Counted from the first letter of the stretch, positions 1-49,847 are shown. The stretch: 49,847 nt of DNA from Fidelibacterota bacterium (GCA_013203115.1 JABMQW010000087.1:1-49847), one strand, 5' to 3'. Numbers and translations: made by a program. Notes: generated by a model not told the origin, from the sequence alone.

Positions 1-150
1 CCCCTGCTCTTTGACATATTTCTTGATTATTTTTTCATTGCCGAATAGACCCACGATATTTATGTAATAACCACTCGTCCATAATTTACCACCCCATAAC
101 TCCCGCTTTATCTCCGGATGTTCACGAAATATCATTCGGGATGTGCATTT
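1..150 (-). pseudogene. tnpA: IS200/IS605-family TnpA (Y1 HUH transposase), C-terminal fragment running off the window edge
   Basis: Not in the ORF track. Minus-strand translation 150->1 gives KCTSRMIFREHPEIKRELWGGKLWTSGYYINIVGLFGNEKIIKKYVKEQG, matching the TnpA pattern 'IF..hPel+..LWGG.lWs.gY...tVG...ne..I..Yi..Q' with the catalytic YxxxQ. An in-frame TAA lies at 153-151 and no HUH-containing N-terminal half is visible upstream. Confidence 0.8.
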
Positions 151-801
151 TTACAAGATCCCGATGCACCGAAAGATTTAACTGCTGTGTACAATGAAGC
201 TGGTGATTATGTTGAACTTCACTGGGATGAAGTTTCCGGGGCAAAAGATTACGAAATCTATCGGGGGGTGGATGAGAATTCCATAATTGAATACGGTGAT
301 AACGATGAAGCATGGTATGACGATTTCGATTATGACTATCTAGAACGCTATTATGCCGTAAAAGCCAAAAACAATGCTGGTACCAGTGAATTCAGCGAGG
401 TCGTCGAAGCCAATGTTCCTTTGCAAGATAAGTATGAACCGGATAACGATATTGCATCGGCTTCAACTATCGATCTTAGTGGCGATGCTCCCAGTCAAAA
501 GCATTCCATTCGTCCAGCAGGGGATGTCGATTATATTGCATTTTCCGCTGAACCTTGTCCCGCCGGAATTCCCTGCGGATATAATATAGGAATACCATCA
601 CAATCCTGTGAACCTGACTATATCAAACTGGAATTATTCGATTCCAGTGGTAATCTTTTAGAAAGCGACGATCAGGGAAGCGGTGATGATATTGCCAGGA
701 TCGGAGAGTGGGTACCAACTGTTGCTGGGAATTACTACATTAAGGTAAGCAGCACCGGTAGCGGATATTACCGGATTTTTATCATTAACTGGCAGGACTA
801 A
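118..801 (+). CDS. Fibronectin type III plus pre-peptidase C-terminal (PPC)-like domain protein, probably the 3' remnant of a larger secreted protein
   Basis: FN3 pattern (PDAPKDLTA...VELHWDEVSGAKDYEIYR...YYAVKAKNNAGTSEFSE) followed by a PPC-like 'DKYEPDNDIASA...DVDY...LELFDSSGNLL..DD...AGNYYIKVS'. There is no signal peptide, and the first ~13 codons are antisense to the tnpA remnant. Confidence 0.65.
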   Translation: MFTKYHSGCAFLQDPDAPKDLTAVYNEAGDYVELHWDEVSGAKDYEIYRGVDENSIIEYGDNDEAWYDDFDYDYLERYYAVKAKNNAGTSEFSEVVEANVPLQDKYEPDNDIASASTIDLSGDAPSQKHSIRPAGDVDYIAFSAEPCPAGIPCGYNIGIPSQSCEPDYIKLELFDSSGNLLESDDQGSGDDIARIGEWVPTVAGNYYIKVSSTGSGYYRIFIINWQD

Positions 802-836
802 ACCGTACAAACTGATTCATTAAATTGATAAAGATA

Positions 837-870
837 AGGGTGGTGTTATAGATGCACCACCCTATTTTCT
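837..870 (+). terminator. Probable intrinsic terminator
   Basis: AGGGTGGTG (837-845) pairs with CACCACCCT (855-863) and is followed by ATTTTCT, 36 nt after the stop at 801. Confidence 0.6.
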
Positions 871-971
871 TATATATCAATCAAAACGATAAATCCAATA
901 CATGTAGTAGTAATTATATCGTTGTCACTGAATACGTATTGCGTAATCTGTTTATCCGCCTAAGCAGAAAA

Positions 972-1130
972 CCATCCCTACCGGTCGGGATGGATGAATG
1001 CGTGAAGAATCGTCCAAAAATGAAGTATTGTTGCTACGGCGGTTGTCGCCTGTTGCAGATAACCCTCCGAAGCATTGGCGTAGGAGGGTATTTCATGGAG
1101 TGACCACGGTCTTTGCCCGTGGGGCTCATA
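972..1130. repeat. Cluster of three short REP-like palindromes
   Basis: CCATCCC-N8-GGGATGG (972-993), ACCCTCC-GAAGCATTGGCGTA-GGAGGGT (1062-1089) and CCACGG-N7-CCGTGG followed by GGCTCATA (1104-1130). CCCGTGGGGCTC recurs at 13894-13905. Confidence 0.5.
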
Positions 1131-1424
1131 TTAAAATCCATGCCTTTTTGATAATCCCTAACTCCTGAGTCCCAAAAACGTCTGATACATTTCAATTAGT
1201 AAAGGGGCGTGTCAAAAATGGTGGTTTATGGTACGCTCTCACAATTCATTAGTGGTATCAAAGCTCCAATGAATATGCAAGTTCCTCTCAAGAGAAATGT
1301 AAGTCTATTAAACTGCTGAATAAATTGGAAATGGCTGTTTGAATACCTTAAGTTTTCGCATCAAACCGGGTCCAAATAAACGGTGCGGGTCACGGCTACA
1401 TAATATCAATTGTGTTATAATTAA

Positions 1425-2669
1425 ATGAGCATCATGCATCAAAGAAAGAAAACGATATTTTTAAAGATGTCTTCGGCATTTATTCAGGCTATTTTAATCC
1501 AGATATTTGTCAATTTGTCTTTCACGGTAAGTGCTGCGGATGTAACAACCACGAAAGATACGGTGCGTATTGCACTATTTAACATTTGGGAGATGTCAAC
1601 AGAAAAACTAACAAACATTGATATGAACGGAATTGGTCAAGACGACCAGTTAAAAGCCGCCGCTGAAATCGTCCGGAGAATAAGTCCGGATGTTCTGGTA
1701 CTCAACGAGATTGACCATGATATCGATGCATTACAAGCAGGGCAAGACCTATCTCTGAACGCTCGTCGGTTCAACGACGCTTATCTGAACCAGGGGGATA
1801 AGCCGCTTACCTATCAATTCACCTATGCAGCACCGTGTAACACGGGTTTTCTTGCTGGAAAGGATTTCGATAATAATGGCAAGGTGGCGACTGTCAAAGA
1901 CCAGGGTTCACGCGAACATGGCGGAGATTGTTATGGATATGGCGTGTATCCAGGACAGTATTCGATGGCGATTCTGTCGCGTTTTCCGCTGGAGCACGAG
2001 CAGGCACGGACTTTTCAAAAGTATCTCTGGAAGGATCTTCCTGACAACCTGATACCACGCGAATGGTATTCTGACGATGAAATTGAAATTTTCCGCCTTT
2101 CCAGCAAATCCCATTGGGATGTTCCGGTACGAATTGGAAAGAAGTTGGTCCATTTACTGGTATCCCACCCGACGCCTCCTGTCTTCGATGGTCCGGAAGA
2201 CCGTAACGGTCGCAGGAATTATGATGAGCTAAAAATGTGGGTCCACTATATCAACAATGATACGGTTATGGTGGATGATTCCGGGGTCAGAGGAGGGCTT
2301 GCAGAAGATGAAAGTTTTATCATCATTGGCGATCTAAATGCAGCACCTCAGGGGGACACGCTGGAGACTGGTCAGCGGTCGATTGACCAGTTGCTGAAGC
2401 ACCCACGGATTAACGATTGCGGAGATTTGTTGGTCAGTGAGGGAGCGCTTGATGGCCGGAAACCAGGGCCACCGGATTACATTGAACGTCGTACATCGGG
2501 TTGGGATGGCCGTGGCCTGCGCATCGATCACCTGCTTCCCAGTATAGACCTGGAACCAGTGAGTGGTGGAGTATATTGGCCTGACGTGAAGATTGATCCG
2601 GACGGAGCAGCTTTGGCTAAGAAAGCCTCCGACCACCGCTTGATCTGGCTCGATATCAAAGTGAAGTGA
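1425..2669 (+). CDS. Secreted endonuclease/exonuclease/phosphatase (EEP) family protein
   Basis: Motifs ALFNI, PDVLVLNEID, RLSSKSHWDVPV, SHPTPPVFDGPEDRNGRRN, GDLNA, LRIDHLLPS and ASDHRLIW. Signal-like N-terminus ending VSA-A; the true start may be a downstream ATG. Confidence 0.9.
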   Translation: MSIMHQRKKTIFLKMSSAFIQAILIQIFVNLSFTVSAADVTTTKDTVRIALFNIWEMSTEKLTNIDMNGIGQDDQLKAAAEIVRRISPDVLVLNEIDHDIDALQAGQDLSLNARRFNDAYLNQGDKPLTYQFTYAAPCNTGFLAGKDFDNNGKVATVKDQGSREHGGDCYGYGVYPGQYSMAILSRFPLEHEQARTFQKYLWKDLPDNLIPREWYSDDEIEIFRLSSKSHWDVPVRIGKKLVHLLVSHPTPPVFDGPEDRNGRRNYDELKMWVHYINNDTVMVDDSGVRGGLAEDESFIIIGDLNAAPQGDTLETGQRSIDQLLKHPRINDCGDLLVSEGALDGRKPGPPDYIERRTSGWDGRGLRIDHLLPSIDLEPVSGGVYWPDVKIDPDGAALAKKASDHRLIWLDIKVK

Positions 2670-2728
2670 TTTAGCAGTCAGATTATCTTCAATATCATAT
2701 GAAGATCAGAGAAGGGTTGACCACCGCA

Positions 2729-4255
2729 CTAGTATTTTGTAACTACAGGTTTACCTCCATAAACCAGAATTTCACCGAGATAGATATCTGCCATGTCAGT
2801 TGGATTAAGCACTTTAAGTTCTATTTCGTGTTCGGTGTCGGTGAGGTTGTATCGCCAGAACAGGTAAAACCTACGCTGAACAAAATTCGTAGGCAGTTTA
2901 ACCGTTTCGACTAGCTTTCCATCAATAGTCAACTGTACTTCAAACACGTAGTCGGTAGCGCCGGTTTTGCGAGCCTTGCCCCTGATTACAAAGCCTTTCC
3001 CGTCAATTTTATAGGTGAAACTCTCTCCTAAAACACTGTCGATCCTTGGCTTGCTAACCGGAAAATGACCTTCAAAGGCTACTTCCAAGGGTACAGTTTC
3101 AGGCTGTTGCAGTTGAATAGTCACAGAATCTCCAGCCACCCTGCCACCATTTTTTTCAATTACTTGCAGAGCATGTTTAAAAGATAAGTCGTAGGCGTCT
3201 TCCAGTGAAATTGTTGTATATTTGAAGTCAATTGGCTCCACGTCGCTTAAGCCCTGTTTCCAAAAGGCGGGAATAGCTTCGTAACCCATAATAGCCCCCA
3301 GAATACCACCAGCGCTAGCAGGATTGCAGTCCGCATCATCGCCACAACGGGTAGCTATTTCGTAGGTCCTGGTAAAATCACCATTGCCGTAGAGTAAACC
3401 CATGAGGACCCAGGCAGCATTGATTTTTGCGTCAATGTTGAAAGGATCGAAGACCCCAACGGCCGAACCAATCTCACTTGACCATTTTCTGTGTACCTTA
3501 AACCAGGTGTCCTTCCAGTCGCGGGGGTTTTGTTTATGCCACTTGATGACATCCTGCATGGTCTTGGCAAAATTGCTTTCTGGAGGAATGACCTTCAGTG
3601 CTTCTTCAACAATATAACCGATATCATCGGAAACGAATGCCAGGGAATACATGGCTGCTACATAGACCCCACCATACCAGCCGTCGCCATAGTTCATTAT
3701 GTGTCCGATTTTATCACATATTTGGGTGGCACTATTTAACATCCCGGGAGCCATGATACCTGCAAAATCAGCCTCAATCTGAAAATCGATATCATCAGCG
3801 CAGGGGTTATTCAGCCAGTGACCGGATTCCGGTGGCTTGAGACCGTTCAGGATATTGTTTCTCGCTGTTTGATTGGCAAACCACAGGGGAAATTCAGCGT
3901 TGGCAAAAGCCTCTGCGAATGATTCCGCCGGAGCATTAAGCCCTTCATCCTCAAACACCTGTACGAAAGTCAAGTCCATATAGATATCATCATATGTTCC
4001 TGGTTCATTTTCATAGGTATCTTTCAAGATGCCATCATACCAGGCAAGTTTATGATAATCCGGGATTATGGTGCTTTTATATTTAAACTCTACCGGACGC
4101 CCAAAGGTCACTCCGATGGTCTGTGCTGCCCAGGCACCTTTGATTTTATCTTTAAGGCGGTCTTTGGATAAAGTGTAAGTATTCCTGTCGGAAGGCTGGC
4201 AAGCAAAAACCATCAAAGCCAACAATCCCAAACCACCGATATTACATCTATTCAT
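2729..4255 (-). CDS. ADP-ribosylglycohydrolase-family lipoprotein
   Basis: Lipobox LMVFAC; DKIKGAWAAQTIGVTFG.PVEF, YDDIYMD, DDIDFQIEAD and CGDDADCNPASAGGILG are typical of this family; C-terminal beta-sandwich extension. Confidence 0.85.
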   Translation of the reverse strand: MNRCNIGGLGLLALMVFACQPSDRNTYTLSKDRLKDKIKGAWAAQTIGVTFGRPVEFKYKSTIIPDYHKLAWYDGILKDTYENEPGTYDDIYMDLTFVQVFEDEGLNAPAESFAEAFANAEFPLWFANQTARNNILNGLKPPESGHWLNNPCADDIDFQIEADFAGIMAPGMLNSATQICDKIGHIMNYGDGWYGGVYVAAMYSLAFVSDDIGYIVEEALKVIPPESNFAKTMQDVIKWHKQNPRDWKDTWFKVHRKWSSEIGSAVGVFDPFNIDAKINAAWVLMGLLYGNGDFTRTYEIATRCGDDADCNPASAGGILGAIMGYEAIPAFWKQGLSDVEPIDFKYTTISLEDAYDLSFKHALQVIEKNGGRVAGDSVTIQLQQPETVPLEVAFEGHFPVSKPRIDSVLGESFTYKIDGKGFVIRGKARKTGATDYVFEVQLTIDGKLVETVKLPTNFVQRRFYLFWRYNLTDTEHEIELKVLNPTDMADIYLGEILVYGGKPVVTKY

Positions 4256-4312
4256 ACCTCACTCCTTCCGGGTGCGCTGTCGCTGAAGCGTGGAGTTCCA
4301 CACACTCATCCA

Positions 4313-5149
4313 CTACTTATTTGGTCGCGGATTCATTTCAATGTACTGAGTACGATAGCCCAGTTTTCCGTTTTTGTATTCAAAAATCCTGAAGCTGGCC
4401 TGTCGTCCCCACCAACCACCAACCGGCGCGCTTACATACAGGGGGACATCTCCTAACCAATGATGCTCATCTCGGTGAAAATGTCCTGCCATCACAGCTT
4501 TTATATTATATGAGTTGAGGAGCTTTTCCCATTTCTCCCGCGAGTCCTGCTTCCAACTGTCGTGCATCTCATTCCGATAAAAATCATCGGGTGAAGGGGT
4601 ATGGTGAAATATAATTGCCGGCTTTCCAGCGGCATCTTTAAGAATAGCTTCAAGTTCCAGAAGAGGATCGTATCCATCAATCTCAAATGAGTGGGCAAGT
4701 GTTTCGGTATAGACAAAAATGAATAAAATTCCTTCATATTCTTTTACATCTATCAAGTTACCAAAATGTGTTAGATAACGTTGTTTCGTGATATCCAGTT
4801 CCCACTCTAAAATATCATGATTTCCGGGGACAAAATGGATTGGAACCTGCAGTTTATCCATAATCGATATACCACGGACTACGACCGAATCTTGCTCGAT
4901 ATTATTAGAAGTGATATCACCAGTATGTACCACACATTTTATTTCCATGGGCAGGTTGTTGATCGTTTCAACTATTTTTTCAACCCGTTCATAATTATCC
5001 CCATCACCAAAATGTGTATCTGTGACCTGCACAAAATAGAAATGGGGTCCTGAATCTTCATTCACTGCTTGCGCGGGTTGACAGCCCACAGATATAGTAA
5101 ATAGAATTACAATCAGGGTGAGTGTTAATAAATGGTTGTGTTTTTTCAT
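4313..5149 (-). CDS. Calcineurin-like metallophosphoesterase lipoprotein
   Basis: All five metal-binding motifs present: DTH, GD, GNHD, HH and GHFH. Lipobox ISVGC. Confidence 0.9.
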   Translation of the reverse strand: MKKHNHLLTLTLIVILFTISVGCQPAQAVNEDSGPHFYFVQVTDTHFGDGDNYERVEKIVETINNLPMEIKCVVHTGDITSNNIEQDSVVVRGISIMDKLQVPIHFVPGNHDILEWELDITKQRYLTHFGNLIDVKEYEGILFIFVYTETLAHSFEIDGYDPLLELEAILKDAAGKPAIIFHHTPSPDDFYRNEMHDSWKQDSREKWEKLLNSYNIKAVMAGHFHRDEHHWLGDVPLYVSAPVGGWWGRQASFRIFEYKNGKLGYRTQYIEMNPRPNK

Positions 5150-5343
5150 AATTACCTCTCTGGCACAAGAATTACTCCAATAATAAAGAAGGAGTAAATT
5201 TGGTTGTGATACAAATTAGCTAAGACACTAAATGTATTTCAATGTTTAGTCTTGCACTCAATTCTGAACTCTGATCATCTATTAGAGGTTAGGAGAGGGG
5301 AAACGGTATAAAATTGGTGCAAGATGATTTGGTATAATTCCCT

Positions 5344-5352
5344 ATACAAAAT
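5344..5352. repeat. Left target-site duplication ATACAAAAT
   Basis: Identical to 6677-6685 and directly adjacent to the left IR. Confidence 0.9.
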
Positions 5353-6676
5353 CACTAGTGTCGCGTTAAAGTAGTGCGACAAACGTGTAAGTTCCTTTAT
5401 TTATGATTTTAAGTACCATTGAGATATTTTTCGATTTGAACTCGAACTATTTCAATGCCTCAATGTGTTATTCTAAAAGTAAGGCGAGGATAACACATGA
5501 GCAAAACAGTTTTTTCACAGATTATGGAGTACATTCCGAAGTATGAGTTTGATAAATGCGTTAAAAGATATCGTGGTAATTATCGTACGCGTCATTTCAG
5601 ATGCTGGGACCAGTTTCTTTGTATGAGTTTTGCTCAGTTAAGTTATCGTGAGAGTTTGCGGGACATTGAAGCCTGTTTAAATGCTCAACCAAATAAGCAG
5701 TATCATATGGGAATAAAAGGGAATGTGTCCATTTCCAATTTGTCCCGCGCCAATGAAAACAGAGATTGGCGTATCTATGCAGACTTTGCTCAGGTATTGA
5801 TTTCGAAAGCCCGGATGCTTTACCACGATGATTCTGATTTCTTGCTTGATCTTAACAATACCATCTACGCTCTGGATTCTACAACTATTGATTTGTGTCT
5901 ATCATTGTTTCCATGGGCAAAATTCCGAAAACATAAAGCTGCTATTAAACTACATACACTGTTGGATTTACGAGGATCAATACCGTCCTTCATCGAGATT
6001 ACAGCAGGTTTGATTCATGATGTAAACATCCTTGATGTTCTGATTCCAGAGCCCGGTTCGTACTACATAATGGATAGAGGTTATCTTGATTTTGAAAGGC
6101 TGTATCACTTGAACCAGGATAAGGCATTTTTCATTATTCGTGCCAAAAAGAACATTAAATTCAGACGCCTGTATTCCAGTAAGGTAGATAAAACAACCGG
6201 ATTACGTTGCGATCAAATTGTGAAATTGACCGGATACAAATCAAGTCGGTTATACCCTGATAAATTGCGAAGGGTCAAATACTATGATACGGAAAATGAT
6301 AGATATTTGGTGTTCCTCAGCAATAATTTCGATGTAATAGCATTGACGGTTGCAGACTTGTATCGGAACCGTTGGAAGATAGAATTATTCTTCAAGTGGA
6401 TAAAACAACACCTCAAGATAAAATCGTTTTTTGGTACGTCACCCAATGCTGTAAAAACTCAAGTTTGGATAGCAATCAGTATATATGTGTTGGTGGCTAT
6501 TATTAGGAAAACCCTGAAAATTGAGGCGAGCCTCTACATAATTCTACAGATTTTCAGTGTCTCACTTTTTGAAAAAGCAGCTATTTATCAACTGCTTACA
6601 GAAACAAAATCCCCAAACTCAGATGGAGGTCCTTCTAATCAACTGAAATTATGGAGGTTATAACGCGACACTAGTG
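5353..6676 (+). mobile_element. Complete IS4-family insertion sequence (1324 bp)
   Basis: Perfect 16-bp terminal inverted repeats CACTAGTGTCGCGTTA (5353-5368) and TAACGCGACACTAGTG (6661-6676), a 9-bp direct repeat ATACAAAAT on both sides, and one uninterrupted transposase. Confidence 0.95.
5497..6663 (+). CDS. IS4-family DDE transposase (DUF4372-type N-terminus)
   Basis: DDE motifs ALDSTTI and IMDRGY, plus the IS4 YREK signature YRNRWKIELFFK. GAGG RBS upstream; the stop codon lies inside the right IR. Confidence 0.95.
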   Translation: MSKTVFSQIMEYIPKYEFDKCVKRYRGNYRTRHFRCWDQFLCMSFAQLSYRESLRDIEACLNAQPNKQYHMGIKGNVSISNLSRANENRDWRIYADFAQVLISKARMLYHDDSDFLLDLNNTIYALDSTTIDLCLSLFPWAKFRKHKAAIKLHTLLDLRGSIPSFIEITAGLIHDVNILDVLIPEPGSYYIMDRGYLDFERLYHLNQDKAFFIIRAKKNIKFRRLYSSKVDKTTGLRCDQIVKLTGYKSSRLYPDKLRRVKYYDTENDRYLVFLSNNFDVIALTVADLYRNRWKIELFFKWIKQHLKIKSFFGTSPNAVKTQVWIAISIYVLVAIIRKTLKIEASLYIILQIFSVSLFEKAAIYQLLTETKSPNSDGGPSNQLKLWRL

Positions 6677-6685
6677 ATACAAAAT
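6677..6685. repeat. Right target-site duplication ATACAAAAT
   Basis: Identical to 5344-5352. Confidence 0.9.
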
Positions 6686-6989
6686 ATATAAATGTATGAC
6701 GGTTGCAAAAAATATGAACAATAGGTTACATTCCAAGTGCTATTTTTACAACCGACTAAGGTAAGTATTCAATGTGCAGTCATTCCTTGCTTAATAATAA
6801 AAAAATAATTTTCCACGTTTAAATTGGAATGGAATTCACTGCAATCAAGCTACTAAATTTTATTTTATTACCAGCAAATTCTCAAATTAAACATACTTTA
6901 GGAAATCCTGTTTTAAACTTACCAGATTACATCAAAGAATATGGCCAGTAAAAGACAATAAGACGAACCAGTAATTAGGGGAATATCCA

Positions 6990-9059
6990 ATGCACAAGAA
7001 TCTATTCATAATCACACTTATTGTATCCCTGTTACTGATCACGAACTGTACTTCCCTGAAACCAAAAAACAGCAGTGTTGTTTCTTCACCGGATGGTAAA
7101 GTAGTAGTTGAGTTTATTATCCAGGATGGAAAAGCATATTATAAAGTTTTATATGAACAGGATATTATAATCAATTATTCAAAACTGGGCTTTGAATTCA
7201 AAAACGCTGAACCATTGGACAACAGCTTTGTGATTAAAAAGACATCCGTCACTCATTTTGATGAAGTCTGGGAACCAGTTTGCGGATCGGATAGCCTGGT
7301 AAAAAATACCTTTAATGAATTGATTGTAATGCTTGAGCAGAACACACATCCGAAACGCAAACTGAATATCATTTTCAGAGCTTATGATGATGGAATTGGT
7401 TTCCGATATATTTTACCTGATCAGCCTGACCTCCGGGATTTCGAGATAATCAATGAGGAAACTCAATTCAACTTTATGACAAATTCGACAGCTTGGTGGA
7501 TCCCGGCGGATTTTGACAGTTACGAACATTTATACAATCAAACTCTATTAAGTGAAATAGCAGCGGTCAATACACCGATTACAATGAAAACAGATAAAGG
7601 GCTTTATTTGAGTGTGCATGAAGCAGATTTGACTGATTATCCTGGAATGACCTTGAAAGCGGTTGATAATGAACCCTTTAGTTTCGAATGCGATCTGGTT
7701 CCCTGGCCTGATAGTGTGAAAGTAAAAGCATCCACGCCACACCGTTCACCCTGGAGAACAATTCAGATAGCCACCAGACCGGGGCAATTAATTGAATCGC
7801 ATTTGATTGAAAATTTGAATGACCCTTGCCAGTGGGAGGATGTTTCCTGGATTAAACCTATGAAGTATATGGGAATCTGGTGGGGAATGCATATTGGTAC
7901 AGAAACCTGGGGACAGGGTCCCTATCATGGTGCAACTACAGAGAATGCCAGACGTTATATTGATTTTGCGGCTGAACATGGTATCTCCGGACTGCTGATC
8001 GAAGGCTGGAATACCGGCTGGGAAAGCTGGGGACAGGAAGATGCTTTTAATTTCAAAACAGCTTACGATGATTTTGATTTGCCTAAGGTTGCCCGATATG
8101 CGAAAGAAAAGGGGATCGAATTAATCGGACATCACGAGACCGGCGGGCAGGTGGGTAATTACGAAAAGAATTTGACGGCTGCATTTGAACTATACCAGCA
8201 ATTAGGTATTAACGCTGTGAAAACCGGGTATGCGGGCACTATTCGACCGGAAGGGCAGCATCATCATGGACAATGGATGGTGAATCATTATCGCAATGTT
8301 GTCAAGAAGGCCGCAGAATATAAGATCATGGTCGATGTTCATGAACCAATCAAACCCACCGGAATACGTCGTACGTATCCTAACATGGTTACCCGTGAAG
8401 GTGTCCAGGGTATGGAATTCAATGCCTGGAGTAAAGGAAATCCACCGGAGCACACTACCATTATTCCGTTTACCAGGATGTTAGCAGGACCGATTGATTA
8501 TACACCGGGCATTTTTGATGTTGAATGCAAGCGCCATTTAGAAATGAGGAAGAATGCCAAGTTACGTAACAATTTTAACCGCCGTGTTCATACCACATTG
8601 GCGAAACAACTGGCACTGTATGTTATAATCTATAGTCCTATGCAAATGGCGGCGGATTTTCCCGAAAACTACGCTGGTCAGCCAGCCTTCAAATTTATTC
8701 AAGATGTTCCGGTTAATTGGGATGAATCCAAGGTGCTTGATGCTGAGATAGGCGATTTTGTAATAATTGCCCGTCGTAATAATGAAGATTGGTTTGTCGG
8801 TGCAATTACAGATGAAAAACAGCGTGCCCTTGAAATTCCCCTATCATTCTTAAAGTCGGATAAGAAGTATAAAGTAACTCTCTATTCCGATGGCCCAAAT
8901 ACAGATTGGGAGACAAATCCAACTGACGTAAATATTGCCTCATATCTGGTAGATAATCAGGACATTTTACCGGCTAATCTTCCCAAGGGAGGCGGATTGG
9001 CATTACAGATTACACCGGCAAATGCGGATGAACTGGAGAAGTTGAAAGCATTTGAGTAA
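6990..9059 (+). CDS. Glycoside hydrolase family 97 (SusB-like alpha-glucosidase)
   Basis: SSPDG start, FRAYDDGIGFRY, SWIKPMKYMGIWWGMH, LIEGWNTGWE, HHETGG, VHEPIKPTG.RRTYPN, REGVQGMEFNAW and GPIDYTPGIF match inverting SusB-type GH97. Export signal with possible lipobox LITNC. Confidence 0.95.
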   Translation: MHKNLFIITLIVSLLLITNCTSLKPKNSSVVSSPDGKVVVEFIIQDGKAYYKVLYEQDIIINYSKLGFEFKNAEPLDNSFVIKKTSVTHFDEVWEPVCGSDSLVKNTFNELIVMLEQNTHPKRKLNIIFRAYDDGIGFRYILPDQPDLRDFEIINEETQFNFMTNSTAWWIPADFDSYEHLYNQTLLSEIAAVNTPITMKTDKGLYLSVHEADLTDYPGMTLKAVDNEPFSFECDLVPWPDSVKVKASTPHRSPWRTIQIATRPGQLIESHLIENLNDPCQWEDVSWIKPMKYMGIWWGMHIGTETWGQGPYHGATTENARRYIDFAAEHGISGLLIEGWNTGWESWGQEDAFNFKTAYDDFDLPKVARYAKEKGIELIGHHETGGQVGNYEKNLTAAFELYQQLGINAVKTGYAGTIRPEGQHHHGQWMVNHYRNVVKKAAEYKIMVDVHEPIKPTGIRRTYPNMVTREGVQGMEFNAWSKGNPPEHTTIIPFTRMLAGPIDYTPGIFDVECKRHLEMRKNAKLRNNFNRRVHTTLAKQLALYVIIYSPMQMAADFPENYAGQPAFKFIQDVPVNWDESKVLDAEIGDFVIIARRNNEDWFVGAITDEKQRALEIPLSFLKSDKKYKVTLYSDGPNTDWETNPTDVNIASYLVDNQDILPANLPKGGGLALQITPANADELEKLKAFE

Positions 9060-9142
9060 CTCATAACACATAATGCCAGATAAAAAGTATATTGCCTACA
9101 GCAGTATGATATTGACAATTAGAATAATTTAGGAGTATTCCA

Positions 9143-10618
9143 ATGATAAGACTACTATTGATCCTGTTCTGCACAACGCTTTCAGCTCAAACTATATTTA
9201 TTGACGGGAGGTTTGATGATTGGAATAATATTCAAAAACTCCAAATTGATCCGGCTGGTGACGGTGCAAGTGAATTGGATTTATTATCAGTCAGTGTCGC
9301 AGTCGATAGTGCCCGTCTGTTTTTTCGCTTGGAATTAGCCGACGATTTATCTTTACAAACTGCCAATAAATTGACTTTGCTGATTGATTCAGATAATAAT
9401 GCAAATACAGGATACGTATTTGGTGACCTCGGGGCTGAACTAGTTTGGGTTTTCGGTGAAAAGGAGGGAGCAATATTCAAAGCAGACGATTCTGTGAAAA
9501 TTACTCACAGCGATATTGGTCTGATTACGTTACCAACTGTTACATCCAAAGAATTTGAAATAGGTCTCAACCGCTCAAGCATTCCAAATGTTAATGAAGC
9601 GTTGTTATCGGCTGAATCATTTCGATTTGCGTTTTATGATAACCAGGTACCCGATGGTGACCGATTACCAGATAATAATGGTGGTATATCTTTTATCATG
9701 TCAGACCATAAAACCAATCCTTGGAAAACAATTCCAATTGCTCGGTGGTCACAAGATGATATTAGAATCGTTTCGCAGAATACACTTCATGATGGAATAT
9801 TTGATGAAATACAGGCGCCGGCTCAAGGACGGATCTATCAGGCTCTGATACCGGACATTATTGCATTTCAGGAAATGTGGCAATCCAGTAATCAGAGCAC
9901 AGTTGAATATGTAAACTCGATTTTACCACTTCCCGATGGCGGAACATGGTACAGCACTGCCATGGAAGGGCACGTCAATACTGTCAGCCGCTTCCCGATT
10001 TTGAACAGCTGGTCAATCTGGGGTCATAATGGATCCCGAATTATGGCGGTCTTAATCCAGGTCAGGGAAACAGGAGAGTCAAATGAAATTCTGGTGATAA
10101 ACAGTCACTGGTCCTGCTGTGGAGCCAATGAATCGCGCCAAAAACAGGTCGATGCAACAATAGCATTTCTGAGAGATGCTTATCAACCGGGAGGGGATGT
10201 TGAACTTAAACCGTATACACCAGTAGTTGTGCTTGGTGATTTAAATCTGGTGGGCGATAATCAGCAGTTGAACACACTGCTTACGGGAGATATCCAGAAC
10301 GAAGAAGAGTACGGTAAAGACTTTGCCCCGGATTGGGACGGGACGGCCATGACAGATATATATCCCATGCATACTTCTGAGAGAGTAGCCTATACATGGC
10401 GGTCCGATCGGGAAGGTTACAGTCCGGGCAGGCTTGATTATTTTGTATATACTGACTATGTATTCGAAGTACAGAATTCTTTTATAATCAATACCCGTAC
10501 AATGACAGAAAATGAACTTAAATCATATGGATTACTCCGAAGTGATTCTAAAAATGGTTCTGACCATCTTACCTTAGTTGCTGATTTTAAAATAATTTCA
10601 GTGTCTGGTAGTAAATGA
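9143..10618 (+). CDS. Secreted EEP-domain protein with an N-terminal beta-sandwich ('IDGRFDDW') module
   Basis: Signal peptide ending LSA-Q; EEP motifs SQN, PDIIAFQE, NSH, GDLN, RLDY and SDH. Confidence 0.8.
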   Translation: MIRLLLILFCTTLSAQTIFIDGRFDDWNNIQKLQIDPAGDGASELDLLSVSVAVDSARLFFRLELADDLSLQTANKLTLLIDSDNNANTGYVFGDLGAELVWVFGEKEGAIFKADDSVKITHSDIGLITLPTVTSKEFEIGLNRSSIPNVNEALLSAESFRFAFYDNQVPDGDRLPDNNGGISFIMSDHKTNPWKTIPIARWSQDDIRIVSQNTLHDGIFDEIQAPAQGRIYQALIPDIIAFQEMWQSSNQSTVEYVNSILPLPDGGTWYSTAMEGHVNTVSRFPILNSWSIWGHNGSRIMAVLIQVRETGESNEILVINSHWSCCGANESRQKQVDATIAFLRDAYQPGGDVELKPYTPVVVLGDLNLVGDNQQLNTLLTGDIQNEEEYGKDFAPDWDGTAMTDIYPMHTSERVAYTWRSDREGYSPGRLDYFVYTDYVFEVQNSFIINTRTMTENELKSYGLLRSDSKNGSDHLTLVADFKIISVSGSK

Positions 10619-10675
10619 CATAATTATGCTTAGATAATGATTTGATAAAACACAAAGTTTTTATAGGAGTCTAAA

Positions 10676-13312
10676 ATGAAATTCGTGGCAAACATAATCA
10701 TAACCGGTTTAATTGTAGTTTGTTTCCTTCATTCAACTGAGTACGATCCGGTCGCCAAATCGGATGCCATTGTTATCTCCGGACAGGCTCGGTTCACTGT
10801 GTTAACTCCCCGGGTAATCAGGATGGAATGGGCCGAAGATGGTGTTTTTGAAGATCATGCTTCCTTAGCATTTGTTAACCGGAATCTGCCCGTACCAAAA
10901 TATAAAACCAGAACAAAAAAGGGCTGGTTCCAAATTACGACCAATGATTTAACCCTGAAATACGAGGTGGGCAGCGGCAAGTTTAACTCCGGGAATCTTC
11001 AGATTAGTTTCAAAGTTGATGGAGAACAAAAGCAGTGGAAACCAGGACAGCAAAATACAGGGAATTTGTTTGGTACCATTAGAACGCTGGACGGATTTGA
11101 TGGTGAAATCATGCAATGGTCAACTAAAAAACCAATCGAGCTGCAACCCGGTATACTATCAACAGAAGGCTGGGTATTAGTAGATGATTCTGAAAGACCA
11201 ATCTTCGATAATTCAGATTGGCCCTGGGTACTTCCCCGATCGGAAAAAGACCTCCAGGATTATTATTTTTTTGGTTACGGTTTTGACTATAAAACTGCCC
11301 TGAAAGATTTCACTGCGATTGCCGGTAAAATTGCTTTGCCACCCAAATTCGCTTTTGGTCCATGGTGGTCTCGATACTGGGAATATACGGACCTTGAATT
11401 CCGGGAATTAGTCGACGAATTCGAAATCCACGATGTTCCCCTTGATGTACTGGTAGTGGATATGGACTGGCATCTTACCAGCAAACCTGAATGGTATAAA
11501 GATGGGAAAAAGATCAAAGATCAGGCGGGTGAAGGTACCGGGTGGACAGGCTTGACCTGGAACAGGAATTATTTCCCTGATCCCCAGGGCTTTTTAATAT
11601 GGACGGACAAAAAAGATCTGACCGTTTGTATGAATCTGCATCCCGCTTCGGGAATCCAACCATTTGAAGAAAAATATCCTGAAATGGCGAGGGTTATGGG
11701 TATTGATCCAGTGACACAAAAATATGTTCCTTTCGACATTGTCAATAAGAATTTTGCCAATAATTTCATGAAGATAATTCTCCATCCCATGGAAGAGGAT
11801 GGCGTAGATTTCTGGTGGCTGGACTGGCAACAATGGAGTACCACCAGCATCACCGGTGTTAATCCGACTTTTTATCTGAATTATGTATTTTTCAGCGATA
11901 TGGAGCGGCAGGGCCAAAACCGCCCCATGATCTTTCACAGGTATGGTGGCCTCGGAAATCATCGTTACCAGATCGGTTTCTCGGGTGATACATTTATCAA
12001 TTGGAAATCATTAGACTATCAACCATATTTTACTGCGACTGCGTCTAATGTTGGATTTGGATTTTGGAGTCACGATATCGGCGGCCATATGCGGGGAGAG
12101 AGTACTCCGGAACTATATACGCGCTGGATCCAGTTTGGTATTTTTAGCCCTATCTTCAGAACGCATTGCACTAAATCCAATTACACAAAAGGAATTGAAC
12201 GCAGAATCTGGGCTTATCCCCTGGACGAATTTTACATCATGCGTGATGCTTTTCACTTGCGGAAGGTGCTCCTGCCATATATCTATACCGCTGCCAGAGA
12301 AGCCCATGATACTGGCATCTCAATCTGCCGGCCAATGTATTATGATCATCCCAGAAGCGAAGCAGCTTATGCCTTTAAAAATCAGTATATGTTTGGCAAT
12401 GATATCCTGGCGGCTCCCGTTACCAAACCGATTGGAGCGGATAGTTTATTCGTATCTAAAAATATCTGGTTACCGGAAGGTGAGTGGATCGAAATATTTT
12501 CAGGGACAGTCCTGAAAGGAGATAAGGTCCACCAAAGGGCTTTTACCATTGATGAAATACCATTGTTTGCCAAAGCCAGTGCAATAATTCCCATGGCATC
12601 CAGAAGTTCAAGTCGTGGTGATTATTCAATTGATCCACTGATACTTAAGATTTACCCGGGGATTTCCGGTTCCGTAAGTCTATACGATGATCATGGAAAT
12701 TCAATTGACTACAAAAAGGGCGATTTTATTAGAACTGATGTTAATTTTACTAAAAAGAGTAGCAAACTTAACATTATTATCAAACCCGTCACCGGCAGCT
12801 ATCCAGGAATGGCAGAAACGAGAACCTTTATAATAGAATTACCTCTAACACTGCCACCTCAAAAAATCACAGTGAATGATGATTTAATACATTATGATCG
12901 GGAATTTGGTACCAGTTCCTGGACATATGATGGTAATGAATTGACCACTGAAATTCTTACGAAAAGTTTTAGCGTTAATGAGAAAATAACAATCAAAGTC
13001 GAATTACCTGATTACGATACTGAACTCCTGTCAGCCAAGATAGGCAAGTTTAAGGAATTGGTAAAATTTATCAAATTCCTGGCGAAGAATAATTGGGATA
13101 AATCAAAATACTCAAATGATCTGATGGTACATGCTGCTCAAACAGGTCATAGGATGGGTATTAATCCGGATGAGGCTTTCAAGGAACTGAAGGAATTTGA
13201 TGCTGAATGGCAAAAAGTACTGGAGATGCTGGAAACCAGTTCTTCAGAGGATGAAATTTATCGTCCCTATTTAGAACTTCTTGAAACTGCTGATTGGTCC
13301 CAGGCCAAATGA
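10676..13312 (+). CDS. Glycoside hydrolase family 31 (alpha-glucosidase/xylosidase-like)
   Basis: ARFTVLTPRVIRME, PPKFAFGPWWSRYW, PLDVLVVDMDWH, GVDFWWLDWQQ (nucleophile Asp), HRYQIGFSGD, WSHDIGGH, ELYTRWIQFG and NQYMFG; signal peptide. Confidence 0.92.
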   Translation: MKFVANIIITGLIVVCFLHSTEYDPVAKSDAIVISGQARFTVLTPRVIRMEWAEDGVFEDHASLAFVNRNLPVPKYKTRTKKGWFQITTNDLTLKYEVGSGKFNSGNLQISFKVDGEQKQWKPGQQNTGNLFGTIRTLDGFDGEIMQWSTKKPIELQPGILSTEGWVLVDDSERPIFDNSDWPWVLPRSEKDLQDYYFFGYGFDYKTALKDFTAIAGKIALPPKFAFGPWWSRYWEYTDLEFRELVDEFEIHDVPLDVLVVDMDWHLTSKPEWYKDGKKIKDQAGEGTGWTGLTWNRNYFPDPQGFLIWTDKKDLTVCMNLHPASGIQPFEEKYPEMARVMGIDPVTQKYVPFDIVNKNFANNFMKIILHPMEEDGVDFWWLDWQQWSTTSITGVNPTFYLNYVFFSDMERQGQNRPMIFHRYGGLGNHRYQIGFSGDTFINWKSLDYQPYFTATASNVGFGFWSHDIGGHMRGESTPELYTRWIQFGIFSPIFRTHCTKSNYTKGIERRIWAYPLDEFYIMRDAFHLRKVLLPYIYTAAREAHDTGISICRPMYYDHPRSEAAYAFKNQYMFGNDILAAPVTKPIGADSLFVSKNIWLPEGEWIEIFSGTVLKGDKVHQRAFTIDEIPLFAKASAIIPMASRSSSRGDYSIDPLILKIYPGISGSVSLYDDHGNSIDYKKGDFIRTDVNFTKKSSKLNIIIKPVTGSYPGMAETRTFIIELPLTLPPQKITVNDDLIHYDREFGTSSWTYDGNELTTEILTKSFSVNEKITIKVELPDYDTELLSAKIGKFKELVKFIKFLAKNNWDKSKYSNDLMVHAAQTGHRMGINPDEAFKELKEFDAEWQKVLEMLETSSSEDEIYRPYLELLETADWSQAK

Positions 13313-13713
13313 AGACGAGTTTGTTTGGATTGATTATCATGTCAGTAACATTGAACGGGCAAACAACTGTTGTGAACATAGCCAATGATTCCTGCGATGT
13401 GTACATCGGACGGGGAATAGAAATTCGTACCCACATGCTGACTAACGGGATCAATCCCGGCGAAGAAGGCTGGTTGGGCAACTCCCATCCAATCGGCTGG
13501 TGTGAGATATGTAAAGAAAATCATATACGCGTAGAATGCATCGACAAATTCAAACAGGACTTTTACAAAAAAATTAGCAGTGATCTGGTGTTTAGAGAAT
13601 CTGTGCTGGCATTAAAAGGCAAACGGCTTGGATGTTACTGCAAACCTAAAGCTTGTCACGGCGATATTATTAAGAATTGGATCGAACAGCAAGATTATGA
13701 ACAGCCCAAATAG
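13309..13713 (+). CDS. DUF4326-domain protein with a signal-peptide-like N-terminus
   Basis: ATG at 13309 overlaps the GH31 stop (ATGA). Pattern VVN...DVYIGRG...GN...LKGKRLGCYCKPKACHGDII is typical of DUF4326. Confidence 0.8.
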   Translation: MKTSLFGLIIMSVTLNGQTTVVNIANDSCDVYIGRGIEIRTHMLTNGINPGEEGWLGNSHPIGWCEICKENHIRVECIDKFKQDFYKKISSDLVFRESVLALKGKRLGCYCKPKACHGDIIKNWIEQQDYEQPK

Positions 13714-13836
13714 TTATTTAGTCTCGGCACAGCCTGACGAGGTTAAAGCAAGAAAACTGGCTATACTACAAATAATTTCAAAAATGAGTATTTGCAGATT
13801 TATCCAGACAAGAAGAATCCCACGTCACATTCACTT

Positions 13837-13910
13837 CCCCGATACACTCCACTACATTCCGCTATCGGGGCAGGCTGTTCAGTATATGGTTTACCCGTGG
13901 GGCTCCATAT
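13837..13910. repeat. REP-like hairpin plus a partial copy of the 1104-1130 element
   Basis: CCCCGATA (13837-13844) pairs with TATCGGGG (13863-13870); CCCGTGGGGCTC at 13894-13905 is identical to 1116-1127. Confidence 0.45.
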
Positions 13911-14066
13911 CATGAAAACGTATCTGTATCCGTCAGCGAATAATGCATTGTTAGGTTCAATTTGTTATTCAACGTAATTATATTTGACAAAATCCCCGTT
14001 TTTATTATGTTCCGAGCCCTCCGAAATTGGTTTTGGAACGGAATTCGCAGAAATGGAGAATCTGAA

Positions 14067-15878
14067 ATGGTAAAAAAATTTAAGCAGTTATCTTCTCTAA
14101 TTCTATTAACATTTTTCGTTTGTCCTTTTTATCCCTCACTTAGTTTGTATGCGGAGGATCTGACGCCTGATTGAGTCAAAGATATGGTGATTTATGAAGT
14201 TGCAACCAAAGGCTTTACTTCACCAGCCGGACCGGAAAGCGGGACTTTTAAATCCCTGATGGATAAAATGGAATACCTGGAAGAACTGGGGATCAATGCC
14301 ATTTGGCTGACGGGACATTCGTCTTCCGATCCGGATCATTTTTATGGAATTTGGACCCAGTATGCCTGCATCGAACCGGATAAACTCGATCCCTCTCTGG
14401 GAACAGAACAGGATTTCATCGCAATGATCGAAGAAGCCCACCGCCGTGGAATTCGTATCATTCTTGATACAATTGAACATGGAGTAATGAACTATAGTCC
14501 ACTGATTGAAGAACATCCGGACTGGTTCAAAGGTGGTTCATGGGGTATGACCGATTACGACTGGAAAGGGGATCACCCCGATCTGGAAGAGTGGTGGATA
14601 AATATCTGGACGAAGGCGGTATTGGAGTGGGATGTAGATGGTTTTCGCTGTGATATGGGCCTCCATCGTCCGGATTTATGGGCGGAAATCAGGCGTAGGT
14701 GTGCTGCTGCTGGAAAACCGATTACTATTCTTGGCGAAAGTGGAAATGAAACTGTTAGCGATGCCTGCCAGCGCGATATCATGCTCTATAGTATACGTAA
14801 GGGGAAGTTAGATCAACATGCCGTTTTAAATGATCTGACTTCCGTTGGAGAATTATTTCATAAAGAATTCAATGGTTATCAAGCCAGCTTCCAATGCGAA
14901 GTATTTTATAAAGATGGTACTAACGCTATCGATAAAACGCAGGGGGGAGAACTGGGGATTTCATATATCGGTTTGGGTGAAGATGTCATTGGGAAATGGG
15001 AGTACGAACCGGATAATCTGGCCGATTGGAGCTGGTTGATAAAAGGATTGGACACTGACCGTCCTTATGAAAATTTACGAATTACCTATCCAAAACGAAA
15101 CTGGAGCTGGCAACTGGTGGGGGGTGGTTGGAAAGTAGCCATAGAAGAAACAACTGACGGTGTTAAAGTTAGTGGGGGCAATCCCACCAAAGCCGCAAAA
15201 CTAAGGATTATTGCTCCCAGTTGTCATGATTGTGGTTGGGATGGTTTCCCGTTAGATAAAAATCCTTATACCGTGCAGGGTAGTCGTCATGTATTTGGCT
15301 ATGGATCACTGTTCGCACCGGCCATACCACTATTTATGAGTGGGGAAGAGTTTAATACCGATTACCAGCCGCTACCCAAACATACACCGGGACTGTTTGG
15401 TAAAGGTGAATCGGGCACAGGCAGATGGCTATACGGTTCCTGGATACAGTGGGACCAACTGCAGGATAAACAGCGTAGTGACATGTTGACCGATGTAAAA
15501 CGGATGCTTGCCATTCGCAGAGATCATCAGGATTTGATCCATGCCGTTTCTGTGGGAAATACTGAGTTAAAAATGAATAGAGTCCCCTTTTCCACTGCGG
15601 AAGATATTCCGGTTCCTTATGTGCTCACCAATGGGAAACGTGCCCTGTTAATTGCCGGTAACCCGCTTGATAGGGATGTTATTGTCAATCTGGAATTATC
15701 GCTTGAAATTTTAGGTTTTTCCGCTAAAACGAAAGCGCTGCGAGTAGTGGAACTTTGGCCATTGGAGCAGTCCTCAAAACGTTTGCGCTCTAAGAAACTG
15801 TCAAAGTACAAGTGCACTATTCCTGCCGATGGTACTCTCAGCGGTGGGTTGCATGTTGTACGATTTGAAGCCGATTAA
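14067..15878 (+). pseudogene. GH13 alpha-amylase-family gene interrupted by an in-frame TGA at 14172-14174 (ORF-track pieces 13962..14174 and 14184..15878)
   Basis: ATG 14067 follows a GGAGA RBS and gives signal peptide MVKKFKQ...SLYA-EDLTPD*VKDMVIYEV. The stop replaces the Trp of the common 'PDWVKD.VIYE' motif. Downstream catalytic motifs DGFRCD, ILGE and CHD are intact. Confidence 0.8.
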
Positions 15879-15959
15879 CGGGCAGCAATATTTTATTATT
15901 CCAGTGCCTAAATATCTACTTTCCTTTCCGAATCCGGATCATTTTATTTAAATAGTATT

Positions 15960-16971
15960 ATGAATGGTTATGAACGAATTAAAGCCGCTCTGGAGGGCAC
16001 CAAGCCTGATTGCACGCCAGTCATTGCATAATTTCATGCTGGCGGCTCGTGAGGCAGGCTACACCATGACCGAATTCAGAGACGATCCCTGGAAAATTGC
16101 CGATGCGTTCATACAGGCAGTTGAAAAATATGAATATGACGGAATATTGGTGGATTTGGACACCGTTACTTTGGCCGGTGCGGTAGGTGTTCCCGTTGAT
16201 TTCCCGGTAGATGAACCCGCCCGTACAATTATTGGGTGCCTCAATTCTTTGGATGATATTGATGGATTACCAGCGCTTGATATCAGTAATTACCGCTATG
16301 TGCAAAACTGGTTAGAAGCGGTTCGGATACTGAAGGATTATTTTAAAAATGAAATTTTTATCCGCGGAAATTGTGATCAAGCGCCCTTTTCGCTGGCCAG
16401 TATGCTGCGAACATCCCAGGAATGGTACACGGATTTGATATTAAATGAGGAACGGGTCTTTCAATTACTTGAGTATTGTACTACTGCCAGTATTCAGTTT
16501 ATTGATCTGATGTCCACGACTGGCGCCGATATGTTATCGAATGGTGACAGCCCGGCCGGCTCTGATCTGATATCGCCTGAAATGTATTCGAAATTCGCTT
16601 TACCATTTGAGCGTCGGCTTGTTGACAGAACACACCAGCATGGATTACTCTATGCGCTGCATATATGCGGAAATACTGACATAATACTTAATCAGATGCT
16701 GGAAACGGGAGCCGACGCTTTCGAGCTTGATTATAAAACTGATGTCAGTCAGGCCAATGATACCTTTACGGGTCAAGTGACCTTCATCGGTAATCTAGAT
16801 CCTAGTGGTGTCCTGGCGCTGGGGTCGGTTGCGGACGTACGCTGCAAGACGGAGGAAATCATCAACATCTTCGCCGATAATCCAAGGTTTATCTTAAATG
16901 CCGGATGTGCCATTCCGCCATCGACACCTTCGGAAAATATTCGTGAAATGGTTCGGATCGCGCATCAGTGA
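15960..16971 (+). pseudogene. Uroporphyrinogen decarboxylase-like (MtaA/CmuA-type) family gene with a 5' frameshift near 16022-16026
   Basis: ATG 15960 gives MNGYERIKAALEGTKPDCTPVI, a typical family N-terminus ('ER..AAL.G..PD..PV'). It continues in the +1 frame as LHNFMLAAREAG...APFSLA...LISPEMY.KFALP...LHICG...GNLDP...FILNAGC.IP..TP.EN. Confidence 0.78.
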
Positions 16972-19784
16972 AGCTAAATCTGACATTAAAGTTATCAATT
17001 GAGCGGTTATTAAAATCTATAGGTGAAATCTTGAGTCCATATACTCCAAAACGGCGACAATTGAAATTGAGCTTTACATTGTTGATTAGTATCATCTGGC
17101 TTTTCCCTGTAGCTGCCCAATCGGTGACAGCATATTGGATAAATTCCTCTGACTCACTGTTCTCCGGAGGTTATGCTGATGGTGAAATTTCCGATCTAAT
17201 GATCGCGAATGATCGCGTCGCTTTCATAATTGGTGCTATAGATCATCCCGGATATTATACCGCCAGTGGAGGGAATATATTGGATGCTGCATCGAGTATT
17301 GATCGGGTCGATGAATTTGGAGAATTATATACTTACTTTAATGACGATTGGCCCCGCCAAGCTGTTTATAATACAATCATGATCATGAACGATGGAGCCG
17401 ATGGTAATCCGGCTGTTATCCGGGCTTCCGGAGTGGACTCGGATAATTCCTCAATCCTCGTTGTTACCAACTATTCATTGGCTGCCAGTGATGATTTTTT
17501 ATCCATTACTACTACCCTGACCAATTCAGGTACGGGCACCATTACTGATTTCGAGCTGGGCAGCGGAATCTATTGGGGTGATTGTCTGAAGTGGGCACCC
17601 GGATACGGCTTTTCATTATCCGGTATTACTTACATGCCCTGGCTGGCAGGGACGTCCAGCCAGTTATCGTATGGTTATTTATCTCCGGATACTACAATGA
17701 TGTGGGGCGATCACGAGGGAGATTGGTCCGACATCAACGTTGGAATCGCAACCATTAACCCCAACGACTCATGTACTTATACCTGCTACTTGATTGTGGG
17801 AGGTAAGGACATAGCATCAGTAGCCACATTGGCTCATATGATCAACGAAATACCTGTCGGATCACTTACTTGTTCGGTTACGGATCAATTAAATGGCGAT
17901 CCTGTTGCTGATGTTAAAATCGAAGTCAGCGACAGTTTAAATTTACCTTATCTCCAAATGGTCACCGATCTTAACGGGCAAGCATTATGTACGTTACCAC
18001 CGGGCATCTGGTCTCTTGAAACCTCAGCATCAGGCTATTCCACGATGGAAATATCTCTCTCAATCAGCTTGGATTCTACCGTGAATTACGACTTTGTTTT
18101 GGTAGAGGATAACACAATACCGGCTACCGGCGATACGTTGACCGTTATACAACGTCCGATACTTAATATCCCAGCGATTGTACTTCCCGGCGATACGCTT
18201 ATGATCGAATGTGAAGCAGATATGTACACAACACACTGGGCTGCTGAACTGCTCTATGGCTCATCACGGATTACAATGGATATTTATAGCGAGGTATATA
18301 ATCCGGCCACGTTGTGGTGGAACATTGCAGCAGGAGTACCCAATGTACCGATCTTTGAATTATATGATCTGAAAGTTACTGCAAGCGGGGGAATCAGCGA
18401 CACCACTGTGAACGCCGTGCATGTTATACCGGAATTCAAGAATGATTACTACTTTGTACATATCACTGATACTCATCTGCCGACTAATATGTATTATTAT
18501 GAATATGGTTCCGATATTGATAGTTCGTCAATCATCGATTTCCGTGAGGTAATCAGGGATATCAATATTATCAACCCGGAGTTTGTTCTACTGACTGGTG
18601 ATTTGGTTAATGAAGGTGAATTGGAAGACTTTCAGAACCGACGTTACTTCACCAAAGCACAAAGAATGCTGACTGAATTAGATGTGCCGGTCTATCTGGT
18701 TTCCGGTAACCACGATCTTGGTGGCTGGAGCGATACTCCACCATCAGATGGTACGGCCCGCCGCACCTGGTGGAAGTTTTTTGGTTGGAATCGTTTAGAT
18801 GATCCGCCAGTAGGAGCGTTATGGTATACCCAAAACTACAGTTTTGACTACGGCCCGGTTCATTATATTGGAATGGAAGCGTATCTTAATTATGACTGGT
18901 GGCGCTGGGGAATTTATGGTTATGAAAGCTTTACGGCTGGTCAGATGCAGTGGCTTTCAGACGAATTGATTGTGGCTTCCGGTAGTTCGGCCAGGGTTCT
19001 ATTCTATCATTTTGATTTTTCAGATCAGATCAATCTCAATCAAATGGGTGTGGAGATGGTTCTTTATGGCCATACTCATCAAAATGGCGGAAGTATCTCA
19101 TCTCCGCCATATAATCTTAGTACGGCATGTACCTGTAGTGGTAGGCGGGCCTATCGGTTGGTACGCGTTTCGAATGGCGTTTTGCACCCATCTTCTACGG
19201 TTTATTCTGGTTCTACTGGAAATAATCTACAGGTGGAATTCCAACCTGCCAATGATGGATCTAATTTTTCGGTGACTGCGGAAATTACTAACTGGCTTTT
19301 TGAATCATTTGAACATGCTCAACTGCGATTTTTCATGCCGGATACGACTGGCCAGGTCACTGTAACCGGTGGAACCTTGCTTCAGGTCGATAATTCTGAT
19401 TCTCTGGCGGTCTATTATATTGGAGTGGATATTCAGCCCTCTTCGACTCAAATTGTAACAGTGTCCCTCACACAAGTCCATACAGAAGATGAGTTTTCAG
19501 CACCTTATTCGTATAAGCTTCACCAAAACTGGCCTAATCCATTTAACCCACTTACGACAATTCGTTATAACATTCCGGAACTGTCCAGTATTACAATAAC
19601 GATCTATGATCTACTGGGCCGGCAGGTGAGAACATTACTTGACCAGGTAGAAGAACCGGGGTATAAATCAATTCAGTGGGATGCAACAAACGATCAAGGT
19701 CAGCCGGTCAGTGCCGGGATATATTTATACCGGATTAACGTTGGTAGTTTTACGCAAACGAAAAAAATGGTGTTATTAAGGTAA
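16968..19784 (+). CDS. Secreted multidomain protein: N-terminal beta domain, carboxypeptidase-regulatory-like domain, metallophosphoesterase and FlgD-Ig/T9SS-like CTD
   Basis: Metallophosphoesterase motifs HITDTH, TGD, GNHD and GHTH; CTD 'QNWPNPFNPLTTIRY...IYDLLGRQV...WDA...GIYLYR...KKMVLLR'. Probable start is TTG 17061 (MKLSFTLL...VAA-Q). Confidence 0.82.
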   Translation: MKLNLTLKLSIERLLKSIGEILSPYTPKRRQLKLSFTLLISIIWLFPVAAQSVTAYWINSSDSLFSGGYADGEISDLMIANDRVAFIIGAIDHPGYYTASGGNILDAASSIDRVDEFGELYTYFNDDWPRQAVYNTIMIMNDGADGNPAVIRASGVDSDNSSILVVTNYSLAASDDFLSITTTLTNSGTGTITDFELGSGIYWGDCLKWAPGYGFSLSGITYMPWLAGTSSQLSYGYLSPDTTMMWGDHEGDWSDINVGIATINPNDSCTYTCYLIVGGKDIASVATLAHMINEIPVGSLTCSVTDQLNGDPVADVKIEVSDSLNLPYLQMVTDLNGQALCTLPPGIWSLETSASGYSTMEISLSISLDSTVNYDFVLVEDNTIPATGDTLTVIQRPILNIPAIVLPGDTLMIECEADMYTTHWAAELLYGSSRITMDIYSEVYNPATLWWNIAAGVPNVPIFELYDLKVTASGGISDTTVNAVHVIPEFKNDYYFVHITDTHLPTNMYYYEYGSDIDSSSIIDFREVIRDINIINPEFVLLTGDLVNEGELEDFQNRRYFTKAQRMLTELDVPVYLVSGNHDLGGWSDTPPSDGTARRTWWKFFGWNRLDDPPVGALWYTQNYSFDYGPVHYIGMEAYLNYDWWRWGIYGYESFTAGQMQWLSDELIVASGSSARVLFYHFDFSDQINLNQMGVEMVLYGHTHQNGGSISSPPYNLSTACTCSGRRAYRLVRVSNGVLHPSSTVYSGSTGNNLQVEFQPANDGSNFSVTAEITNWLFESFEHAQLRFFMPDTTGQVTVTGGTLLQVDNSDSLAVYYIGVDIQPSSTQIVTVSLTQVHTEDEFSAPYSYKLHQNWPNPFNPLTTIRYNIPELSSITITIYDLLGRQVRTLLDQVEEPGYKSIQWDATNDQGQPVSAGIYLYRINVGSFTQTKKMVLLR

Positions 19785-19870
19785 GTAAAAGGCAATGATT
19801 CTCAGTTTTTGGCCTTTCAGTCGATTCACATTAATAGAAGCGTTTAATAATTAATTCAGTAGGTGCCCGT

Positions 19871-21493
19871 ATGAGTCAATTAGTAACTTTGGATTGGATC
19901 ACAATTGGTTTATATTTTCTGTTTATCTTTATTGTGGCCTATTGGGCAACCCATCGTGATACTTCAACTCGCAAAACATCCGCCGGCTATTTTCTAGCCG
20001 GACGTAATGTTGGTTGGTTTGTAATCGGTGCTTCTTTATTCGCTTCTAATATTGGGTCTGAGCACCTGGTCGGACTGGCCGGTACCGGAGCTGCCAGCGG
20101 AGTTGCCGTCGGTCAGTTTGAAATTTGGGCTTCTTTGATACTTTTAATGTTAGGTTGGGTTTTTGTCCCATTTTACCTGCGTAGTGGTGTTTACACAATG
20201 CCGGAATTTTTAGAACGGCGTTACTCATCCGCCGCACGCTGGTATTTATCAATTATATCGATAATAGGCTATGTTCTGACCAAGATTTCAGTGACTATTG
20301 CGGCTGGCGGGATCGTTTTCGAAACCCTGATGGGCATTGATTTTTGGACCGGAGCTTTGATAATTGTTCTTGCTACCGGTATTTATACGGTTTTGGGGGG
20401 CTTACGGGCAGTATTGTATACGGATTTGATCCAGATGTTCATATTAATTGGTGGTGCAATAATTGTCACAATTACCGGACTGGCCAAGTTGGGTGGCTGG
20501 GGTAATTTATACGAAATAGTCGGTAGTGATTATTTTAATATGTGGAAATCACTATCCGATCCTGATTTTCCCTGGACAGGAATTCTTTTTGGGGTTCCCA
20601 TTCTTGGCGTATGGTATTGGTGTACTGACCAATTTATTGTTCAGCGGGTTCTATCTGCTAATAATATTGATAATGCCCGGCGGGGAACAATTTTTGGTGG
20701 CTATTTAAAATTATTACCGGTTTTCATTTTTGTTATTCCGGGTGTGATAGCCTATGCTTTGGCGCAATCAGGTCAATTGACATTAGATCAGCCCGACCAA
20801 GCATTACCGGTATTAATAGGTGTTCTCATGCCGGTTGGCTTGCGCGGCTTAATAATTGCAGGGTTACTGGCCGCGCTAATGAGTTCATTGTCATCGGTGT
20901 TTAATTCCTGCTCGACTTTAATAACCTGGGATATTTATAAGAAGATACGGCCTGAAACCAGTGATAAACATCTGGTTACGGTCGGACAAATTGCAACTGC
21001 CATCCTGGTGGGATTCGGACTATTATGGATTCCGTTCATGAAATTGATATCGGGGCAACTGTATCAATATCTACAGAGTGTTCAAGCCTATATTGCTCCA
21101 CCGATTGCAGCGGTCTTTCTGATTGGATTATTCTGGACCAGAGTTAATTCTCATGGTGCAATCGCAGCATTGATATCCGGGTTCATTCTGGGTATGGTAC
21201 GACTTGTTGCGGAAATAAATAAGGATTTACTGTCTGGTTGGCTGTTTTCCTATGCCAATATCAATTTTCTCCATTTTGCCATACTTTTATTCCTGATCTG
21301 TTCCGGCGTGTTGATTGGAGTCAGTCTGGTTACTAAGCAAGCACCGATAACAAAATTAGTCGGCTTAACTTATTCTACTAAGGAAAAGCCAACAACGGCA
21401 CCGCTAAATTCACACTGGTTTCGAAAGGATTTTATTTTCAGCATCTTGCTGGTAGTATGCGTCGGACTTATCTGGATTTATTTCTCTGGCTGA
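19871..21493 (+). CDS. Sodium:solute symporter (SGLT-like sugar transporter)
   Basis: YFLAGR, GASLFASNIGSEHLVGLAG, TMPEFLERRY, GGLRAVLYTD, WYWCTDQFIVQRVL and AALMSSLSSVFNS; many hydrophobic helices. Confidence 0.95.
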   Translation: MSQLVTLDWITIGLYFLFIFIVAYWATHRDTSTRKTSAGYFLAGRNVGWFVIGASLFASNIGSEHLVGLAGTGAASGVAVGQFEIWASLILLMLGWVFVPFYLRSGVYTMPEFLERRYSSAARWYLSIISIIGYVLTKISVTIAAGGIVFETLMGIDFWTGALIIVLATGIYTVLGGLRAVLYTDLIQMFILIGGAIIVTITGLAKLGGWGNLYEIVGSDYFNMWKSLSDPDFPWTGILFGVPILGVWYWCTDQFIVQRVLSANNIDNARRGTIFGGYLKLLPVFIFVIPGVIAYALAQSGQLTLDQPDQALPVLIGVLMPVGLRGLIIAGLLAALMSSLSSVFNSCSTLITWDIYKKIRPETSDKHLVTVGQIATAILVGFGLLWIPFMKLISGQLYQYLQSVQAYIAPPIAAVFLIGLFWTRVNSHGAIAALISGFILGMVRLVAEINKDLLSGWLFSYANINFLHFAILLFLICSGVLIGVSLVTKQAPITKLVGLTYSTKEKPTTAPLNSHWFRKDFIFSILLVVCVGLIWIYFSG

Positions 21494-21843
21494 TGGTGCC
21501 CTAATTCCGACACTGATATGTAAAAACACCTCTCAAGTGTTTTAAAATGTTGGTGGTTAAAACAACAATTTAACTCATTCAGGAGGTGAAAGATTATACT
21601 AGGTCGGATCTTGCCATTTTTCATCACACAATCCCAAGAAAAATTAACTGATAGTGGCAGTCTGGCAATTATTGATGAGCTCATAACCGGTTCCACAATC
21701 TGATACGATTTATCATCAGGAATATACAGTGGTCGCATCGTTTGGCAGTCTATTTTGATGATCTGATTTATGGGCAATGGGATGATGAGAAAAAAGGGTA
21801 AATATATTGATTGGGATCGTAGATTGATGCTAATTTAACTTAC

Positions 21844-24039
21844 TTGCCCTTTAATCAAACCGGCAAAATAAATCTGGTAATTGTTGCCACCATTCACGAA
21901 AATGATACGATTAGCAAATTGAAGCAACTACTAACATTGACCTTCCTTTTGATCTTAATTGCTGGTTTACTCCGAGCCCAGTTTGCTATCGATGTTTTTG
22001 ATAAATATACTTCGGTCAGTCAATTAGGTCTGACGGTGACCAATTACGGTGTACTGGGGAATGGCTGGAATAAAATTGATGGCCAAATACTTCCGTCATG
22101 CCAATATCGCCAGCATACGGAAATCCTACGGGAACAGATCGAGCATTTTTCCTTTGCTGGTCTCTGGATTGGCGGTAAAGTGAGCGGGGACCGGAGAGTA
22201 AGTACGGCTATCGTAGATGGCGTTTTTGAATCCGGGGTAGAAGGATTCGAATTCTTTGCAGCCTCCGAAATTAAAACCAGGTCTTCCATTTCATCTACTT
22301 CAGATGACCCAATGGCAAAATATTTTTCCCTCGATGCCGTGTCCCATCAGGATATGCTGATGGATTTCCAGGATTATGGACAAGAGGTTGTTAACCACGA
22401 ACCATTGGGTATTAATGTTCACTTAGAGACCTATTCCTGGAATTTTACCTTTGCAGATGCATTCGCTATTCTTAACTATACCATCACTAATGCCTCAACT
22501 GATACAATCGAAGATATTTACGCCGGACTCTGGGTGGATGCCTCGATCGGTAACATGAATTATACCAGTATTTACGAGCCCGGTGGCGGATTCTCCTGGT
22601 ATGATAACCTGGATGGCTTCGATGAAACTGTCGATGACGCCGATTTTACCCGCGATATAGCTTTTCAATATGATGCCGATGGTGACGACGGTTGGTCCCA
22701 GTCTTATATCGGTATTACTATGCTGGGCAGTAACGTGCCAAGACCTTACATTGATTCTTATTACCACCAGTGGACTTGGACAGGATCAATAAATACAAAT
22801 TACCCTGCTTATGCCATGCCCATGACCGATATCGAGCGCTATGAAACAATGAGAAACAGTGTGCCAAAGGATCCAACCGGAACTACCGGAACCTATACCA
22901 ATGGTTACCCTGATATCCCAAACAGTTGGCTGTTTCAGCTTTCTTCCGGTCCCCTGGGATCGCAACCCGCAAATATGGACTCCACCAGTTGGGAGTTGCC
23001 CCCGGGAGAATCATGCCAGATCGTGTTCGCGGTTGTTGCGGCACCCTGGGTTGGTGGTGGTTCAGACAGCGAATTCCGTCGGGCCGCTCTACATGTGAAT
23101 ATGGATTGGGCGCAAAAAGCCTATGATGGCGAGGATAAAAACCGCAATAATGTGCTCGACGAAGGTGAGGATACTGATGGCAATGCTATATTAGATCGGT
23201 ATATTCTACCGGAACCACCACCGAAACCGAATATGACGGTCGAAGTAGGTGATCAGATGGTAACAATCTATTGGGCCAATAACGCGGAATCATTTATCGA
23301 CCCGGTGAGCAAGGAAAAGGATTTTGAAGGTTATCGCATTTACAGTGCGCACAAGACCGTGGGTGGTGAAATGGCGGAATTCACCCTGCTGGGTGAATAT
23401 GATATTTATAATGAGAATGACCAGAACATTGGCTACAACACCGGGCTTGATCTGATCAGGATCAAGAATGAATTCGGCGAACCGGATTCGGTTAAGATTG
23501 ATGACCGTAATTACCATTACAAATTTGAAAATAAAGGTGTAAAAAACGGTTGGTTGAATTATTATTCAGTCACCGCCTACGACCGGGGCGATCCTGAAGC
23601 AAACCTGGAAAGTTTGGAGAGTTCAGTTACTGATAACCGCCGGGGACATTATGTTTATCCCGGTCTGTCCGCCAGCGATTCGTCTTGGGTCGGTGAACCC
23701 AGTGTTTATCCAAATCCCTACCGCGGCCAGGCGCTCTGGGACGGTTACGGCAGCCGGGACCGGATGATCTGGTTCCAGAATCTACCGGTTCGCGCTGAAA
23801 TCCGTATTTTCACGCTAGCCGGTGACCTGGTGGATATAATCCAACACGATTCAGGATACCGCGGTGAGGACATTAAAAATATTGATAGCAATAAAGACCC
23901 GATTATGAGTGGTGGCGAGCACGCCTGGGACCTGATCAGTCAATATGACCAGGCAATTGCATCAGGTTTATACCTTTTTACGGTAAAAGATGATTTCACT
24001 AAAATAATCAAAGAAGGTAAATTTCTAATAATCAAGTAA
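21844..24039 (+). CDS. Conserved secreted protein with Ca-binding-like loops, an FN3-like domain and a divergent CTD
   Basis: Probable start TTG 21919 (MKQLLTL...LRA-Q). DKNRNNVLDEGEDTDGN Ca-loop pattern; PPPKP...VTIYW...DFEGYRIY...YYSVTAYD FN3-like region; C-terminal VYPNPY...IRIFTLAGDLV...WDL...IASGLYLF...GKFLIIK. Confidence 0.8.
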   Translation: MPFNQTGKINLVIVATIHENDTISKLKQLLTLTFLLILIAGLLRAQFAIDVFDKYTSVSQLGLTVTNYGVLGNGWNKIDGQILPSCQYRQHTEILREQIEHFSFAGLWIGGKVSGDRRVSTAIVDGVFESGVEGFEFFAASEIKTRSSISSTSDDPMAKYFSLDAVSHQDMLMDFQDYGQEVVNHEPLGINVHLETYSWNFTFADAFAILNYTITNASTDTIEDIYAGLWVDASIGNMNYTSIYEPGGGFSWYDNLDGFDETVDDADFTRDIAFQYDADGDDGWSQSYIGITMLGSNVPRPYIDSYYHQWTWTGSINTNYPAYAMPMTDIERYETMRNSVPKDPTGTTGTYTNGYPDIPNSWLFQLSSGPLGSQPANMDSTSWELPPGESCQIVFAVVAAPWVGGGSDSEFRRAALHVNMDWAQKAYDGEDKNRNNVLDEGEDTDGNAILDRYILPEPPPKPNMTVEVGDQMVTIYWANNAESFIDPVSKEKDFEGYRIYSAHKTVGGEMAEFTLLGEYDIYNENDQNIGYNTGLDLIRIKNEFGEPDSVKIDDRNYHYKFENKGVKNGWLNYYSVTAYDRGDPEANLESLESSVTDNRRGHYVYPGLSASDSSWVGEPSVYPNPYRGQALWDGYGSRDRMIWFQNLPVRAEIRIFTLAGDLVDIIQHDSGYRGEDIKNIDSNKDPIMSGGEHAWDLISQYDQAIASGLYLFTVKDDFTKIIKEGKFLIIK

Positions 24040-24055
24040 ACAAAAGGAGTTAAGC

Positions 24056-27000
24056 ATGAAACTAAAACTGTTATCAGTTTTTTTGTTGGTAATGACTGTG
24101 TCATTTGCCCAGGTGATTACTGTTGCCGAAGCACGGGCAACGGCTGTTGGGCAAACGGTCACTACGTCCGGCATTGTAACCACGATTAATTTTGCCAGTA
24201 GCAATTCCAGTGAATATGTTATCCAGGATTCTACTGGCGGTATCGTTCTTTACAAATACGGAATTGACTACAATCTGCTCAGCGGTGATTTGGTTGAAGT
24301 AACCGGTGAAATTGATGATTACAGCGGCAAGATGGAAATTATACCAGTGGATTCTGCAGATGTTACCGTTGTTAGTTCAGGTAATGATTTGCCGGCCTTC
24401 CAGCCGGTTACCGTTACCGGTTTACTGGCCAATGGCGAATCATTAGAAAGTGAACTAGTAGAAATCTACAATGTAGATATTGTTGGTGGTGATGACTGGC
24501 CGGCAGATAATGTCAATGCCAACATTACCATTTCCGATGATGATTCGGTTAATACGGTAACTCTCCGTATTGATCGCCAGACTGACCTGGATGGTGGCAC
24601 GGCGCCTACCACTACCTTTGACGTGAGAGGGGTAATTTCACAGTACACTTCCGGAGCTGCCGATGTTGGATATCAGATTCAACCGAGAGGATTTTCAGAT
24701 ATCACAACTCCCGATCCGGGTATTATCACGGTTGCTGCCGCAAGAGCAACCGCTGAAGGTACCACCGTCACAACCCGCGGCTTTATTACTACTCCCAGCT
24801 TCAGCGGCTCCAGTTCTGATTATGTTCTGCAGGATGGTACGGCCGGAATCGGTATCTATGGCAGCGGTATTACGCCCACTCTGAATCCGGGTGATTTTAT
24901 CACAATTACCGGTTCAATCGGATCATATGGTGGTAAGATTCAGATCGGTCCAAGCGCTGCAGGCGATATGACCGTACTTGCTACTGGCGCTTACCTGCCG
25001 GCATTTCAGGAATTGACAATTGCTGAAATCCTGGCTGCCGGTGAAGATTATGAATCAGAGTTGGTGACCATAATACTGGCATCAATTACTGGTGGTGATG
25101 CCTGGCCAAGCTCAGGTTCAAACGCCAATGTCACAATCACTGATATTAGTGATTCGTCGCTAACGATGCGGATCGACAAAGATACTGACCTGGATGAAAA
25201 CTTGGTACCCCAGGGGACATTCAATGTCTCTGGTGTTATTGATGAATACTACGCGTACCAGATCAAGCCGCGCTATTATTCCGATATTGAAATCCTTGGT
25301 GATGTTTCACCGGTGATTTTGGATATGGTGCATACCCCCGAGAATCCGATACCCACTGATATTGTGACAGTTACTGCAGATGTAATTGATGATGGAACGG
25401 TAACAGTGGAATTGAATTACCAGGTTGGCACTGGTGCATTTTCCACAGTTGCCATGGTGGCTGGTATCGGGTTCAGTTATTCCGGCGATATTCCGGCTCA
25501 GGTTGATGGCTCATTCGTCAGCTATTTTATCAGCGCTGATGATGGTGTAAACACGGTCGTGCATTCTGATACCGCCCTGTATGCTGTCTGGGAACCTAGT
25601 GATTTAACACCGATCTATAACATTCAGTACACTACTGATCCCAGCGGCGATTCTCCTTTCCTGGATCAGGAAGTTACCATTGGTGGTGTAGTCACTGCCG
25701 AATTCTGGGGTAGTTCCTCGAATCGCTATATCCATGTCCAGGATGCGGACAGTGCCTGGAGTGGAGTGGTTGTTTTCGAATATGGTGGCTGGGATGGTTT
25801 TGACTTCACGACGCCCCTCGGTGATACGGTACACACAGTAGCTGAAGGCGACAGTGTAGTTCTGACTGGTACGGTTAATGAATATTGGGGTTTAACCCAA
25901 ATATTAGATGTAACTGAATTTGTGGTTTACGGAACAGCCCTGCAACCATTTGATCCAATTACTGTAACTGCTGCTGAAATAATGACTGCTGGTACTATGG
26001 CTGAAGCCTATGAAGGTATGCTGGTAAAAGTGGCAACTGTAACTGTCGACGATCCCGACCTGGGATTCGGAGAATGGTCGTTTACCGATGGAACTAATTC
26101 CATCATGGTCGATGATATCTGGGACTATTATTTCGATCCGGCCGATCAGGTATTGGATGAAATTGTTGGTGTCATGACCTATAGTCATAGTAATACTAAA
26201 CTGCTGCCTAGACTGGCCCGTGACATCGTTCAGACTGGTATTTCCCGTTTCCAGCGCATCCAGCAGGTGCTCTACAGTGACCTCCTGAAGACAGCTGGCG
26301 ATGCTACCTCTGACATGTCAACGGCATTTGGTGATACGGTTACGCTTACCGGTATCGTTACCATGCCTACCGGCCTCAGTTACGCCGGTGACGGTATCAA
26401 ATTCGTTTTCGCCGATCCTAAAGGCGGTCCCTGGAGCGCAATTCTCAGCTATGCTCCCGACAGTTCCGCTTACCCGGTGCTCTATGTAGGTGACAGCATC
26501 GTTGCCACCGGCTATATTGACGAATACAATACGCCCCCGGCTAATATGACCGAACTGTTCATTACCCAACCAATAAACCTGGTAGGAATCGGTTCAGCGC
26601 CGCCCATGACTTATGTTGATGCCGCTGATCTGATGTATCCCACCACGGCTGAACAGTGGGGTAATGTTATGGTCACAATCGGTGCTTCTGAGGTAGTGGA
26701 GCACGGTGCATTGTCATCCAATGATGGTGGCATCAAAGTGAGCGATGGTACCGGCGAAGTCTGGATTGACCATGATTCGGATGATATCTGGAATCTGTGG
26801 AATAATAACGGTTTCCCGGCTATCGGTACCCAGATCGATTCAATCCGCGGCTGGATTTACCACCACTTCGGGGCCTATGCCGATTCCACTACTTATAAGC
26901 TGGTTCCGCTGTGGGAAGCCGACATCGCCCTCAGTGAAGTTGGTGTCGACAACGAACTCCAACCTGAGAGCTATGCCCTCTATCAGAATTACCCCAACCC

Positions 27001-27244
27001 ATTCAACCCGGAGACCCAGATCCATTTCCGTCTGGCTGCCGCTGAAAAGGTAACCATGGTAATTTATGATATTAGAGGCCGCCAGGTCCGGACGCTGGTT
27101 AAAGATAATTTCAATGCCGGCCTCCACACAGTAACCTGGAATGGTCAGAATAACAAGGGCGTAAACGTTGCTTCAGGCATGTATATCTACCGGATAAAAG
27201 CCGGTAATTTCGTAGCTAAACAGAAAATGCTCTTATTGCGCTAA
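24056..27244 (+). CDS. Secreted protein with tandem OB-fold-like repeats (YhcR/ExeM-type), an Ig-like domain and a FlgD-Ig CTD; no catalytic domain seen
   Basis: AAGGAG RBS at 24044-24049; signal peptide ending SFA-Q. Four repeats of 'VT..G.VT...QD...G/S.....GD.V..TG.I.eY' each paired with 'E..E..LV...(V)SDG...D......G......(Y).I.PR...DI'. CTD QNYPNPFNPET...QKMLLLR. Confidence 0.85.
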   Translation: MKLKLLSVFLLVMTVSFAQVITVAEARATAVGQTVTTSGIVTTINFASSNSSEYVIQDSTGGIVLYKYGIDYNLLSGDLVEVTGEIDDYSGKMEIIPVDSADVTVVSSGNDLPAFQPVTVTGLLANGESLESELVEIYNVDIVGGDDWPADNVNANITISDDDSVNTVTLRIDRQTDLDGGTAPTTTFDVRGVISQYTSGAADVGYQIQPRGFSDITTPDPGIITVAAARATAEGTTVTTRGFITTPSFSGSSSDYVLQDGTAGIGIYGSGITPTLNPGDFITITGSIGSYGGKIQIGPSAAGDMTVLATGAYLPAFQELTIAEILAAGEDYESELVTIILASITGGDAWPSSGSNANVTITDISDSSLTMRIDKDTDLDENLVPQGTFNVSGVIDEYYAYQIKPRYYSDIEILGDVSPVILDMVHTPENPIPTDIVTVTADVIDDGTVTVELNYQVGTGAFSTVAMVAGIGFSYSGDIPAQVDGSFVSYFISADDGVNTVVHSDTALYAVWEPSDLTPIYNIQYTTDPSGDSPFLDQEVTIGGVVTAEFWGSSSNRYIHVQDADSAWSGVVVFEYGGWDGFDFTTPLGDTVHTVAEGDSVVLTGTVNEYWGLTQILDVTEFVVYGTALQPFDPITVTAAEIMTAGTMAEAYEGMLVKVATVTVDDPDLGFGEWSFTDGTNSIMVDDIWDYYFDPADQVLDEIVGVMTYSHSNTKLLPRLARDIVQTGISRFQRIQQVLYSDLLKTAGDATSDMSTAFGDTVTLTGIVTMPTGLSYAGDGIKFVFADPKGGPWSAILSYAPDSSAYPVLYVGDSIVATGYIDEYNTPPANMTELFITQPINLVGIGSAPPMTYVDAADLMYPTTAEQWGNVMVTIGASEVVEHGALSSNDGGIKVSDGTGEVWIDHDSDDIWNLWNNNGFPAIGTQIDSIRGWIYHHFGAYADSTTYKLVPLWEADIALSEVGVDNELQPESYALYQNYPNPFNPETQIHFRLAAAEKVTMVIYDIRGRQVRTLVKDNFNAGLHTVTWNGQNNKGVNVASGMYIYRIKAGNFVAKQKMLLLR

Positions 27245-27248
27245 ACTA

Positions 27249-27294
27249 CCCCCCCCCAAGGCCCCCCACATAAAAATGGTGGGGGGTCGGGGGG
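27249..27294 (+). promoter_or_regulatory. Very GC-rich intra-operon stem-loop without a U-tract (putative mRNA stabiliser or attenuator)
   Basis: C9 (27249-27257), CCCCCCAC (27262-27269) pairing with GTGGGGGG (27279-27286), then GGGGGG (27289-27294). Confidence 0.6.
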
Positions 27295-27310
27295 ACAAAT
27301 TCCATAATAA

Positions 27311-29053
27311 ATGATAACGTTGAGAAAAACCAGCCTAGCAATCCTGCTGGGAATTGCCCTGTGGTCATGTTCGCTCTGGGAGTATGCTGACCCTTCCGAC
27401 CCGCTGACCAATGCGGCCCCTGAGACCTATCTCACGGTAGTTGCCAACGACACCCTTTTCCCGGTTGAATCAGCTGACTCCAGCTGGTACTATATAATTG
27501 GTTTGGACAGCATTCCGATCCAGGGTCCCGATACCCTGACTGATGCTTTCGCCACTATCTCTACCAGCCGCCAGGTCTTGAACTGGTGGGGGGAAGATAG
27601 CGATGGTGAAGTAATTGGCTATCTATATAAATGGAATTCGGATGCTGACTGGACCTATACCACCAGGGAATCGGGAATATTTTATGTTCCTATCCGTACC
27701 GTTCTGGATGTGTTCTGGTTTGATATCAAGGCAATCGATAATAGCGCCCGTTGGGATTATGACCGTCCGGCCACGGCCGTGAGCGATTCCGCCGATTTTG
27801 AATATATATCCGATATCGGTGATACGATTAATGTTCTCGATGCTGCAGATGTTTTTCTTGACGAAGGAGCGCTGCCCGGTATCCAGACTCCCCTGGGCGC
27901 CCCCTTACGGCCATTGCAGGATAACGAATTATTCTACCTGCCGCCAACAGAAACTGAGGGCGCAGTGGACCTGTCCTCAGCAAAACTTGTTTTTCCAATC
28001 AGAAATTCCAGTCCCGAAATTTCTTTCCGCTACCAGAGCAATCCAACCTACGTTGCCCAGGAAGTAAGAAATGACACGGCCTATACCTTCCCAACCCGGA
28101 CCTTTGTCTGGGACCTTTATGACCTGGATGGACTGGAGACAGTCACCAATATTTATTATGCACTTGATGATACCTGTGACACCTGCTGGAATACCCTGGA
28201 TGCTGCCGCTTATACCAGCTATACGCTTACTGGTCTCAAGCCCGGCTTCCGTACTATTTATCTTAAAACCAGCGATATTGCCGGGGCCGAGAGCAAGATT
28301 ATCCAGTACCCGGATACTTCAAATACCGATGAACCAGATTTCTGGAAAGTAATGCCGGTTGTTGGCAATCTGCTATTGGTAGATGATTACCCTCTGGATA
28401 GTCAAAACAATTCCAATAGATGGTACAAGTCCGTTCTGGATTCAGTAGTGGGTAGTGGGAATTACTCGACCTGGGAAATCGGCTACCGTTTGCCGTTTTC
28501 AACTGTCGATATATCGGCTAATCTGAAATATTTTGATCATGTTATCTGGTATACGGCATACAATGGTATCGAAACCTACCGCGAGGCTGAATCCAATATT
28601 AATTCCTTTGTGCTGGGGGGCGGCAACTTATTTATGATCGCCTCTGAATTGAAGGATACGACGTTCACCTGGTTTCCGCTGACTGATACCTATGTTGTAA
28701 ATCCCAATGGTCGTTTGTGGCCGGGCCGAATTCTGGAATCAGGGATTTCTGCGGAATATGACGTAGCTGTGGCAAAAATGATTGCCATCCGTTTGCGTGC
28801 TTTCGAACCGGATTCAGCCCTGTTCGTTAACTATCAGGAATTATACCACCTGCAGGATCCCACGGCCCAGGATCAATGGGTCGGCAACCCGGTCATGGCT
28901 GGTATGGGCAGATTTCAGGTTTCCGCCACCAGGCTATCGGGCCTAGCTGGGTTAATGACAATCACCCTCCACGATGGTTATGATTCCACCCTGGAAGAAA
29001 CTGGGATCATTAACTTTTTCGATTATTTAATTAATGAGGCCTTTGTCCAGTGA
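27311..29053 (+). CDS. Uncharacterised outer-membrane lipoprotein with Ig/FN3-like modules
   Basis: Lipobox ALWSC; 'NAAPETYL...LNWWGEDSDGEVIGYLY.W' pattern; later alpha/beta segment 'LLLVDDY...DHVIWYT...GGNLFM'. Confidence 0.75.
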   Translation: MITLRKTSLAILLGIALWSCSLWEYADPSDPLTNAAPETYLTVVANDTLFPVESADSSWYYIIGLDSIPIQGPDTLTDAFATISTSRQVLNWWGEDSDGEVIGYLYKWNSDADWTYTTRESGIFYVPIRTVLDVFWFDIKAIDNSARWDYDRPATAVSDSADFEYISDIGDTINVLDAADVFLDEGALPGIQTPLGAPLRPLQDNELFYLPPTETEGAVDLSSAKLVFPIRNSSPEISFRYQSNPTYVAQEVRNDTAYTFPTRTFVWDLYDLDGLETVTNIYYALDDTCDTCWNTLDAAAYTSYTLTGLKPGFRTIYLKTSDIAGAESKIIQYPDTSNTDEPDFWKVMPVVGNLLLVDDYPLDSQNNSNRWYKSVLDSVVGSGNYSTWEIGYRLPFSTVDISANLKYFDHVIWYTAYNGIETYREAESNINSFVLGGGNLFMIASELKDTTFTWFPLTDTYVVNPNGRLWPGRILESGISAEYDVAVAKMIAIRLRAFEPDSALFVNYQELYHLQDPTAQDQWVGNPVMAGMGRFQVSATRLSGLAGLMTITLHDGYDSTLEETGIINFFDYLINEAFVQ

Positions 29054-31827
29054 GAAACCGATTTATTGTCGCTGCAATAATCCTGTCGGCTGCCTGCGGA
29101 CAGATCGGGACAATTACCGGTAAAATCACCAATAAAGCCAATAACGAACCGTTGGTCGGTGTCAATGTTATTGTCAAGGGCACCTATTACGGTGCTGCTA
29201 CCGGCCTGGATGGCTTTTATACGATCACCAGAGTAGCTGCCGGCACATTTAACGTCGAAGCCTCAATAATCGGTTATAAAATATTACTGCAGACCGGAAT
29301 CGAAGTGACTGCTGCCAACCGGACCAGGCTTGACTTTGAAATGGAGGAAACAGTTCTGACCCTGGGGGAGGAAATCGTCGTTCTTGGTAAAAAGCCCCTT
29401 TTTGATCCGGATGCTACATCTTCAATGGTCATTATCCGCAGTGAAGATATCGCCAATAAAGTCGTCTCCGGTGTCGAGGATATTTTAGCCGAACAGATCG
29501 GTGTCACCAAACAGGATAATGAAATTCATATCCGTGGTGGCCGCGTTGACGAAAGCCTCTTTATTGTGGATGGTTTTTCGGTAAAAGATCCCCTTTCCGG
29601 CTATTCCGGTAATCTTTTTATTAATGCGGAAGCAATCGAAGTATTGGAAATTGTAACCGGTGGTTACAGCGCCGAGTACGGACAGGCCATGTCCGGTGTC
29701 GTTAATATAAAATTGAAAGAAGGCCGCGATAAATTTGAGGGTGCGGTCAAATACGCCAGTGATAATTTCGGTTTGAACCAGGATGCCATAACCCATTACA
29801 ATACCGACCGATTTGAATTTAATTTAGGTGGTCCATCGCTGCTCCTTGAAAAACTGCCACCTTTGCTGGGACTGGACCTGCCGGGCAAGTTTTCCTTCTT
29901 CATTAATGGCTACAGTAAAATCTGGGATAGCAATTTGCCTGTTGCCGATAAAATATTCCCGCACCGCAACTGGTCCGCCCCGGCTGGAATTTCTGAAGAA
30001 ACAGCCGATAAACTGATGCAGAAACTGGCTCCCCGGGAAAACAATGACTGGCACCTGCTATATAAACTGACCTGGGATATAGACGCCCAGAAGAAACTGG
30101 GCTGGTCTTATGATATTTCCATGAATATTAACCAGGGCTTTTTTATGTCCCGGGCCTTTTCCAATACTTATTTCCCTTATCGCTACCAGGAAATCCTGGA
30201 TTATTATAATACGATTACCCGGGAAACCAGGCTTATGAATCTGAATTTCACCCATACTCTGAATACCCGTTCATTTTATACCTGGACCCTGGGCCGGTTT
30301 ATTACCATGGAACATAGCGCCGTTCGCGATCTGCACTGGACCGAGTACAGCGAGCGACTTGACCTGAAGCCGATTAATTATATACTTCTGGATCAGGAGG
30401 GCAATACCCGCGTTACTTACGGTGATGAATTTTATGATACCGGTTTCGCCCCCGAATGGTATGATGTTTTCAGTGATAACTGGCGTTTTGATTTGGATTG
30501 GACTTACCAGACTCAGAAGCGGCATAAAATCAAGGCCGGGCTGGAGAATAGTATTACCGAAATGCAGGTCCTTGATATCGAAGATCCCTGGACCGGCACC
30601 ACCGGTTTAGGCGCTAATTTTGATATGTATAAAGCCCAGACTATGTACGGTGCGCTCTACCTTCAGGACCGGATTACCTTCGAAGGTATGACTCTAAACA
30701 TTGGATTGCGTTATGATTACTGGTTCCCGGGGAAATATGTTGAGAATGCAATAAATGACCTCGATGCAGTTATAATCACCGATGAAGCGCGGCAGAAGTT
30801 CAAGGATGAAACCTTCGAATTTATGGGCTATCGCGGCAAAGGTCGGATCAGTCCCCGTTTCGGTATATCCCATCCGGTTACCAATACCGATGTACTATAT
30901 TTCTATTATGGACATTTTTCTCAGTTACCCACCTTCCAGTACGTATATGCCAAACTGGATGCTTCATCCCAGTCGACATACCAGGTCTTTGGAAATCCGA
31001 ACCTGAATCCCAAGACCACTGTTCAATATGAAATCGGCCTCAAACACAGTTTCAGCGAGGACCAGGTACTGGAGCTAAAGGCTTACTGGAAGGATATGTT
31101 TGATTATGAAACATCTCAGACAATAACCCCCTCCAATCCCAAATATGCTTACCTGCGTTTCAACATGTATTTCAATGCCGACTATGCTCGGTCCCGCGGA
31201 CTTGAATTCATTCTCAAAAGCCGCATCTTTACCAACCTATACGCCGATATCAATTTCAATTATTCAATCATTACCGGAAAAAGTTCATCGCCGTTGGACA
31301 ATCTATTGGTTCAAGCCGGTGAATTACGTGAAAAACCGCTGGGCGAAAATTTTATGAGCTGGGACCGGCCGATCCAGTTTTTCACTAATATTTCCTATAA
31401 TCATCCCAGCAATTGGGGGGCTTCCGTCCGGCTGGATTATCGCAGTGGCCGTCGCTATACGGTCTCGATTCCCGGAACAAAGGAATTTCCTGATGGATTC
31501 CGCGAAGAAGGTGGTATAGTTTATTATGTCGGCACTAGAGATGATGATCGGCCTTTCAGTCAACTGGCCACAGTATCTGAAAAAACGATCGATATAAAAT
31601 TGTTTAAATCTTTTAAAATGAACAAAATGCGGATGAAGCTATATCTGGAGGTAGAAAACCTGCTTGATCTAAAGATTCCACGTCGCATCAACCCCTTTAC
31701 CGGGGAAGGCTTCGATCCCGGAGTAATATATGCTTATAGTTTGTTGGACAGCCCCAATCCTAATTATGATCCTTCAAGAATTCGTTCGCCCCGCTCCTCC
31801 ACCATGGGCATTCAGGTAATATTCTGA
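29050..31827 (+). CDS. TonB-dependent receptor with N-terminal carboxypeptidase-regulatory-like domain
   Basis: GTITGKIT...EPLVGVNV; plug IHIRGGRVDE...GGYSAEYGQAMSGVVNI; barrel motifs GLRYDY, ISPRFGISHP and GNPNLNPKTTVQYEIG; C-terminal Phe. GTG overlaps the upstream TGA. Confidence 0.92.
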   Translation: MRNRFIVAAIILSAACGQIGTITGKITNKANNEPLVGVNVIVKGTYYGAATGLDGFYTITRVAAGTFNVEASIIGYKILLQTGIEVTAANRTRLDFEMEETVLTLGEEIVVLGKKPLFDPDATSSMVIIRSEDIANKVVSGVEDILAEQIGVTKQDNEIHIRGGRVDESLFIVDGFSVKDPLSGYSGNLFINAEAIEVLEIVTGGYSAEYGQAMSGVVNIKLKEGRDKFEGAVKYASDNFGLNQDAITHYNTDRFEFNLGGPSLLLEKLPPLLGLDLPGKFSFFINGYSKIWDSNLPVADKIFPHRNWSAPAGISEETADKLMQKLAPRENNDWHLLYKLTWDIDAQKKLGWSYDISMNINQGFFMSRAFSNTYFPYRYQEILDYYNTITRETRLMNLNFTHTLNTRSFYTWTLGRFITMEHSAVRDLHWTEYSERLDLKPINYILLDQEGNTRVTYGDEFYDTGFAPEWYDVFSDNWRFDLDWTYQTQKRHKIKAGLENSITEMQVLDIEDPWTGTTGLGANFDMYKAQTMYGALYLQDRITFEGMTLNIGLRYDYWFPGKYVENAINDLDAVIITDEARQKFKDETFEFMGYRGKGRISPRFGISHPVTNTDVLYFYYGHFSQLPTFQYVYAKLDASSQSTYQVFGNPNLNPKTTVQYEIGLKHSFSEDQVLELKAYWKDMFDYETSQTITPSNPKYAYLRFNMYFNADYARSRGLEFILKSRIFTNLYADINFNYSIITGKSSSPLDNLLVQAGELREKPLGENFMSWDRPIQFFTNISYNHPSNWGASVRLDYRSGRRYTVSIPGTKEFPDGFREEGGIVYYVGTRDDDRPFSQLATVSEKTIDIKLFKSFKMNKMRMKLYLEVENLLDLKIPRRINPFTGEGFDPGVIYAYSLLDSPNPNYDPSRIRSPRSSTMGIQVIF

Positions 31828-32831
31828 TGAAATCAAAGATTTCAATATTTCTACTTTTAACGCTGACCATTGCCAGTGGCCAAAATCTCTTTCCCATTCT
31901 CGGTGGTCAGCGGGTGGGCACCTCCGTATTTACATTCCTGAAAATTGGTGTCAGCGCCCGGGCCGCCGGTATGAGCGAAGCGGTGGTTGCCCTGAACCAG
32001 GATGCCGCCTCCATTTACTATAATCCCGGCTCAGTTGCCCAGTTTAGCGGGACTGAAATTTCCGCTTCCCGGATTCAATGGCCAGCGGATATTAATTATG
32101 ATTTCATCAGTTTTACCCACCACTTATTTCAAAGACATTATATCGGTCTCAGTGCCGGTATCCTGCATATGGAGCCCATGCCGGAAACCACGGTATACAT
32201 GCCTCACGGTACTGGTAATTATTTTATATTCCAGAACCGGTTTGTCGGTCTCACCTACGGCGCCCGCATGACGGACAGGTTTAGTTTCGGCGTTACCTTT
32301 AAGCATGTCCAGGAAAACCTGGCCGGTTCAAAAATGAATGGCATGCTGATTGATATGGGAACATTTTACTGGACTGGTTTTCGCACGCTCAGGTTCTCGG
32401 CTGCTCTCTCCAATTTTGGTTCCCAGGCCCGGCCTGACGGTTATTTCAGTAAACAGTATATCGACCATAGCTCAGGCGAAGAAGCCATCAACGATTCTGC
32501 ATCATTTACCCAATTTTCGCCGCCGACGGTATTCAGAGTTGGATCGGCTATGAATATAATTGATAATGAATTCCAGGTTATGACGGTAGCTTTGCAATTG
32601 AATCATCCGGTTGATAATTCTGAATCGATTGTACTGGGAACAGAATATATTCTTTTAAAGACGCTTAGTCTGCGAGCCGGCTATAAATTCAACCGGGTCG
32701 AAGAAGATTTCTCATTGGGGGCTGGGTTATATATCCCCTTGGGCGGTCTGAAATTGCGGGTAGATTACGCTTATACAAACTTTACTTACTTAACAGACCC
32801 ATCCCGGCTAACGATCGGATTGTCATTCTAG
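31827..32831 (+). CDS. PorV/PorQ-family (UPF0164, FadL-like) outer-membrane beta-barrel
   Basis: FLKIGVSARAAGMSEA...DAASIYYNPG is the family signature; ends RVDYAY...RLTIGLSF. ATG overlaps the upstream TGA. Confidence 0.88.
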   Translation: MKSKISIFLLLTLTIASGQNLFPILGGQRVGTSVFTFLKIGVSARAAGMSEAVVALNQDAASIYYNPGSVAQFSGTEISASRIQWPADINYDFISFTHHLFQRHYIGLSAGILHMEPMPETTVYMPHGTGNYFIFQNRFVGLTYGARMTDRFSFGVTFKHVQENLAGSKMNGMLIDMGTFYWTGFRTLRFSAALSNFGSQARPDGYFSKQYIDHSSGEEAINDSASFTQFSPPTVFRVGSAMNIIDNEFQVMTVALQLNHPVDNSESIVLGTEYILLKTLSLRAGYKFNRVEEDFSLGAGLYIPLGGLKLRVDYAYTNFTYLTDPSRLTIGLSF

Positions 32832-34210
32832 TGTTAAATAAATTATCTCATGAAACCAGTGTTATTCAGCCTCTATTTACATGGTTCATGGTAATCATTT
32901 TTCTGACCGGTTGCGTAGAAAAAATGATTCTGCCAGAGGATCTGCTTGAGGATTCGGGGACCGCCACTGTTCCTTCCACCAATGATACCACCTATTTGCA
33001 GGTTAACCCGGTCTGGGATGCTGTAATTGGTTTTATGACGCCCATGGATTTATCAATTGCCCGGGACGGTCATATTTTTATCGCTGATTCGGCAGCAAAC
33101 AGCATTTTCGTTCTGGATCAGGGTGGCGTCAGGGTGGAAGGTTTCGATATTTTCATTAACCTCCAAGATTCTGATGGCCTTCCAATTAGTCCGATTGATG
33201 TCGATGTGGACTCAAAGATGAACGCTTTTTTTATCGATGGCAGTAACCGGATTTTCCGCTGGAACCTGTATTGGAACTCTACAGGTATTGATTCTGTTCT
33301 CACATCGGCGGTGTTCAAGGATACCCTCACCGGCGACACCATAACCACAGAATATGGCACCCTGGCGTGGTTTGAACAGCTCAACTTTCAGGATATGACA
33401 ATCGTGGAATACCACTGGACCGCCGACCTCGCATTGCTGGACAGCTATTTGAAACCACATCTATTCTATGATGGGGCCAATGATCCTGATTATGAGTCGT
33501 CCTGGTTCTCGGCAATCACGACTGTTGAAGATACCAGGAATCATTTATTTGTCACCGACTACGCCAACGACCGGATTCTAGAAATCTATTATGCCCGGAA
33601 TAACTTTATTAAACTCTCATCCGGTGAATACGTCTGGTCTCACTTCGGTGTTAAAATTAGTGAACCTGAGGATTACGGTACCGGCTCAGGGACTGTCAAC
33701 AAACCACTTGGCCTGGACGTGGATTATGAAAATAATCTTTATTACTGCCAGACTGGTGAAGTTTTTTTGGTGCATAAAATATATCCGGATTTTTCAAAAG
33801 GTTATTTGGACTACTTATCCGCTTTCCAGCTCTTCAAGCATGATATTATGGATTTAGGCCGCTTCAGCGCCCCCCGGGATGTGGCCGTAGACGATAATCA
33901 GATGATCTATGTTTCAAACAGTGGCGCCCGGGAAATCCAGGTTTTTAATTCTGATGGCAGTTTTTTCAAAAAAGCCGGTATCCTAGAATACCGAGTGGAT
34001 CGAGAACTTGGCTATCCCACCGATTCGTTAGCCGTTGTGGTCGATTCAACGGAATATTTTTATCTGGTGGAGGAACCAGGATTACTCCTGAATCCAGCCG
34101 GAATCACGGTTGATGACCGGGGCGTCATCTACGTCTGCGATCCGGATCAGTCCAGCATATTCCGTTTCCGTTTGTCGAATGTATTGGATGAGGATCTCCA
34201 ACCCGAGTGA
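32831..34210 (+). CDS. NHL-repeat (beta-propeller) lipoprotein
   Basis: Lipobox FLTGC; NHL repeats P.DLSI..DGHIFIADS, KPLGLDVD, FSAPRDVAVDDNQMIYVSNSG..EIQVF and NPAGITVDDRGVIYVCD. The start codon is uncertain. Confidence 0.82.
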   Translation: MLNKLSHETSVIQPLFTWFMVIIFLTGCVEKMILPEDLLEDSGTATVPSTNDTTYLQVNPVWDAVIGFMTPMDLSIARDGHIFIADSAANSIFVLDQGGVRVEGFDIFINLQDSDGLPISPIDVDVDSKMNAFFIDGSNRIFRWNLYWNSTGIDSVLTSAVFKDTLTGDTITTEYGTLAWFEQLNFQDMTIVEYHWTADLALLDSYLKPHLFYDGANDPDYESSWFSAITTVEDTRNHLFVTDYANDRILEIYYARNNFIKLSSGEYVWSHFGVKISEPEDYGTGSGTVNKPLGLDVDYENNLYYCQTGEVFLVHKIYPDFSKGYLDYLSAFQLFKHDIMDLGRFSAPRDVAVDDNQMIYVSNSGAREIQVFNSDGSFFKKAGILEYRVDRELGYPTDSLAVVVDSTEYFYLVEEPGLLLNPAGITVDDRGVIYVCDPDQSSIFRFRLSNVLDEDLQPE

Positions 34211-34215
34211 TTCCA

Positions 34216-34355
34216 TCGGGGGGTGTGATCGGTATTGGGATCGGGGGATCGGAGCAGGATTTTCAACCAGAGCAGTTTGAACAGGTATTCAAGAACGACC
34301 GGGATCTGGGTTTCCGACCAGTGCACACGCCGGAAAAGCTTCTGGTGCTGTAGCC
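34216..34355 (+). pseudogene. add: Internal fragment of an adenosine/adenine deaminase gene
   Basis: Not in the ORF track. Translates as SGGVIGIGIGGSEQDFQPEQFEQVFKNDRDLGFR, then after a 1-nt loss near 34318 as SAHAGKASGA. This matches the deaminase segment 'GViGiGlGG.E..fPPe.F..vf..Ar..Gl..taHAGE..G'. Confidence 0.75.
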
Positions 34356-34395
34356 AACGTAGATAGCCTAATTCCAGCCCACCGCTGTGAACCGG

Positions 34396-35691
34396 TTATT
34401 TGAGCAGCGTTATTTTTGCCAGGGATTTGACACCATCGATTGTTAAAGCCACAAAATAAATTCCGGTAGCGTGCTCGTTGCCATTCCATTTATGCCGATA
34501 GTCTCCCCGAATTAAGTGCTTATGAATCAGTTTTTCGATCAGTTTACCCTTAAGATCATAAATTGCCAGATCGATATTTGCGTCGGTTGCGATACTGAAA
34601 TCTATTGAAACAATGGCGTTGAATGGATTTGGATATGGTTTTAGGAGCGTATAATTCGCTGGTTGAAGGATGTCATCCACAGTGACTGATCCGGGTGAAT
34701 AGGTAGCAAAGAATCCGGGAATAGCGCCTACTGTATAATCTTGCAATACTGTTCCTTGGGTGTTGATTACCGTCACTGTATCCGGGGCGGTATAATCTGT
34801 GGTGTGACCGATAAAAATATAATCCTGGTGTACTCCGGCCGAATAAACACCGGCTATATCACCTAATTGTCCGCTGGTATTGATAGCAAGATTGGCATCC
34901 AAAGGTGCTATTCCCCGAAGTACTGTCCGGTAGACATTGCCATTGATATTTACTAATCGGCTTGCCCCAAGATCGGTGGCGTAATCATTAGTGGTGACGG
35001 AACCAGTTGAGTGCTGAATTAAGGAGGTACCTGAATTGGCATTCCAATTGGCATCATAATACTGGCTGGCAATAAAGATGGAATCGCCAATAGCCAATAG
35101 TGCTACCGGTCCGGGTACCACATGGAATGTATCGGCCGCCGCCAACGGATTCATAAGATTATACTTCAGGACCATATCATTATTACTCCAATCCTGATGC
35201 ATGGAGCTGGAAACATACAGATAGCCAGCATGTACCAATATGGCTTCGGTCATAAGCCCGGGAGTTGGAATAGGATCTAATAGAGTATAACTCGAAAGAT
35301 CAATTCGGATGATTCCGCCGGTGTGCCAGTTGGTAAGGTAGCCGACATTATTGTAAGTAGTAAAATACCTTGGACTTGCTCCGGAAACATTGATAGTTGT
35401 AATAAATTCAAAGTTGTTTAACAAATTTACCACTTCGACGGTATGTGAATTGTTCATTATGATGAAAAGGTGGTCATCTGCGATATGTAGTGACTGACCG
35501 GTATCACCGAGAGGGTTGCTGTTTGGATCCCAGTGAACCGGACCCTGAATTGGTCCTAATTGATCGGAAAATTTCCAAAGGGTGGAATTGGGAGTCTGGA
35601 AATTTCCTTCACACAGAACATAAATATCAGTTTGCGTGAATAATAAGTTTATTGTTAGTATGGTTGCTAATACAACGAATTGTTTTTTCAT
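34396..35691 (-). CDS. BtuG-like (DUF5074/YncE-type) beta-propeller with a C-terminal sorting domain; putative cobalamin-binding protein
   Basis: VLCEGNF...NSTL...PLGDTGQSL...IIMNNSHTVEV...SPRY resembles BtuG-type propellers. SPI-type signal with no lipobox Cys; CTD YPNPFN...IYDLKGK...WNG...GIYF...KITLLK. Immediately downstream of the riboswitch-controlled TBDR. Confidence 0.75.
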   Translation of the reverse strand: MKKQFVVLATILTINLLFTQTDIYVLCEGNFQTPNSTLWKFSDQLGPIQGPVHWDPNSNPLGDTGQSLHIADDHLFIIMNNSHTVEVVNLLNNFEFITTINVSGASPRYFTTYNNVGYLTNWHTGGIIRIDLSSYTLLDPIPTPGLMTEAILVHAGYLYVSSSMHQDWSNNDMVLKYNLMNPLAAADTFHVVPGPVALLAIGDSIFIASQYYDANWNANSGTSLIQHSTGSVTTNDYATDLGASRLVNINGNVYRTVLRGIAPLDANLAINTSGQLGDIAGVYSAGVHQDYIFIGHTTDYTAPDTVTVINTQGTVLQDYTVGAIPGFFATYSPGSVTVDDILQPANYTLLKPYPNPFNAIVSIDFSIATDANIDLAIYDLKGKLIEKLIHKHLIRGDYRHKWNGNEHATGIYFVALTIDGVKSLAKITLLK

Positions 35692-35706
35692 TGAATTTTC
35701 TCTCGC

Positions 35707-37743
35707 TTATCGCTCATATGTTACTGTGAGTCGCCAGGTTCGTCCCGGCTCGGGATAGCCCTGTACGGATTCATAAATTTTGTCTGTTAGATTTTCCAAT
35801 CCGATTACTAAGTGCAGTTGGCCTGAAAACACTTGGAATCGATATCCCACACTAATTTGATGCAGTGTCACTCCTGGTAAAGTGATATCTGCGGGCCAAC
35901 TGTAACGCGAAATCATTTCTGATGTATGATGGACTTGCCAATGCAAGGTCCACCACTTAGGTGACCATGTTAAAGCTGCTGCTCCAGTCCGCTGGGGGGT
36001 ATACACCATTTGCTTTTCATAATGGTCGCCGGGCTCCAGATACTTTGCTCTTACTCGGCCCAAGGATAGGAATCCATCGACGGGTATTCTTTCAAACACC
36101 CAGCGCCAAGCTAGGCGCCAGCCGGTGCGGGATACGGATTTGATATTTTTTGGAGACCAGTAGGAGCCCTGGGGAACCCATTGGATCAAATCTTTACTTT
36201 GCTTCGTAAATAATTGCGCATTGAGATGTCCCCAATTGCTCATGGCCAGTACGCAGATCAGTGAATGATTGGTGGTGTGCTCAGCCTTGAGATCAATATT
36301 TCCACCGGGTACCCAGTATAATTCATTGAAGGTTGGATAGCGGATGGAATTTCCAGTGCTAATCGTAGCTGTAAAATAAGTCAGTGATTCAGGTGACCAT
36401 TCTGCGGTTATTTGACTGACAGATTCATCAACTTGCCCGCTGACTGAATAATGTTGCCAATCAGGCTTGATTGAAATTGACTTCAGCGGTTCCCAGGCTA
36501 CCCCCACTGAATTGATCAATGTATTTCGCTTCTGAAAACCGGCGTCCCGGCTGTTTAAATGATTGATGCTGTATTTTAAACTGAAATCAACGGTTAAAGA
36601 TCGGCCAAGATCGGTGGACTGATCATAATTCAGGGTATAAGATTCCAGCGAATGGGTGCTGTTAATATTATAGGTTTCATCATGATAATGATCCTTTGAC
36701 GACCGGCTGGAGATGCGGAAATGTCTTCGACTTTTGGTTGTTATCAATCCGGAAGTAGCACCCCAAAATAGAATATAGTCGTCCCGCCAGGCTGAGGAAG
36801 GAGAATAAACCAGTCCTGCAACACCGCGCTCTTGTTTCGAGTAAAGGGCTAAAAATTTTATAAATAATTGCTCCGAAAGAATCAGACTGCTTTGGGTGGC
36901 GGCATAGTATTGTTTAAAATGATTGTTTTGACGATTAAAAGTATTACCGCGCCAGGTGACCGGGTATTTCCCGGAATCATTTCGATTACCTATTAATAAT
37001 CGACTTGCCCATTTCGCTCCGGCAATTGATGTTGCTATACTGGAAGCATTGTGGCCGTAACTACCGCTCGATAATTGCACTCTATGGCCGGTCGACCACG
37101 GATCTAATAATATTAATCCATCACTCGCTCCGATTTGCGAACCGCTGGCCACCGGGATAAACCGGGCCTGTTCGATAAATGGCAGCGGTAATTGAGAGAT
37201 ATCAGTTTCTCCATTCTGGATATTTGTAATATCAAATCCCTGTATCAGAATTTTCGTGTGGGAGGCTGGACCGCCATCCAGACTGATTGTTTTAATACTG
37301 GCTGGACCGCCATAAGAGCGGAGAGACAAGCCAGGAATCCCCTGCAAAAGCTGATTGTATTCTGTTTCTCCAAGGCTGGCTGGCTTGATTGCCGTGAAAA
37401 ATTCCTGCCGCGAGTTAGGTTTAATTCTACTGCCGAGTTCAGTGATTTGTGGCAAATTTATCGGATTCACAGACAATTGAACTATAAATGATGGTTTTAC
37501 GGGTAGTATTAGTTTTTTAATGCAATAGCCGTACCGGCTGACAGTAATTGTATCTCCGGTATTAAATACTCCTGTAAAAATGAAATAACCGTTTTCGTCA
37601 CTGATAGTCCATTTTCCGGTACTGCTGTGTTGAACAACAGCATAAGCTACCGGACTGCCATCTTTGGAAACAACCGTACCCAGCCATTGTGACTGGGCGG
37701 AAAGGAATCCCCAGAGGATTATTAAAGAAAATACTCTACGCAC
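35707..37743 (-). CDS. btuB: TonB-dependent receptor, probable cobalamin transporter (BtuB-like)
   Basis: Plug 'IPGLSLRSYGGPASIKTISLDG....HTKIL'; RYPTFNELYWVPGGNIDLKAE; ENLTDKIY....GYPEPGR; directly downstream of a cobalamin riboswitch. Confidence 0.85.
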   Translation of the reverse strand: MRRVFSLIILWGFLSAQSQWLGTVVSKDGSPVAYAVVQHSSTGKWTISDENGYFIFTGVFNTGDTITVSRYGYCIKKLILPVKPSFIVQLSVNPINLPQITELGSRIKPNSRQEFFTAIKPASLGETEYNQLLQGIPGLSLRSYGGPASIKTISLDGGPASHTKILIQGFDITNIQNGETDISQLPLPFIEQARFIPVASGSQIGASDGLILLDPWSTGHRVQLSSGSYGHNASSIATSIAGAKWASRLLIGNRNDSGKYPVTWRGNTFNRQNNHFKQYYAATQSSLILSEQLFIKFLALYSKQERGVAGLVYSPSSAWRDDYILFWGATSGLITTKSRRHFRISSRSSKDHYHDETYNINSTHSLESYTLNYDQSTDLGRSLTVDFSLKYSINHLNSRDAGFQKRNTLINSVGVAWEPLKSISIKPDWQHYSVSGQVDESVSQITAEWSPESLTYFTATISTGNSIRYPTFNELYWVPGGNIDLKAEHTTNHSLICVLAMSNWGHLNAQLFTKQSKDLIQWVPQGSYWSPKNIKSVSRTGWRLAWRWVFERIPVDGFLSLGRVRAKYLEPGDHYEKQMVYTPQRTGAAALTWSPKWWTLHWQVHHTSEMISRYSWPADITLPGVTLHQISVGYRFQVFSGQLHLVIGLENLTDKIYESVQGYPEPGRTWRLTVTYER

Positions 37744-37750
37744 GACTAAA

Positions 37751-37766
37751 CCCGATTTTAATCGGG
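37751..37766 (-). promoter_or_regulatory. Hairpin over the translation-initiation region of btuB (possible riboswitch expression platform)
   Basis: Perfect inverted repeat CCCGATT-N2-AATCGGG ending 7 nt before the GTG start at 37743. Confidence 0.45.
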
Positions 37767-37844
37767 ATCAGAAGGCGTGAACGATTTTTTTTGAGCAGAA
37801 TTGTGATGAATCGTATCATGACTTTTAACCCGCAAGCCGGTTGA

Positions 37845-38007
37845 TTGGGACCAGCTGGCAGGTATCCTGACTTGCGCCTCTGTGGTTAACATCTGCCTTC
37901 TCACACCGCTAAATCGGGGCAATGGCCGGTTGGATGCGCCTCCGCGCTTACAGTAGCGGGAACTGTGCCCGATTTTCACGGGCTTCCCTGCCGTAACTGA
38001 TCAATCG
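37845..38007 (-). ncRNA. Cobalamin (B12) riboswitch
   Basis: Minus strand reads AGGGAA-GCCCGTGAAAATCGGGC-ACAGTTCCCGCTACTGTAA...GCCATTG...GAGAAGGC...AAGTCAGGATACCTGCC, all canonical B12-element motifs, upstream of a BtuB-like gene. Confidence 0.93.
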
Positions 38008-38510
38008 AAGTTTTAAATAACGTGCCAAGATTACACAATATGCAACCAATCCGGCAATTTCTATATTGAATTTCAGGTTAATGATTAAATACAGAAGTTT
38101 CCCTAAAGTATCTGTAACTCGTGGTATATAAGTCAATTACAGTAATGATGGCCTGGTGAACCTATTAAGACCAGGAATTTTTTTTAAGAAATAACCTTGT
38201 TATCTTAATTATGACACCGTTTTTCATCCAACTTCGTCCCGATGGATATTGGGGGCTACGATGGACAGGTTCTTTTTAATGGCAATTTCCAGAGTAGTAC
38301 TGAGTAGTATTGAGAATACATATATTTCATGTACGGATTTTTGGGTTGGGTTATTCAAAGGTTCTAAAGACGTCTGATGTATTTTAATTGGAAAAATGGC
38401 GTGAAGAAAACAGCAGATATAACAAGGTTGTTATTAGTGGTATAAATCTACTTTTCAACAATTGGTATTATTTCTTATTTTCTTTATGTATAAACAGACG
38501 GGAGAGACAG

Positions 38511-38990
38511 ATGAGTAAAAAAACACCGCTAGTTATCATTTCGGTGATATTGATGTTATCCTTTTCATTTGCACAAGATCAAGGTACAGCTACTGTATCC
38601 AAGGGCGGTATTAATCCTTGCCTCGCTAGTTGCTGTATTGGTCCAAGGGTTGGGCTAGAAATGAACGAAGGCAAAGAAATCACCACAAGTGAATGGATCG
38701 GTTTTGGAAGCACTTATTTGTGGCCGATTCATCCGACCCTACCAACGATTGGAAAAGCGTATATGGCATATGATATGGGCGGTAAGACTAATAGTATGGA
38801 AGGATTTTTTGCCAGTTTTTGTCTTGGGCCACGTATAGGTAATGAACTTGATCATCGGAAAATAAGAACTATGGAATGGCTTAGATTGGTACCTTGTGTA
38901 AATATTTATCCCGCTATAGCTATTCCTTTGGAAGCCTATAATGGTAAAACAATGACCGAAATTGAGGTCAAAGAGAACCTCCGAAAATAA
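38511..38990 (+). CDS. Exported or membrane hypothetical protein with an internal duplication
   Basis: ATG 38511 after GGAGA; signal peptide ending SFA-Q; repeat CLASCCIGPRVGLEMNEGKEITTSEW versus FFASFCLGPRIGNELDHRKIRTMEW. Confidence 0.7.
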   Translation: MSKKTPLVIISVILMLSFSFAQDQGTATVSKGGINPCLASCCIGPRVGLEMNEGKEITTSEWIGFGSTYLWPIHPTLPTIGKAYMAYDMGGKTNSMEGFFASFCLGPRIGNELDHRKIRTMEWLRLVPCVNIYPAIAIPLEAYNGKTMTEIEVKENLRK

Positions 38991-38993
38991 TAC

Positions 38994-39377
38994 GTGTACA
39001 ATCGCCATTTTGTTACTTTTATAGGAACTATAATAGTAACAAGTCTGTGTTATTGCCAAAATAATACAGGAAAAGCTGAAAAAGCTATTAGCATATATGA
39101 AGCTATGGAAGCCCCATCTGAAGAGGTGGGGCTTTTTAAATCATCGGCCATGATCTGGTTAAAAATATATAAATCTGTGATCTCATCGCAAGATGGCCCA
39201 ACATGTGTTTTCAACCCATCTTGTGGCACATATACAATTTATGCCATCAATAGATTCGGTGTGATTAAAGGAGTGTTACTTGCTGCAGATAGATTGCAAA
39301 GATGCCACACACTTGAAACGGAACATTATACTAATGATGGTAAAAAGCTACTTGATCCGTTACCGGATGAATTATAA
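38994..39377 (+). CDS. YidD-like (membrane protein insertion efficiency factor / haemolytic domain) protein
   Basis: YKSVISSQDGPTCVFNPSCGTY...AI..FGVIKGVLL..DRLQRCH is the three-Cys YidD motif; it has an extra hydrophobic N-terminus. Confidence 0.85.
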   Translation: MYNRHFVTFIGTIIVTSLCYCQNNTGKAEKAISIYEAMEAPSEEVGLFKSSAMIWLKIYKSVISSQDGPTCVFNPSCGTYTIYAINRFGVIKGVLLAADRLQRCHTLETEHYTNDGKKLLDPLPDEL

Positions 39378-39402
39378 TAGTTAATTATTTTTTAATATAG
39401 TT

Positions 39403-40230
39403 ATGTTCGCTATCCGAAACTTTTCAATTTTCATAATTTGTATTTGTACAGTTTCATATTGTAATAGTTTTGACGATCAGTTTACACCAAAGCGAATCAA
39501 GAAATTTGCAGATTATTTATTTGTTGAAAAGGATTACGAGCGTGCTTTGTATGAATATGAGAGATTTCTGTTTCTCACTAATAATACTTACGACGATACG
39601 ATAATATTTAATACTGGATTATGTTTCCAATATCTTGAGCGTTACGAATTGGCAATTGAGTTATTCAAGAATATCATTTCACAAAGCGCTGACAGTACAT
39701 ACCTAAAAAAGGCTGCCTTCGCACTGTATCACTCATACTACTTAAATAAACAATGGCACACTATCGTTGAGATGATGCCTTCAACTGATAGTGAATTTTA
39801 TTATTATTATTATGCCCATACCATGTTGATGGAAAAACCATTGGAGCGGAAATTTTTCGACATTATTACTGATACAGTCTTTTTAAATGCAATTTGGAGT
39901 TTAGAACAAGAAAGACAAAAAATTATTGATAAATCACCAATTTTTGCCAGTGTTTTGTCGGCCACATTACCCGGGCTTGGTAAAGTCTATTATGGTCGCA
40001 ACGGTGATGCATTATTTGCATTTGCCACAATAATTGGATCAGGATTGCTATCTTATCAGGCATTAAAAGAAAATCGATATTTATTGGGGGCTATATCAGG
40101 ATTTGCGTCAGTAACTTTATATATGGGATCAATATATGGTAGCTATCTGGGTGTCAAATGGTTTAATAAACAACAAAAACTCCATTGGCAGATAAAATTA
40201 GATTCAATCAAACCTTCAATTTCCTTTTAA
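39403..40230 (+). CDS. TPR-repeat protein with C-terminal TM2-like membrane segments
   Basis: FADYLF.EKDYERALYEYERFLF and GLCFQYLERYELAIELF (TPR); KSPIFASVLSATLPGLGKVYYG followed by two hydrophobic helices. Confidence 0.75.
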   Translation: MFAIRNFSIFIICICTVSYCNSFDDQFTPKRIKKFADYLFVEKDYERALYEYERFLFLTNNTYDDTIIFNTGLCFQYLERYELAIELFKNIISQSADSTYLKKAAFALYHSYYLNKQWHTIVEMMPSTDSEFYYYYYAHTMLMEKPLERKFFDIITDTVFLNAIWSLEQERQKIIDKSPIFASVLSATLPGLGKVYYGRNGDALFAFATIIGSGLLSYQALKENRYLLGAISGFASVTLYMGSIYGSYLGVKWFNKQQKLHWQIKLDSIKPSISF

Positions 40231-40241
40231 TGAAATATTAA

Positions 40242-41069
40242 ATGATTGTATTAGTTCTCTGTATTTTATTATCCCTAGGACAAGCACAAACAGCTGGAGA
40301 TTTGTTTTATAACTTAGGTTTCTATAGTGAGGCAATTACAGAATATAAAAGAAGTCTATTTTTTTGTGATAATTGTGATCAAAATTTAATCAATTATAAA
40401 ATTGCGAAGTGTTATTACAAAAATGATCAAAGTCAAGAATCTGAGGAAATTTTATTAAAGATAATAAACAATAGTGCTGAGAATGAATTAGTAAAAAACT
40501 CGCTTCTTTTTTTGGGTACTATTCATTGGGATAAATATTACTATGATGAGCTACGAGCAGCATTGAATAAAGTGATTCCCTTATTAGATACTACTTATGT
40601 ACAAGATATAGAATATTTAATTGCTTGGACTTACATATATGAAGCCAATTGGGAACAAAGTAAAGCCGTGCTTCAGGAATTAGAATATCCATTTGTTGAT
40701 AACTTAATTGTAGATATAATAAATACTAAAGATGTTATCCAAAAATCCACAATGGATGCTCGGTATCTATCGATTATTCTACCAGGTGCTGGACAACTAT
40801 ATAATCGAGATTATAAAAATGCATTATTCTCATTCTTATTAGTCGGGTCTATAGAAGCTAGTATTGTTTATGACCTGGTTAATAAAGCATATATTTCAGC
40901 ATTGTTTAAATATTTGTTTTTATTTACTCGCTATTCAAAAGGGTCTAGATATGTCATGGAATCTAAAATTGCACGGGATAATGTTAGCAGAATGGGTGAT
41001 TATTTAAAAACAATGGCAATTAAATATCCTGATCCTACAAAAATATTCAATGATTTGATTAGCTATTAA
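40242..41069 (+). CDS. TPR-repeat protein with C-terminal TM2-like segment (paralogous architecture to the upstream gene)
   Basis: GDLFYNLGFYSEAITEYKRSLF and YKIAKCYYK (TPR); KSTMDARYLSIILPGAGQLY. Confidence 0.75.
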   Translation: MIVLVLCILLSLGQAQTAGDLFYNLGFYSEAITEYKRSLFFCDNCDQNLINYKIAKCYYKNDQSQESEEILLKIINNSAENELVKNSLLFLGTIHWDKYYYDELRAALNKVIPLLDTTYVQDIEYLIAWTYIYEANWEQSKAVLQELEYPFVDNLIVDIINTKDVIQKSTMDARYLSIILPGAGQLYNRDYKNALFSFLLVGSIEASIVYDLVNKAYISALFKYLFLFTRYSKGSRYVMESKIARDNVSRMGDYLKTMAIKYPDPTKIFNDLISY

Positions 41070-41070
41070 T

Positions 41071-41278
41071 AATGAACCGCACCGCAAAGTTGCGTAGAGT
41101 TCAAGTAAGGTTTCGATAAAATTGACCCACCTACCATATTTGATTATATACGACAGAAATAGACAAACCTGTTTATCGAAGTATCGGCTACGGTACGCAG
41201 GAGGATAATCCGTCCCGATGAAATTGGGAGGGATCTCCCGGCAGGTCGGGACTGTGATCCCACTCGAGGATAACCCCA
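41071..41278. repeat. Intergenic cluster of degenerate palindromes (REP- or MITE-like)
   Basis: TTCGATAAA (41112-41120) and TTTATCGAA (41172-41180) form an inverted repeat; TCCCG-GCAGGT-CGGGA hairpin; CGTCCCGATG at 41211-41220 also occurs at 38235-38244; GAGGATAA occurs twice. Confidence 0.4.
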
Positions 41279-41459
41279 CTTTCTCTAAGGAAGAATTAAG
41301 GTTTTTCTTTTGTATTATATGATTAGTATTAATGTTGATAATCAAGGACAAAATTTTAACGATAACTTAGGATTAATAATTTAATGGGTGATTTTTCCAT
41401 AGCAATAATCCGGGAAAGGCTTAATATCAATTATGGTAAAAATCATATTGGGATCGTAA

Positions 41460-44400
41460 ATGTTCAAGTCTGCCGGAGTATTATTAATTCTTTTTTCAGC
41501 ATTATTAATGTTTGGATGTGCCTCCTTCCAACCGGGCGCCAGGGATTACGAATCAGGACAATTCCCTGCAGCGCAGCGGGAATTCCGGGCGGCCTGGGTA
41601 GCCACCGTAGCCAATATCAACTGGCCCAGCGAACCGGGATTATCCACTGCGCAGCAGCAAGAAGAAGCAATTGAACTGCTTGATCATCTGCAGTACCTCA
41701 ATTTCAATGCCGTAATATTTCAAGTACGGCCGCAATGCGATGCGCTCTATGCCAGTGAATTGGAACCCTGGTCCTATTATCTGAGCGGTATTCAAGGTCA
41801 GGCGCCGGAACCCTATTATGATCCCTTGAAATTCTGGATTGAAGAAGCGCACAAGCGGGGAATGGAGCTGCATGCCTGGCTGAATCCCTACCGGGCGCAT
41901 CATGTCAGTGGTGGACCGGTGAGTGACCGGTCGATCGTTAAGCAAAATCCGGAGCTGGTCGTCCAGTTGTCTACAGGTTACTGGTGGCTGGATCCCAGTA
42001 AGGCCCGGACCCAGGATCATTCCCTGGCTGTTGTAATGGATATTATTCGGCGCTATGATGTGGATGGCATCCATTTTGACGATTATTTTTACCCCTATCC
42101 ATCCTACAACGATAACCAGGATTTTCCTGATGACTCCAGTTGGGCAGATTATCAGGCTAGTGGCGGTAAATTAAACCGTGGTGACTGGCGCCGGGATGGG
42201 GTGAACCAATTCATCCAGCGACTGTATGGCGATATTAAAAAAGTAAAACCACATGTGAAATTTGGCTTGAGTCCTTTTGGAATCTGGCGTCCGAATCACC
42301 CTGCATCCATTAGCGGTTTTGATCAATATTCAAAGCTTTATGCCGATGCTCGATTGTGGTTGAAAAAAGGCTGGATCGACTATTTCACACCCCAGTTATA
42401 CTGGACGGTCAATCGTATTCCTCAGAGTTATCCGGTTCTACTGGGTTGGTGGGCAGGAGAGAACCATCATGACCGCCACCTCTGGCCCGGTATCAATATC
42501 GGCCGGCACGGTGAGGAGGGCGCTGATGAAACGGTAAATCAGATCATGATTACACGTGGCATGCTCCCTCAAAGTCCGGGGAATGTACACTGGAGTTTTG
42601 CGCCCCTGATTTCCAACCAGAGTTTGGCATCGGCTTTAATTAAAGGTCCTTATCATAAACCGGCCCTGGTGCCGGCATCGCCCTGGCTTGATAAATCACC
42701 ACCAGTGCCACCTGTCCCCCTTGCCACTCTGCAGGATGATCAAATGAAAATTAATTGGTCGCACCCTGAACCGGCCGATGTTTTCCGTTGGGTCTTATAT
42801 TTTCAATACGGTAAATCCTGGGATTATACCATTCTGAACCAGCCGGACGACACTTACAATCTGCCACTCTATACTTTAAGAGACCTAAGCCCGGAGGAAC
42901 TGAGTGATTCAGACTCACTCCGCATCCCGGAATTGATCAATTCTCTTAATACGGTCAGGATTACTGCTGTTGACCGGGTTGGTAATGAAAGCAACTTCAC
43001 TGAAGTTTCAGTCCCGGCTCCTGATCTGGCTACCGAACTAACACTCAACGCTTTATTAGATAGGTATGCTATGGATAATCCATCCTATACCTGGGCTCAA
43101 AAAAGCGCCCGGTTAGACCAAGCTTATACTGCTGTACGGGTATATAAACACCCGTTGAAGGATCTTAAATATGTTCATGTTGATTCAATGTTGCGGTTGC
43201 TGCAGACTAAGTACCCGGATCGTTTTCAATATCTGCCAGTTGGTGAGTCAGTTGAGAAACGTCCGATCAATCTGGTAAAATTAGGTACTGGTGAAACCCG
43301 AATTCTGTTATGGAGTCAGATGCATGGCGATGAACCAACGGCCACGGCCGCTCTATTTGATGTATTCAATTACCTGTGTGCCAATGCTGATCTGCAACCG
43401 GCCAAATCGATTTTGGAGAATACAACCATCTTGGCAGTACCGATGTTGAATCCCGATGGAGCCGAGCGTTTTATACGCCGTAATGCCCAGGGATTAGATA
43501 TTAACCGTGATGCCAGAAATCTTCAATCACCGGAAGGCAGGATCTTATTCCAGCTACAAGAAAAATATCAACCGGACTTCGGTTTTAATCTGCATGACAT
43601 GAGTACCCGCGAAACAGTGGGCGAGACGGATAAGCTGGTTGCTCTGGCTTTGATGGCGCCACCATTTAATGAAAAAAATGATGATAACAGGGTGCGAACG
43701 CGAGCCAAACAAATCACTGCTGTAATCATGGATGCCTTAAATCCTTTTATTGAGGGTCATATTGCCAAATATGATGCTGATTATATGCCGCGGGCTTTTG
43801 GTGATTCCATGCAGAATTGGGGTGTAAGTACGGTACTGGTTGAATCAGCTGGTTGGTTTGGTGAAGCAGATGAGTTCCTGCAGAAGATCAATTTTATTGC
43901 CTACCTAACTGCTTTTGAAGCGATTGCCAGCGGTGAATACTCTGTTGCAGATCCGGATCGATATAACAAATTACCGCTGAATGGCCGCGATCTATACGAT
44001 CTGATTATCCAAGACGTGGCAGTAATTGACGGTACCGGAATTCCGGCTTTCAAAGCTGACATTGCCGTTAATCTCATTGATGGTAATGGTCGTATTGTTG
44101 ATCTTGGTGATCTGGATGTATTTGCTGCTAAGGATACTGTAAATGGGGAAAACCTGTATCTAACGCCCGGATTTATCGGTTTTGTAGATGTTGAATCAAT
44201 ACCATTAGACGATCTGGTTTCTGTTTCCCGGCAATTGCTTAGCCAGGGATTTACGACCCTGATTTACGCCCTGTCGCAGGGGGGAAAAGACCAGCGCGAC
44301 CGGATTTCAGCAGTTTTAAAGGAATCCGGATATGAAGGAAATTGGGAATCAGCGGTTAAGGTAAATAAAAGGGTAACTAAGCCTGCATCAATTATAGAAT

Positions 44401-44732
44401 TATTAGAGCAACTGGATGATTGTATCGGAATCCTGGTGGAGCAGAATTCCCTGATAGTAGATGATTTCAAAAAGTATTCGGATAAGCCGTTGGTTAAAAT
44501 CGATAGTTTTTTCAGCAACAATAATCTTTCCGTGCTCGATGAAACCCTGGTTAAGGAATTTACCAGCGACCAGAGTAAGCGCTGGGCACTAACAGGGAAA
44601 GGGAAAATACGATCGGGTCAGGTAGCTGACTTTATACTATTAGAGAAAAATTCTTCGGGTCCACCTATAGTTAGAGCGGTTTATGTCAGTGGAAAGTTGG
44701 TCTGGGAGGACGAGGATTGGGAAACACACTGA
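41460..44732 (+). CDS. Fusion lipoprotein: GHL10 (DUF187, YddW/DigH-like) glycosyl hydrolase, FN3, M14 zinc carboxypeptidase and a degenerate amidohydrolase-like domain
   Basis: Lipobox LMFGC. GHL10: EFRAAWVATVANINWP, FQVRP, HAWLNPYR, DGIHFDDYFYPY, DYFTPQLYW. M14: SQMHGDEP, NPDG, RRNAQGLDINRD, NLHD, LVES. Tail: VIDGTG...ADIAV...GRIV...LTPGFI and GKIRSGQVADFILL. Confidence 0.85.
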   Translation: MFKSAGVLLILFSALLMFGCASFQPGARDYESGQFPAAQREFRAAWVATVANINWPSEPGLSTAQQQEEAIELLDHLQYLNFNAVIFQVRPQCDALYASELEPWSYYLSGIQGQAPEPYYDPLKFWIEEAHKRGMELHAWLNPYRAHHVSGGPVSDRSIVKQNPELVVQLSTGYWWLDPSKARTQDHSLAVVMDIIRRYDVDGIHFDDYFYPYPSYNDNQDFPDDSSWADYQASGGKLNRGDWRRDGVNQFIQRLYGDIKKVKPHVKFGLSPFGIWRPNHPASISGFDQYSKLYADARLWLKKGWIDYFTPQLYWTVNRIPQSYPVLLGWWAGENHHDRHLWPGINIGRHGEEGADETVNQIMITRGMLPQSPGNVHWSFAPLISNQSLASALIKGPYHKPALVPASPWLDKSPPVPPVPLATLQDDQMKINWSHPEPADVFRWVLYFQYGKSWDYTILNQPDDTYNLPLYTLRDLSPEELSDSDSLRIPELINSLNTVRITAVDRVGNESNFTEVSVPAPDLATELTLNALLDRYAMDNPSYTWAQKSARLDQAYTAVRVYKHPLKDLKYVHVDSMLRLLQTKYPDRFQYLPVGESVEKRPINLVKLGTGETRILLWSQMHGDEPTATAALFDVFNYLCANADLQPAKSILENTTILAVPMLNPDGAERFIRRNAQGLDINRDARNLQSPEGRILFQLQEKYQPDFGFNLHDMSTRETVGETDKLVALALMAPPFNEKNDDNRVRTRAKQITAVIMDALNPFIEGHIAKYDADYMPRAFGDSMQNWGVSTVLVESAGWFGEADEFLQKINFIAYLTAFEAIASGEYSVADPDRYNKLPLNGRDLYDLIIQDVAVIDGTGIPAFKADIAVNLIDGNGRIVDLGDLDVFAAKDTVNGENLYLTPGFIGFVDVESIPLDDLVSVSRQLLSQGFTTLIYALSQGGKDQRDRISAVLKESGYEGNWESAVKVNKRVTKPASIIELLEQLDDCIGILVEQNSLIVDDFKKYSDKPLVKIDSFFSNNNLSVLDETLVKEFTSDQSKRWALTGKGKIRSGQVADFILLEKNSSGPPIVRAVYVSGKLVWEDEDWETH

Positions 44733-44944
44733 CGAAGTATGCAGAGTGGTAACTTTTCGACGCACCAATCTATAGACGGATTTTTATCGTGACTTCGACT
44801 GGTGCACTGACCGAATCTTTAGCATTGTGCAGCATGCTTTTAAATTTCTCCTTAATAAACTGTGTGCTCACTCGATTATTTTCAAATACAAACACGACTT
44901 AAGGGCGGGACTCTGCAATTATCTTGATAATTTTTCAATGAACT

Positions 44945-46600
44945 ATGGGTAAAGCGAGTAAAAAAATAATCTGCATTTTACACGGCTATCTGTTGGAGGG
45001 TTCCGGGAGTAATCTTTGGACACGCTCAATAATCCGATCATTATGTCAGCAAGGTCAGACTGTCCACCTGCTGTGTCAGGAGAATCATCCTGAAATCTAT
45101 GATTTTATCGCCGCGGTTTATCACTATTATCCTGATGGGATAATTAAGACCAAGTTACAACGTGCTGTGCCCTATCCTGGCCGGTGTATTATGCATAAAC
45201 CTTACCTTGGTGAGACATTACCGGTATATGTTTGGGATAAATATGATGAATTTGCTGATGTCCAACCAATGATCCAATTGCCAGATGAAAAAATAGAAAA
45301 ATACTTGGATGCAAATATCCTGGTACTGAGGCAAATCGTCAAGGAACAGCACGTCAAAATATTACATGCTAATCATGCCGTGCTTATGTCTGTCGTCGCC
45401 CAGCGTGTGGCGGAGGAGTTTTCTCTTCCATACGCCATTATGCCGCACGGCAGCGCAATTGAATATGCCGTTAAAAAAGATAAGCGTTTTTTCGACTATG
45501 CCTTAGAAGCCTGCTCGGCTGCTGATCTCATTTTCGTGATTGGTAAAGAAATTCGACAACGAGTGCACAACCTTTTTCCCCAGATTAAAGACCTGGATTC
45601 CAAAATGATTGATCTGAATTTGGGAGTCGATACCAGTCTGTTCCGACCAGTTGATAGACAAGACAGAACTGGGCATATTTACGAATTATGCACCTCTCTA
45701 ACAGACACCGAACGAGGGAAAAAACCGGAACAGAGCAGCGCTTTGCGGGAGGCTCTTTTTAATACGATAAGTAAACCGGAGTTACTTGGGTTAATTAAGA
45801 CCAACTCAAAGTATAATGGCAAGCTTACCGATTTTAATGTCGAGCACCGTCTCACTGGTCTTAACTGGCAGCAGGCTCAGGTTATCTTATTTGTTGGCCG
45901 GTTGATTGCCAGTAAGGGTATTCACTCAATTATTGCCGCCCTGCCCTATATATTTGAAAAATTTCCCAAAGCCTGCCTAATAATTGTTGGACATGGACCG
46001 TTGCGTGAACCGCTGGAAGCACTGCTCTGGGCACTTGAAAATGGATCTCGATCATTAGTGGAAAATATAGTTGATTGGGGAACCGAACTGGAGGGATCAG
46101 GTAATCAGCCCTTAGTGGAGATACGTCATTATTTCGACCGTTTACAGGTGGCTGGAACCCTGGAAAAGTACTTCGACAAAGCCCGGCGCTATATTCGTGA
46201 AGACCGGGTCATATTTACCGGTTATTTAACACATCGGGAACTGCGTTACCTGTTTCCGGCTTGTGATGTGGCTATCTTTCCCTCGGTTGTTGCTGAAGCA
46301 GGACCGCTGGTATTCCTGGAAGCACTCGCGTCGGGTTGTTTCCCTATCGGCACCTATTTTGCCGGTATGGCAGCCAGTATCGATTCAATTGCCGGTGCTG
46401 TGCCGGATAGAATCCTTGAAATGATGAAACTCAGCCCCGAAACGGAGAATACAGTAAGTGAACTGGTGAAAAATGTCACCAACGCCTTCAGTATTGGGAA
46501 TACCTATAAAACGGTTTTACATGAACTTGCTGTTGAAAAGTACGACTGGCAAAAAATTAGCCTGCGACTGTCCAAAGAACTATTTGATTTAACAAAGTAA
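44945..46600 (+). CDS. GT4-family glycosyltransferase
   Basis: GSGS N-terminal loop, HANH, PHGS, LGVDTSLF, ILFVGRLIASKG and FPSVVAEAGPLVFLEALASG (EX7E motif). Confidence 0.9.
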   Translation: MGKASKKIICILHGYLLEGSGSNLWTRSIIRSLCQQGQTVHLLCQENHPEIYDFIAAVYHYYPDGIIKTKLQRAVPYPGRCIMHKPYLGETLPVYVWDKYDEFADVQPMIQLPDEKIEKYLDANILVLRQIVKEQHVKILHANHAVLMSVVAQRVAEEFSLPYAIMPHGSAIEYAVKKDKRFFDYALEACSAADLIFVIGKEIRQRVHNLFPQIKDLDSKMIDLNLGVDTSLFRPVDRQDRTGHIYELCTSLTDTERGKKPEQSSALREALFNTISKPELLGLIKTNSKYNGKLTDFNVEHRLTGLNWQQAQVILFVGRLIASKGIHSIIAALPYIFEKFPKACLIIVGHGPLREPLEALLWALENGSRSLVENIVDWGTELEGSGNQPLVEIRHYFDRLQVAGTLEKYFDKARRYIREDRVIFTGYLTHRELRYLFPACDVAIFPSVVAEAGPLVFLEALASGCFPIGTYFAGMAASIDSIAGAVPDRILEMMKLSPETENTVSELVKNVTNAFSIGNTYKTVLHELAVEKYDWQKISLRLSKELFDLTK

Positions 46601-46692
46601 ATACAATTTTAAGTATACATCTGTTGCTTTCACTTTTTTACTACTTTACATTTGCTATAACACTACAATCGGCAATATTGTCTAAATCGTAA

Positions 46693-48594
46693 ATGTTCAA
46701 CAATGGAGTGAAAATGAAACGGCAACTACAAATATTGGCATCACTTTCTGTTTTGGTAGTACAAGTGTTGATCGGAGATGTTGGACCCAAATATGAGTTT
46801 CGTTCGGTTTGGATAGCCACGGCCGCACCGGATTTTCCACTGTCATATTCTGTCAGTGCCCAAAAAAGTGAAATCAGAAACATGTTGGACGTCTTGAAAA
46901 ATGCAGGATTCAATTCGGTGATTTTTCAGGTAAGACCAGGCTGCGATGCTTTTTATGATTCCAATTATGAACCCTGGTCTCATCTGTTAACCGGAACCTC
47001 AGGTCAAGCACCTAATCCCCTTTATGATCCTTTGAATTATTTTATTTCCCAAGCCCATTCCCGCGGAATGGAATTACATGCCTGGTTCAATCCCTATCGT
47101 GTCAGCACCTCCAGCAATCTGGCAGGTCTTGACAGCAGCCATGTTTACCATCAACATCCGGAATGGGTTTTGACTGTTGTGAATCAGGGAGCAAGTGCTA
47201 TATTTCCTGAAACCGGCGGTATGTATTCTAATACATTATTAATTGAAAGCGAAGATACCAACCGGGATGAGCGTACCACTACCGTCATCCTGGATCCAGG
47301 CCGGGCTGCTGTAAGAGAATATGTTATCAATGTTTTTTTGGACGTTGTCAATCGCTATGCGATCGATGGCGTTCATATGGATGATTATTTTTATCCCTAT
47401 GGTGGGATGAGTAATGAAGATGCGGCCACCTTTGCCGCTGAACCTCGTGGTTTTACTGACATACATAATTGGCGCCGGGACAATATTAATCTGCTTGTCC
47501 AGGGGATATATGACAGTATCCAAGTTGTGAAACCATGGGTCAAATATGGAGTCTCACCTTTTGGAATATGGAAAAGCGGTGTTCCACCGGGAATCGTTGG
47601 AATGAGCTCTTATTATGATATTTACTGCGATCCGATCGCCTGGTTACAAGCAGGTACTGTCGACTATATCACACCGCAGTTATATTGGCCTTTCGGTGGA
47701 GGCCAGGATTATGGAACGTTAATGCCTTGGTGGGCAGACTCAATAGCAACGCATGATCGTCATCTGTATGTTGGCCATGCTCCCTACCGAATCTCTACTT
47801 CTCATGATTGGTCTGCTGAAGAGCTTCCGAATCAAATCAGATTAAATCGTCAAACGGCGGGCTGCCAGGGAAGTGTGTTTTTTCGTATTAGATACGGTGT
47901 CATGAATAATCCCAAGGGTTTTCTTGACTCCTTAAGGAATGATTTTTACAGGTTCCCCGCTCTCACCCCGCTGATGCTCTGGAAAGATAGTATTCCCCCC
48001 AATGACCCCTGCAGCGTTTTCGTGGAATCGAATGATAATAATCACATTATATCATGGTGTAGCCCTCCGGCGGCTTCGGATGGTGATACAGCCGCAAAAT
48101 ATGTAATCTATCGTTCACTGTCAGTACCGCCAGATGTAAGCGATCCGGCAAATATAGCAGCTATTGTTCCAGGCACTGAAAATGAGTATATTGATCAAAC
48201 CACCAGTTGGTATCTTTATGCTGTCAGCTCATTAGACAAACTGAATAATGAGAGTAATCCCATAAGTGCCACAATCTTAGGTGGGATTTCTTCCGGTGAT
48301 ACCGCTATCATTCCGGGAACATTCACGCTTCATTCCAATTGTCCAAATCCATTTAATCCAACCACTACCATTAAATATGACCTTCCCGAAAACTGCCTGG
48401 TAAAGCTTGTGATCTATGACATACTGGGGCACCAAGTGATCGAGCTGGTAAATGAATATCAGTTAGCCGGGCTTAAATTAGTCCAATGGGACGGGAATAA
48501 TAAGTATGGTCAGGTCGTGAGTAATGGTATGTATTTCTATGCCGTACAGGCCGGAAGTCACGCAGCAATTAAAAAAATGATCTTTTTGAAGTAG
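46693..48594 (+). CDS. Secreted GHL10 (DUF187) glycosyl hydrolase with FN3 and FlgD-Ig CTD
   Basis: EFRSVWIAT, FQVRP, HAWFNPYR, DGVHMDDYFYPY, DYITPQLYW; CTD NCPNPFNPTT...KKMIFLK. Probable start ATG 46714 after GGAG. Confidence 0.9.
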   Translation: MFNNGVKMKRQLQILASLSVLVVQVLIGDVGPKYEFRSVWIATAAPDFPLSYSVSAQKSEIRNMLDVLKNAGFNSVIFQVRPGCDAFYDSNYEPWSHLLTGTSGQAPNPLYDPLNYFISQAHSRGMELHAWFNPYRVSTSSNLAGLDSSHVYHQHPEWVLTVVNQGASAIFPETGGMYSNTLLIESEDTNRDERTTTVILDPGRAAVREYVINVFLDVVNRYAIDGVHMDDYFYPYGGMSNEDAATFAAEPRGFTDIHNWRRDNINLLVQGIYDSIQVVKPWVKYGVSPFGIWKSGVPPGIVGMSSYYDIYCDPIAWLQAGTVDYITPQLYWPFGGGQDYGTLMPWWADSIATHDRHLYVGHAPYRISTSHDWSAEELPNQIRLNRQTAGCQGSVFFRIRYGVMNNPKGFLDSLRNDFYRFPALTPLMLWKDSIPPNDPCSVFVESNDNNHIISWCSPPAASDGDTAAKYVIYRSLSVPPDVSDPANIAAIVPGTENEYIDQTTSWYLYAVSSLDKLNNESNPISATILGGISSGDTAIIPGTFTLHSNCPNPFNPTTTIKYDLPENCLVKLVIYDILGHQVIELVNEYQLAGLKLVQWDGNNKYGQVVSNGMYFYAVQAGSHAAIKKMIFLK

Positions 48595-48765
48595 AAGGAG
48601 AATAGATACTATTAGTCGGAACTAAATAATCATCTAATTTTTGAATCTTATACCTGCAGAAAATAATGGATACTAAATTTGTATTTTTGATCTAAGCAGA
48701 AAGGATTGAAATGGAATTGTCAGTCAAAAAATTGAAGTGACCCCGTGAATTAATTACTTTCCGGG

Positions 48766-48789
48766 CCGACACCGACTCATTGGTGTCGG
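48766..48789. terminator. Hairpin between convergent genes
   Basis: CCGACACC(GA) pairs with (TT)GGTGTCGG, 19 nt past the stop of the minus-strand gene; no clear U-tract. Confidence 0.4.
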
Positions 48790-48807
48790 GATTAACCCTG
48801 CCACCTG

Positions 48808-49287
48808 CTAAATTGATCCGTATCTCAATTGTATATAAGGACCCTCATGATATTTATCCACCAGCATTTCCAGTGGATATTTATATCCAAAACGCAAACC
48901 GAGCACCATGCCCTTTTTTTTCTGGATCACCTTATGTCCTTCATATAAATCAACACCGAAAGAAATATCCATAGTGTATGATGAATTCAAATCCGAGCCA
49001 ACTGAAACTACAGGGAATATATTGATGTACTCACTATAAACAAGAGAATACCCAAGCCCAAGAAAAATAAATCCACCAGTATATTTAGCGTTCAAAATGA
49101 ATTTATCGTATAAATTTCCATAGGCTCCTATTTCACCCCAGATAGTTTTGGATGTATCGGTCTTCCCGCCGGTCAGAGCCAGGTAGCCGGCCACCTGCCC
49201 CGGAGCAATGCTGTGGCAGGTCAGAAATAAAACGATAAATGCTATAAAAAAGTGTTGAGGGACTGAAAATCGGGTCTTTATTTTCAT
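48808..49287 (-). CDS. Hypothetical exported protein, possibly a small outer-membrane beta-barrel
   Basis: Hydrophobic N-terminus followed by alternating Gly/aromatic strands (LGLGYSL, LGLRFGYKY, YIQLRYG). Confidence 0.6.
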   Translation of the reverse strand: MKIKTRFSVPQHFFIAFIVLFLTCHSIAPGQVAGYLALTGGKTDTSKTIWGEIGAYGNLYDKFILNAKYTGGFIFLGLGYSLVYSEYINIFPVVSVGSDLNSSYTMDISFGVDLYEGHKVIQKKKGMVLGLRFGYKYPLEMLVDKYHEGPYIQLRYGSI

Positions 49288-49743
49288 AATGCTGTCTGAT
49301 TGTGATCGATTATTTTATTGTCAAGAACTGCAATTGTGCAATTGATTGCGGAAAACAAAATAGTACCCACTGTAATGTAAATCAATATTGTATTTGTGAC
49401 ACCGCTACAACGAACGGATTTACTGCTTATCACCGTTACATTAATCTTTTTGAATCGGTTAGGATATGGTTGGATATAATTAACCGAACAATACTCTCGG
49501 AAATTTATTTTAGTTCCGGTTACAGTAATTGATTCTGATATTGCCCATGATTATTGCGTTTGTCTTTTCAAGCCAGTATTGGGAGATAGACAGTAAATTC
49601 ATGTTCGTAAATACACTTCGAGTTCAACTGTCAAATTTTGTAATTTCCAACTCATGTGGTTTCGGGGGCAAGTACCTTTGGTGCTTAAAATTGTAGCTGT
49701 TTAAGGGTCAAAGCCATCAAATACTTAATGCGAAGGAGTTAAC

Positions 49744-49847
49744 ATGTCTACTTTTAAAGATACGCTTGGTCGTCTGGTGGATCCGATGAAAAATCGAATC
49801 GATCACCTTATTAAAAATTATGGTGATGTTAAAGTTTCAGACATCAC
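49744..49847 (+). CDS. 5' end of a probable eukaryotic-type citrate synthase (truncated by the window)
   Basis: AAGGAG RBS at 49733-49738. MSTFKDTLGRLVDPMKNRIDHLIKNYGDVKVSDIT resembles the N-terminus 'LK..L...I......I..L.K.hGd..v..vT' of this family; only 34 codons are visible. Confidence 0.6.
   Translation, partial: MSTFKDTLGRLVDPMKNRIDHLIKNYGDVKVSDI

Follow-up and report, generated by a model that had tools for sequence, protein, structure and literature searches.

In the T9SS attachment complex of Porphyromonas gingivalis, the pairs PorQ-PorZ and PorV-PorU each consist of a barrel that holds a protein by its retained C-terminal domain (CTD), and PorZ has a propeller fold. In Flavobacterium, barrels of the PorP/SprF type are encoded beside their own type B CTD cargo. 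For DNA uptake, the closest described loci are ddbABCDEF, the DNA-utilisation loci of gut Bacteroidales (Sharan et al., PNAS 2025, PMC12478041); in the available portion of that report, DdbD, a DUF5689 protein, is the proposed DNA-binding partner of the TonB-dependent transporter DdbC, and the ddb locus is needed for DNA depletion. A homologous pair of Riemerella anatipestifer, the DUF5689 protein RA0C_RS04920 and the receptor RA0C_RS04915, is essential for transformation according to the accessible part of its description (PMC8459023). In BamG-BamH, as far as two partially available reports describe it, the extracellular loops of a FadL-type barrel with 14 strands bind a surface protein, and the barrel forms a pillar for an extracellular assembly (PMC12578637, PMC12611786).

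Here, we analysed a six-gene cassette (g1 to g6, Table 1) in a 49,847-nucleotide stretch of DNA, which we call the window, from a metagenome-assembled genome of a marine Fidelibacterota (SAR406/Marinimicrobia) bacterium. Compared with the ddb loci, the cassette likewise encodes a TonB-dependent receptor together with a DUF5689/OB-type surface protein and has putative nuclease genes near the locus, where ddb has nucleases in or beside it, but it differs in several features. First, its DUF5689 protein g2 has 1062 aa, four modules and the CTD of a T9SS cargo, in contrast to the short DUF5689 proteins with lipoprotein-type signals that three Bacteroidota loci (L066-L068) encode; in L066-L069 and L072 the receptor is followed by the DUF5689 gene, with Exo_endo_phos_3 neighbours. 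Second, its receptor belongs to another clade. Third, it adds a PorV/PorQ-like barrel, g1, g3 and an NHL lipoprotein and has no nuclease inside the six genes, and its use of DNA is a prediction. The cassette resembles SusC/SusD (RagA/RagB) systems in combining a CarboxypepD_reg-like TonB receptor, surface binding proteins and accessory lipoproteins in a PUL-like operon, but SusD is absent from operon and genome, the receptor is far under the SusC/RagA cut-off, and the partner proteins bear predicted T9SS CTDs rather than lipid anchors. The likeness to PorQ-PorZ lies in g5, which scores higher on PorQ than on PorV, and in the g1 CTD, which could be modelled on g5. However, g5 falls short of the PorQ cut-off and g1 of the PorZ cut-off, with better candidates for both elsewhere, the two are encoded alongside a TonB receptor and exist as a pair in six paralogous copies, and g1 is modelled as a beta-sandwich, not a propeller. 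As with PorP/SprF, a dedicated outer-membrane barrel is encoded beside the particular T9SS cargo that it would serve, but the barrel is of the PorV/PorQ family, the CTD class is another and the barrel is linked to a TonB receptor. BamG, from the parts of the reports at hand, differs in being of the FadL/Toluene_X type, in having a lipoprotein partner and in serving BamA rather than a TonB receptor.

A reading of the DNA made from the sequence alone (the sequence-only reading) had proposed a candidate undescribed system. No description of the cassette was found in the literature searched, and the T9SS/PorV-like anchoring appears undescribed. In contrast, the substrate idea is not new, because the related TonB receptor and DUF5689 pairs DdbC/DdbD (PMC12478041) and RA0C_RS04915/04920 (PMC8459023) are already in print, as the portions of these papers at hand indicate.

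Operon organisation and proposed mechanism

The six co-oriented genes noticed by the sequence-only reading, with their overlapping stops and starts, were confirmed by the ORF coordinates and junction sequences. Between g1 and g2 there are 16 nt and between g2 and g3 66 nt, g3 and g4 overlap by 4 nt (GTGA), and single nucleotides are shared at g4/g5 (TGATG) and g5/g6 (TAGTG). Because the spacing is tight and stops and starts overlap, the six genes form one operon. The earlier domain calls were also upheld, with OB folds in g2, lipoboxes in g3 and g6, the Plug in g4, PorV/PorQ in g5 and NHL in g6. The adenosine deaminase relic said to follow the operon, on the other hand, is not there: the next genes lie on the minus strand and encode a DUF5074-CTD protein and a BtuB-like receptor, and a six-frame genome search with PF00962 at E<=1 gave a single match, on contig C103.

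Table 1 Features of the cassette and its surroundings in the window.
Feature	Coordinates	Strand	Basis or note
g1, predicted secreted protein, ~706 aa, divergent g1-type T9SS CTD	21844..24039	+	ORF; likely start TTG 21919
g2, predicted T9SS cargo, 1062 aa, four OB-fold-based modules and type A CTD	24056..27244	+	PF18942, PF01336, PF18962/TIGR04183
g3, predicted lipoprotein, 580 aa, lipobox LWSC	27311..29053	+	no Pfam/NCBIfam family; AF2 fold matches
g4, predicted TonB-dependent receptor, 925 aa	29050..31827	+	PF13715/PF13620, PF07715 Plug
g5, PorV/PorQ-family outer-membrane barrel, 334 aa	31827..32831	+	NF033709
g6, predicted lipoprotein, 459 aa, lipobox LTGC, NHL-repeat beta-propeller	32831..34210	+	PF01436
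DUF5074 protein with CTD, after the operon	34396-35691	-	domain search
BtuB-like receptor, after the operon	35707-37743	-	domain search
Secreted metallophosphoesterase, 938 aa, type A CTD, two genes upstream of g1	16968..19784	+	PF00149, PF18962
EEP family protein	1425..2669	+	PF03372
Second EEP family protein	9143-10618		PF03372

We lean towards reading the cassette as a T9SS-linked machine of the outer membrane that captures and imports its substrate, which is most likely extracellular DNA, RNA or fragments of these. In this scheme, g1 would be exported by the T9SS, retain its CTD and stay plugged into g5, as PorZ does on PorQ; its beta-sandwich body would thus come to lie next to g4 or above it, at the site of SusD in Bacteroidia, and by this analogy our guess is that g1 acts as a lid in place of SusD. 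Displayed at the surface, g2 would bind nucleic acid, secreted nucleases and phosphodiesterases encoded nearby would cut it, and the fragments would enter via g4 with TonB energy, with the lipoproteins g3 and g6 presumably being accessory parts. If this reading is true, one surface protein has a small barrel of its own as its anchor instead of a lipid. The check for core T9SS genes suggested earlier found SprA (767 bits) and the PorU sortase (571 bits) in the genome, along with a canonical PorV on contig C37 and at least 50 CTD matches.

Surface proteins and the likely substrate

The repeats of g2, read from its sequence, form four modules (residues ~20-215, 223-412, 515-725 and 730-960), the first two being DUF5689, and a type A CTD follows at 979-1059. 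DUF5689 (PF18942) was matched over two stretches with 67.9 bits (cut-off 28.6), the OB fold PF01336 also matched, and the CTD scored 41.7 bits on TIGR04183 (cut-off 23) and 30.9 on PF18962 (cut-off 27). On the ExeM/NucH model NF033681, g2 reached 60.4 bits against a cut-off of 300 and aligned with profile positions 41-114 of 546, the N-terminal part only; profile search found no nuclease domain in g2, which is not a full-length ExeM/NucH. The four OB-fold modules and this ExeM/NucH part agree with the OB-fold-like repeats of extracellular-nuclease kind described before, and g2 can be regarded as a candidate nucleic-acid binder. It is the only DUF5689 gene in its genome, and it is separated from the receptor gene g4 by g3 within the same operon.

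Less can be read from g3, which has no family in Pfam or NCBIfam. It combines a CBM-like/Fn3-Ig tandem region with a C-terminal GATase1/ThuA-like alpha/beta domain (350-580) from which the conserved catalytic Cys is absent. Foldseek matches of its AF2 model (pLDDT 76.5) were Fn3 tandems, the VIA structure comparison gave Z 14.8/14.0 to a GH42 domain and ThuA-like proteins, and its Atlas clusters were Fidelibacterota-only with a DUF4960 lead at 0.90; g3 is perhaps a surface scaffold or binder. For g6, PF01436 NHL scored 52.1 bits and the nearest solved sequences were the NHL domains of Thin, TRIM71 and Brat.

Evidence on the substrate also comes from the neighbours of the cassette. Nuclease or phosphodiesterase genes, as detected by BLAST queries, flank 22/40 cassette loci (18/36 without the four source loci), and with the same queries no nuclease-like neighbour was found at the other 18/40; the background of such genes is ~0.07 per 20 kb, a value from the own genome alone, and related genomes are not independent. 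For example, the gene immediately preceding g1 in L032 is of nuclease type (EEP+LTD+CTD), with relatives at the same position by BLAST in L036-L038, L040, L041 and L043, and the cassette is followed by an LTD+DUF5689+PLD+CTD gene in L087 and by an NPP phosphodiesterase in L094. In the contexts examined, DUF5689/OB folds are tied to nucleases, by PLD fusion (L069, L087) or by adjoining Exo_endo_phos_3 genes (L067, L068). In the window, EEP and metallophosphoesterase genes occur 2-20 kb upstream of the cassette, and three of the 10 nuclease/phosphoesterase-like ORFs of the genome are on this contig. The metallophosphoesterase and the first EEP protein are possible accessory components; ~50% identical orthologues of the former adjoin the cassette in L034 and L044, and relatives of the latter (60-63% identical) lie at the edge of the same loci. 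The leading substrate guess of the sequence-only reading, namely DNA, RNA or oligonucleotides, thus keeps its OB-fold argument in the form of DUF5689 and gains the nuclease and phosphodiesterase neighbours elsewhere, but loses the adenosine deaminase relic.

The same architecture could instead serve a glycan, a glycoconjugate or another polymer with the OB-fold protein as a general binder, which we consider unlikely, though the best placed of the alternatives. In Foldseek, the N-domain of g1 matched the N-terminal beta-sandwich found in GH116/GH94 enzymes (E 3.4e-7), and besides its CBM-like and Fn3 parts and DUF4960 lead, g3 weakly resembles 8aa2_G, a surface protein of the levan utilisome (rank 49). 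However, these fold matches are weak (TMq 0.23 for g1) and are to non-catalytic domains. Genes for GH97, GH31 and alpha-amylase lie upstream in the window, but none of the other 20 Marinimicrobia loci showed glycoside hydrolase neighbours, and EEP-LTD-CTD and metallophosphoesterase genes recur there instead. Finally, the g2-like proteins of the second phylum sample gave no DUF5689 match in any of the four scanned, with one weak OB hint, which would suit a general binder, whereas DUF5689/OB folds were nuclease-linked in every context examined.

The g5 barrel and its predicted partner g1

On the PorV/PorQ family model NF033709, g5 scored 173.7 bits (cut-off 90) over profile positions 1-326 of 326, and it was under the equivalog cut-offs for PorV (NF033710, 48.4 against 250) and PorQ (NF033711, 78.6 against 220) as well as under that of Toluene_X. 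The genome has seven barrels over the NF033709 cut-off, g5 among them, and six are non-canonical. The highest PorV-family score belongs to the canonical PorV on C37 (240.8 bits), PorQ is best matched on C155 (96.7 bits, likewise below the cut-off), and a PorZ candidate is on C103 (101.6 bits). A role of g5 as the housekeeping PorV or PorQ was rejected on these equivalog scores and the better candidates on C37 and C155.

Translation of g1 probably starts at TTG 21919, because this start yields a signal peptide and the orthologues are ~700-715 aa. The signal peptide is followed by a large beta-sandwich domain, an Fn3-like domain and a divergent g1-type CTD (residues ~595-706 of the 706-aa form); the AF2 model has a pLDDT of 65.4. 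No Pfam family was found for g1, and its C-terminus had no match to the standard CTD models (Pfam, TIGR04183). From its sequence, the C-terminus is assigned to a divergent T9SS CTD subclass of its own, and the earlier label of CTD cargo holds for g1 in this sense. A weak match to the PorZ-CTD profile (E 1.6e-4) is shared with many ordinary CTDs of the genome, which match the same profile part. An HMM of the g1-type subclass found 7/3446 ORFs of the own genome at E<1e-6, with the next match at E 0.0023, and six of the seven adjoin the six non-canonical PorV-like barrels. Wherever the contig permits (C36, C215 twice, C75), a TonB receptor is directly upstream of the g1-type protein. The paralogous modules differ in their N-terminal domains, like uptake loci.

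A complex model of the g1 CTD with g5, run three times, gave ipSAE 0.92, against 0.00 for the highest-scoring of three controls; at least 89% of contacts were common to the runs, and partner pLDDT was at least 77. The ipSAE mark that it passed was reached by 58/80 solved complexes and 2/110 mismatched pairs, counts that hold only roughly for this model, whose alignments were purpose-made. Conserved residues are enriched at the interface in both g5 (24/50 vs 61/266) and g1 (27/44 vs 73/233). The barrel-CTD interface that had been anticipated is thus confidently predicted, and we propose g5 as a socket for the g1 CTD. The idea of an operon-specific barrel fits, since g1-type CTD proteins pair one-to-one with PorV-like paralogues beside TonB receptors, but the modelled partner is the beta-sandwich protein g1, not the OB-fold protein g2, as the tethering of CTD-bearing binding proteins had been pictured.

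Alternatively, g5 might merely shuttle or help to secrete g1, g2 or both, without a lasting complex with the TonB receptor, their linkage reflecting joint use. PorV has been described as a shuttle (in a reference cited in the accessible part of PMC12578637), and the complex model speaks to binding rather than permanence; its score may mirror likeness to solved PorV-cargo structures and not a permanent anchor. We consider this improbable: a canonical PorV is already present on C37, shuttling alone would hardly account for six barrel paralogues that each come with a g1-type CTD protein and a TonB receptor, and the overlaps of g5 with g4 and g6 point to a fixed stoichiometry.

The receptor g4 and the absence of SusD

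Retention of g1 on g5 would place it next to g4, which has an N-terminal CarboxypepD_reg-like domain (PF13715/PF13620), a plug (PF07715, 44.7 bits, cut-off 23.9) and then a barrel. The barrel matched PF25183 (24.6, under 30), TIGR01785 in part (E 1.3e-23, residues 108-799) and PhuR 8the_A (E 4.8e-8). By these matches g4 is a TonB-dependent receptor and the predicted import channel of the cassette. It is not of the SusC type, as TIGR04056 (SusC/RagA) gave 58.9 bits against a cut-off of 368.25, over the N-terminal part only. The reported lack of SusD was borne out: PF07980 (SusD_RagB) matched neither the six proteins nor anything else in the genome, which is 88% complete, and a Bacteroides thetaiotaomicron control was positive.

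A quick receptor tree of 29 rows was built with five DUF5689-adjacent Bacteroidota receptors as stand-ins for the published DdbC and RA0C_RS04915. Orthologues of g4 joined the receptors of its own genome's PorV-like modules (SH-aLRT 89), and this group (97) was split from the five (99), among which two ungrouped receptors nest. In an AU test chosen post hoc, joining the g4 group with the DUF5689-adjacent receptors was rejected (p 1e-55). The splits and this test speak against membership of g4 in that Bacteroidota lineage, and because g4 falls outside the clade, the link of the cassette to ddb runs through g2 only.

This placement also bears on the suggestion that DNA is taken up for natural transformation and not as food, as proposed for the TonB receptor and DUF5689 pair of R. 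anatipestifer, whose essential role in transformation (the available part of PMC8459023) speaks in its favour. A ComEC-type gene on C139 would fit, but ComEC is common, being detected in 10/14 control genomes, and the recurrent neighbours of the cassette are degradative enzymes, so we give this suggestion little credence.

Conservation of the cassette

Twenty Marinimicrobia loci were fetched with a g3 match as the sole selection criterion. All six genes were present in 20/20, in the window's order in 19/20 with one permuted, and g1 orthologues were 44-92% identical; g1-g5 were in order in 17/20 loci from a second FCB phylum sample. Because the gene set recurs in these loci of two phylum samples, the arrangement is far beyond chance, and the co-conservation expected by the sequence-only reading was found. 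A g3 match was obtained in 121/201 genomes of the Marinimicrobia phylum sample.

Since the cassette is conserved widely in single copy, across two phylum samples, and a FadL-type barrel can serve as a structural pillar, for example in BamG-BamH of the Bacteroidota BAM (from the available parts of PMC12578637 and PMC12611786), it might be a housekeeping machine of the envelope, for outer-membrane biogenesis or T9SS attachment, but this is very improbable, as the cassette is absent from 80/201 genomes of the phylum sample and from all 13 in a family of ~1-Mb genomes, better PorQ and PorZ candidates exist, BamG is FadL/Toluene_X where g5 exceeds the PorV/PorQ cut-off instead, and the paralogous modules vary like uptake loci.

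The capture-and-import reading had been framed as a PUL analogue of non-Bacteroidota FCB lineages. The restriction to these lineages is not supported, as the cassette is also found in a GTDB phylum that contains a Bacteroidales MAG. In two loci of the second phylum sample (L085 and L094), an NHL gene occupies the g6 position.

Organization of the six-gene operon

The window corresponds to contig C47 in a genome of 2.64 Mb (244 contigs, completeness 88%), and the source names of close protein relatives are Candidatus Marinimicrobia, Neomarinimicrobiota or Fidelibacterota. As the sequence-only reading had described, six ORFs (g1 to g6) are co-oriented on the plus strand and the last four are joined by overlapping stops and starts, with a four-base overlap at g3/g4 and one base common to g4/g5 and likewise to g5/g6. 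The listed TTG start of g1 is probably too far upstream, and TTG 21919 is preferred because it gives a normal signal peptide and a length of about 700-715 aa, as in the relatives. SusD, already reported to be missing, was found neither in the operon nor in the genome. The adenosine deaminase relic that had been placed behind the operon does not exist; the next genes lie on the minus strand, and A_deaminase was matched only once in the genome, on a different contig.

Coordinates of the operon genes and of associated features (window positions unless another contig or residues are named)
Feature	Location	Strand	Remarks
g1	21844-24039	+	ORF; no Pfam family
g2	24056-27244	+	PF01336 OB fold, DUF5689, ExeM/NucH N-terminal part, type A T9SS CTD
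g3	27311-29053	+	lipobox; no family
g4	29050-31827	+	CarboxypepD_reg, Plug, barrel
g5	31827-32831	+	PorV/PorQ family model
g6	32831-34210	+	lipobox, NHL repeats
g1 Asp/Gly-rich motifs	g1 residues about 252-258 and 404-418		orthologue alignment
Phosphoesterase cluster	EEP 1425-2669; ADP-ribosylglycohydrolase 2729-4255; metallophosphoesterase 4313-5149		
Glycoside hydrolase cluster	GH97 6990-9059; GH31 10676-13312; amylase 14184-15878		
Second EEP gene	9143-10618		amid glycoside hydrolase cluster
EEP-family ORFs of C229	C229 2200-3120; 3117-5057; 14590-16344		

A receptor, CTD protein and barrel module repeated in the genome

Among core genes of the T9SS (type IX secretion system), SprA was found on contig C36 (767 bits for the frame) and the PorU sortase on C138 (571 bits). 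A canonical PorV-like protein is encoded on C37 (240.8 bits), and the genome has about 50 matches to the C-terminal sorting domain (CTD) of T9SS cargo. The GldM model (TIGR03517) had no match in the genome, which is uninformative because it matched no control genome either. Judging from these matches, a T9SS is present in this genome.

Seven PorV/PorQ-family proteins exceeded the cut-off in the genome, and six of them, g5 included, are other than the canonical PorV. Each of these six adjoins a large secreted protein with a tail of ~110 residues similar to that of g1, and wherever the contig permits (C36, C215 twice, and C75) a TonB receptor lies directly upstream of the g1-like protein. Modules run from the receptor through the g1-like protein, and in many cases a lipoprotein, to the barrel; those on C167 and C24 are truncated by contig ends. 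When an HMM built on the g1 C-terminus of 30 orthologues was run on 3446 genome ORFs, only 7 were matched at E<1e-6, namely g1, the partners of five other barrels (C36, C167, C24 and two on C215) and a C75 protein whose downstream gene is missing at the contig end. Since the next match (0.0023) falls among ordinary CTD proteins, the g1-type tail is a distinct CTD subclass that pairs one-to-one with the additional barrels. At their N-terminal ends these proteins are unlike one another, as expected for interchangeable binding heads on a common anchor. On contig C229, weak PorV-family matches (8923-9708 and 19148-19729) share the contig with three ORFs of the endonuclease/exonuclease/phosphatase (EEP) family, and this region (about 2200-19700) may be a second nucleic-acid locus.

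Modelled binding of the g1 tail by the g5 barrel

The assignment of a PorV/PorQ barrel to the operon was borne out by g5, which scored 173.7 bits on the family model (cut-off 90), yet far below the PorV and PorQ equivalog cut-offs. Its sole match in a sequence search of solved structures was PorV 6h3i_F (E 0.083). Identity with BamG was ruled out, since BamG belongs to FadL/Toluene_X in the available text of PMC12578637 and g5 to the PorV/PorQ family.

A CTD-barrel interface, as had been anticipated, was predicted when g5 residues 19-334 and g1 residues 430-706 were modelled together, each with its own alignment. The ipSAE was 0.92 in three runs, against 0.00 for the top-scoring one among three controls; the runs had at least 89% of their contacts in common, with a partner pLDDT of at least 77. 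The ipSAE mark, attained by 58 of 80 solved complexes and by 2 of 110 mismatched pairs, is only a rough guide here, as custom alignments were supplied. Contacts were confined to g1 residues 595-706, the CTD. Positions conserved at 90% or more were enriched at the interface of both g5 (24/50 vs 61/266, one-sided Fisher p 4e-4) and g1 (27/44 vs 73/233, p 2e-4), in a test that relied on the same alignments that fed the complex model. Structures of PorV with the translocon and with substrates are already solved, so the pass may reflect likeness to them.

Conservation of the cassette in two phylum samples

The six-gene set proved to be conserved together. Using g3 as the query, chosen as the gene with the fewest paralogues, matches were obtained in 121 of 201 genomes of the Marinimicrobia sample (77 of 140 among good-quality ones) and in 0 of 13 genomes of one family with ~1-Mb genomes. 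Twenty g3 matches were sampled from the upper and middle ranks, and the surrounding ±10 kb contained matches to all six genes in every case, with 19 keeping the window order; in L044 the order is g3-g6 and then g1-g2. Individual loci showed g1 split into two ORFs (L031), g2 into three (L037), three small ORFs separating g1 from g2 (L040), or a contig end inside g1 (L035 and L045). Identities to the window were 44-92% for g1, 41-94% for g4 and 39-91% for g5. A conserved five-gene run, absent from the window, follows g6 in L033, L035-L038 and L041; in L033 its products are a 317-aa protein without a family, one that weakly matches an OMP beta-barrel (below cut-off), a YtfJ-like protein, QueG and, before the latter, a NUDIX hydrolase.

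The second sample comprised 201 genomes of the phylum containing a Bacteroidales MAG, and the g1 profile matched 114 of them, 64 near full-length at E≤1.3e-120. Seventeen of 20 fetched loci had g1, g2-like, g3-like, g4 and g5 genes in window order, followed by an ORF of 360-445 aa, which was an NHL protein in both of the two scanned. For the remaining three, the g3 match was absent from L103, the g3 and g5 matches were absent from L096 (66% GC, crude ORF calling), and L102 is a plain module of receptor, g1-like protein and barrel. As a lead only, the nearest g1 clusters in a protein atlas are in Ignavibacteriota and Fidelibacterota.

The g2 cargo and its proposed nucleic-acid link

A binding subunit with OB-fold repeats had also been proposed, and g2 matches PF01336. 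Four OB-based modules were seen by eye, the first two being clear tandem repeats; self-BLAST of g2 returned no repeat pairs. DUF5689 was matched in two stretches (67.9 bits, cut-off 28.6), and the 14 short DUF5689 relatives of g2 included none from Bacteroides. In the available text of PMC12478041, ddbABCDEF is needed by B. thetaiotaomicron for depletion of exogenous DNA, and DdbD, of the DUF5689 family, is put forward as the DNA binder that works with the TonB transporter DdbC. RA0C_RS04920 of R. anatipestifer is likewise of the DUF5689 family (PMC8459023, available text).

Bacteroidota genomes were reached via a Saprospiraceae DUF5689 protein (P0125), whose 5 matched loci matched in CTDs only. 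Five Bacteroidota genomes were checked, and a receptor followed by a DUF5689 gene was seen in L066, L067, L068, L069 and L072, accompanied in L067 and L068 by Exo_endo_phos_3 genes. Single ORFs that join DUF5689 with a PLD-type nuclease and a T9SS CTD occur in L069 (9609-11789) and, with a lamin tail domain (LTD) as well, in L087 (13886-17203); these natural fusions tie DUF5689 to nucleic-acid cleavage.

The neighbours of the cassette vary by lineage while the chemical theme is constant. In L032 the gene directly upstream of g1 combines EEP, LTD and CTD, and BLAST places relatives at this position in L036, L037, L038, L040, L041 and L043; two EEP genes are near the cassette in L033. A metallophosphoesterase with a CTD is nearby in the window, L034 and L044, and downstream of the cassette are an LTD-DUF5689-PLD-CTD gene (L087 and L089) or an NPP-type phosphodiesterase (L094, L095, L097, L099 and L104). 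At least one nuclease/phosphodiesterase-type neighbour was found in 22 of 40 loci by BLAST with queries from these proteins, or in 18 of 36 without the four query-source loci. The same queries gave a background of 10 ORFs in the 2.64-Mb genome (~0.07 per 20 kb; three on the window contig), and the figure is an indication rather than a test, because this background comes from one genome and related genomes are non-independent.

Relation to the ddb locus

In a 29-row receptor tree, the g4 orthologues formed one group (SH-aLRT 100), which joined receptors from PorV-like modules in the window genome (89) and was split (97) from the five DUF5689-adjacent Bacteroidota receptors; those five grouped with two other receptors (99). 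Those five served as stand-ins for the published DdbC and RA0C_RS04915 sequences; the L066 partner has a DUF5689+DUF5017 make-up identical to that of RA0C_RS04920, and L067 belongs to a Flavobacteriaceae genome. An AU test rejected the g4 orthologues and the five DUF5689-adjacent receptors as one group (ΔlnL 367, p 1e-55), where the group was named post hoc from a quick tree already seen and the penalty is inflated because two ungrouped receptors nest among the five. On this comparison of sequences, the link between the cassette and ddb runs through g2 and not through the receptor. We therefore read the cassette as a widespread module of receptor, CTD protein and PorV-like barrel joined to an OB-fold cargo, and not as descended from a ddb locus.

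Predicted folds of g1 and g3

Three parts make up the AF2 model of g1 (pLDDT 65.4): a large beta-sandwich spanning about 75-400, then an Fn3-like domain, and finally the sandwich of the CTD. The first of these is similar to an N-terminal, non-catalytic domain found in GH116 and GH94 enzymes (E 3.4e-7, TMq 0.23). The orthologue alignment also contains invariant Asp/Gly-rich motifs (D252, D254, G255, D256 and G258; G404, E405, D406, N408, E417 and D418), which resemble calcium-binding loops.

The g3 model (pLDDT 76.5) has an Fn3/Ig-like tandem and a C-terminal domain, well modelled, whose fold is of the class I glutamine-amidotransferase/ThuA-like type (VIA Z 14.8 and 14.0; 185-194 residues aligned at an rmsd of about 3 Å). 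The lipobox Cys is the only one that is invariant or close to it, and g3 is thus unlikely to be an amidotransferase. On contig C13 (2562-4445, minus strand), a 627-aa ORF combines a g1-like segment (48% identity to g1 residues 365-486), a g3-like domain (45% to g3 residues 235-578) and a type A CTD of the ordinary kind. The C-terminal domain of g3 can thus be T9SS cargo as well, which argues for action outside the cell.

Proposed mechanism and its alternatives

The results obtained in silico cover the gene families, how barrels pair with tails, conservation and the modelled interface of g5 with g1; we infer that the tail is retained and g4 contacted, what the ligand is, and whatever part g3 or g6 may play. 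The reading towards which we lean is as follows. First, g1 and g2 would be exported by the T9SS, and g1 would keep its unusual tail and stay plugged into g5 next to g4. Second, g2 would bind nucleic acid at the cell surface, secreted enzymes encoded nearby would cut it, and g4 would import the resulting pieces.

A ligand other than nucleic acid is unlikely. In its favour, DUF5689 was found in 0 of 4 scanned g2-like proteins of the second sample, all with a CTD and one with a weak OB hint; against it stand the DUF5689-nuclease fusions. That g5 is a shuttle for g1 rather than its anchor seems improbable, although the complex model bears on binding geometry and not on permanence. Still less probable is a role in transformation rather than feeding, the neighbours being of nuclease and phosphodiesterase type. 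A housekeeping role is the least credible; g1 and g5 as the housekeeping PorZ and PorQ were ruled out, since C103 and C155 encode better candidates and the PorZ-CTD match is unspecific.

To our knowledge, TonB-dependent uptake with surface partners is understood almost solely from SusCD-type systems. The known partners there are lipoproteins, whereas the partner in the cassette is seemingly delivered by the T9SS and held on its own small barrel, which would join two machineries hitherto studied apart. Anchoring by a retained CTD is already known as a principle, as are TonB transporters with surface partners and DUF5689 with DNA uptake; the combination is undescribed in the literature found. 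In titles and abstract openings, we found no published TonB receptor operon with its own PorV/PorQ-like barrel, and no literature joining Marinimicrobia, TonB-dependent uptake and type IX secretion. DUF5689 was found only in the ddb and R. anatipestifer works, whose supplements may include wider taxonomic surveys.

Marinimicrobia are an abundant, almost uncultured ocean lineage, and dissolved DNA and RNA are a large marine pool of phosphorus and nitrogen. If the ligand is nucleic acid, the cassette supplies candidate genes for the use of this pool. We suggest, tentatively and with more doubt than the mechanism itself, that PorV/PorQ-family barrels could be a general modular socket that docks T9SS-exported, CTD-retaining proteins onto TonB-dependent transporters in FCB bacteria outside the well-studied Bacteroidia, as a protein-anchored alternative to SusD-type lipoproteins. 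The six-gene version could then be a conserved outer-membrane route of DNA/RNA uptake in SAR406/Marinimicrobia and Ignavibacteria-like lineages. As such it would be a principal means by which deep-ocean bacteria of very high abundance take up dissolved nucleic acids. The cassette offers a directly testable complex of g4, g5, g1 and g2.

Flanking genes and sequencing runs

On the minus strand at 34396-37743, a BtuB-like TonB receptor (TIGR01779, E 1.7e-17, below cut-off) precedes a protein of 431 aa that matches DUF5074 weakly and bears a type A T9SS CTD; this pair may be another receptor with a T9SS-delivered surface partner instead of a lipoprotein. Scans for promoter-like sites (40 vs 31.9±6.6 expected) and terminator-like sites (20 vs 14.7±4.3 expected) were uninformative. 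No RNA runs containing the stretch were listed; 12 runs contain part of it, and four freshwater-metagenome DNA runs of one study contain 96-97% of its words. A DDE transposase (DUF4372 and DDE_Tnp_1) lies at 5497-6663 between the phosphoesterase and glycoside hydrolase clusters, and two GHL10-family proteins are encoded at 41460-44732 and 46693-48594, one joined to a zinc carboxypeptidase M14 (1090 aa) and the other carrying a T9SS CTD.
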